The notes under the pieces were generated by a model. It ran no database searches, was not told the DNA's origin, and worked only from the letters and a program-made list of their open reading frames with translations. A stretch of DNA of 44,959 nt from Nitrospinae bacterium RIFCSPHIGHO2_02_FULL_39_82 (lineage in GTDB: Bacteria > Nitrospinota > Nitrospinia > UBA9942): positions 1 to 44,959 of the forward strand of contig MHDI01000085.1 of assembly GCA_001804915.1 (NCBI GenBank). Reading direction: 5' to 3'. Shown in pieces: positions 1 through 44,959 of this stretch (position 1 is the first letter of the stretch; each line of letters starts with the position of its first letter). Made by a program: the position numbers and the translations under genes.

Positions 1-64
1 CAGCCGTAAAGAGGATTACTATGAATTTATTTTTTACTGAAAGTTCAATTATTTTTTCAAGCAT
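1..64 (-). CDS. cusA: CusA/CzcA-family RND heavy-metal efflux pump, N-terminal 21 codons only (runs off window edge)
   Basis: Minus-strand ATG at 64..62 reads MLEKIIELSVKNKFIVILFTA. This matches the I-I-x-x-S-V-x-N-x-F-x-V N-terminus typical of CusA-type pumps. It sits directly downstream of the cusB-like gene. Confidence 0.6.
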   Translation of the reverse strand, partial: MLEKIIELSVKNKFIVILFTA

Positions 65-71
65 AGAAATA

Positions 72-152
72 AAAAGTTCATAAAGTTCGTAAAGTTATAA
101 AGTCCAATAACTTTTTCCTTTATAAACTTTAGGAACTTTCTACTTTAAAACT
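72..152. repeat. Intercistronic inverted array of short-period (8-9 nt, AAAGTTnn) repeats forming an imperfect long hairpin
   Basis: Left arm is aaagttcat aaagttcgt aaagttat aaagtcc. Right arm is built from aacttt/actttn units. It lies between the cusB stop (153) and the cusA start (64). Confidence 0.6.
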
Positions 153-1595
153 TTAGTGTTTATGTTCCATTGCCGGCATTTCATGTCCCTCATGTTTTGG
201 TGCTGTCATTTGATGTTCTTGATGTTCTGGTGCCTTGGTGCTCTGGTGCTCTGGTGTCCTGGTGCTCTGTCCTCTCATCTTCTCCACAGCCTCTCCGAGT
301 TTGCTTTCCGAATCAATGAGGAATTGGGCAGATGTTACGACATCTTCCCCCGCCTTCACACCTTCCAATATCTGCAGATAACCATCTCCGGTATCAACAC
401 CCACCTTTACATCCCTCGGTTCAAATACCCCTTCACCTTTTGAGACGATTATTATATCCCTCACACCTGAGCGTATCACCGCCTCTGCCGGGACAAGTAT
501 GGCACTCTCTGCTATCTTTGATTCAAGCTTTACATTTGCATACATATCAGGCTTTAATTCCCAGTCGGGGTTATCAAACTCCATACGAACTTTTACAGTC
601 CTTGTCTCAGCCTGAAGATAGGGATAAATATATGTAACAACCCCCCTGTATACCTTGCCGGGGAAATAGGACAGAGTTATCTCTGCCGTCTGGCCTACTT
701 TTACCCACGGCACTTCATATTCGTATATATCTGCATATACCCATATTTTTGATATATCTGCAATAACATAGAGATGGGTATCAGGTGTGATAAACATACC
801 CTGAAGCAGATTTTTCTGAACTACAATTCCATGAACCGGGGAATGTATATGGAGTGTCTTTTTTGGTTTTTTCGTTTCCTCAAGCTCCTTTATTTGATGT
901 TCAGCAACATCAAAGAGCTGAAGCCTCTTCCTTGCGGATTCAAGCAGAGACTCGGCACCGCTTGTAACACCTTCCACTTTGCTATCCTTCAGTGATTTTG
1001 CATATTCAATCGCCAGTAGATACTCCTGTTGTGCCGATACAAGTTCGGGACTATAAACCTCTAACAGCACATCTTCTTTGTTAACTTCCTTGCCTGTGAA
1101 ATCAATATATAGTTTCTCAACCCATCCCTGTATCTTTGTGTGTATATGTGTAACCTTTCTCTCATCATAGTCAATTCTGCCAACAGTCCTTATGGTTCTG
1201 CGAAGAGGTTTCATTATACCCTTACCTGTCCTCACACCAATACTCTGAACTGTTGTTGGATCAATCTTTACAGTCCCCGGTATAACACCATCTTCATCCT
1301 CATATACAGGTACCATATCCATACCCATAGGGGATTTACCTGGTTTATCAGATTTAAAACCAGGCATCATCGGGTCTGTCCAGTAAAGTATCTTTCTCTC
1401 TTTCCCCCGATTACTAACTTCGGGGGCAGGCTTCCCTTCTATCTCTTGGGGTGTTGTAACTTCATGTTCTTTATGTTCACCCTTGATATATGGGATTATA
1501 TCTTCACGATAAAAGAACCCAATACCTATGACTACAGCCAATATTATGAATCCCGAAAACTTTATTAATTCTTTCATCTTACTGCGTTCAGACAT
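153..1595 (-). CDS. cusB: CusB-type periplasmic adaptor (membrane fusion protein) of a Cu(I)/Ag(I) RND efflux pump, with an unusual His/Met-rich C-terminal tail
   Basis: The segment LYWTDPMMPGFKSDKPGKSPMGMDMVPVY closely parallels the E. coli CusB segment YWYDPMYPNTRFDKPGKSPFMDMDLVPKY. It has an N-terminal TM/signal and HlyD-type barrel-sandwich/beta-barrel architecture. A GGAGG RBS lies upstream. Confidence 0.9.
   Translation of the reverse strand: MSERSKMKELIKFSGFIILAVVIGIGFFYREDIIPYIKGEHKEHEVTTPQEIEGKPAPEVSNRGKERKILYWTDPMMPGFKSDKPGKSPMGMDMVPVYEDEDGVIPGTVKIDPTTVQSIGVRTGKGIMKPLRRTIRTVGRIDYDERKVTHIHTKIQGWVEKLYIDFTGKEVNKEDVLLEVYSPELVSAQQEYLLAIEYAKSLKDSKVEGVTSGAESLLESARKRLQLFDVAEHQIKELEETKKPKKTLHIHSPVHGIVVQKNLLQGMFITPDTHLYVIADISKIWVYADIYEYEVPWVKVGQTAEITLSYFPGKVYRGVVTYIYPYLQAETRTVKVRMEFDNPDWELKPDMYANVKLESKIAESAILVPAEAVIRSGVRDIIIVSKGEGVFEPRDVKVGVDTGDGYLQILEGVKAGEDVVTSAQFLIDSESKLGEAVEKMRGQSTRTPEHQSTKAPEHQEHQMTAPKHEGHEMPAMEHKH
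211..267. repeat. About 7 tandem copies of an 8-nt unit (tggtgctc and variants) inside the 3' end of cusB
   Basis: Read directly as tgatgttct tgatgttc tggtgcct tggtgctc tggtgctc tggtgtcc tggtgctc. Three units equal 24 nt, giving the peptide repeat STRTPEHQ/STKAPEHQ. Confidence 0.8.
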
Positions 1596-1611
1596 TTAAA
1601 CCTCCCAACTA

Positions 1612-1686
1612 AGCAACGAGTAACGAGCAATGAGCAATGAGTTTTTTTAGTCGTTACTCATTGCTCAGCACTCATTGCTCATTACT
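1612..1686. repeat. Inverted arrays of a heptanucleotide repeat (CAATGAG / CTCATTG) forming an approximately 30-bp imperfect hairpin
   Basis: Left arm agcaacgag taacgag caatgag caatgag, loop tttttttag, right arm tcgtta ctcattg ctcagca ctcattg ctcatta. It lies between the TolC-like stop (1689) and the cusB start (1595). No T-run follows it on the transcribed strand. Confidence 0.75.
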
Positions 1687-1688
1687 TA

Positions 1689-2972
1689 TTAAAATAGCCT
1701 CTTCCCCACTACTGCCTCAAGTTCTGCTAATTTCTTTTCATAGTCCGTGAGAACCTTCTCGTATTGAATCTGATAATTAAAGAGCGTAATCTGGTTATCA
1801 AGGAGTGTAAGAAAATCAATCTTATTCACCTGATACCCTGCCAAAGCAGAGCTTAGAGACTGAGTTGCCTGTGGTATTATCCCGGTTGAAAACAGCTCTA
1901 TCAATTTTCTCCCCTTCTCTTCCTCTGCCATAATCTCCTTTATCTTTAGAAAAATATCATTTTTCGCTGCATTGTATCGCTGCATTGCTGCACTTATATT
2001 ATAAGATTCTTCAACCACCTTCTTATCCTGCTTTGTCTTATACCAGAGGGGAACATTCAAAGAGAATTTCCCTGATACAGAATTCATATTATTCTTTTCC
2101 TGCCCCAGACTTAAACCCACATCAAAATTAGGATAATATTCAAGCTTCGCAAGATTGTAAGCAGCCCTATATCTCTCTATCATCTTTTCCAGCCCTTTAA
2201 GAAGGGGACGATTCTCGACAGATGTAGATTGTAATTCTTCAATAGTAAATCTAAATTCACTTTTCTTTATATCTCCTGGCTTTCCTATCGGCGACTGAGG
2301 GAGGCGGTTCATAAGTATATTAAGCCTTGCCTCTGCTGACTGCCTCTCCCTTTCAAACCTTATAAGCTCATCAATGATTTTAGAAAGCTCTACCTGTGCC
2401 TTGAGCACATCCTGCTGAAGCCCCATGCCTACAGAATATTTGGCCTCTGCAATCTTAACAAAATCCCGTAATGATAGCTTATTTCTCTCGGTTATCTCTA
2501 TTGCCTTATATACAAAATAGAGGTCATAGAATGCATCCTTGACCATCTGTATAAGTTTTACCTCCATATCCCTATATTCATCTTCTGCTGCCTCTGCCTC
2601 TTTTTGTGCCAGCTCTATTTTTAAGGAAAGCTTTCCTGGATAAGGAAGGCTCTGCATTACTGTAATCTCCTTCATTGGCTCATTCGCCGACAGGGTATTC
2701 ATTGGAACCCTTAATAAACCTATTTCAAGCTTGGGGTCATCCAGTGTCCCCATCTGGCTCGGAATCTCCTTAAATGCATTTGCTCTTGATATTGCAGCAA
2801 AGAGGTCAGGGTTATTCTTAAGTGCCTCATTGATAAGCTGCTGGAGGTCTAAGGTCTGAACATTCTCAGCAAAAGCAACGGCAGTAAGCAGTAAGCAATG
2901 AGCAATGAGTAATGAGCAATGAGCAATTTTACTGCCTACTGCATACTGCCTACTGCATACTTTATCTTGCAT
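1689..2972 (-). CDS. TolC-family outer membrane efflux factor (CusC-like position in the operon)
   Basis: Length 427 aa with a two-repeat coiled-coil/beta-barrel OEP pattern (LQQLINEALKNNPDL..., LKAQVELS..., NQITLFNYQIQYEK). It has a signal peptide ending AFA|E and sits immediately upstream of cusB. Confidence 0.85.
   Translation of the reverse strand: MQDKVCSRQYAVGSKIAHCSLLIAHCLLLTAVAFAENVQTLDLQQLINEALKNNPDLFAAISRANAFKEIPSQMGTLDDPKLEIGLLRVPMNTLSANEPMKEITVMQSLPYPGKLSLKIELAQKEAEAAEDEYRDMEVKLIQMVKDAFYDLYFVYKAIEITERNKLSLRDFVKIAEAKYSVGMGLQQDVLKAQVELSKIIDELIRFERERQSAEARLNILMNRLPQSPIGKPGDIKKSEFRFTIEELQSTSVENRPLLKGLEKMIERYRAAYNLAKLEYYPNFDVGLSLGQEKNNMNSVSGKFSLNVPLWYKTKQDKKVVEESYNISAAMQRYNAAKNDIFLKIKEIMAEEEKGRKLIELFSTGIIPQATQSLSSALAGYQVNKIDFLTLLDNQITLFNYQIQYEKVLTDYEKKLAELEAVVGKRLF
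2881..2960. repeat. Two adjacent heptanucleotide arrays (GCAGTAA/GCAATGA x7, then CTGCMTA x4) lying inside the 5' end of the TolC-like CDS
   Basis: Read directly. The same CAATGAG unit occurs at 1612..1686 and 15079..15130. Here it is translated as IAHCSLL-IAHCLLL, the hydrophobic core of the signal peptide. Confidence 0.75.
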
Positions 2973-2983
2973 TCTTCATCTCC

Positions 2984-3586
2984 TTAAAATGGATAACTTA
3001 ACAAAACAGATAGCCTCATACCTGCACCCATAATTGGTATATTAGAATTTGATATTTCTATGTCGGTTATATGATTGCCAAGGCTCACAGATGGGGTTGC
3101 CAACCATTTACTATCTTTAAATGAAAATGTATACCCTGCTTCTGCATGAGGAAAGACAAGATAGCTCCTCTTTTCCTCACCCATATATTTTGCATAGATG
3201 CCCATGAGATCAATACCTCCACCGAGCCATCCACCCTCAGGTGCTGTATAAGTAATGTATCTCCTGTAACTAAAACCACTACCATAGGCATCCCATTTCC
3301 AGCTTTCTGTATTAGAATGCCAGAAGACACCTCTTAATGCCCATGCACTCTTTTCATTTATATTCTGTTGATACTCCAATCTTGCCATTCCAAACACTGC
3401 ACCAAGCAAATCAATATTTATAAGCCTGTCTTTAGACAGGCTCGTAATATCATTCTCTGCAAAAGCTGATTGTCCTGCCATTGAAGCAAAACATACAAAT
3501 ACCATTATAAGTAAACGGTAAAAACCTTTTTCTGAACGACTTTTTAAAATTTCTAAGGTTTTTACCGGTTTATCAAATTTATTCAT
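2984..3586 (-). CDS. Small putative outer-membrane beta-barrel protein, unknown function
   Basis: Signal peptide (…SAFA|E), alternating hydrophobic/aromatic strands and a C-terminal LSYPF aromatic terminus typical of OMPs. Its start overlaps the tlpA-like stop by 4 nt. Confidence 0.45.
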   Translation of the reverse strand: MNKFDKPVKTLEILKSRSEKGFYRLLIMVFVCFASMAGQSAFAENDITSLSKDRLINIDLLGAVFGMARLEYQQNINEKSAWALRGVFWHSNTESWKWDAYGSGFSYRRYITYTAPEGGWLGGGIDLMGIYAKYMGEEKRSYLVFPHAEAGYTFSFKDSKWLATPSVSLGNHITDIEISNSNIPIMGAGMRLSVLLSYPF

Positions 3587-4089
3587 TTTTCACCCACCAT
3601 TTTTTCAAAGTAGTTAATACTTTCCTTACTATCCCATTCCCTCGCTCCTACTGCCCTATTTATCAGGAATCCTTTCGGGTCTATTAGATATGTTGATGGG
3701 ATACCCATTACACCGTATGCGGCAGCAACTTCACTATCCTTATCTAATAGGATAGTAAATGTAAGTTTATTTTCTGCTACAAATCTCTTAACAAGTTTAT
3801 GACCGCCCTTATCTATGGAGACTGCCAGCATTGCAAAATTTTTTTTTGATTTAAGCTTTTGATAGAGTATCTCCATAGACGGCATCTCATCTATACATGG
3901 ACCACACCATGTTGCCCAGAAGTTTAAAAAAATATATTTACCTTTTAAATTCTTCAAATTAACCTTATTGCCCTCCAATGTCATAAGGGTAAAATCAGGG
4001 GCAGGTATTTTTTCTTCAGCATGTAAATCTCTTATTCCTATTGCAATAAGGAACAGTACATAAATCAATACAATATTTTTAGACTTCAT
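3583..4089 (-). CDS. TlpA/ResA-family periplasmic thiol:disulfide oxidoreductase (thioredoxin fold)
   Basis: Signal/anchor helix followed by FLNFWATWCGPC (WCGPC active site). The AhpC/TSA-type context GIPSTYLIDPKG is present. Confidence 0.85.
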   Translation of the reverse strand: MKSKNIVLIYVLFLIAIGIRDLHAEEKIPAPDFTLMTLEGNKVNLKNLKGKYIFLNFWATWCGPCIDEMPSMEILYQKLKSKKNFAMLAVSIDKGGHKLVKRFVAENKLTFTILLDKDSEVAAAYGVMGIPSTYLIDPKGFLINRAVGAREWDSKESINYFEKMVGEK

Positions 4090-4092
4090 CTT

Positions 4093-4623
4093 TTATTTCC
4101 TACCTTTCCCATTTTTTTTATTAACTTTTTCTGATGCTGTTTTAGCTTCCTCTAATTTTTCTTTTAAAACTTTTAACAAGTCATTTTTTTTAATTATATT
4201 TTTCTGTATATATGCCTGTGTATATTTTATTGTGCCTATATCTATTAAGATACCAGAAACAATTTCCTTTTCTTTCTCCAGATTTTGCTCAACAAACTCT
4301 ATATCAACCTTTAATTCACCACCAAAATCTTTTTTTATGTTATCCAGCAATCTTTTTTTCTCTGACAAATCTCTGTTCAGCAAATCCCTTGTCATCCTTA
4401 AAGCTATTTGGTTCTGTCCCCATGATACAATATCCTTGTCTCTGCTTATCTCCTTTTCAAGAAATGAAATCTCTTCCTCAATGGTGGAGATTTTATTTTC
4501 GATATCTTCTAAAGATTTCTCATTCCACTTCTGTGGAGAGGATTGAGGTGATGGTTCTGAATACAAAATATCTGAGTTAAAACCTATGGAGATAAGGATT
4601 GAAATTAATATTATTTTTTTCAT
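4093..4623 (-). CDS. Secreted coiled-coil protein, unknown function
   Basis: N-terminal signal sequence, then heptad-rich E/K/I/L sequence and a Lys-rich C-terminus. It lies 3 nt upstream of the tlpA-like start. Confidence 0.45.
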   Translation of the reverse strand: MKKIILISILISIGFNSDILYSEPSPQSSPQKWNEKSLEDIENKISTIEEEISFLEKEISRDKDIVSWGQNQIALRMTRDLLNRDLSEKKRLLDNIKKDFGGELKVDIEFVEQNLEKEKEIVSGILIDIGTIKYTQAYIQKNIIKKNDLLKVLKEKLEEAKTASEKVNKKNGKGRK

Positions 4624-4640
4624 ATGTTCTTACCCTCCTG

Positions 4641-5657
4641 TCATTCCATTATATGGGCAGTGGATGTTATTGCTCCATTAAATATAAGTCCAATAAATAT
4701 CAAGATTGATATAATTAAAATCACCATAGAAATCTTCCTTTTGAATGGATTCCGCTCCTCACCTCTGTTAATAAATGGTATCAAAAATAGGAAGAGAGAG
4801 ATAATGGCTGGAGCGATTATAAGAAAAGGCATCCAGATATTCTCAAGGGAATAGAGCCAGAGGAACATCCAGGGAGGCTTGGTAACCTCAATCCCTGCTA
4901 CTGCTTCAGAGCCAAGAGGAGGCTCTATCGTAAGAGAGAGAAGAAGGATGAGCAGCAATACTCCCATCCCATATAAACCAAGTCTTTTCAGATGCTCAAC
5001 AAATAAAATCTTCGCACCTTCTCCTTCCCTTTGCCGCGGGAGTGAAGATAAGCCATGAATTTTTATAAGAAAGAAATGTAATAGCATTAAAAATACAAGT
5101 ATCAACGGTAAAAGTGAAATGTGAAGCGCATATAATCTCCCAAGCATGGAAACACTTTTGGTTAGCCCTTCACCAAGCCATATCCCTATTGCTCCTAATT
5201 TATCTACAATCCAAAGATGATGTTCCAATGCCTCTACTGCCTCCTGATCCCATTTCAATACAGTCCCTGTAAATATCAACCCAAAATAGACCAGTAATAG
5301 CAATACCCCGACAGTCCAATTAAATTCTCTTGGCTTTTTATATGAGGCGGTAACAAAAACTCTAATCATATGTAAAATAACACTAACCGTCACTACCTGA
5401 ACCGCCCAAAAGTGAATACCCCTTACAAACCAGCCGAGTAACAGAGTCTCAGCTATATAATGAACACTCCTGTTGGCTTGCTCTGGGGTAGGATTATAAA
5501 ATTGCGAAAGGATTATGCCACTCGCAAAAAGAATAATAATGCTGACCAGAGTAATCCCACCCAGAGAGTAAAAGATACTATTTGAATGGGCTGGAACCTC
5601 ATAATAAAGGGCTCCAATTCCAACTCTTTCCCTGAAGTCTTTAAGAATTTTTCTCAT
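4641..5657 (-). CDS. Cytochrome b6-type cytochrome b fused to a subunit-IV-like C-terminal domain (quinol-oxidising membrane subunit)
   Basis: VPAHSNSIFYSLGGITL, GWFVRGIHFWA..ILHMIRVF (H-x13-H), KKPREFNWTVGV, LKWDQ and LYALHIS..LLHFFLIKIHG (H-x14-H) parallel cytochrome b6. The C-terminal part aligns to subunit IV, but the PEWY position reads PPWM. Confidence 0.85.
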   Translation of the reverse strand: MRKILKDFRERVGIGALYYEVPAHSNSIFYSLGGITLVSIIILFASGIILSQFYNPTPEQANRSVHYIAETLLLGWFVRGIHFWAVQVVTVSVILHMIRVFVTASYKKPREFNWTVGVLLLLVYFGLIFTGTVLKWDQEAVEALEHHLWIVDKLGAIGIWLGEGLTKSVSMLGRLYALHISLLPLILVFLMLLHFFLIKIHGLSSLPRQREGEGAKILFVEHLKRLGLYGMGVLLLILLLSLTIEPPLGSEAVAGIEVTKPPWMFLWLYSLENIWMPFLIIAPAIISLFLFLIPFINRGEERNPFKRKISMVILIISILIFIGLIFNGAITSTAHIME

Positions 5658-6013
5658 ATACGGATTATTGTAATAAAAAAGATGGTAGCTACAACTCCTG
5701 TGAAGAAGGCCGCATACCAGAACCCTTTTTTATCAGTAGATACACTCCTGTAGAAACCAACATCCGGTTCTATATGTTTTACCTCTGTTTCAATATCTGG
5801 TTCTGTTTTTACTTCCCCATGCCCCACATGCCCTTCTTCCCGAAATGTCTTATCTGATTCCGTTGTTACAGGAGCTTTAATGACTTCTTCCTTTCTGGTA
5901 TCTGAATGCTTTTTATTGCTATGGGCATAGAGAGGGCTATTTATTAACAGAACAAGTCCAGCTAAAAATAGAATAAATATTCCTATCCATTTGTGCCTAA
6001 AAAATAACCTCAT
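5654..6013 (-). CDS. Bitopic/two-TM membrane protein with His/Glu-rich periplasmic loop, unknown function
   Basis: N-terminal and C-terminal hydrophobic helices and no Cys residues. An ATGA overlap with the cytochrome b start implies translational coupling. Confidence 0.45.
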   Translation of the reverse strand: MRLFFRHKWIGIFILFLAGLVLLINSPLYAHSNKKHSDTRKEEVIKAPVTTESDKTFREEGHVGHGEVKTEPDIETEVKHIEPDVGFYRSVSTDKKGFWYAAFFTGVVATIFFITIIRI

Positions 6014-6129
6014 ATCAACTCCTAATGACCCCTTAATTTATTATATATTTTAACGGATTCCTTTTAAATTCCTCCATACAAGTTTCTGAGCAAAAGAAAT
6101 ACACCTTTCCCTGATAAACCTTTTGAAAG

Positions 6130-6621
6130 CTAATATTGTTTCTGCTTCATCATATCCATTCCACCACCAGAGCCGCCATGCATACCTCCACTTCCCATCT
6201 CATGACCGCCTCTTGAAGTCCCATGTTCCGTTCCACCCATGTGTCCACCTCTGGTGCTGGGGTCATGTCCCATTGTTCCGCGACCCATCATACCACCCTC
6301 CATCATCTGCTTATGCATATCCGATAACTGCTGACGCATCTGCTTCATCTGCCCATGTATCCGGTTCATTCTCTCATGTATCTTTGCCATATCTTCATTA
6401 CTCATGCCAGCATGAGAATCCTCCATCATTTTATCCATGTTCTTCATTTCATCCTGCATCTCTACCATCATCTTACCCATGTCTTCTAATTTTTCAGACA
6501 TCTGATGAGGCATGATATTTGCGCTGGTTTTACTCTCTTCCTTTTTCTGGGCTGATGAAAAGCCATAAGAACCTGCTACAAAAATAACAGCAAAGAGAAA
6601 AATCAGTATATTCTTTTTCAT
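6130..6621 (-). CDS. Met/His/Gly-rich periplasmic protein, putative soft-metal (Cu/Ag) binding
   Basis: Signal peptide followed by dense M-x-x-M, H-x-x-M and GGHM motifs, for example MHKQMMEGGMMGRGTMGHD...GGHMGGTEHG...GGMHGGSGGGMDMM. Composition resembles PcoE/SilE and the ZraP Gly-His tail. Its stop abuts the upstream gene. Confidence 0.6.
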   Translation of the reverse strand: MKKNILIFLFAVIFVAGSYGFSSAQKKEESKTSANIMPHQMSEKLEDMGKMMVEMQDEMKNMDKMMEDSHAGMSNEDMAKIHERMNRIHGQMKQMRQQLSDMHKQMMEGGMMGRGTMGHDPSTRGGHMGGTEHGTSRGGHEMGSGGMHGGSGGGMDMMKQKQY

Positions 6622-7308
6622 TTATGACTCACCTCCTTTCTCATCTTGCTTATAACTTTCATAAAAAGTGATGCCGTAAAGATATTTTCCAATCTCATTA
6701 ACTTTATTGAATCCGACTTCCAAAATAAGTTCAGGAATTCTTCCCTCTACCCCATCTTCTATAGGCTCAAACAGGCTAAATAACCTGGATAAGATACGGT
6801 CAACAATGTAAGGACGGGGGGGACCGAAATCTATAAGCAGCATTCTACCCCCTGGTTTTAACACACGCAGGCACTCTTTTAAAGATGCAAGTCTATTATC
6901 CTTCTGAAGATGGTGAAAAACCAAGGAGGACAAAACAACATTAAAAGAGCTATTTTCAAAGTGCATATTATTCATTGCTCCCCTGTGCAATGGAATATTG
7001 AAATTATTCTTTTGAGTTTTTTTGTAGGCAATTTGTAATGCCTTCTCATCAGGGTCGAGTCCTTCTGCAACCACTGATGGATATATTTCCTTTAACATGA
7101 TAAGCAAAGTTCCAGTCCCGCAACCTGCATCTAAAATTCTTTCTGTTCCAGAAAGGTTTAAATGTTTAATAATTCTATGTCTGAATCCTTTACCAAACCC
7201 CAATAATATACACCCTATATCATAAAAGGGTGTCAGGAAGTTCCAGTGTGCAGGTGGGATATAATTTTCAGTTTTTTCCATTAGAACTATTTCCATCAAA
7301 TCCTCCAT
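6622..7308 (-). CDS. Class I SAM-dependent methyltransferase, UbiE/MenG-like
   Basis: ILDAGCGTGTL (motif I), VLKPGGRMLLIDF (post-II) and an N-terminal FYD...G..HR segment like UbiE. The start may be one of several in-frame Met codons (7308, 7296, 7281). Confidence 0.8.
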   Translation of the reverse strand: MEDLMEIVLMEKTENYIPPAHWNFLTPFYDIGCILLGFGKGFRHRIIKHLNLSGTERILDAGCGTGTLLIMLKEIYPSVVAEGLDPDEKALQIAYKKTQKNNFNIPLHRGAMNNMHFENSSFNVVLSSLVFHHLQKDNRLASLKECLRVLKPGGRMLLIDFGPPRPYIVDRILSRLFSLFEPIEDGVEGRIPELILEVGFNKVNEIGKYLYGITFYESYKQDEKGGES

Positions 7309-8204
7309 GAATCAAAGATATATTTAAATCTTAAAAATATATAATTTTTCTTAAAATCCTGATTTACATCATTGGAATCATTAAACAGATAACTATATTG
7401 ACAGAAAATTTTTGCTGATTTATCAATCTCATAGCTTAGCTCACTATATATCCTGGTATAACTATCCTTTCTCAGACTTGAATCCACCCACCAGTTATCA
7501 AAATTTAATAGCTGATATTGATAAATAAAATTCAATCCTGCTTTTTTAGAAAAATGATGCCATACACCAATGGATATATTCTGGCTGGTATAATCGTAAG
7601 AATCATTGTTAGATGAGTTTTTCTTATATGAATATCCTCCACCTATAGTTGTCCTCTCGCTTATCCCATGCAGCATAAACATGGATACCTCTGTCAGTTT
7701 ATCTTTTTGTTTATCACCGCCTGTCTGAATAGTTCTGTCAGGGAAATCTATATCTGAAAAGCCATAGGAATGTATCATCATAGTTTTGCCCATTAAGTAT
7801 TTTATAGATGGTAAAACTGCTGTTCTTCTATAGTTGTAAAGGGAGACTACTGAGTCATTGAATATCTCACCCTCACCTGATAATTCTATAGAAAGCCTAT
7901 CTGTAAAATAATGCTCATAGGCAGCATATCCGAAATTGTCAGTAAAATTTCCATTCATTCCCATAAAAAATCGCTGAAAGGTATAAGAGTAAGCCCCTGA
8001 GATAATATCCTGCTCTGATAGATTTGCATCAAAATCTATCCCCGGTCTGATTAAAAAGAGTCCATCCCTTGATACATCCTTTGATAGAAAATCAATGTTA
8101 TCATCGTTTCCCACACCTTCTGTTAGAGAAGGAGTAAGATTTACTGCATAAACAGAACTATTTAATGTTACTAAAATAAAGGCTATAGATATAACTTTTC
8201 GCAT
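7296..8204 (-). CDS. Putative outer-membrane beta-barrel protein, unknown function
   Basis: Signal peptide, then many Y/F-rich amphipathic strands. The C-terminal region (...NDSNDVNQDFKKNYIFLRFKYIF) is reminiscent of SN-x-x-x-(Y/F)-x-(K/R)N...F barrel termini (DUF560/Slam-like), from memory only. Confidence 0.45.
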   Translation of the reverse strand: MRKVISIAFILVTLNSSVYAVNLTPSLTEGVGNDDNIDFLSKDVSRDGLFLIRPGIDFDANLSEQDIISGAYSYTFQRFFMGMNGNFTDNFGYAAYEHYFTDRLSIELSGEGEIFNDSVVSLYNYRRTAVLPSIKYLMGKTMMIHSYGFSDIDFPDRTIQTGGDKQKDKLTEVSMFMLHGISERTTIGGGYSYKKNSSNNDSYDYTSQNISIGVWHHFSKKAGLNFIYQYQLLNFDNWWVDSSLRKDSYTRIYSELSYEIDKSAKIFCQYSYLFNDSNDVNQDFKKNYIFLRFKYIFDSWRI

Positions 8205-9022
8205 TATTCATCAGGCTGTGAAGATGCTATTTTTATTATCTCTTTCTCATCTACATCTCCTACAACTATGCAAAATACTCCGTCCTTTTTCCAGTGTGCA
8301 AAATTAAGATTATTTAATTTGCCTAATTGTATCATCTTCTTTTTTGTAATTTCCTCTTTAGCCTGAAAATATGAAAGTATCCTCTTTCCATCACCCATAA
8401 CCATATGGGCAACAGTAACACCTTTTATATTGCATACATCTCCTTTTATAAATTTGAACCCTTCAGGAAAATAGGTCGGGATAAATGCCTTAACACCCAT
8501 AGAATTTTCTATCTTCTGACTTAATTCATGTTCTGTCTTGCATAAATAATCCATGTGGCCTTCGCTCATGCATCTCTGATGTTCAAGAATATATAGTTTT
8601 AGGGGGGAAGATGTGGTATCCGATGTAGCAATGAAAATAAATAATAATAATGAGGCAGCGAGTGCCATACCTCTGTAAATAATACCGCTACCTCTATTCA
8701 TAATACTAATTTTATTTGATATTATAGCCCTTTCCTGTTTCCATGTTTTTGATATGAGAGGATATATTCTTTGACTCTTTTCAGAATAATTCTCTGCACC
8801 CAAGATAAAAACTTTATTTAAAATATTTTTTTGGGTCTCGCGGGATGCTGTTTTTGGCAACATAGATTTTAGGGATTGCCGGATAGCCTGGAGCATTTTA
8901 TATTCTCTTTCACAGAAATTGCACGAACTGATGTGCCTCTTTACCTCATCCGATTCTAAAGGGGTTAGTTCATTATCAATATATCCAGACAGCTTATCTC
9001 TTAATTCCTCACATACATTCAT
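8204..9022 (-). CDS. zf-HC2 (ZAS-type) membrane anti-sigma-factor-like protein with periplasmic C-terminal domain
   Basis: N-terminus reads CEELRDKLSGYIDNELTPLESDEVKRHISSCNFCEREY (H-x3-C-x2-C zinc motif). It has a single TM (GMALAASLLLFIFIA) and a roughly 140-aa periplasmic domain containing HQRCMSEGHMDYLC. Confidence 0.7.
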   Translation of the reverse strand: MNVCEELRDKLSGYIDNELTPLESDEVKRHISSCNFCEREYKMLQAIRQSLKSMLPKTASRETQKNILNKVFILGAENYSEKSQRIYPLISKTWKQERAIISNKISIMNRGSGIIYRGMALAASLLLFIFIATSDTTSSPLKLYILEHQRCMSEGHMDYLCKTEHELSQKIENSMGVKAFIPTYFPEGFKFIKGDVCNIKGVTVAHMVMGDGKRILSYFQAKEEITKKKMIQLGKLNNLNFAHWKKDGVFCIVVGDVDEKEIIKIASSQPDE

Positions 9023-9217
9023 ATTAAACCTCTAATCCTATTAAAATGTTTTATATTTAAAACAATCTATATCCCCAGAAGGTTCCCAAAATTTTAAGAA
9101 ATTTAGTTGAAGTGATATCTCCGGGTGGAAGAGGAGTTATAGACTGATATGTTTTCCTATGTCAGGATTTGGGATAGAGGACAAGGGCGTTAATGTATGG
9201 TATATTTATTTCAGGGT

Positions 9218-10531
9218 TTATCTTTCATTGACAATATCATCATCTGACATCTCACTTCTTTTTCTTTCTTCCTCTATTATCCTCTGCTCCAGAGCATCCA
9301 TCATCTTTTTTTCTTCAACCGAAAGTCTCTTCTTCATATCAATGATAAGTTCCTTTTCCGCATTCTCCATCTTTTTCTGAAAAGACATTAATCTTCTGGA
9401 CTTCTCGTTTTTTATTTCCTCATCAATATCCTTAAATTTATTTGTTTTCTCCTCTCCAATTTTTCTGAGCAGGTCTTCCCTTGCTACTTGCTCCTCTTCC
9501 ATCAGCTTCTTTTTTAACTTTTCCAGTTCCTTTGATTCTACAGTTTTAATTTTATCCTCCATTTCGGAAAGTTTTAGTTCTGGTAATTCAAATGCTTCAT
9601 ACTGTCTGTCCCGCCTTTCTTCTAATAAATCCATCAACTTTGAAGCAATATTGTGAATAAGTATAGAAGTTTTACTTTCCGGGGATGTCATTATAAAAGG
9701 TTTCATATCTTCCAGAGAATTTCTTACATCATTATTATCAGAGATATATCCAAGATATTCCAGTTTAAGATTAAGATTTTTTCTTACCATGGTTACAATA
9801 TCATTCCCAATATTTATATCTTCTGTATCTTTAACCATATTCAAGATAAGATGTGGTTGAAAATCTTTGATTATTGTATCTAATGTAGTATGAGCTGTTT
9901 TATCAATTTGCCCTAAACTATCCCTTATGTCTTCCATTGTCCTAATCTGTCCACTATTCCGGGGTTCCTTTGCAATATTTAACAAATTCACTATTTCATC
10001 ATTATCAGAGAAGGTATTTTCAAGTTTTTTAAAAATGATGTTTTTAAGATAAGTGTAGGTATTGGTAACAGAGGTAACCTCCGGGGTGCTGATGATTATG
10101 CTGCAGTCCGCAATGGTAAAAAAATCAATTGTATTAAAATTCATAGAAGGGCCTAAATCCAGTATCACATAATCAGAGTTTAACATCTGGATATTTTTAA
10201 TGAAATTATTCTTAAATGCGAAGGACATGCTGGTTGTTGCCGGGAGCCCTCCAGCATTGCTGATTAGTTTAAGACATTCAATGTCAGTATCTGTTGTGAT
10301 TTCCGTGAGGGCATTTTTCTTTCGTGATGCAAAATCATTTAGATTCAAGGAGGGCGACCTGATTCCAAATATAGCATGTTGATTTGGTATTTCAAAGCTG
10401 GCATCAATAAGAATAACCTTTCGTTTTGAAAGGGCTAAAGAAATGGCTAAATTTGCACCGATAATGCTCTTTCCAACACCACCCTTTCCGCTGCTTATTA
10501 CAATTATGTTCTTTTTTTTATCTTGAGACAT
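9218..10531 (-). CDS. FlhG/MinD/ParA-family P-loop ATPase with a roughly 140-aa charged coiled-coil C-terminal extension
   Basis: Deviant Walker A ISSGKGGVGKS, Walker B YVILDLGP and TPEVTSVTNTYTYLK (compare EPTSxTDAYalIK of FlhG). The C-terminus is E/K/R-rich heptads (…KELEKLKKKLMEEEQVAREDLLRKIGEEK…). Confidence 0.8.
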   Translation of the reverse strand: MSQDKKKNIIVISSGKGGVGKSIIGANLAISLALSKRKVILIDASFEIPNQHAIFGIRSPSLNLNDFASRKKNALTEITTDTDIECLKLISNAGGLPATTSMSFAFKNNFIKNIQMLNSDYVILDLGPSMNFNTIDFFTIADCSIIISTPEVTSVTNTYTYLKNIIFKKLENTFSDNDEIVNLLNIAKEPRNSGQIRTMEDIRDSLGQIDKTAHTTLDTIIKDFQPHLILNMVKDTEDINIGNDIVTMVRKNLNLKLEYLGYISDNNDVRNSLEDMKPFIMTSPESKTSILIHNIASKLMDLLEERRDRQYEAFELPELKLSEMEDKIKTVESKELEKLKKKLMEEEQVAREDLLRKIGEEKTNKFKDIDEEIKNEKSRRLMSFQKKMENAEKELIIDMKKRLSVEEKKMMDALEQRIIEEERKRSEMSDDDIVNER

Positions 10532-10555
10532 ATTGTTTTTAAGATTGTATCAAAT

Positions 10556-11221
10556 TCAAAAAGGAATTTTTTTTACTACGGCTAAACTTACAGCCTCTGC
10601 TACTTCTTCAAAAGTTACTGGTGTTGCCCTCATTGCCTCTACGGCAACTGTAGCCTGCCCGGAGGCTTCCCATACAATGTTTCCTGTAAGGGTATCCCAT
10701 AATTGAAGCGAGAGTTTAACTGTAGTTTCTCTTGTTGAAATAATGGACAAGCCGAGGGCTGAGAGTCTTATAGTGGTTGTTTCTACAAAGGATAGTAATC
10801 TCGGTTGGGCTATATACTGAACCTCAAGCGCATCCCCTATTTTTTTAAGGTAGTTTTTATTGAGTATTCCGGTAACATCATAATAATTTAACATAGAGGC
10901 ATAGATGTCTGTCAGGGCAGCATTATTGATGCTGTTTATTGTCTCTCTTGACGATATAATTACTATCTCTGGTTTTTCTTTTCTGAATGCCTTTTCTATT
11001 ATATCTGATACCCCTACCCTATATTCAGAAAGACCTCTCTCTCTTGAAACTGCAGTCGTAAGAAACCCGATACGGGAGTTACCTATATCTTTCAAAAGCG
11101 GAGAACGATAAAATTCATTTGCAGTTATGTTGGCTTGTTTAAACGGACCGCTACAACCTCCGGCAGAGGTTAGAAATAAAATAAGAGAGTAAATAAGTGC
11201 ATTTATTCTAATTTTTTCCAT
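10556..11221 (-). CDS. Putative lipoprotein, unknown function
   Basis: Lipobox LTSAGG|C after a signal helix, with a mixed alpha/beta mature domain. It overlaps the upstream DUF3343 gene by 19 nt. Confidence 0.5.
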   Translation of the reverse strand: MEKIRINALIYSLILFLTSAGGCSGPFKQANITANEFYRSPLLKDIGNSRIGFLTTAVSRERGLSEYRVGVSDIIEKAFRKEKPEIVIISSRETINSINNAALTDIYASMLNYYDVTGILNKNYLKKIGDALEVQYIAQPRLLSFVETTTIRLSALGLSIISTRETTVKLSLQLWDTLTGNIVWEASGQATVAVEAMRATPVTFEEVAEAVSLAVVKKIPF

Positions 11222-11454
11222 ATACCATTTTCATCAAAAGAAAATATACCTGATAGTTTTAAATTATTATCCTTACATATTCCTCTTACCTTTTCTCTGT
11301 CATTGCTGTCGAATTCCAATGCCATACTGCATTCAGAGGTAATAGAACGCGGCTTAATAATTGTTCTGAAATTTATGTCTCCTTTTATTAAAAATTTCTC
11401 TGCCCTGAGGGTTTCATGTGTGCTTATGAATAACGCTATATCCCTTTCCATCAT
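11203..11454 (-). CDS. DUF3343-family small protein (putative Se/S carrier-like)
   Basis: The sequence ALFISTHETLRAEKFLIKGDINFRTIIKPRSITSECSMALEFD follows the DUF3343 pattern, including its conserved Cys (x-S-x-C-G/S-x-A-L-x-F). Confidence 0.7.
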   Translation of the reverse strand: MMERDIALFISTHETLRAEKFLIKGDINFRTIIKPRSITSECSMALEFDSNDREKVRGICKDNNLKLSGIFSFDENGIWKKLE

Positions 11455-11574
11455 GGGAAGAATTTATCGTATTTTCTAAACTCAAGTTGTAATTTTTATT
11501 TATAATATGTTATTCTATTCAAGGCTAACGAATTAAAACTCTTTGGCCCTTAACTCTTTAAACTTAAACTTTCA

Positions 11575-11650
11575 GGGGCAGTAGCTCAGCTGGGAGAGCG
11601 CTTCGTTCGCAACGAAGAGGTCGGCGGTTCAATCCCGCTCTGCTCCACCA
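11575..11650 (+). tRNA. tRNA-Ala (anticodon CGC), CCA encoded
   Basis: Manual cloverleaf: GGGGCAG/TA/GCTC-AGCTGGGA-GAGC/G/CTTCG-TTCGCAA-CGAAG/AGGTC/GGCGG-TTCAATC-CCGCT/CTGCTCC/ACCA. The G3:U70 alanine identity pair is present. Confidence 0.93.
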
Positions 11651-11657
11651 GAAAACA

Positions 11658-11738
11658 CAGTGAATAGTGAACAGTGATTAGTAAACAGTAAGCAGTGGTT
11701 TGGTAGTTACTATTCACTGTTAACTGATTACTTTTTTT
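11658..11738 (+). repeat. Inverted heptamer arrays (CAGTGAA/TAGTGAA/CAGTAAG...) forming a hairpin followed by T7; terminator-like element between two tRNA genes
   Basis: Left arm 11658..11698, right arm tagttactattcactgttaactgattac, then ttttttt (11732..11738). tRNA-Val starts 5 nt later. Confidence 0.65.
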
Positions 11739-11743
11739 AACAT

Positions 11744-11818
11744 GGGCGGTTAACTCAGCGGTAGAGTGCCATCCTCACACGGTGGAAGTCGCAGGTTCAA
11801 ACCCTGTACCGCCCACCA
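11744..11818 (+). tRNA. tRNA-Val (anticodon CAC), CCA encoded
   Basis: Manual cloverleaf: GGGCGGT/TA/ACTC-AGCGGTA-GAGT/G/CCATC-CTCACAC-GGTGG/AAGTC/GCAGG-TTCAAAC-CCTGT/ACCGCCC/ACCA. Confidence 0.93.
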
Positions 11819-11895
11819 TAATAATCGACAATTCAATCTATAATCCTCTCTCCTATAACAATTTTGTTTTATTTCAGTTTCTATATAAATAAACA

Positions 11896-13245
11896 TTAAA
11901 TAAGGTATTTTATGAAAAATGTGGCAAGTCCGAGGAACGAAATAAAACCGATACAGTCTGTTAGAGTTGTAAGGAAGATTGATGAGGCAACGGCAGGGTC
12001 TATCTTAAGCCATTTTAAAACCAGCGGAATAATTATTCCAAAGAAGTTTGCAATGAATAGATTTATAATCATGGCAAGTCCTATGACTATCCCTAACATA
12101 TAGTTACCCTTCCAGTAATATGCGACTAACGCCATGATGGCGCCTGTTGCGATACCATTAAGCAATCCCGCTATTGTACTGTTTAAAAGTGCCTTTTTTG
12201 CATTGCCGAAATCAAGCTCGCCAAGTGCAATACCTCTTACAGTTACTGCCAGAGCCTGGGTCCCTGCGTTGCCTCCCATGCCAGCTACAATAGGCATGAA
12301 CATTGCCAATATCACCATAGCCTGAAGCGTATCCTGAAATAACCCTACAACAGATGCCGCAAGAATTGCAGTGGCAAGATTTATTACAAGCCACGGCAGT
12401 CGTATTCTGACAGATCTTAATGGAGGGTCCATAATCTTTTCATCCTGATATATACCTGCCATATGCAGCATATCTTCAGATGCCTCTTCTATCAGCACAT
12501 CTACAATATCATCTATGAGTATCCTTCCCATTAGTCTGTCTTCCTTATCTACAACAGCCAGAGATACTAAGTCATATTTTTTAAATACTCTCGCTACCTC
12601 TTCCTGGTCTGTATGGACATTTACAGAAATGATATGCCTGTCCATTACCCTTGATATAGGCGTCTCAGGTTTTATAAGTAACAGTTTTCTTACAGGCATA
12701 ACTCCAACCAATTGCCTGTTTTTATCTATGATAAATGTGTCATGTATATTGCCAATTTCTTCTGATATTGCCATAAATTGAATTATGGCATCCTCTACAA
12801 GTACTTCTTCACGAACAGACAGCAGTTCGGTATGCATAATACCGCCGGCAGTGTCTTCGGAATATTTCAGTAATTTCTGAACCTCTGCAGAATCCTTCCA
12901 CGGAAGATTTTCAAGAATTTTTTCAGCATTATCTTGAGGGAGGTCTGCTATCAGGTCTGCAGCCTTGTCAGAATCCATCACTCCTACAATATCCACGAGC
13001 CTCTCTCTGTTTATATCCTCTAAAATCTGTTCCCTTGAGCGGTCATCAATTTCAACTATAACTCTGGAGGCAACTTCAGCATGAAGGAGATTGAAGATTT
13101 CCCTCTTCTTATCCTCATCGAGGGTCTTTATAATATCTGCAATATCAGCGGGATGAAGTCCTGTGATATACTCCTTTATATACTCCCTCTCTCCCCCTTT
13201 TATTAAGTCATCAATATTTATTAAGTTACGATTGAATTCATTCAT
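11896..13245 (-). CDS. mgtE: Magnesium transporter MgtE
   Basis: N-terminal MgtE-N domain, tandem CBS region and a C-terminal 5-TM domain with MPIVAGMGGNAGTQ and the FLTTLTDCIGF motif. There is a 4-nt overlap with the upstream gene. Confidence 0.93.
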   Translation of the reverse strand: MNEFNRNLINIDDLIKGGEREYIKEYITGLHPADIADIIKTLDEDKKREIFNLLHAEVASRVIVEIDDRSREQILEDINRERLVDIVGVMDSDKAADLIADLPQDNAEKILENLPWKDSAEVQKLLKYSEDTAGGIMHTELLSVREEVLVEDAIIQFMAISEEIGNIHDTFIIDKNRQLVGVMPVRKLLLIKPETPISRVMDRHIISVNVHTDQEEVARVFKKYDLVSLAVVDKEDRLMGRILIDDIVDVLIEEASEDMLHMAGIYQDEKIMDPPLRSVRIRLPWLVINLATAILAASVVGLFQDTLQAMVILAMFMPIVAGMGGNAGTQALAVTVRGIALGELDFGNAKKALLNSTIAGLLNGIATGAIMALVAYYWKGNYMLGIVIGLAMIINLFIANFFGIIIPLVLKWLKIDPAVASSIFLTTLTDCIGFISFLGLATFFIKYLI

Positions 13246-15065
13246 AGATATTCTACGAGAAATAAGGGTTGTCCATATTCCACAGGTTCACTATCGTTTA
13301 TAAAAATATCTATCATTCTGCACTTAGTTTCTGCCTTTATTTCATTTTTAATTCTCATTGTTTCTATGATACCTATGATTTGTCCTTTTTCTACAATTAC
13401 ACCTTTTTCTACAAAAGGCTTTGTTTCAGCAGAGGGTTTTATGCTGAAAATACCAACCATGGGAGAGAGGATTTCTGAATATCTTTTCTCCGCCTCTTCT
13501 GATATGTGGTTAATGGTATTGGGTTTCTGATTTGCATGTTTATGGATAATGGGTGGGGTTTTTGGACTCTGTTTTATTTTTATCTTTCTGCCATCCTTTT
13601 CCCATTCAAATTCGGATAGACAGCTCGAAGATACAAGCTTAAATATAGAGGAAAGTTCTTTGTATTTGTCTTCATTGCTCTTGCCTCTTGCCTCTTGCCT
13701 CTTGCCTCTTGCCTTTACTTTATCTCTCTTCCTAAAGAATTCTAATGCAATTTCAGGAAAAAGGGCATATGTGATAACATCTTCATCTTTTTTCATTAAT
13801 CCCATTCCATTTAACTCTATCTTTGCTTTATCCATAACAGGTTCCAGCAGGTCTGCAGGTCTGCATTTTATAGGTTCTTCATCACCAATAATCATCTTAC
13901 GAATCTCATCTTTTATCGGTGCGGGTGATTTCCCATAATAACCCCGTACATAATTTTTTACCTCGTTAGGAACAACTTTATATCTCTTGCCTGTGATAAT
14001 ATTCATAACTGCCTGTGTTCCAACAATTTGACTGGTAGGTGTTACAAGTGGCGGCCATCCAAGTTCTTCCCTCACCCTTGGAATTTCAAGAAGAACATCC
14101 TCAAATTTATTCAGGGCATTTTGCTGTTCCAATTGAACTATTAGATTGGATGCCATCCCACCCGGTATCTGATGCTCTATAACAGAGACATCTATAAGGG
14201 TCTGTCTGCTTCTCTGGAGACATCTCTTCTCTGCTATCTTTTCAAAATACTCAGATATTGCATGGAGTGCCTCCATTTTTAAACCTGTAGCATATTCAGT
14301 ATTCCTCAATATCGCAATAAATGTCTCTACAGGGGGTTGAGAAGTATAAAGTGCCAAGGATGCTGCGGCACAATCTATTATATCTACCCCTGCCTCAATT
14401 GCCTTTAAATATGTGGCAACAGCCATTCCGCTGCTGCTGTGGCAGTGAATCTGGAGCGGGATTTTAATCTCACTCTTTAATGCAGAGACCAGCTCATAAG
14501 CTACATAGGGGGTAAGGATTCCAGCCATATCTTTTGTATTAAGACTGTCTATCCCCATATCAACCTGTCTCTTTGCACATTCTATATACATTTCTATAGT
14601 ATGGACAGGACTTCTGGTATAACATACCGTTCCCTGTGCATGCCCCCCTTCCCTCTTTATAAATTTTATTGCCTTTTCTATATTCCTTACATCATTTAAT
14701 GCGTCAAAAACTCGGAATATATCTATGCCTGCAGCTACAGCTTTTATTATAAAAGCCTCTAAAAGGTCATCAGGATAATTTTTATAACCCACAATGTTCT
14801 GTCCTCTGAGGAGCATCTGAAGAGGTGTTTTCTTTATTTTTCCTTTGATTTTATAAAGTCTTTCCCATGGGTCTTCATTTAGAAACCTCAGCGCTACATC
14901 AAATGTGGCCCCCCCCCATACCTCTATTGAGTTGTATCCCACTTCATCAATCTTCTCTGCAATCGGGAGTATATCTTCAATATGCATCCTTGTTGCCCAC
15001 AAAGATTGATGGGCATCTCTCAATGTCGTATCAGTAATTCTTATTGGTCTATTCACTTTTTCCAT
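13242..15065 (-). CDS. Pyruvate carboxylase subunit B / oxaloacetate decarboxylase alpha-type carboxyltransferase with C-terminal biotin-carrier (BCCP-like) domain
   Basis: ITDTTLRDAHQSLWATRM, EVWGGATFD and HCHSSSGMAVA (HMGL-like/5S carboxyltransferase). The C-terminal SPMVGIF...IIETMRIKNEI...GQPLFLVE is BCCP-like. Start set at ATG 15065 (MEKVNRPIRITD…); the ORF track begins at TTG 15080. Confidence 0.9.
   Translation of the reverse strand: MEKVNRPIRITDTTLRDAHQSLWATRMHIEDILPIAEKIDEVGYNSIEVWGGATFDVALRFLNEDPWERLYKIKGKIKKTPLQMLLRGQNIVGYKNYPDDLLEAFIIKAVAAGIDIFRVFDALNDVRNIEKAIKFIKREGGHAQGTVCYTRSPVHTIEMYIECAKRQVDMGIDSLNTKDMAGILTPYVAYELVSALKSEIKIPLQIHCHSSSGMAVATYLKAIEAGVDIIDCAAASLALYTSQPPVETFIAILRNTEYATGLKMEALHAISEYFEKIAEKRCLQRSRQTLIDVSVIEHQIPGGMASNLIVQLEQQNALNKFEDVLLEIPRVREELGWPPLVTPTSQIVGTQAVMNIITGKRYKVVPNEVKNYVRGYYGKSPAPIKDEIRKMIIGDEEPIKCRPADLLEPVMDKAKIELNGMGLMKKDEDVITYALFPEIALEFFRKRDKVKARGKRQEARGKSNEDKYKELSSIFKLVSSSCLSEFEWEKDGRKIKIKQSPKTPPIIHKHANQKPNTINHISEEAEKRYSEILSPMVGIFSIKPSAETKPFVEKGVIVEKGQIIGIIETMRIKNEIKAETKCRMIDIFINDSEPVEYGQPLFLVEYL
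13678..13719. repeat. Heptanucleotide tandem repeat (CCTCTTG x4 perfect plus 2 degenerate flanking copies) inside the pycB-like CDS
   Basis: Read directly as gctcttg cctcttg cctcttg cctcttg cctcttg cctttac. It is translated as KARGKRQEARGKS in the linker between the carboxyltransferase and BCCP domains. Confidence 0.85.
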
Positions 15066-15078
15066 AAAATTATTAAAC

Positions 15079-15130
15079 AATGAGTGACAAGCAATGAGTT
15101 TTATTTACTCATTACTCGTTGCTCATTGCT
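15079..15130. repeat. Inverted CAATGAG/CTCATTG heptamer-type hairpin (about 20 bp, 16/20 paired)
   Basis: aatgagtgacaagcaatgag - ttttattta - ctcattactcgttgctcattgct. It lies between the stop of the Zn-ribbon gene (15134) and the pycB-like start. It is followed on the minus strand by T-rich ttgtttaataatttt. Confidence 0.7.
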
Positions 15131-15133
15131 TAT

Positions 15134-15646
15134 TTATCTATTCCAGTTCACCCTTACGAACTTATCATCTTCTGACCATTTGTACTCCAATTCACCGGAA
15201 TATGCCTTGTAAACAGCCTTTCCAATTTTTTGAGCCAGCTTCTCATTGGTTGTCTGAATATTTATCCTTCCCTTATTCTTATTAATACTCATAATCCTCT
15301 CCAAGGGATTATCCCTGAGACTCCTCTCCCCTTCATTTCTGACAAGATTCAAAATCTCATCTTCATGATTTTTCAGGAAACCACCTCCTAATGTAACAAC
15401 GCCGCTTGGGAAATTATCTTCAATCTTCAGACATGCAGGACAGGTAACTATACGGGCAGTCTTTTTCTTAATATTAGTTTTATACAACTCCTCATCAATG
15501 AACCACTTTTTCTCCTTGTATATTGCATGACAGCCTTTACAGATTGACACCCCATGTCTGCTACCCTTTGGTAAATAAGGGTCATTTACCTTAACAAAAT
15601 GTTTTAACTTATCTCCTTTAATATACTGAATATCCTTTTTTTTCAT
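15134..15646 (-). CDS. Conserved CxxC...CxxC zinc-ribbon protein (NMD3-N-like / BCAM0308-like family, tentative)
   Basis: CKGCHAIY...CPACLKIE cysteine pairs, then GVVTLGGGFLKNHEDEILNLVRNE and a C-terminal ...KFVRVNW. The family name is recalled, not searched. Confidence 0.55.
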   Translation of the reverse strand: MKKKDIQYIKGDKLKHFVKVNDPYLPKGSRHGVSICKGCHAIYKEKKWFIDEELYKTNIKKKTARIVTCPACLKIEDNFPSGVVTLGGGFLKNHEDEILNLVRNEGERSLRDNPLERIMSINKNKGRINIQTTNEKLAQKIGKAVYKAYSGELEYKWSEDDKFVRVNWNR

Positions 15647-15685
15647 TTAACCCCCCTCTCCCTAACTCTATAACTCTTTCTATCC

Positions 15686-15898
15686 TTAACTCTTTTTCTT
15701 CGTTATTTCATGTTTTGTTTTTTTTGAGCCGTGATAGAACCTCTTCTTCAATACCTCCTTATTTTTTTTGATATCTTTATTCTTATAAACTTTTAAGACA
15801 TCCTCCTCTATATTATAAGTATTTTTAACTATATCATCCTTTTCATTTTCGCCCACAAATAAAGTCTCCTTTCTTATTAACTTATATTTTAAACTCAC
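15686..15898 (-). CDS. Hypothetical small Lys-rich protein (70 aa, GTG start)
   Basis: Supported only by the open frame and its position in a same-strand gene string. It has low complexity and may not be translated. Confidence 0.25.
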   Translation of the reverse strand: MSLKYKLIRKETLFVGENEKDDIVKNTYNIEEDVLKVYKNKDIKKNKEVLKKRFYHGSKKTKHEITKKKS

Positions 15899-15937
15899 AA
15901 CTAACTACTAAAACAGTTGTTGGTTGTAAGTTGTTTG

Positions 15938-16612
15938 TCAATTAGTAAATATAAGAAAATATTGATATGGCAAAAAATAATAATCAGCCTCCAATTTAAA
16001 ACCTGCCTTTAAAATCTCCCCCATTATTTTATCCTTTGAAATTCTAATATTAAGAGGGGGACCAACCGGCGTATCTACAACATGAAAATCCACAATAGCC
16101 AGTCTTCCATTTTTTTTCAAAACCTTTTTCAGTATTTTAAGATAATTGTCCCTCCCTTCAATATGATGATAGGTATCACATATAAAAATCAGGTCAATAG
16201 AGGATTCTAACAGGAGAGGGTCATCTGACTTTGATAGTATCGTCTTTATATTATTGAGCCTCTCCTTCTTTGCCCTTTTTTCTATATATTCTATCATCTC
16301 ATTTTCAATATCAACTGCATAAATCCTTCCACTATCCCCTACCCTTTTTGATAATAGGACAGAGAAATATCCAGACCCTGCACCTATATCAGCTATAACA
16401 TCACCATCCCTTATTGCAAGATAGTCAACAACCTTTTTCGGCTTTTGCCACTCAGCCCTGTCAGGGCTTTCCATCCTCTGGATATATTCATTTATAGATT
16501 TAAAAGGGTGGTGTTTATGATGTATTTCTTCTGCGTCAACACCGCTTAAAATAGGCGAAAGGCTGGTGATGAGTAAAAGTAATCTGAAAAATTTTATAAA
16601 ATGTATAAACAT
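15938..16612 (-). CDS. Class I SAM-dependent methyltransferase with N-terminal signal/anchor sequence
   Basis: VIADIGAGSGYFS (motif I), LKKNGRLAIVDF and an N-terminal hydrophobic helix. Confidence 0.8.
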   Translation of the reverse strand: MFIHFIKFFRLLLLITSLSPILSGVDAEEIHHKHHPFKSINEYIQRMESPDRAEWQKPKKVVDYLAIRDGDVIADIGAGSGYFSVLLSKRVGDSGRIYAVDIENEMIEYIEKRAKKERLNNIKTILSKSDDPLLLESSIDLIFICDTYHHIEGRDNYLKILKKVLKKNGRLAIVDFHVVDTPVGPPLNIRISKDKIMGEILKAGFKLEADYYFLPYQYFLIFTN

Positions 16613-16694
16613 CTCATGCAGCTCCTTTTTATTTTTTAATATATCTTTTAGAAAAGTAAAAATAAACTTAAATATTATTTGAGATGTTAATTTT

Positions 16695-16724
16695 ATACTA
16701 TCGGTAAAATGTAAAAGTTGTCAA
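16695..16724 (-). promoter_or_regulatory. Candidate sigma70-type promoter (TTGACA-18-TAGTAT) for the methyltransferase gene
   Basis: Minus strand reads TTGACA (16724..16719), an 18-nt spacer, then TAGTAT (16700..16695). The small palindrome TCAAGG-N5-CCTTGA sits immediately upstream. Confidence 0.35.
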
Positions 16725-16769
16725 GGGAAAACCTTGAAATAGGCTTATTATCTTAATCAGCGGAGAGAA

Positions 16770-17843
16770 TCACTTCATAGGAATACCAAACCTTTCTTTA
16801 AGCCTATTTATATCCACATTTTCGGTAAAGAGTGCAAGATATCTGTTTATCTTCTTTTTGTCTTCAAAGTCAAGGGTTATAACCGCCTTATCAAGTTTTT
16901 CAATTGTAGAATAAGTATCAAGATTAACAATTATTATTGGAATACCTTTTTCCTCAGCCTTTCCTAATACTACACTATTGGGATGCCTCCCGCCTGTAAG
17001 TATTATCCCCTTTGTGGATGTCTCCATTGCTGCAATCTGAAGGTCTGCTCTGTCACCTCCTGTGATAAGTATCTTGTTATTTATCCTCCTGAAGTAATTT
17101 ATAGCTAATTCCAAATCCATTGCACCGATTACATAATTTGTTGCAAGTTCATCCAGCTTGTCTTTGCAACATATAACCTCTCCTGCTACCAGTTCACATG
17201 CCTTTCTTAAGCTGATAGCTCCCAAAAACCTATCTTCCGGAATAACTCCATATACAGGTATCCCATTGTTTTCAAGGAAAGGTATTACAACATCTTTTAG
17301 GTAATTTATCTTTTCCGGCATTACCTGCGTAATTATAACCCCCTGCAGTCTGTCATTAAGTGTCTCTTTTATAAACATTAAATTGTCAATAAATATCACA
17401 TCACTAACAAATCTATCAACAAGAAGAACCTTTACATCCAAAACCTTTGATAGAGTTAAACCATTGGCACCAACTATGCTGCCGTCAAAAAGACTATTAC
17501 CGCCTTTTACAATAACAATGTCTTTACCCAAGGATAATTTTTTATAGGCATCTTCTATCTTTTTTAAAAATCCCTCCTCTTTTCTGTTAAGTATTTTGAA
17601 TATTGTATCCTGATTCAGAATTACAGGACATATCATGTCATAGGGGTCCTTCAATTCAAGGACATTCTTCATGAGATGTACGTCATGGTCTGTGAGTATC
17701 CTATTAACAATCATGGGCTGAATACCAACAGGTTTAAAGTATCCTATATTTAATCCATCTTTTTTAAATAAGAGTCCCAATGCCCAGGCTGACAGGCTCT
17801 TTCCTGACTTTACACCAATTGAATTTATAAATATTGAATTCAT
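16770..17843 (-). CDS. Stand-alone Pta N-terminal-like protein (BioD-like P-loop domain plus DRTGG domain)
   Basis: IGVKSGKSL...GYFKPVG (BioD/CobQ-like) and ILITGGDRADLQIAAMETSTKGIILTGG (DRTGG). No phosphotransacetylase catalytic domain is present. There is a 4-nt overlap with the upstream acd gene. Confidence 0.8.
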   Translation of the reverse strand: MNSIFINSIGVKSGKSLSAWALGLLFKKDGLNIGYFKPVGIQPMIVNRILTDHDVHLMKNVLELKDPYDMICPVILNQDTIFKILNRKEEGFLKKIEDAYKKLSLGKDIVIVKGGNSLFDGSIVGANGLTLSKVLDVKVLLVDRFVSDVIFIDNLMFIKETLNDRLQGVIITQVMPEKINYLKDVVIPFLENNGIPVYGVIPEDRFLGAISLRKACELVAGEVICCKDKLDELATNYVIGAMDLELAINYFRRINNKILITGGDRADLQIAAMETSTKGIILTGGRHPNSVVLGKAEEKGIPIIIVNLDTYSTIEKLDKAVITLDFEDKKKINRYLALFTENVDINRLKERFGIPMK

Positions 17844-19957
17844 ACATCCTCCTTTAATCTAAATCTGCTGTCTATTGCTACAACTCCTTTTCCCTCTGGT
17901 CTTACTATTAAGGGATTTATCTCTCCTTCCAGAATTTCTGGAAAATCCACAGAGAGGTGTGAAAATCTTATTATTGCATCCTCAAGGGATTTCAGGTCGC
18001 TCCCAATCTCTCCCCTTACACCTTTGAGAAGGGGATAGGATTTTATCTCCGAAACCATTGTATTCGCCTCAAATTTATTTACAGGACATAATCTGAAAGA
18101 TACATCTTTTAATACCTCTACATATATGCCTCCAAGCCCAAACATGAGCATTGGCCCAAAAGACATATCCCTTGTAAAACCTATTATTACTTCTTTACCA
18201 TCTGTAACCATTTCCTGAATAGAAACACCTTTAATAAATGCATTTGTCATATATTTTTTTACATTTGAAATTATCTCTTCAAAGGCATTCTTTACCTCTT
18301 CCTTATCCCTTAGCTTTACAGCAACCCCTCCAACATCGGTTTTGTGAAGGATTTCCGGTGATACAACTTTCATTACTATCGGATAACCTATCTCTTCGGC
18401 ACAGGCAATTGCCTCTTCAGAATTTCTTGCAAAGGCATTCTTTGGCAGTGCAAAACCATACGAGAGGAGTATATTCTTTGAATCTTCATAACCCATAGCA
18501 AATATCCGTTTTTTCAAATAGTTATTTAATATTTCCTTAGTTGTTTCTTTTATAATTTTACTCTCACTTACATCTTCTTCTTTTATTCTCCCAGTCTCCT
18601 TTTTACGGCAAGCCATTATCTCAAAACACCTTACAGATTTTTCAGGAAAGAAGAGATTTGGAATAGCATTTTTCTCCAAGAAATCTACCCCTCCTTTTAC
18701 TGTCTCTTTTCCCATAAATGATGTAATTAAGGTTTTTCCATATTTTCGTGAAGTATCAATAACTGCCTTAGCTGTCCCTATCGGGTCTGTCATCTCCTGA
18801 GGGGTAAGTATTACGAGTATGCCATCTACCCCTTCATCTTCAGCCACTATCGTCAGGGCAGTATTATATCTTTTTGCATCTGCATCACCAACCACATCTA
18901 CCGGGTTGTATATGGAACATATAGGCGGTAGTAACTCCCTCAATTTTTTTATGGTATTGCTGCTAAAGGCTGCTATTTTGACTGACGACATTTCACAGGC
19001 ATCCGCAGCAATGATACCAGGTCCACCGGCATTAGTTATTATGGCAAGCCTATTCTCCTTTGGAAGGGGTTGACATGAAAATACCCTTGCATAATTCAGG
19101 AGTTCTTCAATTGTATTTGCCCTGATAATGGAAGACTTTATAAAGGCAGCCTTAAACACTTTTTCCATGCCTGCCAGTGTTCCCGTATGAGAAGATACAG
19201 CCCTTGCACCTGCGTCAGAATTTCCTGATTTAAGGATGATAATAGGTTTTCTCTTTGATACCTCCATGCTTACAGACAGAAATTCCACTCCATCCTTGAC
19301 CCCCTCTATGTAACCCGCAATAACATCTGTATCAGGGTCATCCCCAAGAAATTTTAAAACCTCTGTTTCTGTGATATCCGCCTTATTACCCAGACTTACC
19401 ATCTTTGAAAAACCAATATTCCCTCCAGCCGCATAATCAATAATAGAAGTAAGAATTGCACCAGACTGGGATAAAACAGAAATATTTCCTTTTGGCGGGA
19501 GTCTTGCGGCAAAAGTAGCATTAAGCCCTATTGAGGTATTTACTATGCCCACACAATTTGGTCCGATTATTCTTATACCGTATTTCCTTGCCTTCTCCAT
19601 TAATTCCCTTTCCAGTTTGGCTCCTTCCGGACCTATCTCCTTAAACCCTGCTGATATTACTACCATTGAGTTAATACCTGCCTTTCCACAGGATTCAATA
19701 GATTCAAGTATCGCCCGGGGGGATATTATCATGATGCATAAATCTATCTTATCTTTTATATCACTGATAGAAGCGTAGGCAGGAAGCCCGAAGATTTTCT
19801 TTGACTTAGGATTCACAGGGAAGATTTTACCGGTAAATCCAAAATCTATTATATTTTTTATAACCGCACAGCCGACCTTCCCTTTTGATTCTGAGGCGCC
19901 TACAACTGCCACAGATTCGGGATTAAAAAAATTTTTAAGCATAGCAGAAATATACAA
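17840..19957 (-). CDS. ADP-forming acetyl-CoA synthetase (acetate--CoA ligase, NDP-forming), fused alpha/beta
   Basis: FNPESVAVVGAS...GKVG (CoA-binding), SQSGAI, GPNCVGI, the succinyl-CoA-synthetase-like flavodoxin domain with the AVSSHTGTLAG phospho-His loop, and a C-terminal ATP-grasp (YPIVMKV..ILHKTDVGGV). Confidence 0.9.
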   Translation of the reverse strand: MYISAMLKNFFNPESVAVVGASESKGKVGCAVIKNIIDFGFTGKIFPVNPKSKKIFGLPAYASISDIKDKIDLCIMIISPRAILESIESCGKAGINSMVVISAGFKEIGPEGAKLERELMEKARKYGIRIIGPNCVGIVNTSIGLNATFAARLPPKGNISVLSQSGAILTSIIDYAAGGNIGFSKMVSLGNKADITETEVLKFLGDDPDTDVIAGYIEGVKDGVEFLSVSMEVSKRKPIIILKSGNSDAGARAVSSHTGTLAGMEKVFKAAFIKSSIIRANTIEELLNYARVFSCQPLPKENRLAIITNAGGPGIIAADACEMSSVKIAAFSSNTIKKLRELLPPICSIYNPVDVVGDADAKRYNTALTIVAEDEGVDGILVILTPQEMTDPIGTAKAVIDTSRKYGKTLITSFMGKETVKGGVDFLEKNAIPNLFFPEKSVRCFEIMACRKKETGRIKEEDVSESKIIKETTKEILNNYLKKRIFAMGYEDSKNILLSYGFALPKNAFARNSEEAIACAEEIGYPIVMKVVSPEILHKTDVGGVAVKLRDKEEVKNAFEEIISNVKKYMTNAFIKGVSIQEMVTDGKEVIIGFTRDMSFGPMLMFGLGGIYVEVLKDVSFRLCPVNKFEANTMVSEIKSYPLLKGVRGEIGSDLKSLEDAIIRFSHLSVDFPEILEGEINPLIVRPEGKGVVAIDSRFRLKEDV

Positions 19958-20076
19958 CTTTTATTCTGGAGATGCAAATTAAGATATTTTTTTCATTGAA
20001 ATATTATACTAAATCATGTTAAATAGATTCTGGTGAAAAAAATATCATTTTTCATCGCACACTAAATAGAAACAAA

Positions 20077-20754
20077 ATGTTAGACTATTTTTCAACTCTC
20101 TGGATAATTGAAGTTTTTAGAAAAGGAGGGATAGTAATGTATCCCATCCTCCTATGTTCTGTATTTGCTTTGACAATTATAACGGAAAGGCTCTTTTCCC
20201 TGAGAAAAAAGAGGGTAATACATCCGGAAATCCTTCAGGAAATAAGAAAATACTGGTATGGCAAAGAAATAGATAAAGCTATTACAATATGTCAGAATAC
20301 TGATATTGCCATGTCGCGCATATTAAAGGCAGGACTTTTAAGATTCAATTATGGAATATTAGAAATAGAAAGGGCGATTGAAGGTGCCGGAAATCATGAG
20401 GCAACACTATTGACTGCAAACCTGCGGGGTCTTGGTGTAATTGCCAATTTAGCTCCACTGCTTGGTCTTCTTGGAACGGTAACAGGGATGATAAAAGCCT
20501 TCGGTGCAATTGCTGAAAAAGGCACAGGAAATCCCAGTATTGTAGCCAGTGGAATCGCCGAGGCATTGATAACAACTGCAGCAGGACTTATTGTGGGTAT
20601 ACCAGCGTTAACTGTTTATTATTATCTTAAGGGGAAGGTGGATAGATTGGTATTTGATATGGAGGAGATATCCTTGAAATTTCTGGAAGAACTGGCCCAA
20701 AGAAGAGGACACATGCCACCAGAACACAAGAGCACCAGTAAAGACGCATCGTAA
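20077..20754 (+). CDS. MotA/TolQ/ExbB-family proton channel protein
   Basis: Three TM helices with LGLLGTVTGMIKAF and GIAEALITTAAGLIVGIPAL. Confidence 0.9.
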   Translation: MLDYFSTLWIIEVFRKGGIVMYPILLCSVFALTIITERLFSLRKKRVIHPEILQEIRKYWYGKEIDKAITICQNTDIAMSRILKAGLLRFNYGILEIERAIEGAGNHEATLLTANLRGLGVIANLAPLLGLLGTVTGMIKAFGAIAEKGTGNPSIVASGIAEALITTAAGLIVGIPALTVYYYLKGKVDRLVFDMEEISLKFLEELAQRRGHMPPEHKSTSKDAS

Positions 20755-20792
20755 GTATAGTGACTGGTGTCTTGGTATCTTCAAAAGTTAAT

Positions 20793-21191
20793 ATGCAATT
20801 CAGAAAAAGAGATGAAGAGGATTATAGTATCCCGTTAACCTCACTTATAGATGTAGTATTCCTGCTTCTTATTTTTTTTATGGTCTCTACGGTGTTTATA
20901 GATTTTACAAAAAAAATGGATATAGAACTTCCGGAATCAAAAATATCTGATTTGCCACTGGATAGAAAGAGTTTTGAGATAGAGATGATGCTGGATAAAA
21001 AAATATATCTTGACGGAGAGGAAGTTGCAATAGAAAAACTGGAATCAAGATTAAAGAACCTCTCAGAGAAGGTAACGAAAAAAGCAGCCATTATAAAGGC
21101 TGACCGTGGACTGCCTTATGGTGAAGTAATTAAGGTAATGGGTATATGCAAGGCTGTTAGGATAATGGATATAGATGTTGCAGTTAAGTAG
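20793..21191 (+). CDS. ExbD/TolR-family biopolymer transport protein
   Basis: IPLTSLIDVVFLLLIFFMV TM signature and a periplasmic ...IKADRGLPYGEVIKVM. Start set at ATG 20793 rather than the GTG at 20760 used by the ORF track. Confidence 0.85.
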   Translation: MQFRKRDEEDYSIPLTSLIDVVFLLLIFFMVSTVFIDFTKKMDIELPESKISDLPLDRKSFEIEMMLDKKIYLDGEEVAIEKLESRLKNLSEKVTKKAAIIKADRGLPYGEVIKVMGICKAVRIMDIDVAVK

Positions 21192-21861
21192 CATTGTTTG
21201 TTATTGTTTCTAATGCAGATAAATTTTTTATCCATATTTTTCCTCTCTGCGATGTAATAACCCCCTTTTTCTTGAATTTGCTTAATACCCTTATAGAAGT
21301 TTCCACGGTAGTTCCAATCATATCTGCCAGTTCCTGTCTTGTTATGGAAATTGGGATATTTTCTTCAGATGTCTGCTCCCTGAATAATTTCAGAAGCATC
21401 TTGGCAATTCTTATTTCTACTTTTTCTACAGCCATAGTTTGCATAATTTCATGAGCTGTTACGAGTCTTTTACCCATTGTTTTTGCAATGGATGATGTCA
21501 GACCGGCAAATTTTTTTTCGAGGTCAAGATAATGATTTTTTGATAATTTCAGTATTATGCTCGGTTCACCTGCAATAGCAGAAGCCGGAAATGGATTTCC
21601 AGAAAGCAGAGGCACTGCACCAAAGATTTCACCGGAAGGTATGATATCTATAATTATATCTTTGCCAGAAAATGAATGTTTAATTATCTTTACTCTTCCC
21701 TGATATACAAGATACAGGTAGTTACATAGCTCGCCTTCATAAAATATATATTCATCTTTGTTGTAATTCTCCTCAATGAATAATCTTGAAAGTTTATCTA
21801 TTTCATGATGTGGAAAAGATTCTAATATTGATAAGCCTTTTAGAAAGGATTTTTTATCCAT
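21184..21861 (-). CDS. Crp/Fnr-family transcriptional regulator
   Basis: cNMP-binding beta-roll (YLVYQGRVKI...GEIFG) and a C-terminal HTH (TRQELADMIGTTVETSIRVLSKF). There is no N-terminal Fnr Cys cluster. It converges on exbD with an 8-nt overlap. Confidence 0.85.
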   Translation of the reverse strand: MDKKSFLKGLSILESFPHHEIDKLSRLFIEENYNKDEYIFYEGELCNYLYLVYQGRVKIIKHSFSGKDIIIDIIPSGEIFGAVPLLSGNPFPASAIAGEPSIILKLSKNHYLDLEKKFAGLTSSIAKTMGKRLVTAHEIMQTMAVEKVEIRIAKMLLKLFREQTSEENIPISITRQELADMIGTTVETSIRVLSKFKKKGVITSQRGKIWIKNLSALETITNNAT

Positions 21862-22016
21862 TTTTTACCAGTTTTTATGCGTAAAATATATCATAATTTA
21901 TATCAAAAACATATATATTTTATTTATAGCAAGACTAAAATTCCCTTTGGTGATATTAAAATTTAGTTTATACTATCTTAAATTGTTAAGAATAATCAAA
22001 TAGCCAATATGATAGT

Positions 22017-22790
22017 ATGAAGTTTAAAAGTTCAGCAATATCCAAACAGTTAATTTTTGATTTTAATGCAACACCAAGATTTACCTTTGATAACTTTCTT
22101 GTCTGTGATGAAAATGAGATAGCCCATAAGACATCGCTTTATGTCAGCAAGAACCCCTTTGAAGGAATTAATCCTCTATATATCTGTGGAGGTGAGGGGA
22201 CAGGTAAAACTCACCTTTTAAATGCTATGGGAAATTCAATCAAATCAGCTATGCCCCACCTAAATCTCCTATATGTATCATCATCTGATATATTGGAACG
22301 GTATAATAATACGCTTTCTTACGAAGAAATTATTATTATATCCAAGGAATATAAAAAAGTTGATATATTAATGATTGACGACATACACCTTATCAACAAC
22401 AGAGAAACAATTCAGGAACAGGTATTTCATATTTATAATGAATTGCTCTCAAAGGGTAAAAGAGTTATAGTAGCCGGCAGAAGGTCTCCTGAACAGATAA
22501 CAGGATTGAATGATTATTTAAAATCGAGATTTTTGTCAGGAATGATTATAGCGATAAAATCAAACAAGGATACAATCAAAAAAAGCATATTAAAAAAGAT
22601 GGCATTAGATGAGAATCTAATCATATCCGAGGCATCAGTAGAATATATACTGAATCACTTCAATCGCGAAATAAGTGAGCTTCATAAAGTCATTCAAGAG
22701 ATAAATACCTATTCTATGACTAACAAGAGGAAGGTTACTCCTGAATTAATAAAAGAGGCGATAAGCCTTTCTAAAGGACTTCATCAATGA
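22017..22790 (+). CDS. Hda/DnaA-family AAA+ protein (DnaA domain III only, no DnaA-box-binding domain)
   Basis: FTFDNFLV, Walker A GGEGTGKTHL, Walker B LMIDDIH, SRF (box VII) and C-terminal RKVTPELIKEAI parallel to Hda RKLTIPFVKEIL. The N-terminal QLIFDF resembles the Hda clamp-binding QLSLPL. Confidence 0.78.
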   Translation: MKFKSSAISKQLIFDFNATPRFTFDNFLVCDENEIAHKTSLYVSKNPFEGINPLYICGGEGTGKTHLLNAMGNSIKSAMPHLNLLYVSSSDILERYNNTLSYEEIIIISKEYKKVDILMIDDIHLINNRETIQEQVFHIYNELLSKGKRVIVAGRRSPEQITGLNDYLKSRFLSGMIIAIKSNKDTIKKSILKKMALDENLIISEASVEYILNHFNREISELHKVIQEINTYSMTNKRKVTPELIKEAISLSKGLHQ

Positions 22791-22866
22791 TATGAATGAA
22801 AATTCAAATAGATTTTTCCTTAGAAAAAAATTAAATTTACCCCCTCTATATATATTTGTTAAAAGC

Positions 22867-23670
22867 CTACTTTATGGTTATACCAGCATAACCTACTACC
22901 TGCTCATAATCTCCACTTACCTCTCCCGAGGTCATGTATTTGATTAATTTTGCCTTTTTTGCACCGAGATTTTTACAGGCAATAAGAACTGCAGTTGTTG
23001 GGGCAATCCCACACATTGATATATTATTCCTCTTGACAGTATCGAAAAGCCCCTTCGGATTCAGCTCCAATATCTGCTCAATTGCCATCTTATCTTTTAA
23101 ACTTGCCGATTCATGAGGTTCGTAATGAGTCATATCAGTACTTGCCACAATCAATGTATGTTTATTGAATATCTTAACTGCCTTTGATATTGCCATTCCC
23201 ACATCTTCACATATCTTATAATCTATAGTCATCATGGTAATTGGAACTATTTCAAAGTCTTTTTTGATATATTGGAGGAACGGTATCTGAACTTCCAGAG
23301 AATGTTCATGAATATGTCCTATATTATCAGCCTTTATATATCTGGAATTGGATATAATTGCCCCTGATAATTCGTTATTGATTCTTACCCTTCCATCAGG
23401 TATCTCCCACTCTCCTGAAGCCATAAGAGATACCGTTTCTCCAAGCCCTGTGTGATTTGGACCCACTATAACTACAACATCCGGAATGTTTATGCTTGAA
23501 TAAACGGCACCTGCTACTGCACCTGAGTATATATAACCTGCATGAGGAGATACAACTCCCAAGACATCATTTTTTTCCATAGATTCAATCATAAATTCCC
23601 TTATCTGTCTTTTTAAAGCATCAGGTGAGGAAGGATAAAATCTTCCTGCTACTGCCGGTCTTCTTATCAT
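22867..23670 (-). CDS. AmmeMemoRadiSam system protein B (MEMO1 family)
   Basis: RRPAVAGRFYP N-terminus, then SPHAGYIYSG, HSLEVQIPFL and STDMTHY. Confidence 0.88.
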   Translation of the reverse strand: MIRRPAVAGRFYPSSPDALKRQIREFMIESMEKNDVLGVVSPHAGYIYSGAVAGAVYSSINIPDVVVIVGPNHTGLGETVSLMASGEWEIPDGRVRINNELSGAIISNSRYIKADNIGHIHEHSLEVQIPFLQYIKKDFEIVPITMMTIDYKICEDVGMAISKAVKIFNKHTLIVASTDMTHYEPHESASLKDKMAIEQILELNPKGLFDTVKRNNISMCGIAPTTAVLIACKNLGAKKAKLIKYMTSGEVSGDYEQVVGYAGITIK

Positions 23671-23924
23671 AAAACCTCCTATGTTTTAAAATGTTCTTGC
23701 GAATAAAAAAGTTTTCTGTTAAATTTTACATTATGAAAAAAACAGATTATCTCCACGATATATGCTTATAATATTATCCCTAACTCTGACTTTGTCAAAT
23801 CTGTCGGGAAGATAGCTACCTATTACATAAGAAAGATAGAGATACCAATTGCGGGAGAAATATTTGAAAACGGGAATGGGTAAACGGCATCTTCAGAATC
23901 GTTTGAAACGTTTCCTATCTCTAA

Positions 23925-24001
<77 letters not shown>

Positions 24002-24074
24002 TAAAATTTCAATAGATGTTATCTTCTATAAATTTTATCACTCCTAAGTTATTTTTGTTCTATCTATTTTTTTG

Positions 24075-24103
24075 TTGCAGTAGTCTGCAATTAATGACAT
24101 AAT
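24075..24103 (+). promoter_or_regulatory. Candidate sigma70-type promoter (TTGCAG-17-CATAAT) upstream of typA
   Basis: Read directly. The -35 hexamer is half of a perfect palindrome, TTGCAG-tagt-CTGCAA (24075..24090). It would give a 5' UTR of about 160 nt. Confidence 0.4.
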
Positions 24104-24268
24104 AAATTAACCTTCCATTATTTATATATTCCCTAAAAATATTTTGGCGGAAGATAAAAATCTGATTTTCTGATTAGATGGGAGATTGTTATTTCTGAAT
24201 TACCATATATCCAATTGATGTAAGGGTTACAAAATACAGGAATAGGTTTTTAGAAGGGATAAGTAAGT

Positions 24269-26083
24269 ATGCATGTAAATAAAATAAGAAATATAGGGAT
24301 AATTGCACATGTAGACCATGGCAAAACAACTCTGGTTGATGCCATGCTGAGGCAGTCAGGAGTTTTCCGGGAAAATGAACAGGTTATTGAGAGGGTTATG
24401 GACAGTAATGAACTTGAGAGAGAGCGGGGTATTACTATATTTTCTAAGAACGCCTCTATCTTTTATAAAGATTTCAAAATAAATATTGTTGATACACCAG
24501 GACACGCCGATTTTGGCGGAGAGGTAGAGAGGATACTTAGAATGGTGGATGGAGTTTTACTTTTGGTTGATGCATGTGATGGGCCAATGCCGCAGACCCG
24601 ATTTGTATTGAAAAAATCTCTTGAGCTTGACCTTAAGCCTGTAGTAGTAATCAACAAGATAGATAGGTCAGAGGCAAGACCTGAACAGGTCTTAAATGGG
24701 ATATTTGACCTCTTTGTCAATCTGGATGCGAACGATGACCAGCTTGATTTTCCTGTTGTATATACCTCTGCAAAACATGGAATAGCTATGTTGAATATGG
24801 AAGATAAGGGCAGGGATATAAAACCACTCTTTGAAACAATTATAAGATATGTACCACCACCGCCAGGTGATGGCAAATCTCCTTTTCAAATGCTTGTTAC
24901 AACAATAGATTACAATAATTATCTGGGGAGGATTGCAATCGGGAAGATAGCCAGTGGAGTTGTAAGAACAGGAGACCAAATAATACTTGTAAGGAAAGAT
25001 GGAAGTGTTGAATCAGGGAAGATATTAAAACTTCTGGGTTATCATGGATTGAAACAGATTGAAATTGATGAGACTATATATGGAGATATTGTAGCAATTG
25101 CAGGCTTAAAAGATGTAGATATTGGAGATACTATATCAGATGTATCATATCCTCTCCCACTACCATATACGAAGATTGATGAACCTACTCTATCTATAAA
25201 CCTTATGGTCAATACAAGTCCTTTTGCTGGTCAGGATGGAAAATTTGTAACCTCAAGACAATTGAGAGAAAGGCTTTTAAAGGAACTGAAAAGTAATGTC
25301 AGTCTAAAAATAGAAGAGATGGAAGGTGGTGATACATTTAAAATATGCGGAAGAGGAGAACTTCATCTCGGCATACTCATAGAAACTATGAGGAGGGAGG
25401 GATATGAATTTCAGGTGTCAAAACCAGAGGTAATATTAAAAAAAGAAAATGGAATTGTTATGGAGCCTGTAGAATGGCTCATTATTGATGTGGAAGAGGA
25501 TCATTTAGGAAAGATAATAGAGAAATTAGGACAGAGAAGAGGAGAGATGAAAAATATGATTCCCCTTGGGAGAGGTGTAAAACGATTAGAATATACAGTT
25601 CCTGCAAGAGGATTGCTAGGGTTTAGGTCAGAACTTATGACTGAAACAAAAGGTACAGCAATTATGCACCACTCATTTCATGGATATGCTCCTTACCGTG
25701 GTGAAATATCCTACAGGGTGAATGGTGTTCTCATCGCAATGGAAAATGGAATCTCTACAACTTATGCATTAAATAATCTTCAGGAGAGGGGTAAACTCTT
25801 TATTGATTCAGCTACTGATGTATATGAAGGCATGATAATCGGAGAAAATGCCAGAGAAGGAGACATGGTGGTAAACCCCTGCAAAGGGAAAAAACTTACA
25901 AATGTAAGGGCAGCAGGGTCAGATGACACAATAAAAATAACTCCACCTGTTAAAATGAGTCTGGAACAGGCATTGGAATATATTGAAGAAGACGAACTCG
26001 TAGAGATAACCCCCCAAAATATTCGTCTTAGAAAAAAGTATCTGTCCGCAAGTGAAAGAAAAAGGAAAGAGAGAGTCGCTTAA
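24269..26083 (+). CDS. typA: Translational GTPase TypA/BipA
   Basis: IRNIGIIAHVDHGKTTLVD, DTPGHADFGGEV, NKIDR and a BipA-specific C-terminal domain. Length 604 aa. Confidence 0.95.
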   Translation: MHVNKIRNIGIIAHVDHGKTTLVDAMLRQSGVFRENEQVIERVMDSNELERERGITIFSKNASIFYKDFKINIVDTPGHADFGGEVERILRMVDGVLLLVDACDGPMPQTRFVLKKSLELDLKPVVVINKIDRSEARPEQVLNGIFDLFVNLDANDDQLDFPVVYTSAKHGIAMLNMEDKGRDIKPLFETIIRYVPPPPGDGKSPFQMLVTTIDYNNYLGRIAIGKIASGVVRTGDQIILVRKDGSVESGKILKLLGYHGLKQIEIDETIYGDIVAIAGLKDVDIGDTISDVSYPLPLPYTKIDEPTLSINLMVNTSPFAGQDGKFVTSRQLRERLLKELKSNVSLKIEEMEGGDTFKICGRGELHLGILIETMRREGYEFQVSKPEVILKKENGIVMEPVEWLIIDVEEDHLGKIIEKLGQRRGEMKNMIPLGRGVKRLEYTVPARGLLGFRSELMTETKGTAIMHHSFHGYAPYRGEISYRVNGVLIAMENGISTTYALNNLQERGKLFIDSATDVYEGMIIGENAREGDMVVNPCKGKKLTNVRAAGSDDTIKITPPVKMSLEQALEYIEEDELVEITPQNIRLRKKYLSASERKRKERVA

Positions 26084-26322
26084 ATTTTAACGATAGACAC
26101 CTATAGAATTATTAACAAAAATTGTTGATACCTTGTGGAAAACCTCTTCCAATATGTTATTCTTGCTAATAATTTTTCAAAATGCTTAAATTTTAATCAA
26201 ACCACAACACTCAATATATCAATATTATATGATAACCTTTTGATTTTTTTACAATTTCTCTTGAATGATAATTTTACCCCAAAGAACATTTCAACAAAAT
26301 AAAGGAAATCCTTTTCTATTTC

Positions 26323-27462
26323 TTAATTTTTATTTATATTATTGCTTCCTTTTAGCATTAAAATCACGATGATAAAAAACAGTAAAACTGCTTGAATTAT
26401 CAGAAGTATTGCATCAATTATTCTGCCATGTTTCAGGACTATTGCACTTATACCCATAGATGCTGAAAGAAGATATATAAACAATACAGTCTGTCTCTTG
26501 CTCAGCCCTAAATTTGACAGACGATGATGAAGGTGATCTTTTCCAACAAAACCTATCCATTCCTTAAATGTCTTCACCTTACCTGTTGCAATTCTGGAAA
26601 TTGTAATATATGTCATATCAAATATTAATACACTTAATATAAGGGTAGGCATACTGTATGCCTTTACAGGCTCATTTGTTGCCCATCCCATCATTACCGT
26701 AAGACTTGAAACCATAAACCCCATAAAAGTGCTTCCGGTATCCCCAAGAAAAATAGATGCAGGATGACTATATCTAAAATTGTATGGTAAAAACCCAAGT
26801 GAACTTCCTAAAATGGCTATTGAGAGAAACATTACATAATTCTGACCTGTTTGTATAGCAACTATGCTTATATAAAATAATGAAATGGCTGTCAATCCTG
26901 TTGCAAGTCCATCCATTCCATCTATAAAATTCATCGCATTTGTTATCCCTATTATCCACAGATATGTAATCAATATTTCAAGGATATCACCCCACCATAC
27001 AGGAGGCATAAAACTTAAGATAACACCATAATACATCATTATTGATGCAGCGATTATCTGCATAAGGAGTTTTATTTTTGCAGACAACCCAAAAATATCA
27101 TCCGTAAAACCTGTGAGCATAACTATTGTTGAAGCAATAGCAACACCTTTCAATTCTAGTGAAAATTGAAAATTATAAATCACTACCGATGCAAAGGCGA
27201 TATATACAGCTAACCCTCCCAGCCGTGGTGTGGGGAATTGGTGGATTTTCCTTTCATCCGGTTTATCAACAACCCCTATTTTAAGTGCCAGTAACCTCAC
27301 GAGGGGGGTTGTGAAATATGACACCAAAAAGGAGAGGGATAAAATGTAAAACCATTTAATCTCTGTAATTTTAGAGAAAAGCCCTGTCTTAGAAAAAAGG
27401 AGTGCAAAAAATATAAATACAGGTATCAGATAAAGAAAGAAAATTTTTACAAGTCTATTCAA
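26323..27462 (-). CDS. MraY/WecA-family (GT4) polyprenyl-phosphate N-acetylhexosamine-1-phosphate transferase
   Basis: About 10-11 TM helices with NAMNFIDGMDGLA and FLGDTGSTFMGF motifs. Confidence 0.88.
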   Translation of the reverse strand: MNRLVKIFFLYLIPVFIFFALLFSKTGLFSKITEIKWFYILSLSFLVSYFTTPLVRLLALKIGVVDKPDERKIHQFPTPRLGGLAVYIAFASVVIYNFQFSLELKGVAIASTIVMLTGFTDDIFGLSAKIKLLMQIIAASIMMYYGVILSFMPPVWWGDILEILITYLWIIGITNAMNFIDGMDGLATGLTAISLFYISIVAIQTGQNYVMFLSIAILGSSLGFLPYNFRYSHPASIFLGDTGSTFMGFMVSSLTVMMGWATNEPVKAYSMPTLILSVLIFDMTYITISRIATGKVKTFKEWIGFVGKDHLHHRLSNLGLSKRQTVLFIYLLSASMGISAIVLKHGRIIDAILLIIQAVLLFFIIVILMLKGSNNINKN

Positions 27463-28582
27463 TTTTTATCCTCCACCATTTTTCAGCAACCTTGAGTATT
27501 TTCTTTACTTCATCATTACTAAGAGAAGGATATATAGGGATTGATATTAATTCATTCCATACCCTATCAGTTTCAGGGAAACCACCCCCCCATTTATCCC
27601 CCCCTTGCGAAGGGGGGGATGGAGGGGGGGTAAGATACCTATGGATTGGTTTGAACACAGGTCGCATACATTTTACACCATTATCCTCAAAAAACTTTAA
27701 ATCCTCCTCCAATCCCACCTTCATCCCCCCTTTTGTAAAGGGGGACAGAGGGGGATTTCTTCTTATTACATACCTAAAATATATATGTTCACTTTCTGGA
27801 TAGACTTTCGGAATTGCTATCCCCAAATTAGAAAATCTATTATTGTATAAATTGGCAATCTCCCTCCTCCTTGATATAAATGAATCAAGCCTCTTTAATT
27901 GAGAAATCCCAAGGGCAGCCTGCATATCTGTCATCTTATAGTTGTATCTTATTATATAATTAGCCTTATGGTCGTATTCCCTCAAATCCCTGATATTTTC
28001 TAATATTTTATCTGAATTTGAGACAACCATCCCCCCTTCACCTGTTGTCATCACCTTTGTAGCATAAAAAGAAAATATTGCACAATGACCAAAGCTTCCT
28101 GCTTTCTTATCTTTATATGAAGCCCCTACAGACTGGGCACAGTCTTCAATAACAGGGATGCCGATACTTAATATATCTTTAATATCGGCAGGGAGTCCAA
28201 AAATATGTGGGACGATAACAGCCCTCGTCTTCTTCGTCAATTTTTTTTTCAAATCTGCGGGAGAAATATTATATGAATCAGGATTTATATCTATAAGCAA
28301 TGGCCTTGCCCCTGTATAGTTAACGGCATTAAGGAGGGCAGGACAGATGTAGCTTGGAATGGCAACATCATCCCCCTCTTTTATACCAAGTGCTATAAGT
28401 GATAGGTGAAGAGCAGCGGTGCCAGAATTTACAGCTACTCCACCTTTAACACCAATATACCTTGCCATATCAGATTCAAATCTTTCTACAACTTTTCCCT
28501 GAGAGACATAACCCGAATTTATCACATCAACTACTGCTAAGGCTTCTTCTTTATTTAAAGTAGGTTTTGAGTGGGGAATCAT
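27455..28582 (-). CDS. DegT/DnrJ/EryC1/StrS-family PLP-dependent sugar aminotransferase carrying two in-frame Pro/Gly-rich insertions
   Basis: NSGTAALHL, DCAQSVGA and FSFYATKVMTTGEGG (PLP Lys) are present. Insertions read NPPLSPFTKGGMKVG and TPPPSPPSQGGDKWGG. There is an 8-nt overlap with the downstream GT4 gene. Confidence 0.9.
   Translation of the reverse strand: MIPHSKPTLNKEEALAVVDVINSGYVSQGKVVERFESDMARYIGVKGGVAVNSGTAALHLSLIALGIKEGDDVAIPSYICPALLNAVNYTGARPLLIDINPDSYNISPADLKKKLTKKTRAVIVPHIFGLPADIKDILSIGIPVIEDCAQSVGASYKDKKAGSFGHCAIFSFYATKVMTTGEGGMVVSNSDKILENIRDLREYDHKANYIIRYNYKMTDMQAALGISQLKRLDSFISRRREIANLYNNRFSNLGIAIPKVYPESEHIYFRYVIRRNPPLSPFTKGGMKVGLEEDLKFFEDNGVKCMRPVFKPIHRYLTPPPSPPSQGGDKWGGGFPETDRVWNELISIPIYPSLSNDEVKKILKVAEKWWRIKIE
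27585..27630. repeat. GC-rich nested palindrome C7-N6-C7-N7-G7-N5-G7 inserted in frame in the DegT CDS
   Basis: Read directly as ccccccc atttat ccccccc ttgcgaa ggggggg atgga ggggggg. Its composition contrasts sharply with the AT-rich surroundings. Confidence 0.8.
27714..27754. repeat. Degenerate second copy of the GC-rich nested palindrome, also in frame in the DegT CDS
   Basis: cccacc ttcat cccccc ttttgtaaa ggggg acaga ggggg. It has the same architecture and orientation as 27585..27630. Confidence 0.7.
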
Positions 28583-28612
28583 ACAAAAAAGTAATATGAA
28601 CTTTATAACTAT

Positions 28613-29638
28613 TTATAGTTTCATCTGTGCTTCTGCATCCATATTGTAGAAAACATCTCCATTTTTATCCTTTATAAATCTATGGTGCCCTGCACATGCA
28701 ATCATTGCAGCATTGTCCGTACATAGGACAGGGCTTGGGTAATACACGGTGATACCTTCTTCAATCCCCCTTTTCTGCATACTATCTCTCAAAAGTTTAT
28801 TTGATGCAACACCGCCGGCTATTACAATAGTTTTTACATTATACATTTTTGCTGCTAAAAATGCCTTATTAATTAACACATCCACTACTGCCTGCTGAAA
28901 ACTTGCTGATATATCAGGTAAAGACATTACTGATGTTGAGTAGGGTGGAATGAAACCATCAATATAATTTTTTAGTGCTGTCTTCACGCCGCTGAAGCTG
29001 AAATCAAGAGAGTCTTTGTCCATATATGCCCTCGGAAAATTTATTGATAACGGATTCCCGCCAATGGCAGCCTTCTCAATGGCAGGGCCGCCGGGATACC
29101 CCAGTTTAAGCATCTTTGAAGCCTTATCAAATGCCTCACCTGCCGCATCATCCCTGCTCCTTCCGAGTGCCTTATATTTCCCGAAACCCTCAACCAGATA
29201 AAGTTCTGTATGCCCACCTGAAACGAGGAGGGAGATAAATGGAAAAGATATATCAGGCTTTTCCAAAAAAATGGATAAGATATGACCCTCCAGGTGATTT
29301 ATGCCAATTAGGGGTTTTTTCAGTACATAGGCAATCGCCTTTGCAGTTGAAAGACCAACAAGGAGGGCTACTATAAGACCAGGTCCTCTGGTTACAGCAA
29401 AAAGGTCTATATCATTAATATTAATCCCTGCCTTATTCAGTGCCTCCTTTATGACAGGGCTTATATTCTCAATATGCCTGCGGCAGGCAAGCTCAGGGAC
29501 AACACCGCCATATCTATTATGTATCTCATGCTGTGAAGCGATAATATTTGATTTAATTTTAATGCCGTGTTCACGAGAAACCTCTACTACTGCCGCCGCA
29601 GTCTCATCACACGAAGTCTCAATTCCGAGGATTAACAT
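28613..29638 (-). CDS. tsaD: tRNA N6-adenosine threonylcarbamoyltransferase TsaD
   Basis: ILGIETSCDETA, HLEGHI, SGGHT, DDAAGEAFDK and GGVASN motifs. Length 341 aa. Confidence 0.95.
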   Translation of the reverse strand: MLILGIETSCDETAAAVVEVSREHGIKIKSNIIASQHEIHNRYGGVVPELACRRHIENISPVIKEALNKAGININDIDLFAVTRGPGLIVALLVGLSTAKAIAYVLKKPLIGINHLEGHILSIFLEKPDISFPFISLLVSGGHTELYLVEGFGKYKALGRSRDDAAGEAFDKASKMLKLGYPGGPAIEKAAIGGNPLSINFPRAYMDKDSLDFSFSGVKTALKNYIDGFIPPYSTSVMSLPDISASFQQAVVDVLINKAFLAAKMYNVKTIVIAGGVASNKLLRDSMQKRGIEEGITVYYPSPVLCTDNAAMIACAGHHRFIKDKNGDVFYNMDAEAQMKL

Positions 29639-29640
29639 AT

Positions 29641-29695
29641 TAGTCTAAAAGTCTAAGAGTTGTTTTCACTTTTAGTCTTTTAGACTCTTAGACTG
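29641..29695. repeat. Intercistronic inverted array of 8-nt repeats (AGTCTAAR) forming a roughly 20-bp hairpin (16/20 paired)
   Basis: tagtctaaaagtctaagagt - loop - (ttttag)tcttttagactcttagactg. It lies between the yibQ-like stop (29700) and the tsaD start (29638). Confidence 0.7.
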
Positions 29696-29699
29696 AATT

Positions 29700-30554
29700 T
29701 CAATTCACCAACTCTGAAACCGGTACTATCTCTATACCTTTTTCCTTTATCACAGCAACCATTTTCTGGAGGGCTGAAAGGGTCTGGTGGTGTGGATGTC
29801 CTATTCCTATTGCCGAACCATTTTTCTGGGATAAATTTATTAATTTCTCTATCTGCCCTTTTATATACTCTTCATCTTCTATGTTATCAAGGAACACATT
29901 ACGACGGGCAGTCTTAACTCCAGACTTCTTAGCTGTCTGGTATCCCATGGACTTTGGGGTTGTAAAACTATCAATAAAAAAGAGATTTTTGTTTTTCAGG
30001 ATTTCCATGACATATTTTGTATATTGCCCATTTTCCGTAAATTTAGAACCCATATGATTATTTACACCGACTATGTGTGGTATTGAAGATATGTAATCTG
30101 TAATTAAGATATTAATATCATCCTTATCCATTTTATCTGTCAGTTGTTTTAAAAAGGGGGGTTCAGCTATATCTCCATGCGGTTCCATAGGCAGATGCAG
30201 GAGGACATCTCTTCCTTTAAATCCTGCCTCATCGGCAATTGTTTTTGAAAATTTCAGATTGGGTAGAATAGAAAAGGATATAGAAGCATCTATATCAAGA
30301 AAAGCCTTTGCAATTTCCTTATTCCATCCGAGGTCGTCTATTATAATTGCTACTTTCTTTACATCCGATTTTAAATTGTCTCTTGATACTATGGAATTTT
30401 CTAATTCAAGGGGTATCCTGTCATAAACTTCATACCTAAATTCCCTATTTTTGTTTCCATTCTGTTTGTATAATACTATCCCCAGACTGACCAATAAAAT
30501 AATTATTATGGTAAAGATTATGGTCCATAGTTTATAAAAACCTGATTTTTTCAT
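29700..30554 (-). CDS. Divergent polysaccharide deacetylase family protein (YibQ-like)
   Basis: N-terminal TM followed by VAIIIDDLG, LLHLPMEP, NNHMGS and IGHPH motifs. Confidence 0.85.
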   Translation of the reverse strand: MKKSGFYKLWTIIFTIIIILLVSLGIVLYKQNGNKNREFRYEVYDRIPLELENSIVSRDNLKSDVKKVAIIIDDLGWNKEIAKAFLDIDASISFSILPNLKFSKTIADEAGFKGRDVLLHLPMEPHGDIAEPPFLKQLTDKMDKDDINILITDYISSIPHIVGVNNHMGSKFTENGQYTKYVMEILKNKNLFFIDSFTTPKSMGYQTAKKSGVKTARRNVFLDNIEDEEYIKGQIEKLINLSQKNGSAIGIGHPHHQTLSALQKMVAVIKEKGIEIVPVSELVN

Positions 30555-30560
30555 GAACCA

Positions 30561-30605
30561 ATAAAAAAGCTCAGGGCAAGGAGTTCAGAATTTTAAACTC
30601 TGAGC
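30561..30605 (-). terminator. Hairpin plus T-run (intrinsic-terminator-like) just downstream of ctp, 8 nt before the yibQ-like start
   Basis: Minus strand reads GCTCAGAG-N21-CCCTGAGC followed by TTTTTTATT. An inner alternative pairing GAGTT/AACTC exists. It probably attenuates rather than fully terminates, because the next gene has no room for a promoter. Confidence 0.45.
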
Positions 30606-30614
30606 CACTAACTC

Positions 30615-31940
30615 TTATTTGGTGCCTCCTTTTGTCTGCTTAAACAGGTTCCAGCTTTTCAGAAGTGATACCGCCCTTTCCAGTTGCGGGTCTTCCTCTC
30701 CTGTCTTTCCTTTTATCTCAACAGGCTGTTTCTTTTCACCTTCGGGTGTTCCCTCATCACCTTTAAGGTGATTTTTAAGGTCCTTTTCTCTTACAATAGT
30801 TGGTGATTCTGGATGTCCTGTTGTAGTCTTGGCTGTCAAAACAGGCTCCTCAACGATTATATCCGGTGCAATCCCCTTACCCTGAATTAATCTCCCTTTA
30901 GGTGTGTAATATTTTGCAGTAGTAAGCCTCAGGGCAGAGCCATCACTCAAAGGTATTATAGTCTGAACAGAACCCTTTCCAAAGGTTGTTGTTCCAACTA
31001 CAACAGCCCTCTTTAAATCCTGAAGGGCACCTGCTACTATCTCTGATGCACTGGCACTGCCGGCATTTACAAGGACAATCATTGGAAAATCAAGATAGGG
31101 ATTTCTACCACTGGAAGAAAATTTTAGATTTTGTTCCTCTCTCTTCCCTTTTATATAAACAACTAACTGCCCCTTTTCAAGAAATCTATTACAAACCTCT
31201 ACTGCCTGATTGAGAAGTCCGCCGGGGTCGTTTCTCAAGTCAAGAATTAATCCGATTATAGGGTTTTTTGTAACAGATTTTAAAGCAGCATCCAGTTCTT
31301 CGGAAGTGTTTTTCGTAAAACTCTTTATCTTTATATATCCAACTGTTTCATCCATAATCTGGTATTTTACACTTTTTACTTTTATGATATCCCTTACAAT
31401 TTCGAAATCCTTTGGTTCTTCAAACCCATCCCTCATAATTGTAATGATAACCTTTGTCCCCTCCTTGCCCCTCATCTTCTTCACCGCTTCCATTATACTC
31501 ATGTCTTTTGTTGATTCCCCGCCTATCTTCAGCACCTTATCATTAGGCTTCAATCCTGCCCTATCTGCTGGTGTATCCTCAATAGGGGCAACCACAGTAA
31601 GGATTTCATTTTTTATTGTTATCTCTATACCAAGTCCGCCAAATTCTCCTTCAGTCTCTACCTGAACCTCTTTAAAGATATCCGGTGTCATATAAGAACT
31701 GTGTGGGTCAAGCGTCCTCAACATACCCTTGATGCTACCATTAATGAGGTCTTCAGATTTCACATCCTCAACGTAATTTGCTTCTATCAGAGATAATACT
31801 TCGGTGAAAACCTTCAGATTATCGTATGTACCACTTACTGCCAGTACATTTTTTGCCTTGTCACTACCAAGAAAAATTCCGGCAGAAATAAATAAGGTTA
31901 TAATAACTACTACAATTCTCCATTTTATCGTCTTTAACAT
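30615..31940 (-). CDS. S41A carboxy-terminal processing peptidase (Ctp/Prc family)
   Basis: Contains a PDZ domain (GLKPNDKVLKIGG). Catalytic motifs are GSASASEIVAGALQD (Ser) and TTFGKGSVQT (Lys). An N-terminal anchor is present. Confidence 0.93.
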   Translation of the reverse strand: MLKTIKWRIVVVIITLFISAGIFLGSDKAKNVLAVSGTYDNLKVFTEVLSLIEANYVEDVKSEDLINGSIKGMLRTLDPHSSYMTPDIFKEVQVETEGEFGGLGIEITIKNEILTVVAPIEDTPADRAGLKPNDKVLKIGGESTKDMSIMEAVKKMRGKEGTKVIITIMRDGFEEPKDFEIVRDIIKVKSVKYQIMDETVGYIKIKSFTKNTSEELDAALKSVTKNPIIGLILDLRNDPGGLLNQAVEVCNRFLEKGQLVVYIKGKREEQNLKFSSSGRNPYLDFPMIVLVNAGSASASEIVAGALQDLKRAVVVGTTTFGKGSVQTIIPLSDGSALRLTTAKYYTPKGRLIQGKGIAPDIIVEEPVLTAKTTTGHPESPTIVREKDLKNHLKGDEGTPEGEKKQPVEIKGKTGEEDPQLERAVSLLKSWNLFKQTKGGTK

Positions 31941-31976
31941 CTTCCCTCCCTTTAAATAGAATTATATTATAACTCT

Positions 31977-33230
31977 TTACCGATGTGCTATCTTATGAGG
32001 CATAAGCCAGACAAGAGGGTCTTCAGGTTTACCCCTTTGTCTTATTTCAAAATAGAGGGTATACCCGTTAATTGAATCTGTATCCCCCACCTTCCCTATT
32101 ATGTCTCCAGCCTCTACCCTTTCACCTACGCTCATCTCTATTTCATCCAGATGTCCGTATAGTGAGTAATAACCTTCACCGTGGTCTATTATTATTAGTT
32201 TACCATATCCTCTAAACCAGTCAGCAAAAATAATATCACCGGCGTGAATTGTTTTTACAGCAATACCCGGAAAAGAATCTATCTCAATTCCATTATTAAA
32301 AATATAGGTATTAAATTTTGGTTCCCTTACCTTTCCATAATTGGCTATGGTATTGCCTGTAATTGGCCATGGAAGAGAGCCTCTCTTTAAAGCAAAGTCT
32401 CCTGTTCCTTTGGGAGGTAAAACAGTGCTTACCTCTTTTCTCTTTTTTTCCAACATTTCAATAAGTCCCATTAATTGCTGTGATGAATCTTCCAGTTCTT
32501 CCTTTATACGCTCATAAACAACCCTCTTCTCCTTTATCTCACCGAGAAGTCTTTCTTTCCCCCTTTTTTCTATTTTCATTTTTCCTTTCTTTTTTGATAC
32601 TTCTTCCTTAAGTATCCTGACCTCCTCCTCAGATTTAGATAGGGTTAACCCGTATCTTTCCAAATCTTTTTGTTCTTTAAAAAAGATTTCTACGATTTTA
32701 GAATCATGTTCTGCTATCTTCTCCATATATTTTATTTTTTGAATAAAATCAGTAAAATTATTTGCAGACAGGGCAATCTTTAAATATGTCAGATTCCCTT
32801 CTTTATATAAAGCCCTTAGCCTATCATGAAGGAGTCTTTTCTGCCTGTTCATCTTAGATTCTGATTCTTTTTCCTTTGTCTCTATTCCCTCTCTCCTGTT
32901 CTGAATCTCTGATAATTCTAAGTTGTAAACCATAAATTCCTTTTCTGCTATTTTTAAACTGCGATTTAAGATATTTAATTTAGAGAGGACAGAATCCTCC
33001 TCCTTTTTTACTGTTGATACCTTTGTCTTCTGTTTATTAATCTTATCCTCTATTTCATTAAGCTGACGCTTTTCCATTTCTATTTGCCGTGTCAACTTGT
33101 CAATATTATCGGCATATGCAATAGGGAGAATTAAGAAATTAGAAACCAGAAAAAAGAATACAGAAAATGATAAATAACCTCTTGATATCTTGCATCCTGC
33201 ATCTTGTTTACCATTCCTTAATATTCTCAT
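31977..33230 (-). CDS. EnvC-like murein hydrolase activator (coiled coil plus M23/LytM domain)
   Basis: Long coiled coil, then a C-terminal LytM domain (GIEIDS..., IIIDHGEGYYSLYGHL, GDTDSINGYTLYFEIR). Start set at ATG 33230 (ATGA overlap with the ftsX stop) rather than 33308. Confidence 0.85.
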   Translation of the reverse strand: MRILRNGKQDAGCKISRGYLSFSVFFFLVSNFLILPIAYADNIDKLTRQIEMEKRQLNEIEDKINKQKTKVSTVKKEEDSVLSKLNILNRSLKIAEKEFMVYNLELSEIQNRREGIETKEKESESKMNRQKRLLHDRLRALYKEGNLTYLKIALSANNFTDFIQKIKYMEKIAEHDSKIVEIFFKEQKDLERYGLTLSKSEEEVRILKEEVSKKKGKMKIEKRGKERLLGEIKEKRVVYERIKEELEDSSQQLMGLIEMLEKKRKEVSTVLPPKGTGDFALKRGSLPWPITGNTIANYGKVREPKFNTYIFNNGIEIDSFPGIAVKTIHAGDIIFADWFRGYGKLIIIDHGEGYYSLYGHLDEIEMSVGERVEAGDIIGKVGDTDSINGYTLYFEIRQRGKPEDPLVWLMPHKIAHR

Positions 33231-34177
33231 GTTCTTACCTTTAATATCCTTCCCAGAGAGATTAGACTGCCGATGAAGCCAAGAAATATACCTGAAACAA
33301 CCAACCATATTATACCATTAGATGGAATAAATAATATATCAGAAAACCCGAATACAAATATTACTGAAGGGCTTAATTTACTCACGATTATCTCGTAGCC
33401 TATAAACAATAACATAATTGATATTATGGTCCCGGTAAATCCCTGAATCATCCCCTCTATAATAAATGGACCTTTGATGAAATGATTGGTAGCTCCTACC
33501 AACTTCATAATCTCTATCTCGTCCAGACGAGAGTAAACGGATAACTTTATGGTATTAGAAATGATAAAAAGCAAACCCATTGCGAGAACCCCGCCTACCG
33601 CACCCATTCCCAATTTAAAGAAAACCATAAATGTTTCAAATCTGTCAATCCACTCCCTGCCGTATTCAACCTCTTCAACCCCTTCTACCCCAGCTAATCC
33701 ATTTGCTATCCTCCCCATATCATCTAATGTCCTAAACCCCTCTTTGACTTCTATTATAAAAGAGGCAGGTATGGGATTGGAGTCGAGACCATCAAGTATT
33801 GCCTTTTTATCCATCAATTTATTTTTGAAATTAATCAGTGCATCCTCTTTTGATACATAGGATACTTTCTCAATCTCTTTATAAAAGGCAATATTTCTCC
33901 GAAGATGTTCTATCTGCGATTGAGATATATTATCTTTAAGATATACTATGACTTTTATTTTACCTCCCAGGTCAATAGCCATTTTTTGAAGGTTTATGAA
34001 GATAAGAAAAAATATGCCAAAAAGGGTCATGGAAATTGCTATTGTCCCTATGGTAATAGCATTTAACCCTTTATTGACACGGATACTGGTGAGTGCCTCC
34101 TGAAAGGCATAAACTATACTACGAAAAATATTCACAATATTTATAAAAAATCTACAGGTTAATAACTGGCAAGCCAT
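33227..34177 (-). CDS. ftsX: Cell division permease-like protein FtsX
   Basis: Four TM helices with a periplasmic loop domain between TM1 and TM2. The IEIMKLVGATNHFIKGPFIIEG motif is characteristic of FtsX. Confidence 0.85.
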   Translation of the reverse strand: MACQLLTCRFFINIVNIFRSIVYAFQEALTSIRVNKGLNAITIGTIAISMTLFGIFFLIFINLQKMAIDLGGKIKVIVYLKDNISQSQIEHLRRNIAFYKEIEKVSYVSKEDALINFKNKLMDKKAILDGLDSNPIPASFIIEVKEGFRTLDDMGRIANGLAGVEGVEEVEYGREWIDRFETFMVFFKLGMGAVGGVLAMGLLFIISNTIKLSVYSRLDEIEIMKLVGATNHFIKGPFIIEGMIQGFTGTIISIMLLFIGYEIIVSKLSPSVIFVFGFSDILFIPSNGIIWLVVSGIFLGFIGSLISLGRILKVRT

Positions 34178-34277
34178 TTCCCCTATACTTTTCTATAGAA
34201 TATTAATCACTTCAGATAAAGTCAATATTTTTTTAACGATTTAATAGTAGATTTAAAAATATTATCCTGAAAAAAAC

Positions 34278-34306
34278 TTGCAATTTAAAAATCTCTGTGA
34301 TATTTT
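34278..34306 (+). promoter_or_regulatory. Candidate sigma70-type promoter (TTGCAA-17-TATTTT) heading the rimP-nusA-infB leader
   Basis: Read directly. It lies about 165 nt upstream of the rimP ATG. Confidence 0.45.
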
Positions 34307-34385
34307 AGTTTTAGAAAGCGAGGAATTTAGACCTGAAATCGTAAGCCTTCAATATTGAAAATAAGGAAAAGATTTCAATGTCAGA

Positions 34386-34425
34386 AAGTGGGTTTACTTG
34401 GAGAAGTTACCCACTTTTTTTATTT
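34386..34425 (+). terminator. Leader hairpin plus T-run (AAGTGGGT-N15-ACCCACTT then TTTTTTATTTT) 45 nt upstream of rimP; candidate attenuator
   Basis: Read directly. A second palindrome, TTGAAA..TTTCAA, at about 34355..34378 could form an alternative structure. Confidence 0.5.
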
Positions 34426-34468
34426 TGAAATATACTTAAACTTTATAGATTTTTGCCATCAAAAGTAA

Positions 34469-34936
34469 ATGCAACAAATTAATGTAACAACTGCAGTAGA
34501 AAATCTGGTAAAGCCAATAGTAGAGTCAGAAGGGATGGAACTGGTTGATGTGGAATATAAGAAAGAAGGTAAAACATGGTATCTGAGGATATTTATTGAT
34601 AAAAATGCCGGAGTTACACTTGATGACTGTCAGAATATCAGTTATCAGATAGAAAAACTGTTAGATGTGGAGGATATAATTTCTGATTCCTATACACTTG
34701 AAGTTTCATCACCGGGTATTGAAAGACCATTAAAAAAAATATCTGATTATAATAGGTTTAAAAACAGATTAGTGAAAATATTTTTGTATTCTCCGATTAA
34801 TAATAAAAAGATTATAATTGGCAAAATTTTAGATACTGCTGATGAACTGATATCTATTGAAGAAGTTGAAAGTAGAGATATGATAAAAATTTTGTTTAAG
34901 GATATTGCAAAAGCACATTTGAAAAGTGAATTTTGA
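34469..34936 (+). CDS. rimP: Ribosome maturation factor RimP
   Basis: LVDVEYKKEGKTWYLRIFIDK...LEVSSPGIERPLK signature. It sits upstream of nusA. Confidence 0.92.
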   Translation: MQQINVTTAVENLVKPIVESEGMELVDVEYKKEGKTWYLRIFIDKNAGVTLDDCQNISYQIEKLLDVEDIISDSYTLEVSSPGIERPLKKISDYNRFKNRLVKIFLYSPINNKKIIIGKILDTADELISIEEVESRDMIKILFKDIAKAHLKSEF

Positions 34937-34996
34937 CTAATTCACACTAAAAAATAACATTTTTCAGTATCAACTAACTGTGAAAAAGGAATTAGA

Positions 34997-36139
34997 ATGA
35001 ATTTAGTCAATATAATAAATCAGATAGGAAAGGAAAAGGGTATAGAAAAAGAGCGGCTCATAGAGGCCTTAAAGGCTGCTGTTGTCTCTGCATGCAGGAA
35101 GAGAATGGGTCTTGTTGAAGATTTAGAAATTACATTCAATAAAGATAGCGGCGAGATAGAGTTATTCATCAAAAAGAAGGTGGTGGATAAGGTGGTTGAA
35201 ATAGAAAAAGAGATAACATTGAAGGACACGGTTACGATAAAGAAAGATGCAAAACTGGGTGATATTGTAATGGTCTCCTACAATGTCGGAGATTTGGGTA
35301 GAATTGCTGCACAGGCTGCAAAACAGGTTATTCTCCAGAAAGTTAGAGATGCCGAGAAGGAGTCTGTATTCAGCGGGTATAAAGATAAAAAAGGGCAATT
35401 AATCAGCGGTATGGTTTCAAGGGAAGACAGAGGGGATATAATTGTTGATATTGGAAAGACAGAAGGTATAATTTACGGGAGGGAACAATCTTTCAGGGAA
35501 ACCTTCAAGAGGGGCGATAGACTGATGGCTTATGTTATTGATGTAAAGAAAAACTCGAGGGGTCCACAGATTGTATTATCCCGAACACATCCCGGACTTT
35601 TGATTAAACTTTTTGAAAGGGAGGTTCCTGAGATAGCCGATGCTACTGTCGAAATAAAGGGTGCAGCGAGGGACCCTGGCGGAAGGTCAAAGATAGCAGT
35701 ATATTCTCACAGGAAGGATGTTGATGCTGTTGGTGCATGCGTGGGTATGAGAGGAATTAGAGTTCAATCTATTGTTCAGGAACTTAGAGGTGAAAAGATA
35801 GATATAGTTGAATGGTCTGATGACCCTGGAACATATGCTAAAAACGCCTTAAGTCCTGCGAAGATATCAAAAGTCAGCGTAAATGCACAAGATAAATCAA
35901 TGGATGTTATTGTCCCAGATGACCAATTATCGCTTGCTATAGGAAAGAGAGGACAGAATGTAAAGTTAGCTGTGAAACTCTTGCGTTGGAAGATAAATAT
36001 AAAAAGCGTGAGTGAATATAAAAAGGAAGTGGAAGCAGCAAAAGAGAAACTCTTAATCAAGAAAGAAGAATCAGAAATTGGCGAGGGTGAGATATCTGGA
36101 GATGGCGGGGAAATAGCAAGGATTGATGAAACCGAATAA
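34997..36139 (+). CDS. nusA: Transcription termination/antitermination factor NusA
   Basis: N-terminal domain, then S1 (GQLISGMV...) and KH1/KH2 (PGGRSKIAV...[27 protein letters not shown]). No C-terminal AR1/AR2 repeats are present. Confidence 0.95.
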
Positions 36140-36144
36140 AGGGG

Positions 36145-38196
36145 GTGGTTTTTCTGGCAAATATAAGGGTTTATGAATTGGCAAATCAGCTTGGCATAAA
36201 AAGCAAGGAATTGATTGAAGAACTCAAAAAACAAGGGGTAATTGTAAAGACCCACTCTAGTTCTCTTGATGAAGAAACTGCCCTTCTTATAAAGGCAATA
36301 CTTACATCTCCAAAGAAAAAAGAGCCGACTCCTCAACCTGTGGAAGAAAAGGTACCACCGGCAGAGGTTAAAATAGTCCCCGAAAAAAAGGTTGAAGAAA
36401 AAGTAATAGAATCAAAGGTTGTAAAACCTGATGAGATTAAGGAGAAAGAAAAGATAAAGATTGGTGAGGCAATAACTATAAAGGAGTTGTCAGAGAAAAT
36501 AAATATTCCTGCAAAGGAAATTATAAAAAAATTAATGGGAATAGGGGTAATGACAACTGTAAATCAGGTTATTGACTCTAAATCTGCCATATCGGTAGCA
36601 AAAGACTTTGGTATAGAGGTAGAGGTAATCAGTAAGGTGGAAGAAATTTCTGCCGAAGAAGAAGAAAAAGAGGGGCTAATCCCCCGTCCCCCCATTGTTA
36701 CCATAATGGGTCATGTGGACCATGGCAAGACATCTCTCTTAGATGCAATAAGACAAACTAATGTTGCGGCAAAAGAGTCAGGTGAGATAACACAGCATAT
36801 TGGTGCATATGAAGTGGATGTAGATAAAGGCAAGATAGTCTTTCTCGATACACCAGGACATGAGGCATTTACCGCTATGAGGGCAAGGGGGACAAAGGTT
36901 ACAGATATTGTAGTCCTTGTAGTAGCAGCAGATGATGGCGTTATGCCTCAAACTATTGAAGCAATAAATCATGCTGAAGCTGCCGGTGGTGTGCCAATAA
37001 TAGTAGCTATAAATAAAATAGATAAGCCAAATGCTAACCCTGATAAAGTTAGACAGGAACTGGCAAAGTTAAATCCACATCTCCTTCCAGAGGAATGGGG
37101 GGGGAAGACAATATATGTAAATGTTTCTGCCAAGAAAAAGATAGGAATTGAAGAGCTTCTCGAGATGATAATTCTTCAGGCTGAAATTATGGAGCTTAAA
37201 GCGAATCCACTAAAACCAGCAAAGGGAATAGTTGTTGAATCTAAGTTAGACAGGGGAAGGGGGCCAGTAGTTACAGTTCTCATCCAGAAGGGAACCCTGA
37301 AGGTGGGCGACCCATTCGTAGCAGGTCAATACTTCGGCAGGGTAAGGGCGCTGATAAATGACAGAGGAATAAAAGTTAAAGAGGCTGCACCGTCAATACC
37401 TGTGGAAGTATTGGGGCTTTCAGGTGTTCCTCAAGCAGGTGACTCTTTTCAGGTTGTTCCGGATGAAAAAAGTGCAAGACAGATTGCTTTATTGAGAAGT
37501 CAAAAACGCAGAGAAGAAGGTCTCGGAATAAAAATGAGGGTAACCCTTGAGGGCCTTTATAAACAGATAAATGAGGGGGTAGTAAAAGAACTTAACATTG
37601 TTATAAAGGCAGATGTTCATGGGTCTATTCAGGCATTAGTTGACTCATTTGAAAAACTTGGAACCAAAGATGTAAAAATAAAAATAATACATGGAGCTGT
37701 AGGAGGAATTACAGAGACTGATGTTATGCTGGCTGCTGCGTCCAATGCAATAATTATAGGATTTAATGTAAAACCGACTGACAAGGCGTCTGAGGTGGCT
37801 GAAAAAGAGCAGGTAGAATTAAAATTATATTCAATAATATATAATACAATTGCCGATGTAAAGGCTGCCATGGAGGGTATGCTGGAGCCAACTCTTGTAG
37901 AAAAAGTTATGGGAAAGGCTGAAGTTAGACAGTTGTTTGCTATACCTAAAATGGGAGTTATAGCAGGTTGTTTTGTTCTTGATGGTGTAATACAGAGAAA
38001 TGCTGATGCAAAACTAATACGGGATAGTGTAATTGTATACCAGGGAAAGATAGGTTCATTGAGGAGATTTAAGGAAGATGTAAAAGAGGTGCAGGCAGGT
38101 TACGAATGTGGAATTGGAATAGAAAAATTTCAGGATGTAAAGATTGGAGATATTATTGAACCCTTCTTTTTAGATAAAATCGCAAAAAAGTTATAG
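36145..38196 (+). CDS. infB: Translation initiation factor IF-2
   Basis: [33 protein letters not shown] and C-terminal IF2 domains. GTG start at 36145 per the ORF track; the exact start is uncertain. Confidence 0.95.
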
Positions 38197-38323
38197 TTAC
38201 CATGGTTGTAGGAATTTGAATAAAAAGAGGCATTTAAATAGTATACTTAATAAAGTAGTGGATTTTATTGATGCAATGCATACAGCCGAAATGGTGGGCT
38301 ATAATATAGAAATTTATTGAAAG

Positions 38324-38683
38324 ATGTACTTCAAAAGGTCGGACAGGGTTGCTGAACTGATACGGGAAGAGATCTCCAAAATGATTGTGAGAGAAATAAA
38401 GGACCCCAGGATAGGTTTTGTTACCTTGACTCATATTGAACTTTCCGATGACCTTCGCAATGCCAAAATATTTGTTAGTATTATGGGAAATGAAGATGAT
38501 AAGAAAAATACCATAAAGGGACTGGAAAGTGCATCAGGATTTATAAGGCGAGAGTTAAGAAAAAGATTAAGATTAAGAATTATTCCTGATATAATTTTCA
38601 GGATAGATACCTCAATCGAGCACGGAGAAAAGATAGCAAGGCTGCTGGCTGAACTGAAAAACGAGGAAAGTGTCAAAGATTAA
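38324..38683 (+). CDS. rbfA: Ribosome-binding factor A
   Basis: RSDRVAELIREEIS...KDPRIGFVTLT.IELS.DL..AKIF pattern. Length 119 aa. Confidence 0.93.
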   Translation: MYFKRSDRVAELIREEISKMIVREIKDPRIGFVTLTHIELSDDLRNAKIFVSIMGNEDDKKNTIKGLESASGFIRRELRKRLRLRIIPDIIFRIDTSIEHGEKIARLLAELKNEESVKD

Positions 38684-38749
38684 CTTACAACGGATACCAA
38701 TAAATAATTGTTATAAGTTGCAGGTTTTAAGTTGTGAGTTAGATTTTTT

Positions 38750-39442
38750 ATGGATGGTATTCTTAATATAAATAAACCCAGAGGGATAACATCACACGAT
38801 GTGGTTTCCATAGTTAGAAGAACTATCGGAGAAAACAAGATAGGACATACAGGGACATTAGACCCGATAGCTACCGGTATTTTGTTGCTCTGTATTGGCA
38901 GGGCTACTAAACTTTCAAGACTTCTTACAGGCTGCAAAAAAACATATATCGCAGAGATGAGATTGGGGATAAAAACAGATACGCAGGATGCAACTGGTAA
39001 TATTATTTCTGCTTGCAGCACTTATAGTATAGATGAAATGGAGATGTTGAAAATATTTTCAGGATTTACGGGAGACATTGAACAGATACCACCTATGTAT
39101 TCTGCTGTAAAATATAAAGGAGAAAGACTTTATAAAATGGCAAGAAGAGGGATAACGGTGGAAAGAAAGGCAAAGAAGGTGCATATATATTCCATGAAGC
39201 TAATCAGTGCAAATCATGAATTTGTAAAATTTGAAGTGGAGGCATCACCTGGGACATATATAAGAACCCTCTGTGAACAAATAGGAGATGAACTTGGCTG
39301 CGGTGGTCATATGTTTAATCTTCAGAGAATCAGGATAGGTAATTTCCAAATAAGCGATTCACTTCCACTTGATGTGGTAGAGGTATTATATAAAGAAGGA
39401 AGACTAAAGGATGCGGTAATTCCCATGCATTGTGTAAATTGA
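38750..39442 (+). CDS. truB: tRNA pseudouridine(55) synthase TruB (short form, no PUA domain)
   Basis: GILNINKPRGITSHD, GHTGTLDPIATGIL (catalytic Asp) and PPMYSAVK. The protein ends at 230 aa, before where the PUA domain of E. coli TruB begins. Confidence 0.92.
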   Translation: MDGILNINKPRGITSHDVVSIVRRTIGENKIGHTGTLDPIATGILLLCIGRATKLSRLLTGCKKTYIAEMRLGIKTDTQDATGNIISACSTYSIDEMEMLKIFSGFTGDIEQIPPMYSAVKYKGERLYKMARRGITVERKAKKVHIYSMKLISANHEFVKFEVEASPGTYIRTLCEQIGDELGCGGHMFNLQRIRIGNFQISDSLPLDVVEVLYKEGRLKDAVIPMHCVN

Positions 39443-39504
39443 CTCAGATTTTTCCAATTGCTCAATCAAAGGGGAGAATAAATAGACTCTCTGGTTTTAT
39501 TTGC

Positions 39505-39533
39505 TTTACAAGATAAATACTTTGTGTTATAAA
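39505..39533 (+). promoter_or_regulatory. Candidate sigma70-type promoter (TTTACA-17-TATAAA) upstream of rpsO
   Basis: Read directly, 33 nt upstream of the rpsO ATG. An AGGAGG RBS follows. Confidence 0.4.
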
Positions 39534-39565
39534 AAATTGAAATAATAGAAGGAGGAGAACAATAG

Positions 39566-39832
39566 ATGGCATTAGAAAAAGAGTCAAAACAGGCGATAAT
39601 CGGCAAGTTTAGATTGCATGAAAAAGATACCGGCTCAACGGAGGTTCAGATTGCACTCTTAAATGAGAGAATAAATTACCTTACAGAGCATTTTAAACTT
39701 CATAAGAAAGACCATCATTCAAGAAGGGGATTGCTTAAATTGGTCAATCAGAGGAGAAGGCTTATTGATTATTTAAAGGTAAAAGATATTGACAGATGTA
39801 ATAAAATTAAAGATATTCTTAAAATCAGATAA
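39566..39832 (+). CDS. rpsO: 30S ribosomal protein S15
   Basis: [38 protein letters not shown]. Length 88 aa. Confidence 0.95.
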
Positions 39833-39860
39833 AGGTTTTAGAAGGAGGTAAAAAAAGATA

Positions 39861-42005
39861 TTGAATTTACAACAGGTTGAACTTGGTATAAATGGTAATA
39901 AACTTTCCATTGAAACGGGAGTGATAGCAAAACAGGCAAATGGTTCTGCCTTAGTTAGATATGGTGATACAGTTATAATTGCCACAGCTGTAGCATCAAA
40001 GGAGCCAAAGGAAGGAATAGATTTTTTACCTCTGACTGTAGATTACAGGGAAAAATTTTACTCTGCAGGAAAAATACCGGGTGGCTTTTTTAAAAGGGAA
40101 GGGAAACCATCTGAAAGAGAGGTGCTGATTTCAAGGCTTATAGATAGACCCTTGCGTCCCCTTTTCCCCGAAGGTTTTACCAATGAAATACAAATAATAT
40201 GTTTCGTCCTCTCAGCCGACCAGAAATATGACCCCGATATCTTATCTATAATAGGTGCATCGGCGGCATTAACTGTTTCAGACATACCACTAACCAATCC
40301 CGTTGGTGCGGTAAGGGTTGGAAGGGTTGACGGCAAGTTGATGATAAATCCTTCCTATGAGGAAATAGAGAAAAGCGATGTCAATATAGTCATTGCAGGG
40401 ACAAGAGAATCTATAGTAATGGTGGAAGGTGGTGCAAAGGAAATTCCAGAGTCTATAATTATAGATGCCCTTGTTTATGGTCACGAGGAAATAAAAAAGA
40501 TTGTTGATATTCAGCTGGAGCTGCAAAAGAAAGTAAACGAGGAAAAATTTAAAGTGGTTGATATTGTCAGCGGGAAGAGTGACATCATAAAAACAGTAAG
40601 GGAATTCGCTGGCAGAAGACTTGAAGAGGCAGTGGTAATAAAGGGCAAAAAAGAGAGGCAATCAAGAATAGATGAAATACTGAAAGACACCTTAGACCAT
40701 CTAAAGGGCAATGAAGAAAACAAAGACCTTGGGGCTGATATAAAGAATGCCTTTGAGCATCTTGAAAGTGACACAGTCAGAAGGCTGATAACAGAAAAAG
40801 GTATCAGGATAGATGGCAGAAGGCTGAAAGATATAAGACCAATTGATATAAAGATTGGTATATTGCCGAGGACACACGGTTCAGCTATTTTTACACGAGG
40901 AGAAACTCAGGCGCTTGTTGTTGCAACACTTGGGACATCAGTTGATAAACAGCGACTTGACAATCTGCAGGGCAAGACATCAAAGGGTTTTATGCTTCAT
41001 TACAACTTCCCCCCATTTTCTGTAGGAGAGGTAAAATTCACAGGCTCTCCGGGAAGAAGAGAGATAGGTCACGGTGCACTGGCTGAAAGGGCAGTCCTTC
41101 CAATCCTTCCGGATGACGAGGTATTTCCATATACAATAAGGATAGTTTCAGATATTTTGGAATCTAATGGTTCATCATCAATGGCTACAGTATGTGGTGC
41201 TTCCCTGTCATTGATGGATGCCGGAGTTCCGATTAAATCACCTGTTGCAGGTATAGCTATGGGTCTTATAAAAGAGGGAGATAATATATGCATACTCTCC
41301 GACATACTTGGAACGGAAGACCATCTCGGCGATATGGATTTTAAAGTAGCAGGAACATCAAATGGGATTACTGCTATACAGATGGATATCAAGATGACAG
41401 GTGTTACGAAGGAGATTATGGAGATGGCTTTGGAACAAGCAAGGGAGGGAAGGCTTCATGTTCTAAAGGAAATGGAAAAGGTAATAGCCCAGCCAAAGTC
41501 AAATCTCTCAATTTATGCACCGAGAATTGTAACCATGCAGATAAAGAGTGAGAAGGTAAAGGATGTCATTGGCCCCGGCGGAAAGGTTATAAGGGGTATT
41601 ATTAAGGAGACAGGTGTAAATATTGATATTGAAGATGATGGAACCATATCTATAGCCTCACCTGATGAAAATGCTGTTAATAAGGCAGTGGATATAATAA
41701 AAGAGATTACACAGGAGGTTGAGGTTGGCAGGATATATATGGGTAAGGTAAGGAAGATTATGGACTTTGGTGCCTTTGTTGAGATATTTCCAGGAACAGA
41801 TGGACTTGTTCATATCTCTCAACTTACAGACAGACGGGTAACCAATGTATATGATGAAGTAAAAGAGGGAGAGGAGATGCTCGTCAAGGTGTTGGAAGTA
41901 GATAGACAGGGAAAGATAAGACTGAGCCGTAAAGATGCACTTCGTGAAGGAGATGACAAAGAAAAGGACAGCAGAGGGGATATATCAAAAGGCAGTTTTA
42001 GATAA
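39861..42005 (+). CDS. pnp: Polyribonucleotide nucleotidyltransferase (PNPase)
   Basis: Two RNase PH domains (…ETGVIAKQANGSALV…, RPIDIKIGILPRTHGSAIFTRGETQ) followed by KH and S1 (GRIYMGKVRKIMDFGAFVEI). TTG start after an AGGAGG RBS. Confidence 0.95.
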   Translation: MNLQQVELGINGNKLSIETGVIAKQANGSALVRYGDTVIIATAVASKEPKEGIDFLPLTVDYREKFYSAGKIPGGFFKREGKPSEREVLISRLIDRPLRPLFPEGFTNEIQIICFVLSADQKYDPDILSIIGASAALTVSDIPLTNPVGAVRVGRVDGKLMINPSYEEIEKSDVNIVIAGTRESIVMVEGGAKEIPESIIIDALVYGHEEIKKIVDIQLELQKKVNEEKFKVVDIVSGKSDIIKTVREFAGRRLEEAVVIKGKKERQSRIDEILKDTLDHLKGNEENKDLGADIKNAFEHLESDTVRRLITEKGIRIDGRRLKDIRPIDIKIGILPRTHGSAIFTRGETQALVVATLGTSVDKQRLDNLQGKTSKGFMLHYNFPPFSVGEVKFTGSPGRREIGHGALAERAVLPILPDDEVFPYTIRIVSDILESNGSSSMATVCGASLSLMDAGVPIKSPVAGIAMGLIKEGDNICILSDILGTEDHLGDMDFKVAGTSNGITAIQMDIKMTGVTKEIMEMALEQAREGRLHVLKEMEKVIAQPKSNLSIYAPRIVTMQIKSEKVKDVIGPGGKVIRGIIKETGVNIDIEDDGTISIASPDENAVNKAVDIIKEITQEVEVGRIYMGKVRKIMDFGAFVEIFPGTDGLVHISQLTDRRVTNVYDEVKEGEEMLVKVLEVDRQGKIRLSRKDALREGDDKEKDSRGDISKGSFR

Positions 42006-43233
42006 TGGTATAAGAATTGTCACGGAAAAAATCCCCTATCTAAGGTCGGTTTCAATAGGCATCTGGATAAATAGTGGTTCAAGGGATGAGGATGATATTA
42101 ACAGCGGAATATCCCATTTTCTTGAACACCTCGCATTTAAAGGCACTGTAAAGAGGAGTGCAAAACAGATTGCTTTTGAAGTAGACTCTATTGGCGGGCA
42201 GATAGATGCCTTTACAAGCAGGGAATATACCTGCTATTCAGCAAAAGTTCTTGATGAACACCTCCCGATTGCGATTGACCTGCTTTCAGATATACTTTTA
42301 AATTCTACCTATAAACCATCCGATATAGAAAAGGAAAGACAGGTAATACTGGAAGAAATTAAGTTTGTTGAGGATAACCCCACAGACTATATATATGACC
42401 TTCTCTATCAGTGTATCTGGTCAGAACACCCTCTCGGCCGCTCTATTCTTGGAAATGTTGAATCAATTAAAAAGATTGGAAGGGATGAAGTAATTGCCCA
42501 TCTTGATAAACACTATCTCCCAAGAAACATGATAATAGCAGCGGCGGGAAATATTGACGAGGATAAACTGAGGAAAATACTGGAAAGGTCCTTCGGTAAT
42601 TTAAAAAGAAATGGACCAAACCAGAGACAGCCCCCCCCTGAAATCAAGAAAAATCTCATTATTAAAGAAAGGGAGTTGGAGCAGATTCATTTTTGTCTGG
42701 GAACAAAAGGACTCAAAAGTACCGATGATAACAGATACAACGGATACATATTGAATACAATACTCGGTGGCAGTATGAGTTCAAGACTTTTCCAAAAGAT
42801 AAGGGAGGACTGCGGATTGGCTTATTCAATACATTCTTTTATATCTCCCTATGCCGATACAGGTCTCCTCGGAATATATGCTGGAACCAGTCCAGCCTTT
42901 TTTAACAAGGTTCTCAAAATGTCTCTTGAGGAATTAAAAATCCTGAGAAATGTAAAGGTTTCCGATAATGAAATAAAGAGGGCAAAAGACCAATTAAAGG
43001 GAAACCTCATACTTTCTCTGGAGAGCTCAACCAGCAGGATGAATCAGTTGGCAAAGCAGGAAATATATTTTGGCAGATATTTTTCCATGGATGAGATAAT
43101 TGCTGAAATAGAAAAGGTTAGAGGGGATAATATTCAATCTCTGGCAGAGAAACTACTTGAAGACTCATTCTTTAATCTTGCCATTCTCGGACCTGTTAAA
43201 AAGGGAGAAATCTCGGTGGATTTACTCCAATGA
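41953..43233 (+). CDS. M16-family (pitrilysin/insulinase-like) zinc peptidase
   Basis: HFLEHLAFKG (HxxEH) with a downstream E in EEIKF, and two M16 domains. The start is ambiguous: in-frame ATG at 41935 and 41953 and GTG at 41944 all overlap the pnp 3' end. Confidence 0.85.
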   Translation: MTKKRTAEGIYQKAVLDNGIRIVTEKIPYLRSVSIGIWINSGSRDEDDINSGISHFLEHLAFKGTVKRSAKQIAFEVDSIGGQIDAFTSREYTCYSAKVLDEHLPIAIDLLSDILLNSTYKPSDIEKERQVILEEIKFVEDNPTDYIYDLLYQCIWSEHPLGRSILGNVESIKKIGRDEVIAHLDKHYLPRNMIIAAAGNIDEDKLRKILERSFGNLKRNGPNQRQPPPEIKKNLIIKERELEQIHFCLGTKGLKSTDDNRYNGYILNTILGGSMSSRLFQKIREDCGLAYSIHSFISPYADTGLLGIYAGTSPAFFNKVLKMSLEELKILRNVKVSDNEIKRAKDQLKGNLILSLESSTSRMNQLAKQEIYFGRYFSMDEIIAEIEKVRGDNIQSLAEKLLEDSFFNLAILGPVKKGEISVDLLQ

Positions 43234-43254
43234 ATTGACTACTATTTGATTTAG

Positions 43255-43331
43255 TGGTCGGGGCGAGTGGATTTGAACCACCGACCTTCTGGTCCCGAAC
43301 CAGACGCTCTGCCAGGCTGAGCCACGCCCCG
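43255..43331 (-). tRNA. tRNA-Pro (anticodon CGG), CCA encoded
   Basis: Reverse complement folds as CGGGGCG/TG/GCTC-AGCCTGGCA-GAGC/G/TCTGG-TTCGGGA-CCAGA/AGGTC/GGTGG-TTCAAAT-CCACT/CGCCCCG/ACCA. Confidence 0.93.
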
Positions 43332-43372
43332 GATTAAAATTCATTTTTCACTTTTTAAATGCATTTTTTGGG

Positions 43373-44431
43373 TTAAAGCCTTGCACGGAACAGATGGTCA
43401 ACCATAACGATTGACATCATTGCCTCTGCTACAGGGACAATGCGGGGACAGATGCATGGGTCATGACGGCCTCCCACCTTTATCTCTATTTCTTTACCAT
43501 AGTTATCAATTGTTTTCTGTGTCCTGAATATGGATGCAGTGGGTTTTACAGCGATTCTTACAACAATATCATCACCATTGGAAATACCCCCCAATATTCC
43601 ACCAGCGTTATTAGTTCTGAATGCAACCCTTTTATCTTTAATATACATCTCATCGTTGTTTTGAGAACCGAATAAAAGGGCTGATTTAAATCCTGACCCG
43701 ATTTCCACTCCTTTTACTGCACCTATACTCATCAACGCCTTTGCGATATCAGCATTGAGTTTATCAAAGACAGGTTCACCAAGACCGGGTGGGACACCTA
43801 TGGTTATGATTTCTACTATACCACCAATTGAATCGCCTCTTTTCTTAACCTCTCTTATTTTTTTAATCATCTTTTGAGCGGTATTTTTATCAGGACACCT
43901 GACATCATTTTTCTCTATCTCATTAAAGTCAATAGCAGAGGCTGTAATATTACCAATCTGTTTTGTATAGCCTATGACCTTTATATCTTTTGCCTGCAGG
44001 ACTTTTTTTGCTATTGCACCGGCTGCAACCCTTCCAACAGTTTCCCTGCCGCTTGCCCTTCCTCCCCCGAGATAATCCCTGATACCATATTTTGCAAAGT
44101 ATGTATAATCTGCATGACCGGGTCTGAAGACATTCTTGATATTTTCATATTTGGTTGAGTCTGCATCTACATTTCTTATTAACAATGAAATTGGAGTACC
44201 GGTCGTTTTTCCATTAAAGACACCTGACAGAATATTTACCCTATCAGGTTCCTTTCGGGGAGAGGTAACCTCGCTATTTCCGGGCATCCTTCTGTCCAAC
44301 TCAATTTGGATATCTTCTTCTTTTAAATTAAGCATGGCAGGACAGCCATCTATTATAACGCCAAGGGCAGGGCCATGGGATTCCCCCCATGTTGTAATTT
44401 TGAACAATTTCCCAAAACTATTACCGGACAT
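43373..44431 (-). CDS. aroC: Chorismate synthase
   Basis: [42 protein letters not shown] and GGRHDPC motifs. Confidence 0.95.
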
Positions 44432-44951
44432 TTCTTTTATCCAACTCCTTCATTATGTTGCCAAGCGTATCTTCTGCACTCTTTGAATTATTTACTATAA
44501 TATCTGCAAGTTTTCTATAACCTGGTATCCTTTCACCATACAGTCCATCAAAATATACTCGGGGATTTGAACTATCAAAGAATGCAGGAACCCCATTTTT
44601 TAATATCCTTTCATATAGCATATCAGATTCAACATGAAGATATATTGTTATATCGTCCACCAATTTTTTGTAAATATTTTCATCTGTAAAGATAGTCCCG
44701 CCACCCAGAGATATAACACAATTCTTAAGATTTTGCATCTTTTCCAACGCCTTCTTCTCTAAATTCCTGAAGTATTCATTACCATGTTTCTCATAAATTT
44801 CTCTAAAGCGGAGATTTTCTCCTGTCTCCTGCAAATAGATTGATTCTATTATTAAATCAATATCATGGAATTTCATTTTAAGTCTTTTTGCAAGTATCTT
44901 CCCGATGAGTGTCTTCCCACATCCCTTAAAACCTATAATAATAATATTCAT
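44421..44951 (-). CDS. aroK: Shikimate kinase
   Basis: [16 protein letters not shown] (P-loop), DIDLIIE and ISLGGG motifs. It overlaps the aroC start by 11 nt. Confidence 0.9.
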
Positions 44952-44959
44952 AATAAAAC

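Follow-up and report, generated by a model that had tools for sequence, protein, structure and literature searches.

The minus-strand region 9022..1 of the window (by which we mean the whole stretch analysed, 44,959 nt of contig MHDI01000085.1, assembly GCA_001804915.1, from the groundwater Nitrospinota member Nitrospinae bacterium RIFCSPHIGHO2_02_FULL_39_82) is probably, as far as can be judged from sequence comparison, a single ECF-controlled envelope copper/silver-stress operon, made up of a conserved core and lineage-specific additions; we put the probability of this reading at about 55%. As conservation shows, the core comprises an ECF-type promoter, a ZAS sensor, a soluble TlpA/ResA-like thioredoxin, an 8-stranded barrel and CusC-CusB-CusA. 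The version found in the window has gained a second barrel, a methyltransferase, a Met/His sponge, an HD/YHS gene (since deleted), a coiled-coil protein and a cassette of a small subunit and a cytochrome b, all of them located between the sensor and TlpA. The copper and thiol theme, proposed in an earlier note on this DNA, is upheld by a true CusCBA and the adjacency of TlpA, but the obligatory chain from quinol via cytochrome b to TlpA, also proposed there, is not, as the cytochrome b is optional.

Organization and conservation of the locus

Twelve genes are tightly packed on one strand in this region: according to the ORF coordinates, their junctions are overlaps of 1, 13, 4, and 4 nt, short gaps of 0, 17, 3, and 11 nt, and longer gaps of 116 nt (6014-6129), 93 nt (1596-1688), and 88 nt (65-152), in agreement with the earlier description. 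Pfam and NCBIfam profile searches agree with the domain assignments made there (zf-HC2, methyltransferase, Cytochrome_B, AhpC-TSA/Redoxin, OEP, CusB barrel-sandwich with HMBD), and domain searches revealed no gene for CusF, CusRS, CueR/MerR, or DsbD/CcdA anywhere in the window, so that the absences claimed for these regulators and partners hold for its whole length.

The organisms compared are all uncultured MAGs. In a second species (locus L093) both the gene order and the neighboring genes are identical, and the loci L033 and L050 carry rearranged versions; the arrangement is therefore not due to chance. The gene order, whose conservation in relatives had been singled out as decisive, thus recurs, and the cluster stands. 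The core common to 15 of the 16 related Nitrospinota loci consists of the zf-HC2 (ZAS) sensor, the TlpA-like thioredoxin with the WCGPC site, the small barrel, and CusCBA. Five loci (L096, L098, L101, L103, and L104) contain this core alone, in the order sensor-TlpA-barrel-CusCBA, and L105, the only one from which the small barrel is missing, has sensor-TlpA-CusCBA. The methyltransferase, the Met/His-rich protein, the coiled-coil protein, the second barrel, and the small-subunit/cytochrome b cassette vary among the loci.

ECF-type promoter and membrane sensor

The first gene of the operon (8204..9022, minus strand) encodes an anti-sigma-like membrane sensor, matching zf-HC2 (35.5 bits) and DUF4367 in Pfam and RsrA as the best NCBIfam model. 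A cytoplasmic ZAS zinc finger with the complete motif (C4, H30, C34, C37) is joined by a single TM helix to a periplasmic domain that is RseB/MucB-C-like (Foldseek match to RseB/MucB, E 2e-5). H148, C151, H156, C161, H165, H206, and C251 are invariant in the alignment and C197 is present in at least 90% of the sequences; the structure model of this Cys/His segment is of low confidence. The sensor, regarded in the earlier note as an orphan, sits behind a conserved ECF-type promoter motif that had gone unnoticed, GGAACCTTCTGGGGATATAGATTGTT (9061..9086, minus strand), which reads GGAAC-N16-TTGTT (or GGAAC-N18-GTT) and lies 38 nt 5' of the sensor ATG. This is the only exact GGAAC-N16-TTGTT match in the window. 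The motif also precedes the sensor gene in L033, L093, L095 (at a distance of 262 nt), L096, L098, L101, L103, L104, and L105; one exact copy was found before this gene in all 10 loci with the upstream region available. Extra internal copies occur directly before the small-subunit/cytochrome b-TlpA genes in L050 and directly before the coiled-coil/TlpA genes in L094, and the remaining fetched loci contain only two matches in total. The motif resembles the sigmaR consensus GGAAT/GTTG (PMC5005934).

Neither the window nor any of the fetched loci was found to contain the gene of a cognate ECF sigma factor. We suppose that periplasmic Cu(I)/Ag(I), or thiol oxidation driven by copper, would alter the Cys/His domain of the sensor, and that an ECF sigma factor encoded away from the locus would thereby be freed, allowing transcription of the operon from GGAAC-N16-TTGTT. 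Matches to sigma-70-like promoters occur in the region at chance frequency; together with the hairpins between cusC, cusB, and cusA (see below), they make additional promoters or processing within the transcript conceivable.

Pump, thioredoxin and small barrel

The CusC-like outer-membrane factor of the TolC family (1689..2972, minus strand; Pfam OEP, 145 bits, two repeats) is 76-100% identical among the related loci. The CusB-type periplasmic adaptor (153..1595, minus strand; HlyD_D23, 284 bits, plus HMBD; best NCBIfam match CusB, 225 bits) has N-terminal Met ligands (DPMMPG...SPMGMDMVP), the HMBD, and a His-rich C-terminal tail. As for CusA, its first 21 codons, MLEKIIELSVKNKFIVILFTA, lie at 1..64 on the minus strand and the gene continues past the window end, so the full protein (1042 aa) was taken from the parent contig (L001). 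Its score is 1233 bits for the CusA/CzcA model and, in an end-to-end alignment, 1298 bits for E. coli CusA (vs. 549 bits for ZneA); all methionine ligands (M573/M623/M672) and the TM4 motif AIGAMVDAAIIMIEN are conserved. Together with the Met ligands of CusB, these features identify the three proteins, as was supposed in the earlier note, as a pump that by its signatures truly belongs to the Cu(I)/Ag(I) type, by which the metal would be expelled. Both repeat hairpins reported there are made of short tandem repeats and have strong predicted folds: that of inverted heptamer repeats (AGCAATG)n at 1596..1688 (minus strand; -40.2 kcal/mol, z -7.5), with the CusB Shine-Dalgarno sequence just 3' of it, and that of 9-nt repeats at 65..152 (minus strand; -27.4 kcal/mol, z -5.4).

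The TlpA/ResA-like periplasmic thiol:disulfide oxidoreductase (3583..4089, minus strand; AhpC-TSA 108 bits, ResA model 123 bits, TlpA model 94 bits) has a WCGPC active site and a predicted cleavable signal peptide, and its PDB relatives include 3kcm, ResA, and TlpA. Wherever the contig of a cus-type locus extends far enough, the gene of this protein is found upstream of those for the pump, and it adjoins the Cus block, often by a 4-nt overlap, in all related loci, which confirms the proposed tie between this thioredoxin and the pump. No electron donor for TlpA (DsbD/CcdA/ScsB) was seen near any locus. TlpA may act in an Scs-like manner, keeping reduced the envelope cysteines, possibly those of the sensor itself, which would thereby be reset; alternatively, it may bind Cu(I) and pass it to CusB, standing in for the absent CusF. 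The next core gene, which begins within the last 4 nt of the TlpA gene, encodes a small outer-membrane beta-barrel of 200 aa (2984..3586, minus strand); its AF2 model has 8 strands (pLDDT 68), with NspA, the OprF N-domain, OmpA, and OmpW as the best Foldseek matches. Its homologues form only 21 protein clusters, all organism-named ones being from Nitrospinae/Nitrospinota, and this barrel is specific to the clade.

Accessory genes and a deletion scar

Directly downstream of the sensor gene lies the gene of a candidate 302-aa outer-membrane beta-barrel (7296..8204, minus strand) with weak matches to BBP2_2 and a PEP-CTERM-associated OMP family; it is found in L093 and L094, L033 retains only a fragment of it, and in strain L002 it has a frameshift. 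It is followed by a cytoplasmic class I SAM-dependent, generic UbiE-like methyltransferase (6622..7308, minus strand; Methyltransf_25 81 bits, Ubie_methyltran 44.8 bits, a score accepted by that Pfam model). The label "quinone-type" given to the latter is not supported: the protein is below every NCBIfam equivalog and subfamily cut-off (64 bits vs. 158 required for MenG/UbiE), its copies in L093 and L094 are just 40% identical, and L095 has two. Another UbiE-like methyltransferase is encoded in the same window at 15938-16612.

The secreted Met/His-rich protein of 163 aa (6130..6621, minus strand; 27 Met and 10 His per 139 mature residues) has no relative in Pfam, NCBIfam, or PDB. It had been taken for a substitute of CusF, but it is present in only five loci (window/L001, L033, L093, and L094) and its composition is closer to a sponge of the SilE/PcoE type. 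The 116-nt gap that follows (6014..6129, minus strand) does exist, as noted earlier, but it is not an empty spacer: a 97-nt stretch, running from the final 11 nt of the Met/His-rich gene into the gap, shares 98% identity with the 3' end of a 267-aa HD_5+YHS gene of L093, and the gap retains the last ~24 codons of such an HD (HD-GYP-like) + YHS gene, KVYFFCSETCMEEFKRNPLKYIIN*. The secreted coiled-coil protein (4093..4623, minus strand), a frequent accessory usually encoded directly upstream of TlpA, has no significant family match in Pfam or NCBIfam; its homologues (58-66% identity) occur in L033, L050, L093, L094, L095, and L102. Inserts in the relatives include genes with YHS/TRASH metal domains, which, like the Met/His-rich protein, fit the copper theme.

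Such variability might also be expected if the functional unit were sensor-TlpA-barrel-CusCBA only, the rest being a mosaic of passengers that entered a permissive spot and have unrelated roles, e.g., respiration in the case of the cytochrome b. The inserted set does differ by locus, one insert is now a relic, the 302-aa barrel is frameshifted in one strain, the cytochrome b has relatives in unrelated contexts, and the UbiE-like methyltransferase has a similar one elsewhere in the window. However, the inserts always occupy the interval from the promoter/sensor to TlpA, with tight or translational coupling, several of them have metal-binding features (YHS/TRASH domains, Met/His richness), the same place beside TlpA took two cytochrome b subfamilies, and the ECF motif of L050 is duplicated before the inserted cassette. 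We consider this explanation unlikely.

Small-subunit/cytochrome b cassette

The cassette begins with a 119-aa small subunit (5654..6013, minus strand), whose stop and the start of cytochrome b overlap by 4 nt. Described earlier as a two-TM protein, it more likely has a cleavable signal peptide, with a His motif at the predicted mature N-terminus (A|HSNKKH), an acidic linker, and a single C-terminal TM anchor. Counterparts of this gene stand before cytochrome b in 81 loci; in about 76 of these 81 small subunits the signal peptide is followed by a His motif (in 63 immediately, as H-x(1-5)-H), and in 73 a KG[YF] motif stands before the TM helix. The dihaem cytochrome b (4641..5657, minus strand; Pfam Cytochrome_B, 100 bits) is of the unsplit b6/subunit IV type and belongs to a Nitrospinota-wide family, in which H82, H96, H179, and H194, as well as H146 of the cd loop, are invariant, KPPW replaces PEWY, and a C-terminal, periplasm-facing H-x-M is present in 81 of 83 loci (119 of 120 proteins). 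Neither a Rieske nor a cytochrome c1 gene is adjacent to it.

In 76 of 82 species-level loci (about 75 Nitrospinota species) the small subunit and cytochrome b genes follow a TlpA gene, an association that had escaped the earlier note; these neighbors are TlpA paralogues without cus genes, and the partner of a third cytochrome b subgroup is a 26-haem cytochrome c. The small subunit and cytochrome b with a TlpA paralogue form a phylum-wide, so far uncharacterised module independent of cus. As to the cus-type loci, the suggested co-occurrence of cytochrome b with cusCBA and TlpA proved to be no fixed partnership: cytochrome b is present in four of the 12 evaluable loci and absent from eight, and in two MAGs it is encoded on another contig beside a 26-haem cytochrome c. 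Hence it cannot be the necessary donor of TlpA. The insertion position of the cassette varies among loci, and the cytochrome b of L033 and L050 belongs to a different subfamily, only 54% identical to that of the window, with flanking genes at 58-88%; apparently, recruitment into the Cu(I) pump operon next to TlpA took place twice, with two subfamilies. The cassette is probably a Nitrospinota-wide membrane module, Rieske-less and linked to the quinone pool, with varied periplasmic partners (26-haem cytochrome c or TlpA paralogues). Its most likely role in the window is to connect this pool with the redox chemistry of TlpA and copper, as an optional aid and not as an indispensable donor.

Another function conceivable for the cassette, in our opinion an improbable one, is that of a periplasmic copper redox enzyme, either a quinol:Cu(II) reductase feeding CusCBA with Cu(I) or a Cu(I):quinone oxidase, in which the small subunit, with its processed N-terminus, and cytochrome b, with its C-terminal H-x-M, would jointly form a His/Met metal site replacing the Rieske cluster. 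The conservation of H-x-M, of the small-subunit His motif, and of H146, the lack of adjacent Rieske or cytochrome c1 genes, and the double recruitment to the pump operon agree with this, and the membrane haem-b proteins of the PepSY_TM family, which act as periplasmic metal reductases, are a precedent (PMC13038864). On the other hand, some small subunits have Gln or Asp in the place of His1, most family members are located away from copper genes, and the His/Met residues might just as well be ligands of a third haem or take part in docking.

The model of the earlier note, an integrated 12-gene copper machine with a menaquinol-fed cytochrome b as the dedicated reductant of TlpA or copper centers, a quinone-tailoring methyltransferase, and the Met-rich protein in place of CusF, is highly doubtful: although less than 0.6 kb separates cytochrome b from TlpA in the window and the former directly precedes the latter in L033 and L050, the two are neighbors in so many Nitrospinota species, no locus has DsbD/CcdA, and the internal ECF motif of L050 stands directly before both, against it count the cus-type loci with TlpA and no cytochrome b, the MAGs pairing the latter with a 26-haem cytochrome c, the sub-threshold methyltransferase, the rarity of the Met-rich protein, and the absence, according to the alignments, of any conserved cysteine in cytochrome b or its small subunit, which makes thiol-disulfide exchange with TlpA impossible unless some mediator exists. 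Moreover, for electrons from menaquinol, a CXXC of the thioredoxin type lies roughly 150-200 mV uphill.

Comparison with known systems

The pump resembles E. coli CusCFBA in the Met triad and TM4 motif of CusA, the Met ligands of CusB, and the OEP-family outer-membrane factor. It differs in the lack of CusF and of the CusRS two-component system, in the order C-B-A with the genes of a sensor, a thioredoxin, and an outer-membrane barrel in front, in the His-rich C-terminal tail of CusB, and in being apparently under an ECF-type promoter. ECF/anti-sigma control of an RND metal pump is known from CnrYXH-CnrCBAT of Cupriavidus metallidurans (PMC6851896), where, as in the window, a membrane anti-sigma factor with a periplasmic sensing part adjoins and presumably controls the pump; in contrast to CnrX and the short CnrY, the sensor and anti-sigma parts are fused here in one ZAS/zf-HC2 polypeptide with an RseB-C-like domain, the sigma gene is absent from the locus, and the metal would be Cu/Ag instead of Ni/Co.

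The thiol oxidoreductases of the Scs (suppressor of copper sensitivity) system, ScsABCD, are copper-induced (PMC10907172; bioRxiv 10.64898/2026.05.22.727170), and ScsC binds Cu(I) tightly (PMC8900818). Common to both systems would be the protection of the envelope by a periplasmic TlpA-type thioredoxin-fold protein linked to copper (ScsD is TlpA-like), but the window has no ScsB/DsbD-like donor, ScsC, or ScsA, and its thioredoxin is soluble and translationally coupled to the outer-membrane barrel and the RND pump. The Met/His-rich protein is, like SilE/PcoE, secreted, about 140 residues long when mature, and probably disordered or helical; unlike them, it has no detectable homology and occurs in only part of the related loci.

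As to the cytochrome b, an unsplit b6 + subunit IV architecture has been described in Nitrospina gracilis as a "second, unsplit copy" (PMC3578206). The window protein shares with bc1/b6f complexes the four haem-ligating His at b6-type spacing, but differs from them in the lack of a Rieske or cytochrome c1/f gene, in KPPW instead of PEWY, in its own small subunit with the N-terminal His motif, in the C-terminal H-x-M, and in the thioredoxin-fold partners found in most species. Rieske-less cytochrome b modules also include the Cbc systems of Geobacter, which the pairing of one subgroup with the 26-haem cytochrome c resembles.

Organization of the operon and of related loci

The evidence considered here is comparative throughout and comes from metagenome-assembled genomes (MAGs). 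Between 9022 and 1, the minus strand of the window holds eleven ORFs in full and a twelfth (cusA) of which 21 initial codons are included. Neighboring ORFs overlap by 1-13 nt or lie 0-17 nt apart, except at three longer gaps, 6014-6129 (116 nt), 1596-1688 (93 nt) and 65-152 (88 nt). The packed twelve-gene layout described in the earlier note proved accurate, as judged from the ORF coordinates, the junctions and a parent contig with full cusA, and profile searches of the products bore out its domain calls (zf-HC2, class I methyltransferase, Cytochrome_B, thioredoxin, OEP and CusB). This contig (L001, MHDL01000110.1, a Rifle groundwater MAG) contains the whole CusA gene, encoding 1042 aa, followed by hisS; the region 3' of cusA differs among strains, a Wzy_C gene taking the place of hisS in L003 and L005.

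Sixteen related cus-type loci were gathered using the 200-aa barrel protein and the periplasmic domain of the sensor, both of which represent very small families. Five minimal loci (L096, L098, L101, L103 and L104, the last occupying the chromosomal site of the window) consist of the genes for the sensor, TlpA, the barrel, CusC, CusB and CusA and nothing more. In other loci the stretch from sensor to TlpA holds inserted genes that vary: those for methyltransferases (one or two), the 302-aa barrel, the Met/His-rich protein, YHS/TRASH-domain proteins (PF04945), the coiled-coil protein and the pair of small subunit and cytochrome b. The full order of the window is repeated in L093 (cytochrome b 82% and TlpA 96% identical), so conservation of gene order in relatives holds; L093 also carries an intact HD_5+YHS gene. 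In their content and order, these loci show a conserved promoter-sensor-TlpA-barrel core and a middle section that varies and has metal-binding features.

The 116-nt gap could be taken for a regulatory spacer or an internal promoter; this was rejected, as the gap aligns at 98% identity with the 3' end of the HD_5+YHS gene that is intact in L093, and reads KVYFFCSETCMEEFKRNPLKYIIN*. On this alignment the gap is a deletion scar of that gene. In L002, a strain of the same species, a frameshift splits the gene of the 302-aa barrel (L002 7593-8362 vs. window 7296-8204), and by this comparison the barrel is dispensable.

The two other gaps contain strong hairpins, one of tandem 7-nt repeats at 1596-1688 (-40.2 kcal/mol, z -7.5) and one of tandem 9-nt repeats at 65-152 (-27.4 kcal/mol, z -5.4), and a third repeat hairpin lies within the 5' end of the TolC-like ORF. 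An Rfam scan of window positions 1-11600 gave no match, so the hairpins represent no known RNA family. Arrays of the heptamer AGCAATG/CATTGCT are dispersed at 1610-1690, 2885-2961 and 15108-15129, where they form long hairpins. One such array encodes the signal-peptide core of the TolC-like protein (IAHCSLLIAHCLLL), which is found in the cus-type locus L033 too, and genes of L008 and L012 have comparable repeat-encoded 'CLLLTA' peptides.

Upstream of the operon, on the same strand (9218-11454), lies a trio of genes for a Se/S-carrier-like protein (83 aa), a 221-aa lipoprotein-like protein and a ParA/MinD-type ATPase with a long charged tail. Only L093 shares this trio. A stretch of 195 nt with the ECF-type promoter lies between it and the sensor gene, and the trio is probably outside the operon. 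The rest of the window is of housekeeping nature and contains no ECF sigma, CopA, CueR, CusRS, CusF or DsbD/CcdA genes.

The pump

The full CusA of L001 scores 1233 bits with the TIGR00914 CusA/CzcA model (cut-off 701), and 1298 bits with E. coli CusA vs. 549 with ZneA. Alignment to 3k07/3t51 revealed that the methionine triad M573/M623/M672 is kept (LLYMP, MMVET, VDMLSTG), and the Cu/Ag-type motif AIGAMVDAAIIMIEN of TM4 is conserved. CusB was recognized by HlyD_D23 (284 bits) and HMBD profiles and retains the N-terminal Met ligands (DPMMPG...MGMDMVP); its score with the NCBIfam CusB model, 225 bits, is under the cut-off of 390. The TolC-like outer-membrane factor has an OEP domain. Judging by these ligands and scores, the pump is predicted to be a true exporter of Cu(I)/Ag(I). 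A CusF-like gene is absent from the window and from all 16 related loci. The His-rich C-terminal tail of CusB (PEHQ...HEGHEMPAMEHKH), encoded by tandem repeats at window positions 177-269 with periods of 8, 16 and 30 nt, is likely an extra metal-binding extension without counterpart in E. coli CusB.

In three loci cusA is followed by genes of an FGE-sulfatase-domain protein and an HtrA-type protease (L094 10146-11970; L095 12536-13994; L105 10481-11900). Formylglycine-generating enzymes are copper-dependent, so these neighbors may tie the locus further to the envelope or to copper.

Promoter and sensor

Alignment of the regions upstream of the sensor genes yielded the motif GGAAC(C/T)TT(C/T)T-N11-TTGTT. 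Its GGAAC-N16-TTGTT form has a single exact match in the window (9061-9086, minus strand), 38 nt upstream of the ATG of the sensor gene, and one copy precedes the sensor gene in all 10 of the 10 loci that include this region, at a distance of about 25-40 nt from the ATG in most of them and of 262 nt in L095. Further copies occur in L050, immediately 5' of the small-subunit/cytochrome b-TlpA genes, and in L094, immediately 5' of the coiled-coil/TlpA genes; about 86 unrelated loci contained two matches only. The motif bears the signature of ECF promoters (AAC in the -35 and GTT in the -10 element) and differs by one base from the sigmaR consensus GGAAT...GTTG (PMC5005934). As to other promoter types, histidine kinase and sigma-54-dependent response regulator genes adjoin the cus cluster in L102 (8162-10646), L103 (9491-11967) and L033 (1-1051). 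The presence of such activators near relatives was the motive for a search for sigma-54 promoters (TGGCAC-N5-TTGCW), which gave chance-level matches and none in the operon leader. A generic scan for sigma-70 promoters and terminators was uninformative, its counts being the same as in shuffled sequence.

The sensor matches zf-HC2 above the cut-off and DUF4367 (Pfam), with RsrA as the best NCBIfam match. Its ZAS motif H-x3-C-x2-C is complete: H30, C34 and C37 are invariant and C4 is conserved in at least 90%. Conservation of the periplasmic part is far above that of the cytoplasmic one, with H148, C151, H156, C161, H165, H206 and C251 invariant and C197 conserved in at least 90%. The structure model is of low confidence in the Cys/His segment (pLDDT <50 for residues 70-158), and only the match of the C-terminal domain, which resembles RseB/MucB (E 2e-5), was used. 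The family of the periplasmic domain comprises 17 protein clusters, whose organism-named members all belong to Nitrospinae/Nitrospinota. Sigma-70 family genes were found neither in the window nor upstream of the sensor in L098, L095, L103 and L104, and in none of the loci does a sigma gene lie near the sensor, which is an 'orphan' by position only.

TlpA and the other accessory proteins

The TlpA-like protein belongs to the AhpC-TSA/Redoxin group and has the active site WCGPC. Its best models are ResA (123 bits) and TlpA (94 bits), and although both scores are under the equivalog cut-offs, membership in the fold family is clear. Its gene lies directly 5' of the barrel and pump genes in every locus reaching upstream of the pump, with a 4-nt overlap of the TlpA stop and the barrel start in many of them; in L105, which has no barrel, it directly precedes the outer-membrane factor. 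No DsbD/CcdA/ScsB or DsbA/C-like family was found in any annotated locus. The 200-aa protein was modeled as an 8-stranded barrel (pLDDT 68), the nearest structures being NspA, the OprF N-domain, OmpA and OmpW. Its family comprises 21 protein clusters, again with all organism-named members from Nitrospinae/Nitrospinota, and is small; a JGI metagenome scan added only 6 loci. Profile searches gave no family match for the 119-aa, 163-aa, 176-aa and 200-aa proteins.

The class I methyltransferase, which the earlier note took for a quinone-type enzyme, misses every MenG/UbiE cut-off (64 bits with TIGR01934, cut-off 158). All equivalogs are far under their cut-offs, the best NCBIfam match is CpaM (80 bits, cut-off 180), and only broad Pfam families, among them PF01209, are passed. 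Window positions 15938-16612 encode another UbiE-like methyltransferase of class I (224 aa, Ubie_methyltran 49.7 bits), so such enzymes are not specific to the copper cluster. Replacement of CusF by the 163-aa Met/His-rich protein was not borne out either. This protein has 27 Met and 10 His among its 139 mature residues and no Pfam, NCBIfam or PDB match, the PDB search returning coiled-coil noise only.

The small-subunit/cytochrome b cassette

Cytochrome b (338 aa) is of the unsplit b6/subunit IV type (Pfam Cytochrome_B), with the haem ligands H82/H96/H179/H194 invariant and spaced by x13 and x14 (haems bL and bH). In 118 of the 120 family members KPPW stands where PEWY is expected; variant Qo motifs exist in other lineages. 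No cysteine is conserved in the family. The C-terminal H-x-M, present in 81 of the 83 loci and in 119 of the 120 proteins, would be periplasmic if the protein has the 7-TM topology known from b6f. The stop of the 119-aa gene overlaps the cytochrome b start, and an equivalent small subunit precedes cytochrome b in 81 loci. These subunits share a signal peptide, a His motif right past the predicted cleavage site (H-x1-5-H in 63 of the 81), an acidic linker and a KG(Y/F) motif ahead of the C-terminal anchor. In the window, and likewise in about 80 related loci, neither a Rieske protein nor a c-type cytochrome subunit is encoded next to cytochrome b; the group C loci, still without Rieske protein, have a 26-haem cytochrome c.

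The family spans Nitrospinota and occurs in three contexts besides the cus clusters. In about 70 mostly marine Nitrospinaceae species it forms a five-gene module, coding for a CYCXC/PCYCGC protein, a membrane-anchored TlpA paralogue (WC[GAS]TC), the small subunit, cytochrome b and a glutaredoxin-like protein, with neither cus genes nor a Rieske protein (L007 8398-11276; about 70 further loci among L011-L088). The CYCXC/PCYCGC member represents a (seleno)protein family; the literature search for 'PCYCGC' returned one incidental mention without function, and that for 'orphan cytochrome b' nothing relevant. In the groundwater group, a 26-haem cytochrome c (26 CXXCH) is followed by the small subunit and cytochrome b (L008 7707-10999; L010 7125-10452; L012 7636-11002), and a third group has small ORFs only as neighbors. 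The 'second, unsplit cytochrome b copy' of Nitrospina gracilis, noted without function, belongs to this family (PMC3578206).

Cus-linked cytochromes b fall into two subfamilies, one in the window and L093 and the other in L033 and L050. The latter are 54% identical to that of the window and 68-73% to the multihaem-linked group, while their flanking genes are 58-88% identical to those of the window. The insertion point also differs, being before the coiled-coil gene in the window and after it in L033. Among the 12 cus-type loci with enough upstream sequence the cassette is present in 4 and absent in 8, and two MAGs (L010/L095; L012/L104-type) have cytochrome b on a separate contig with the multihaem cytochrome. 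On these comparisons the cassette is mobile and was repeatedly joined to TlpA genes.

Proposed function

We suppose that the signal for the sensor is periplasmic Cu/Ag or thiol oxidation induced by Cu, on which the sensor frees an unlinked ECF sigma factor. TlpA would work in the manner of the Cu-induced Scs thiol oxidoreductases, or would bind Cu(I) and so substitute for CusF (PMC10907172, PMC8900818), and might also reset the sensor cysteines.

The earlier note had proposed a chain from the menaquinone pool through cytochrome b to TlpA. Since most Cus-linked loci lack cytochrome b (8 of the 12 evaluable ones), it cannot be the obligatory donor for TlpA there, and the lack of conserved cysteines excludes direct thiol exchange between the two. 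The interpretation in the note is supported in part: the copper/thiol theme and the conservation stand, the obligatory redox chain, the quinone methyltransferase and the Met-rich CusF substitute do not. Phylum-wide adjacency, two independent recruitments and the ECF motif before the cassette in L050 nevertheless argue for a real functional coupling of TlpA and cytochrome b. A putative metal or haem site, built by the His motif together with the H-x-M tail, would be an attractive mediator; membrane haem-b proteins acting as periplasmic metal reductases offer a precedent (PMC13038864).

To the fuller reading we would give about one chance in five. The small-subunit/cytochrome b pair would then represent a class of Rieske-less oxidoreductases of the quinone pool that is new and spans Nitrospinota. 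On the periplasmic side it would exchange electrons at a His/Met-ligated centre, either a metal (probably copper) or a haem, to which the small subunit contributes its processed N-terminus and cytochrome b its C-terminal H-x-M. The pair would link the quinone pool to periplasmic thiol/copper chemistry, with TlpA paralogues, CYCXC/PCYCGC proteins and, here, the Cus pump as partners. If so, the pump encoded by the operon of the window would come with its own copper/thiol redox conditioner, powered by respiration and turned on by a ZAS anti-sigma factor that senses thiols or metal. Powering reductive chemistry in the oxidizing envelope is a general problem, and the module would be a new way to do it without DsbD. 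Nitrospinota are the main marine nitrite oxidizers, and the comparison exposes in them a conserved five-gene module, earlier noted merely as a 'second cytochrome b copy'.

Comparison with known systems

Cus copper efflux, as in E. coli, is normally described as CusCFBA under CusRS, whereas here an ECF-type promoter, a ZAS sensor and a translationally coupled TlpA-like thioredoxin accompany the pump. A whole clade would run a Cus pump from an ECF-type promoter with a periplasmic Cys/His ZAS sensor; export of the metal and repair of envelope thiols would be joined in a single unit, and this suggests a CusF-independent route. The proposed regulatory logic parallels that of CnrYXH-CnrCBAT, with unrelated proteins (PMC6851896). 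The Scs system likewise has a periplasmic CXXC thioredoxin of the TlpA/ScsD type, but its DsbD-like donor ScsB and ScsC were found neither in the operon nor in the annotated loci. The 163-aa Met/His-rich protein resembles SilE/PcoE in composition only. By its predicted components, the cluster is a combination of known kinds (Cus pump, ECF/anti-sigma control, Scs-like thioredoxin), and the combination is new. Cytochrome b shares the four His ligands with the Rieske/cytochrome b complex but is devoid of the Rieske partner, and the groundwater arrangement with the 26-haem cytochrome resembles quinol:multihaem 'Cbc'-type modules. Of the pump cluster and the small-subunit/cytochrome b module, the latter is the more novel element.
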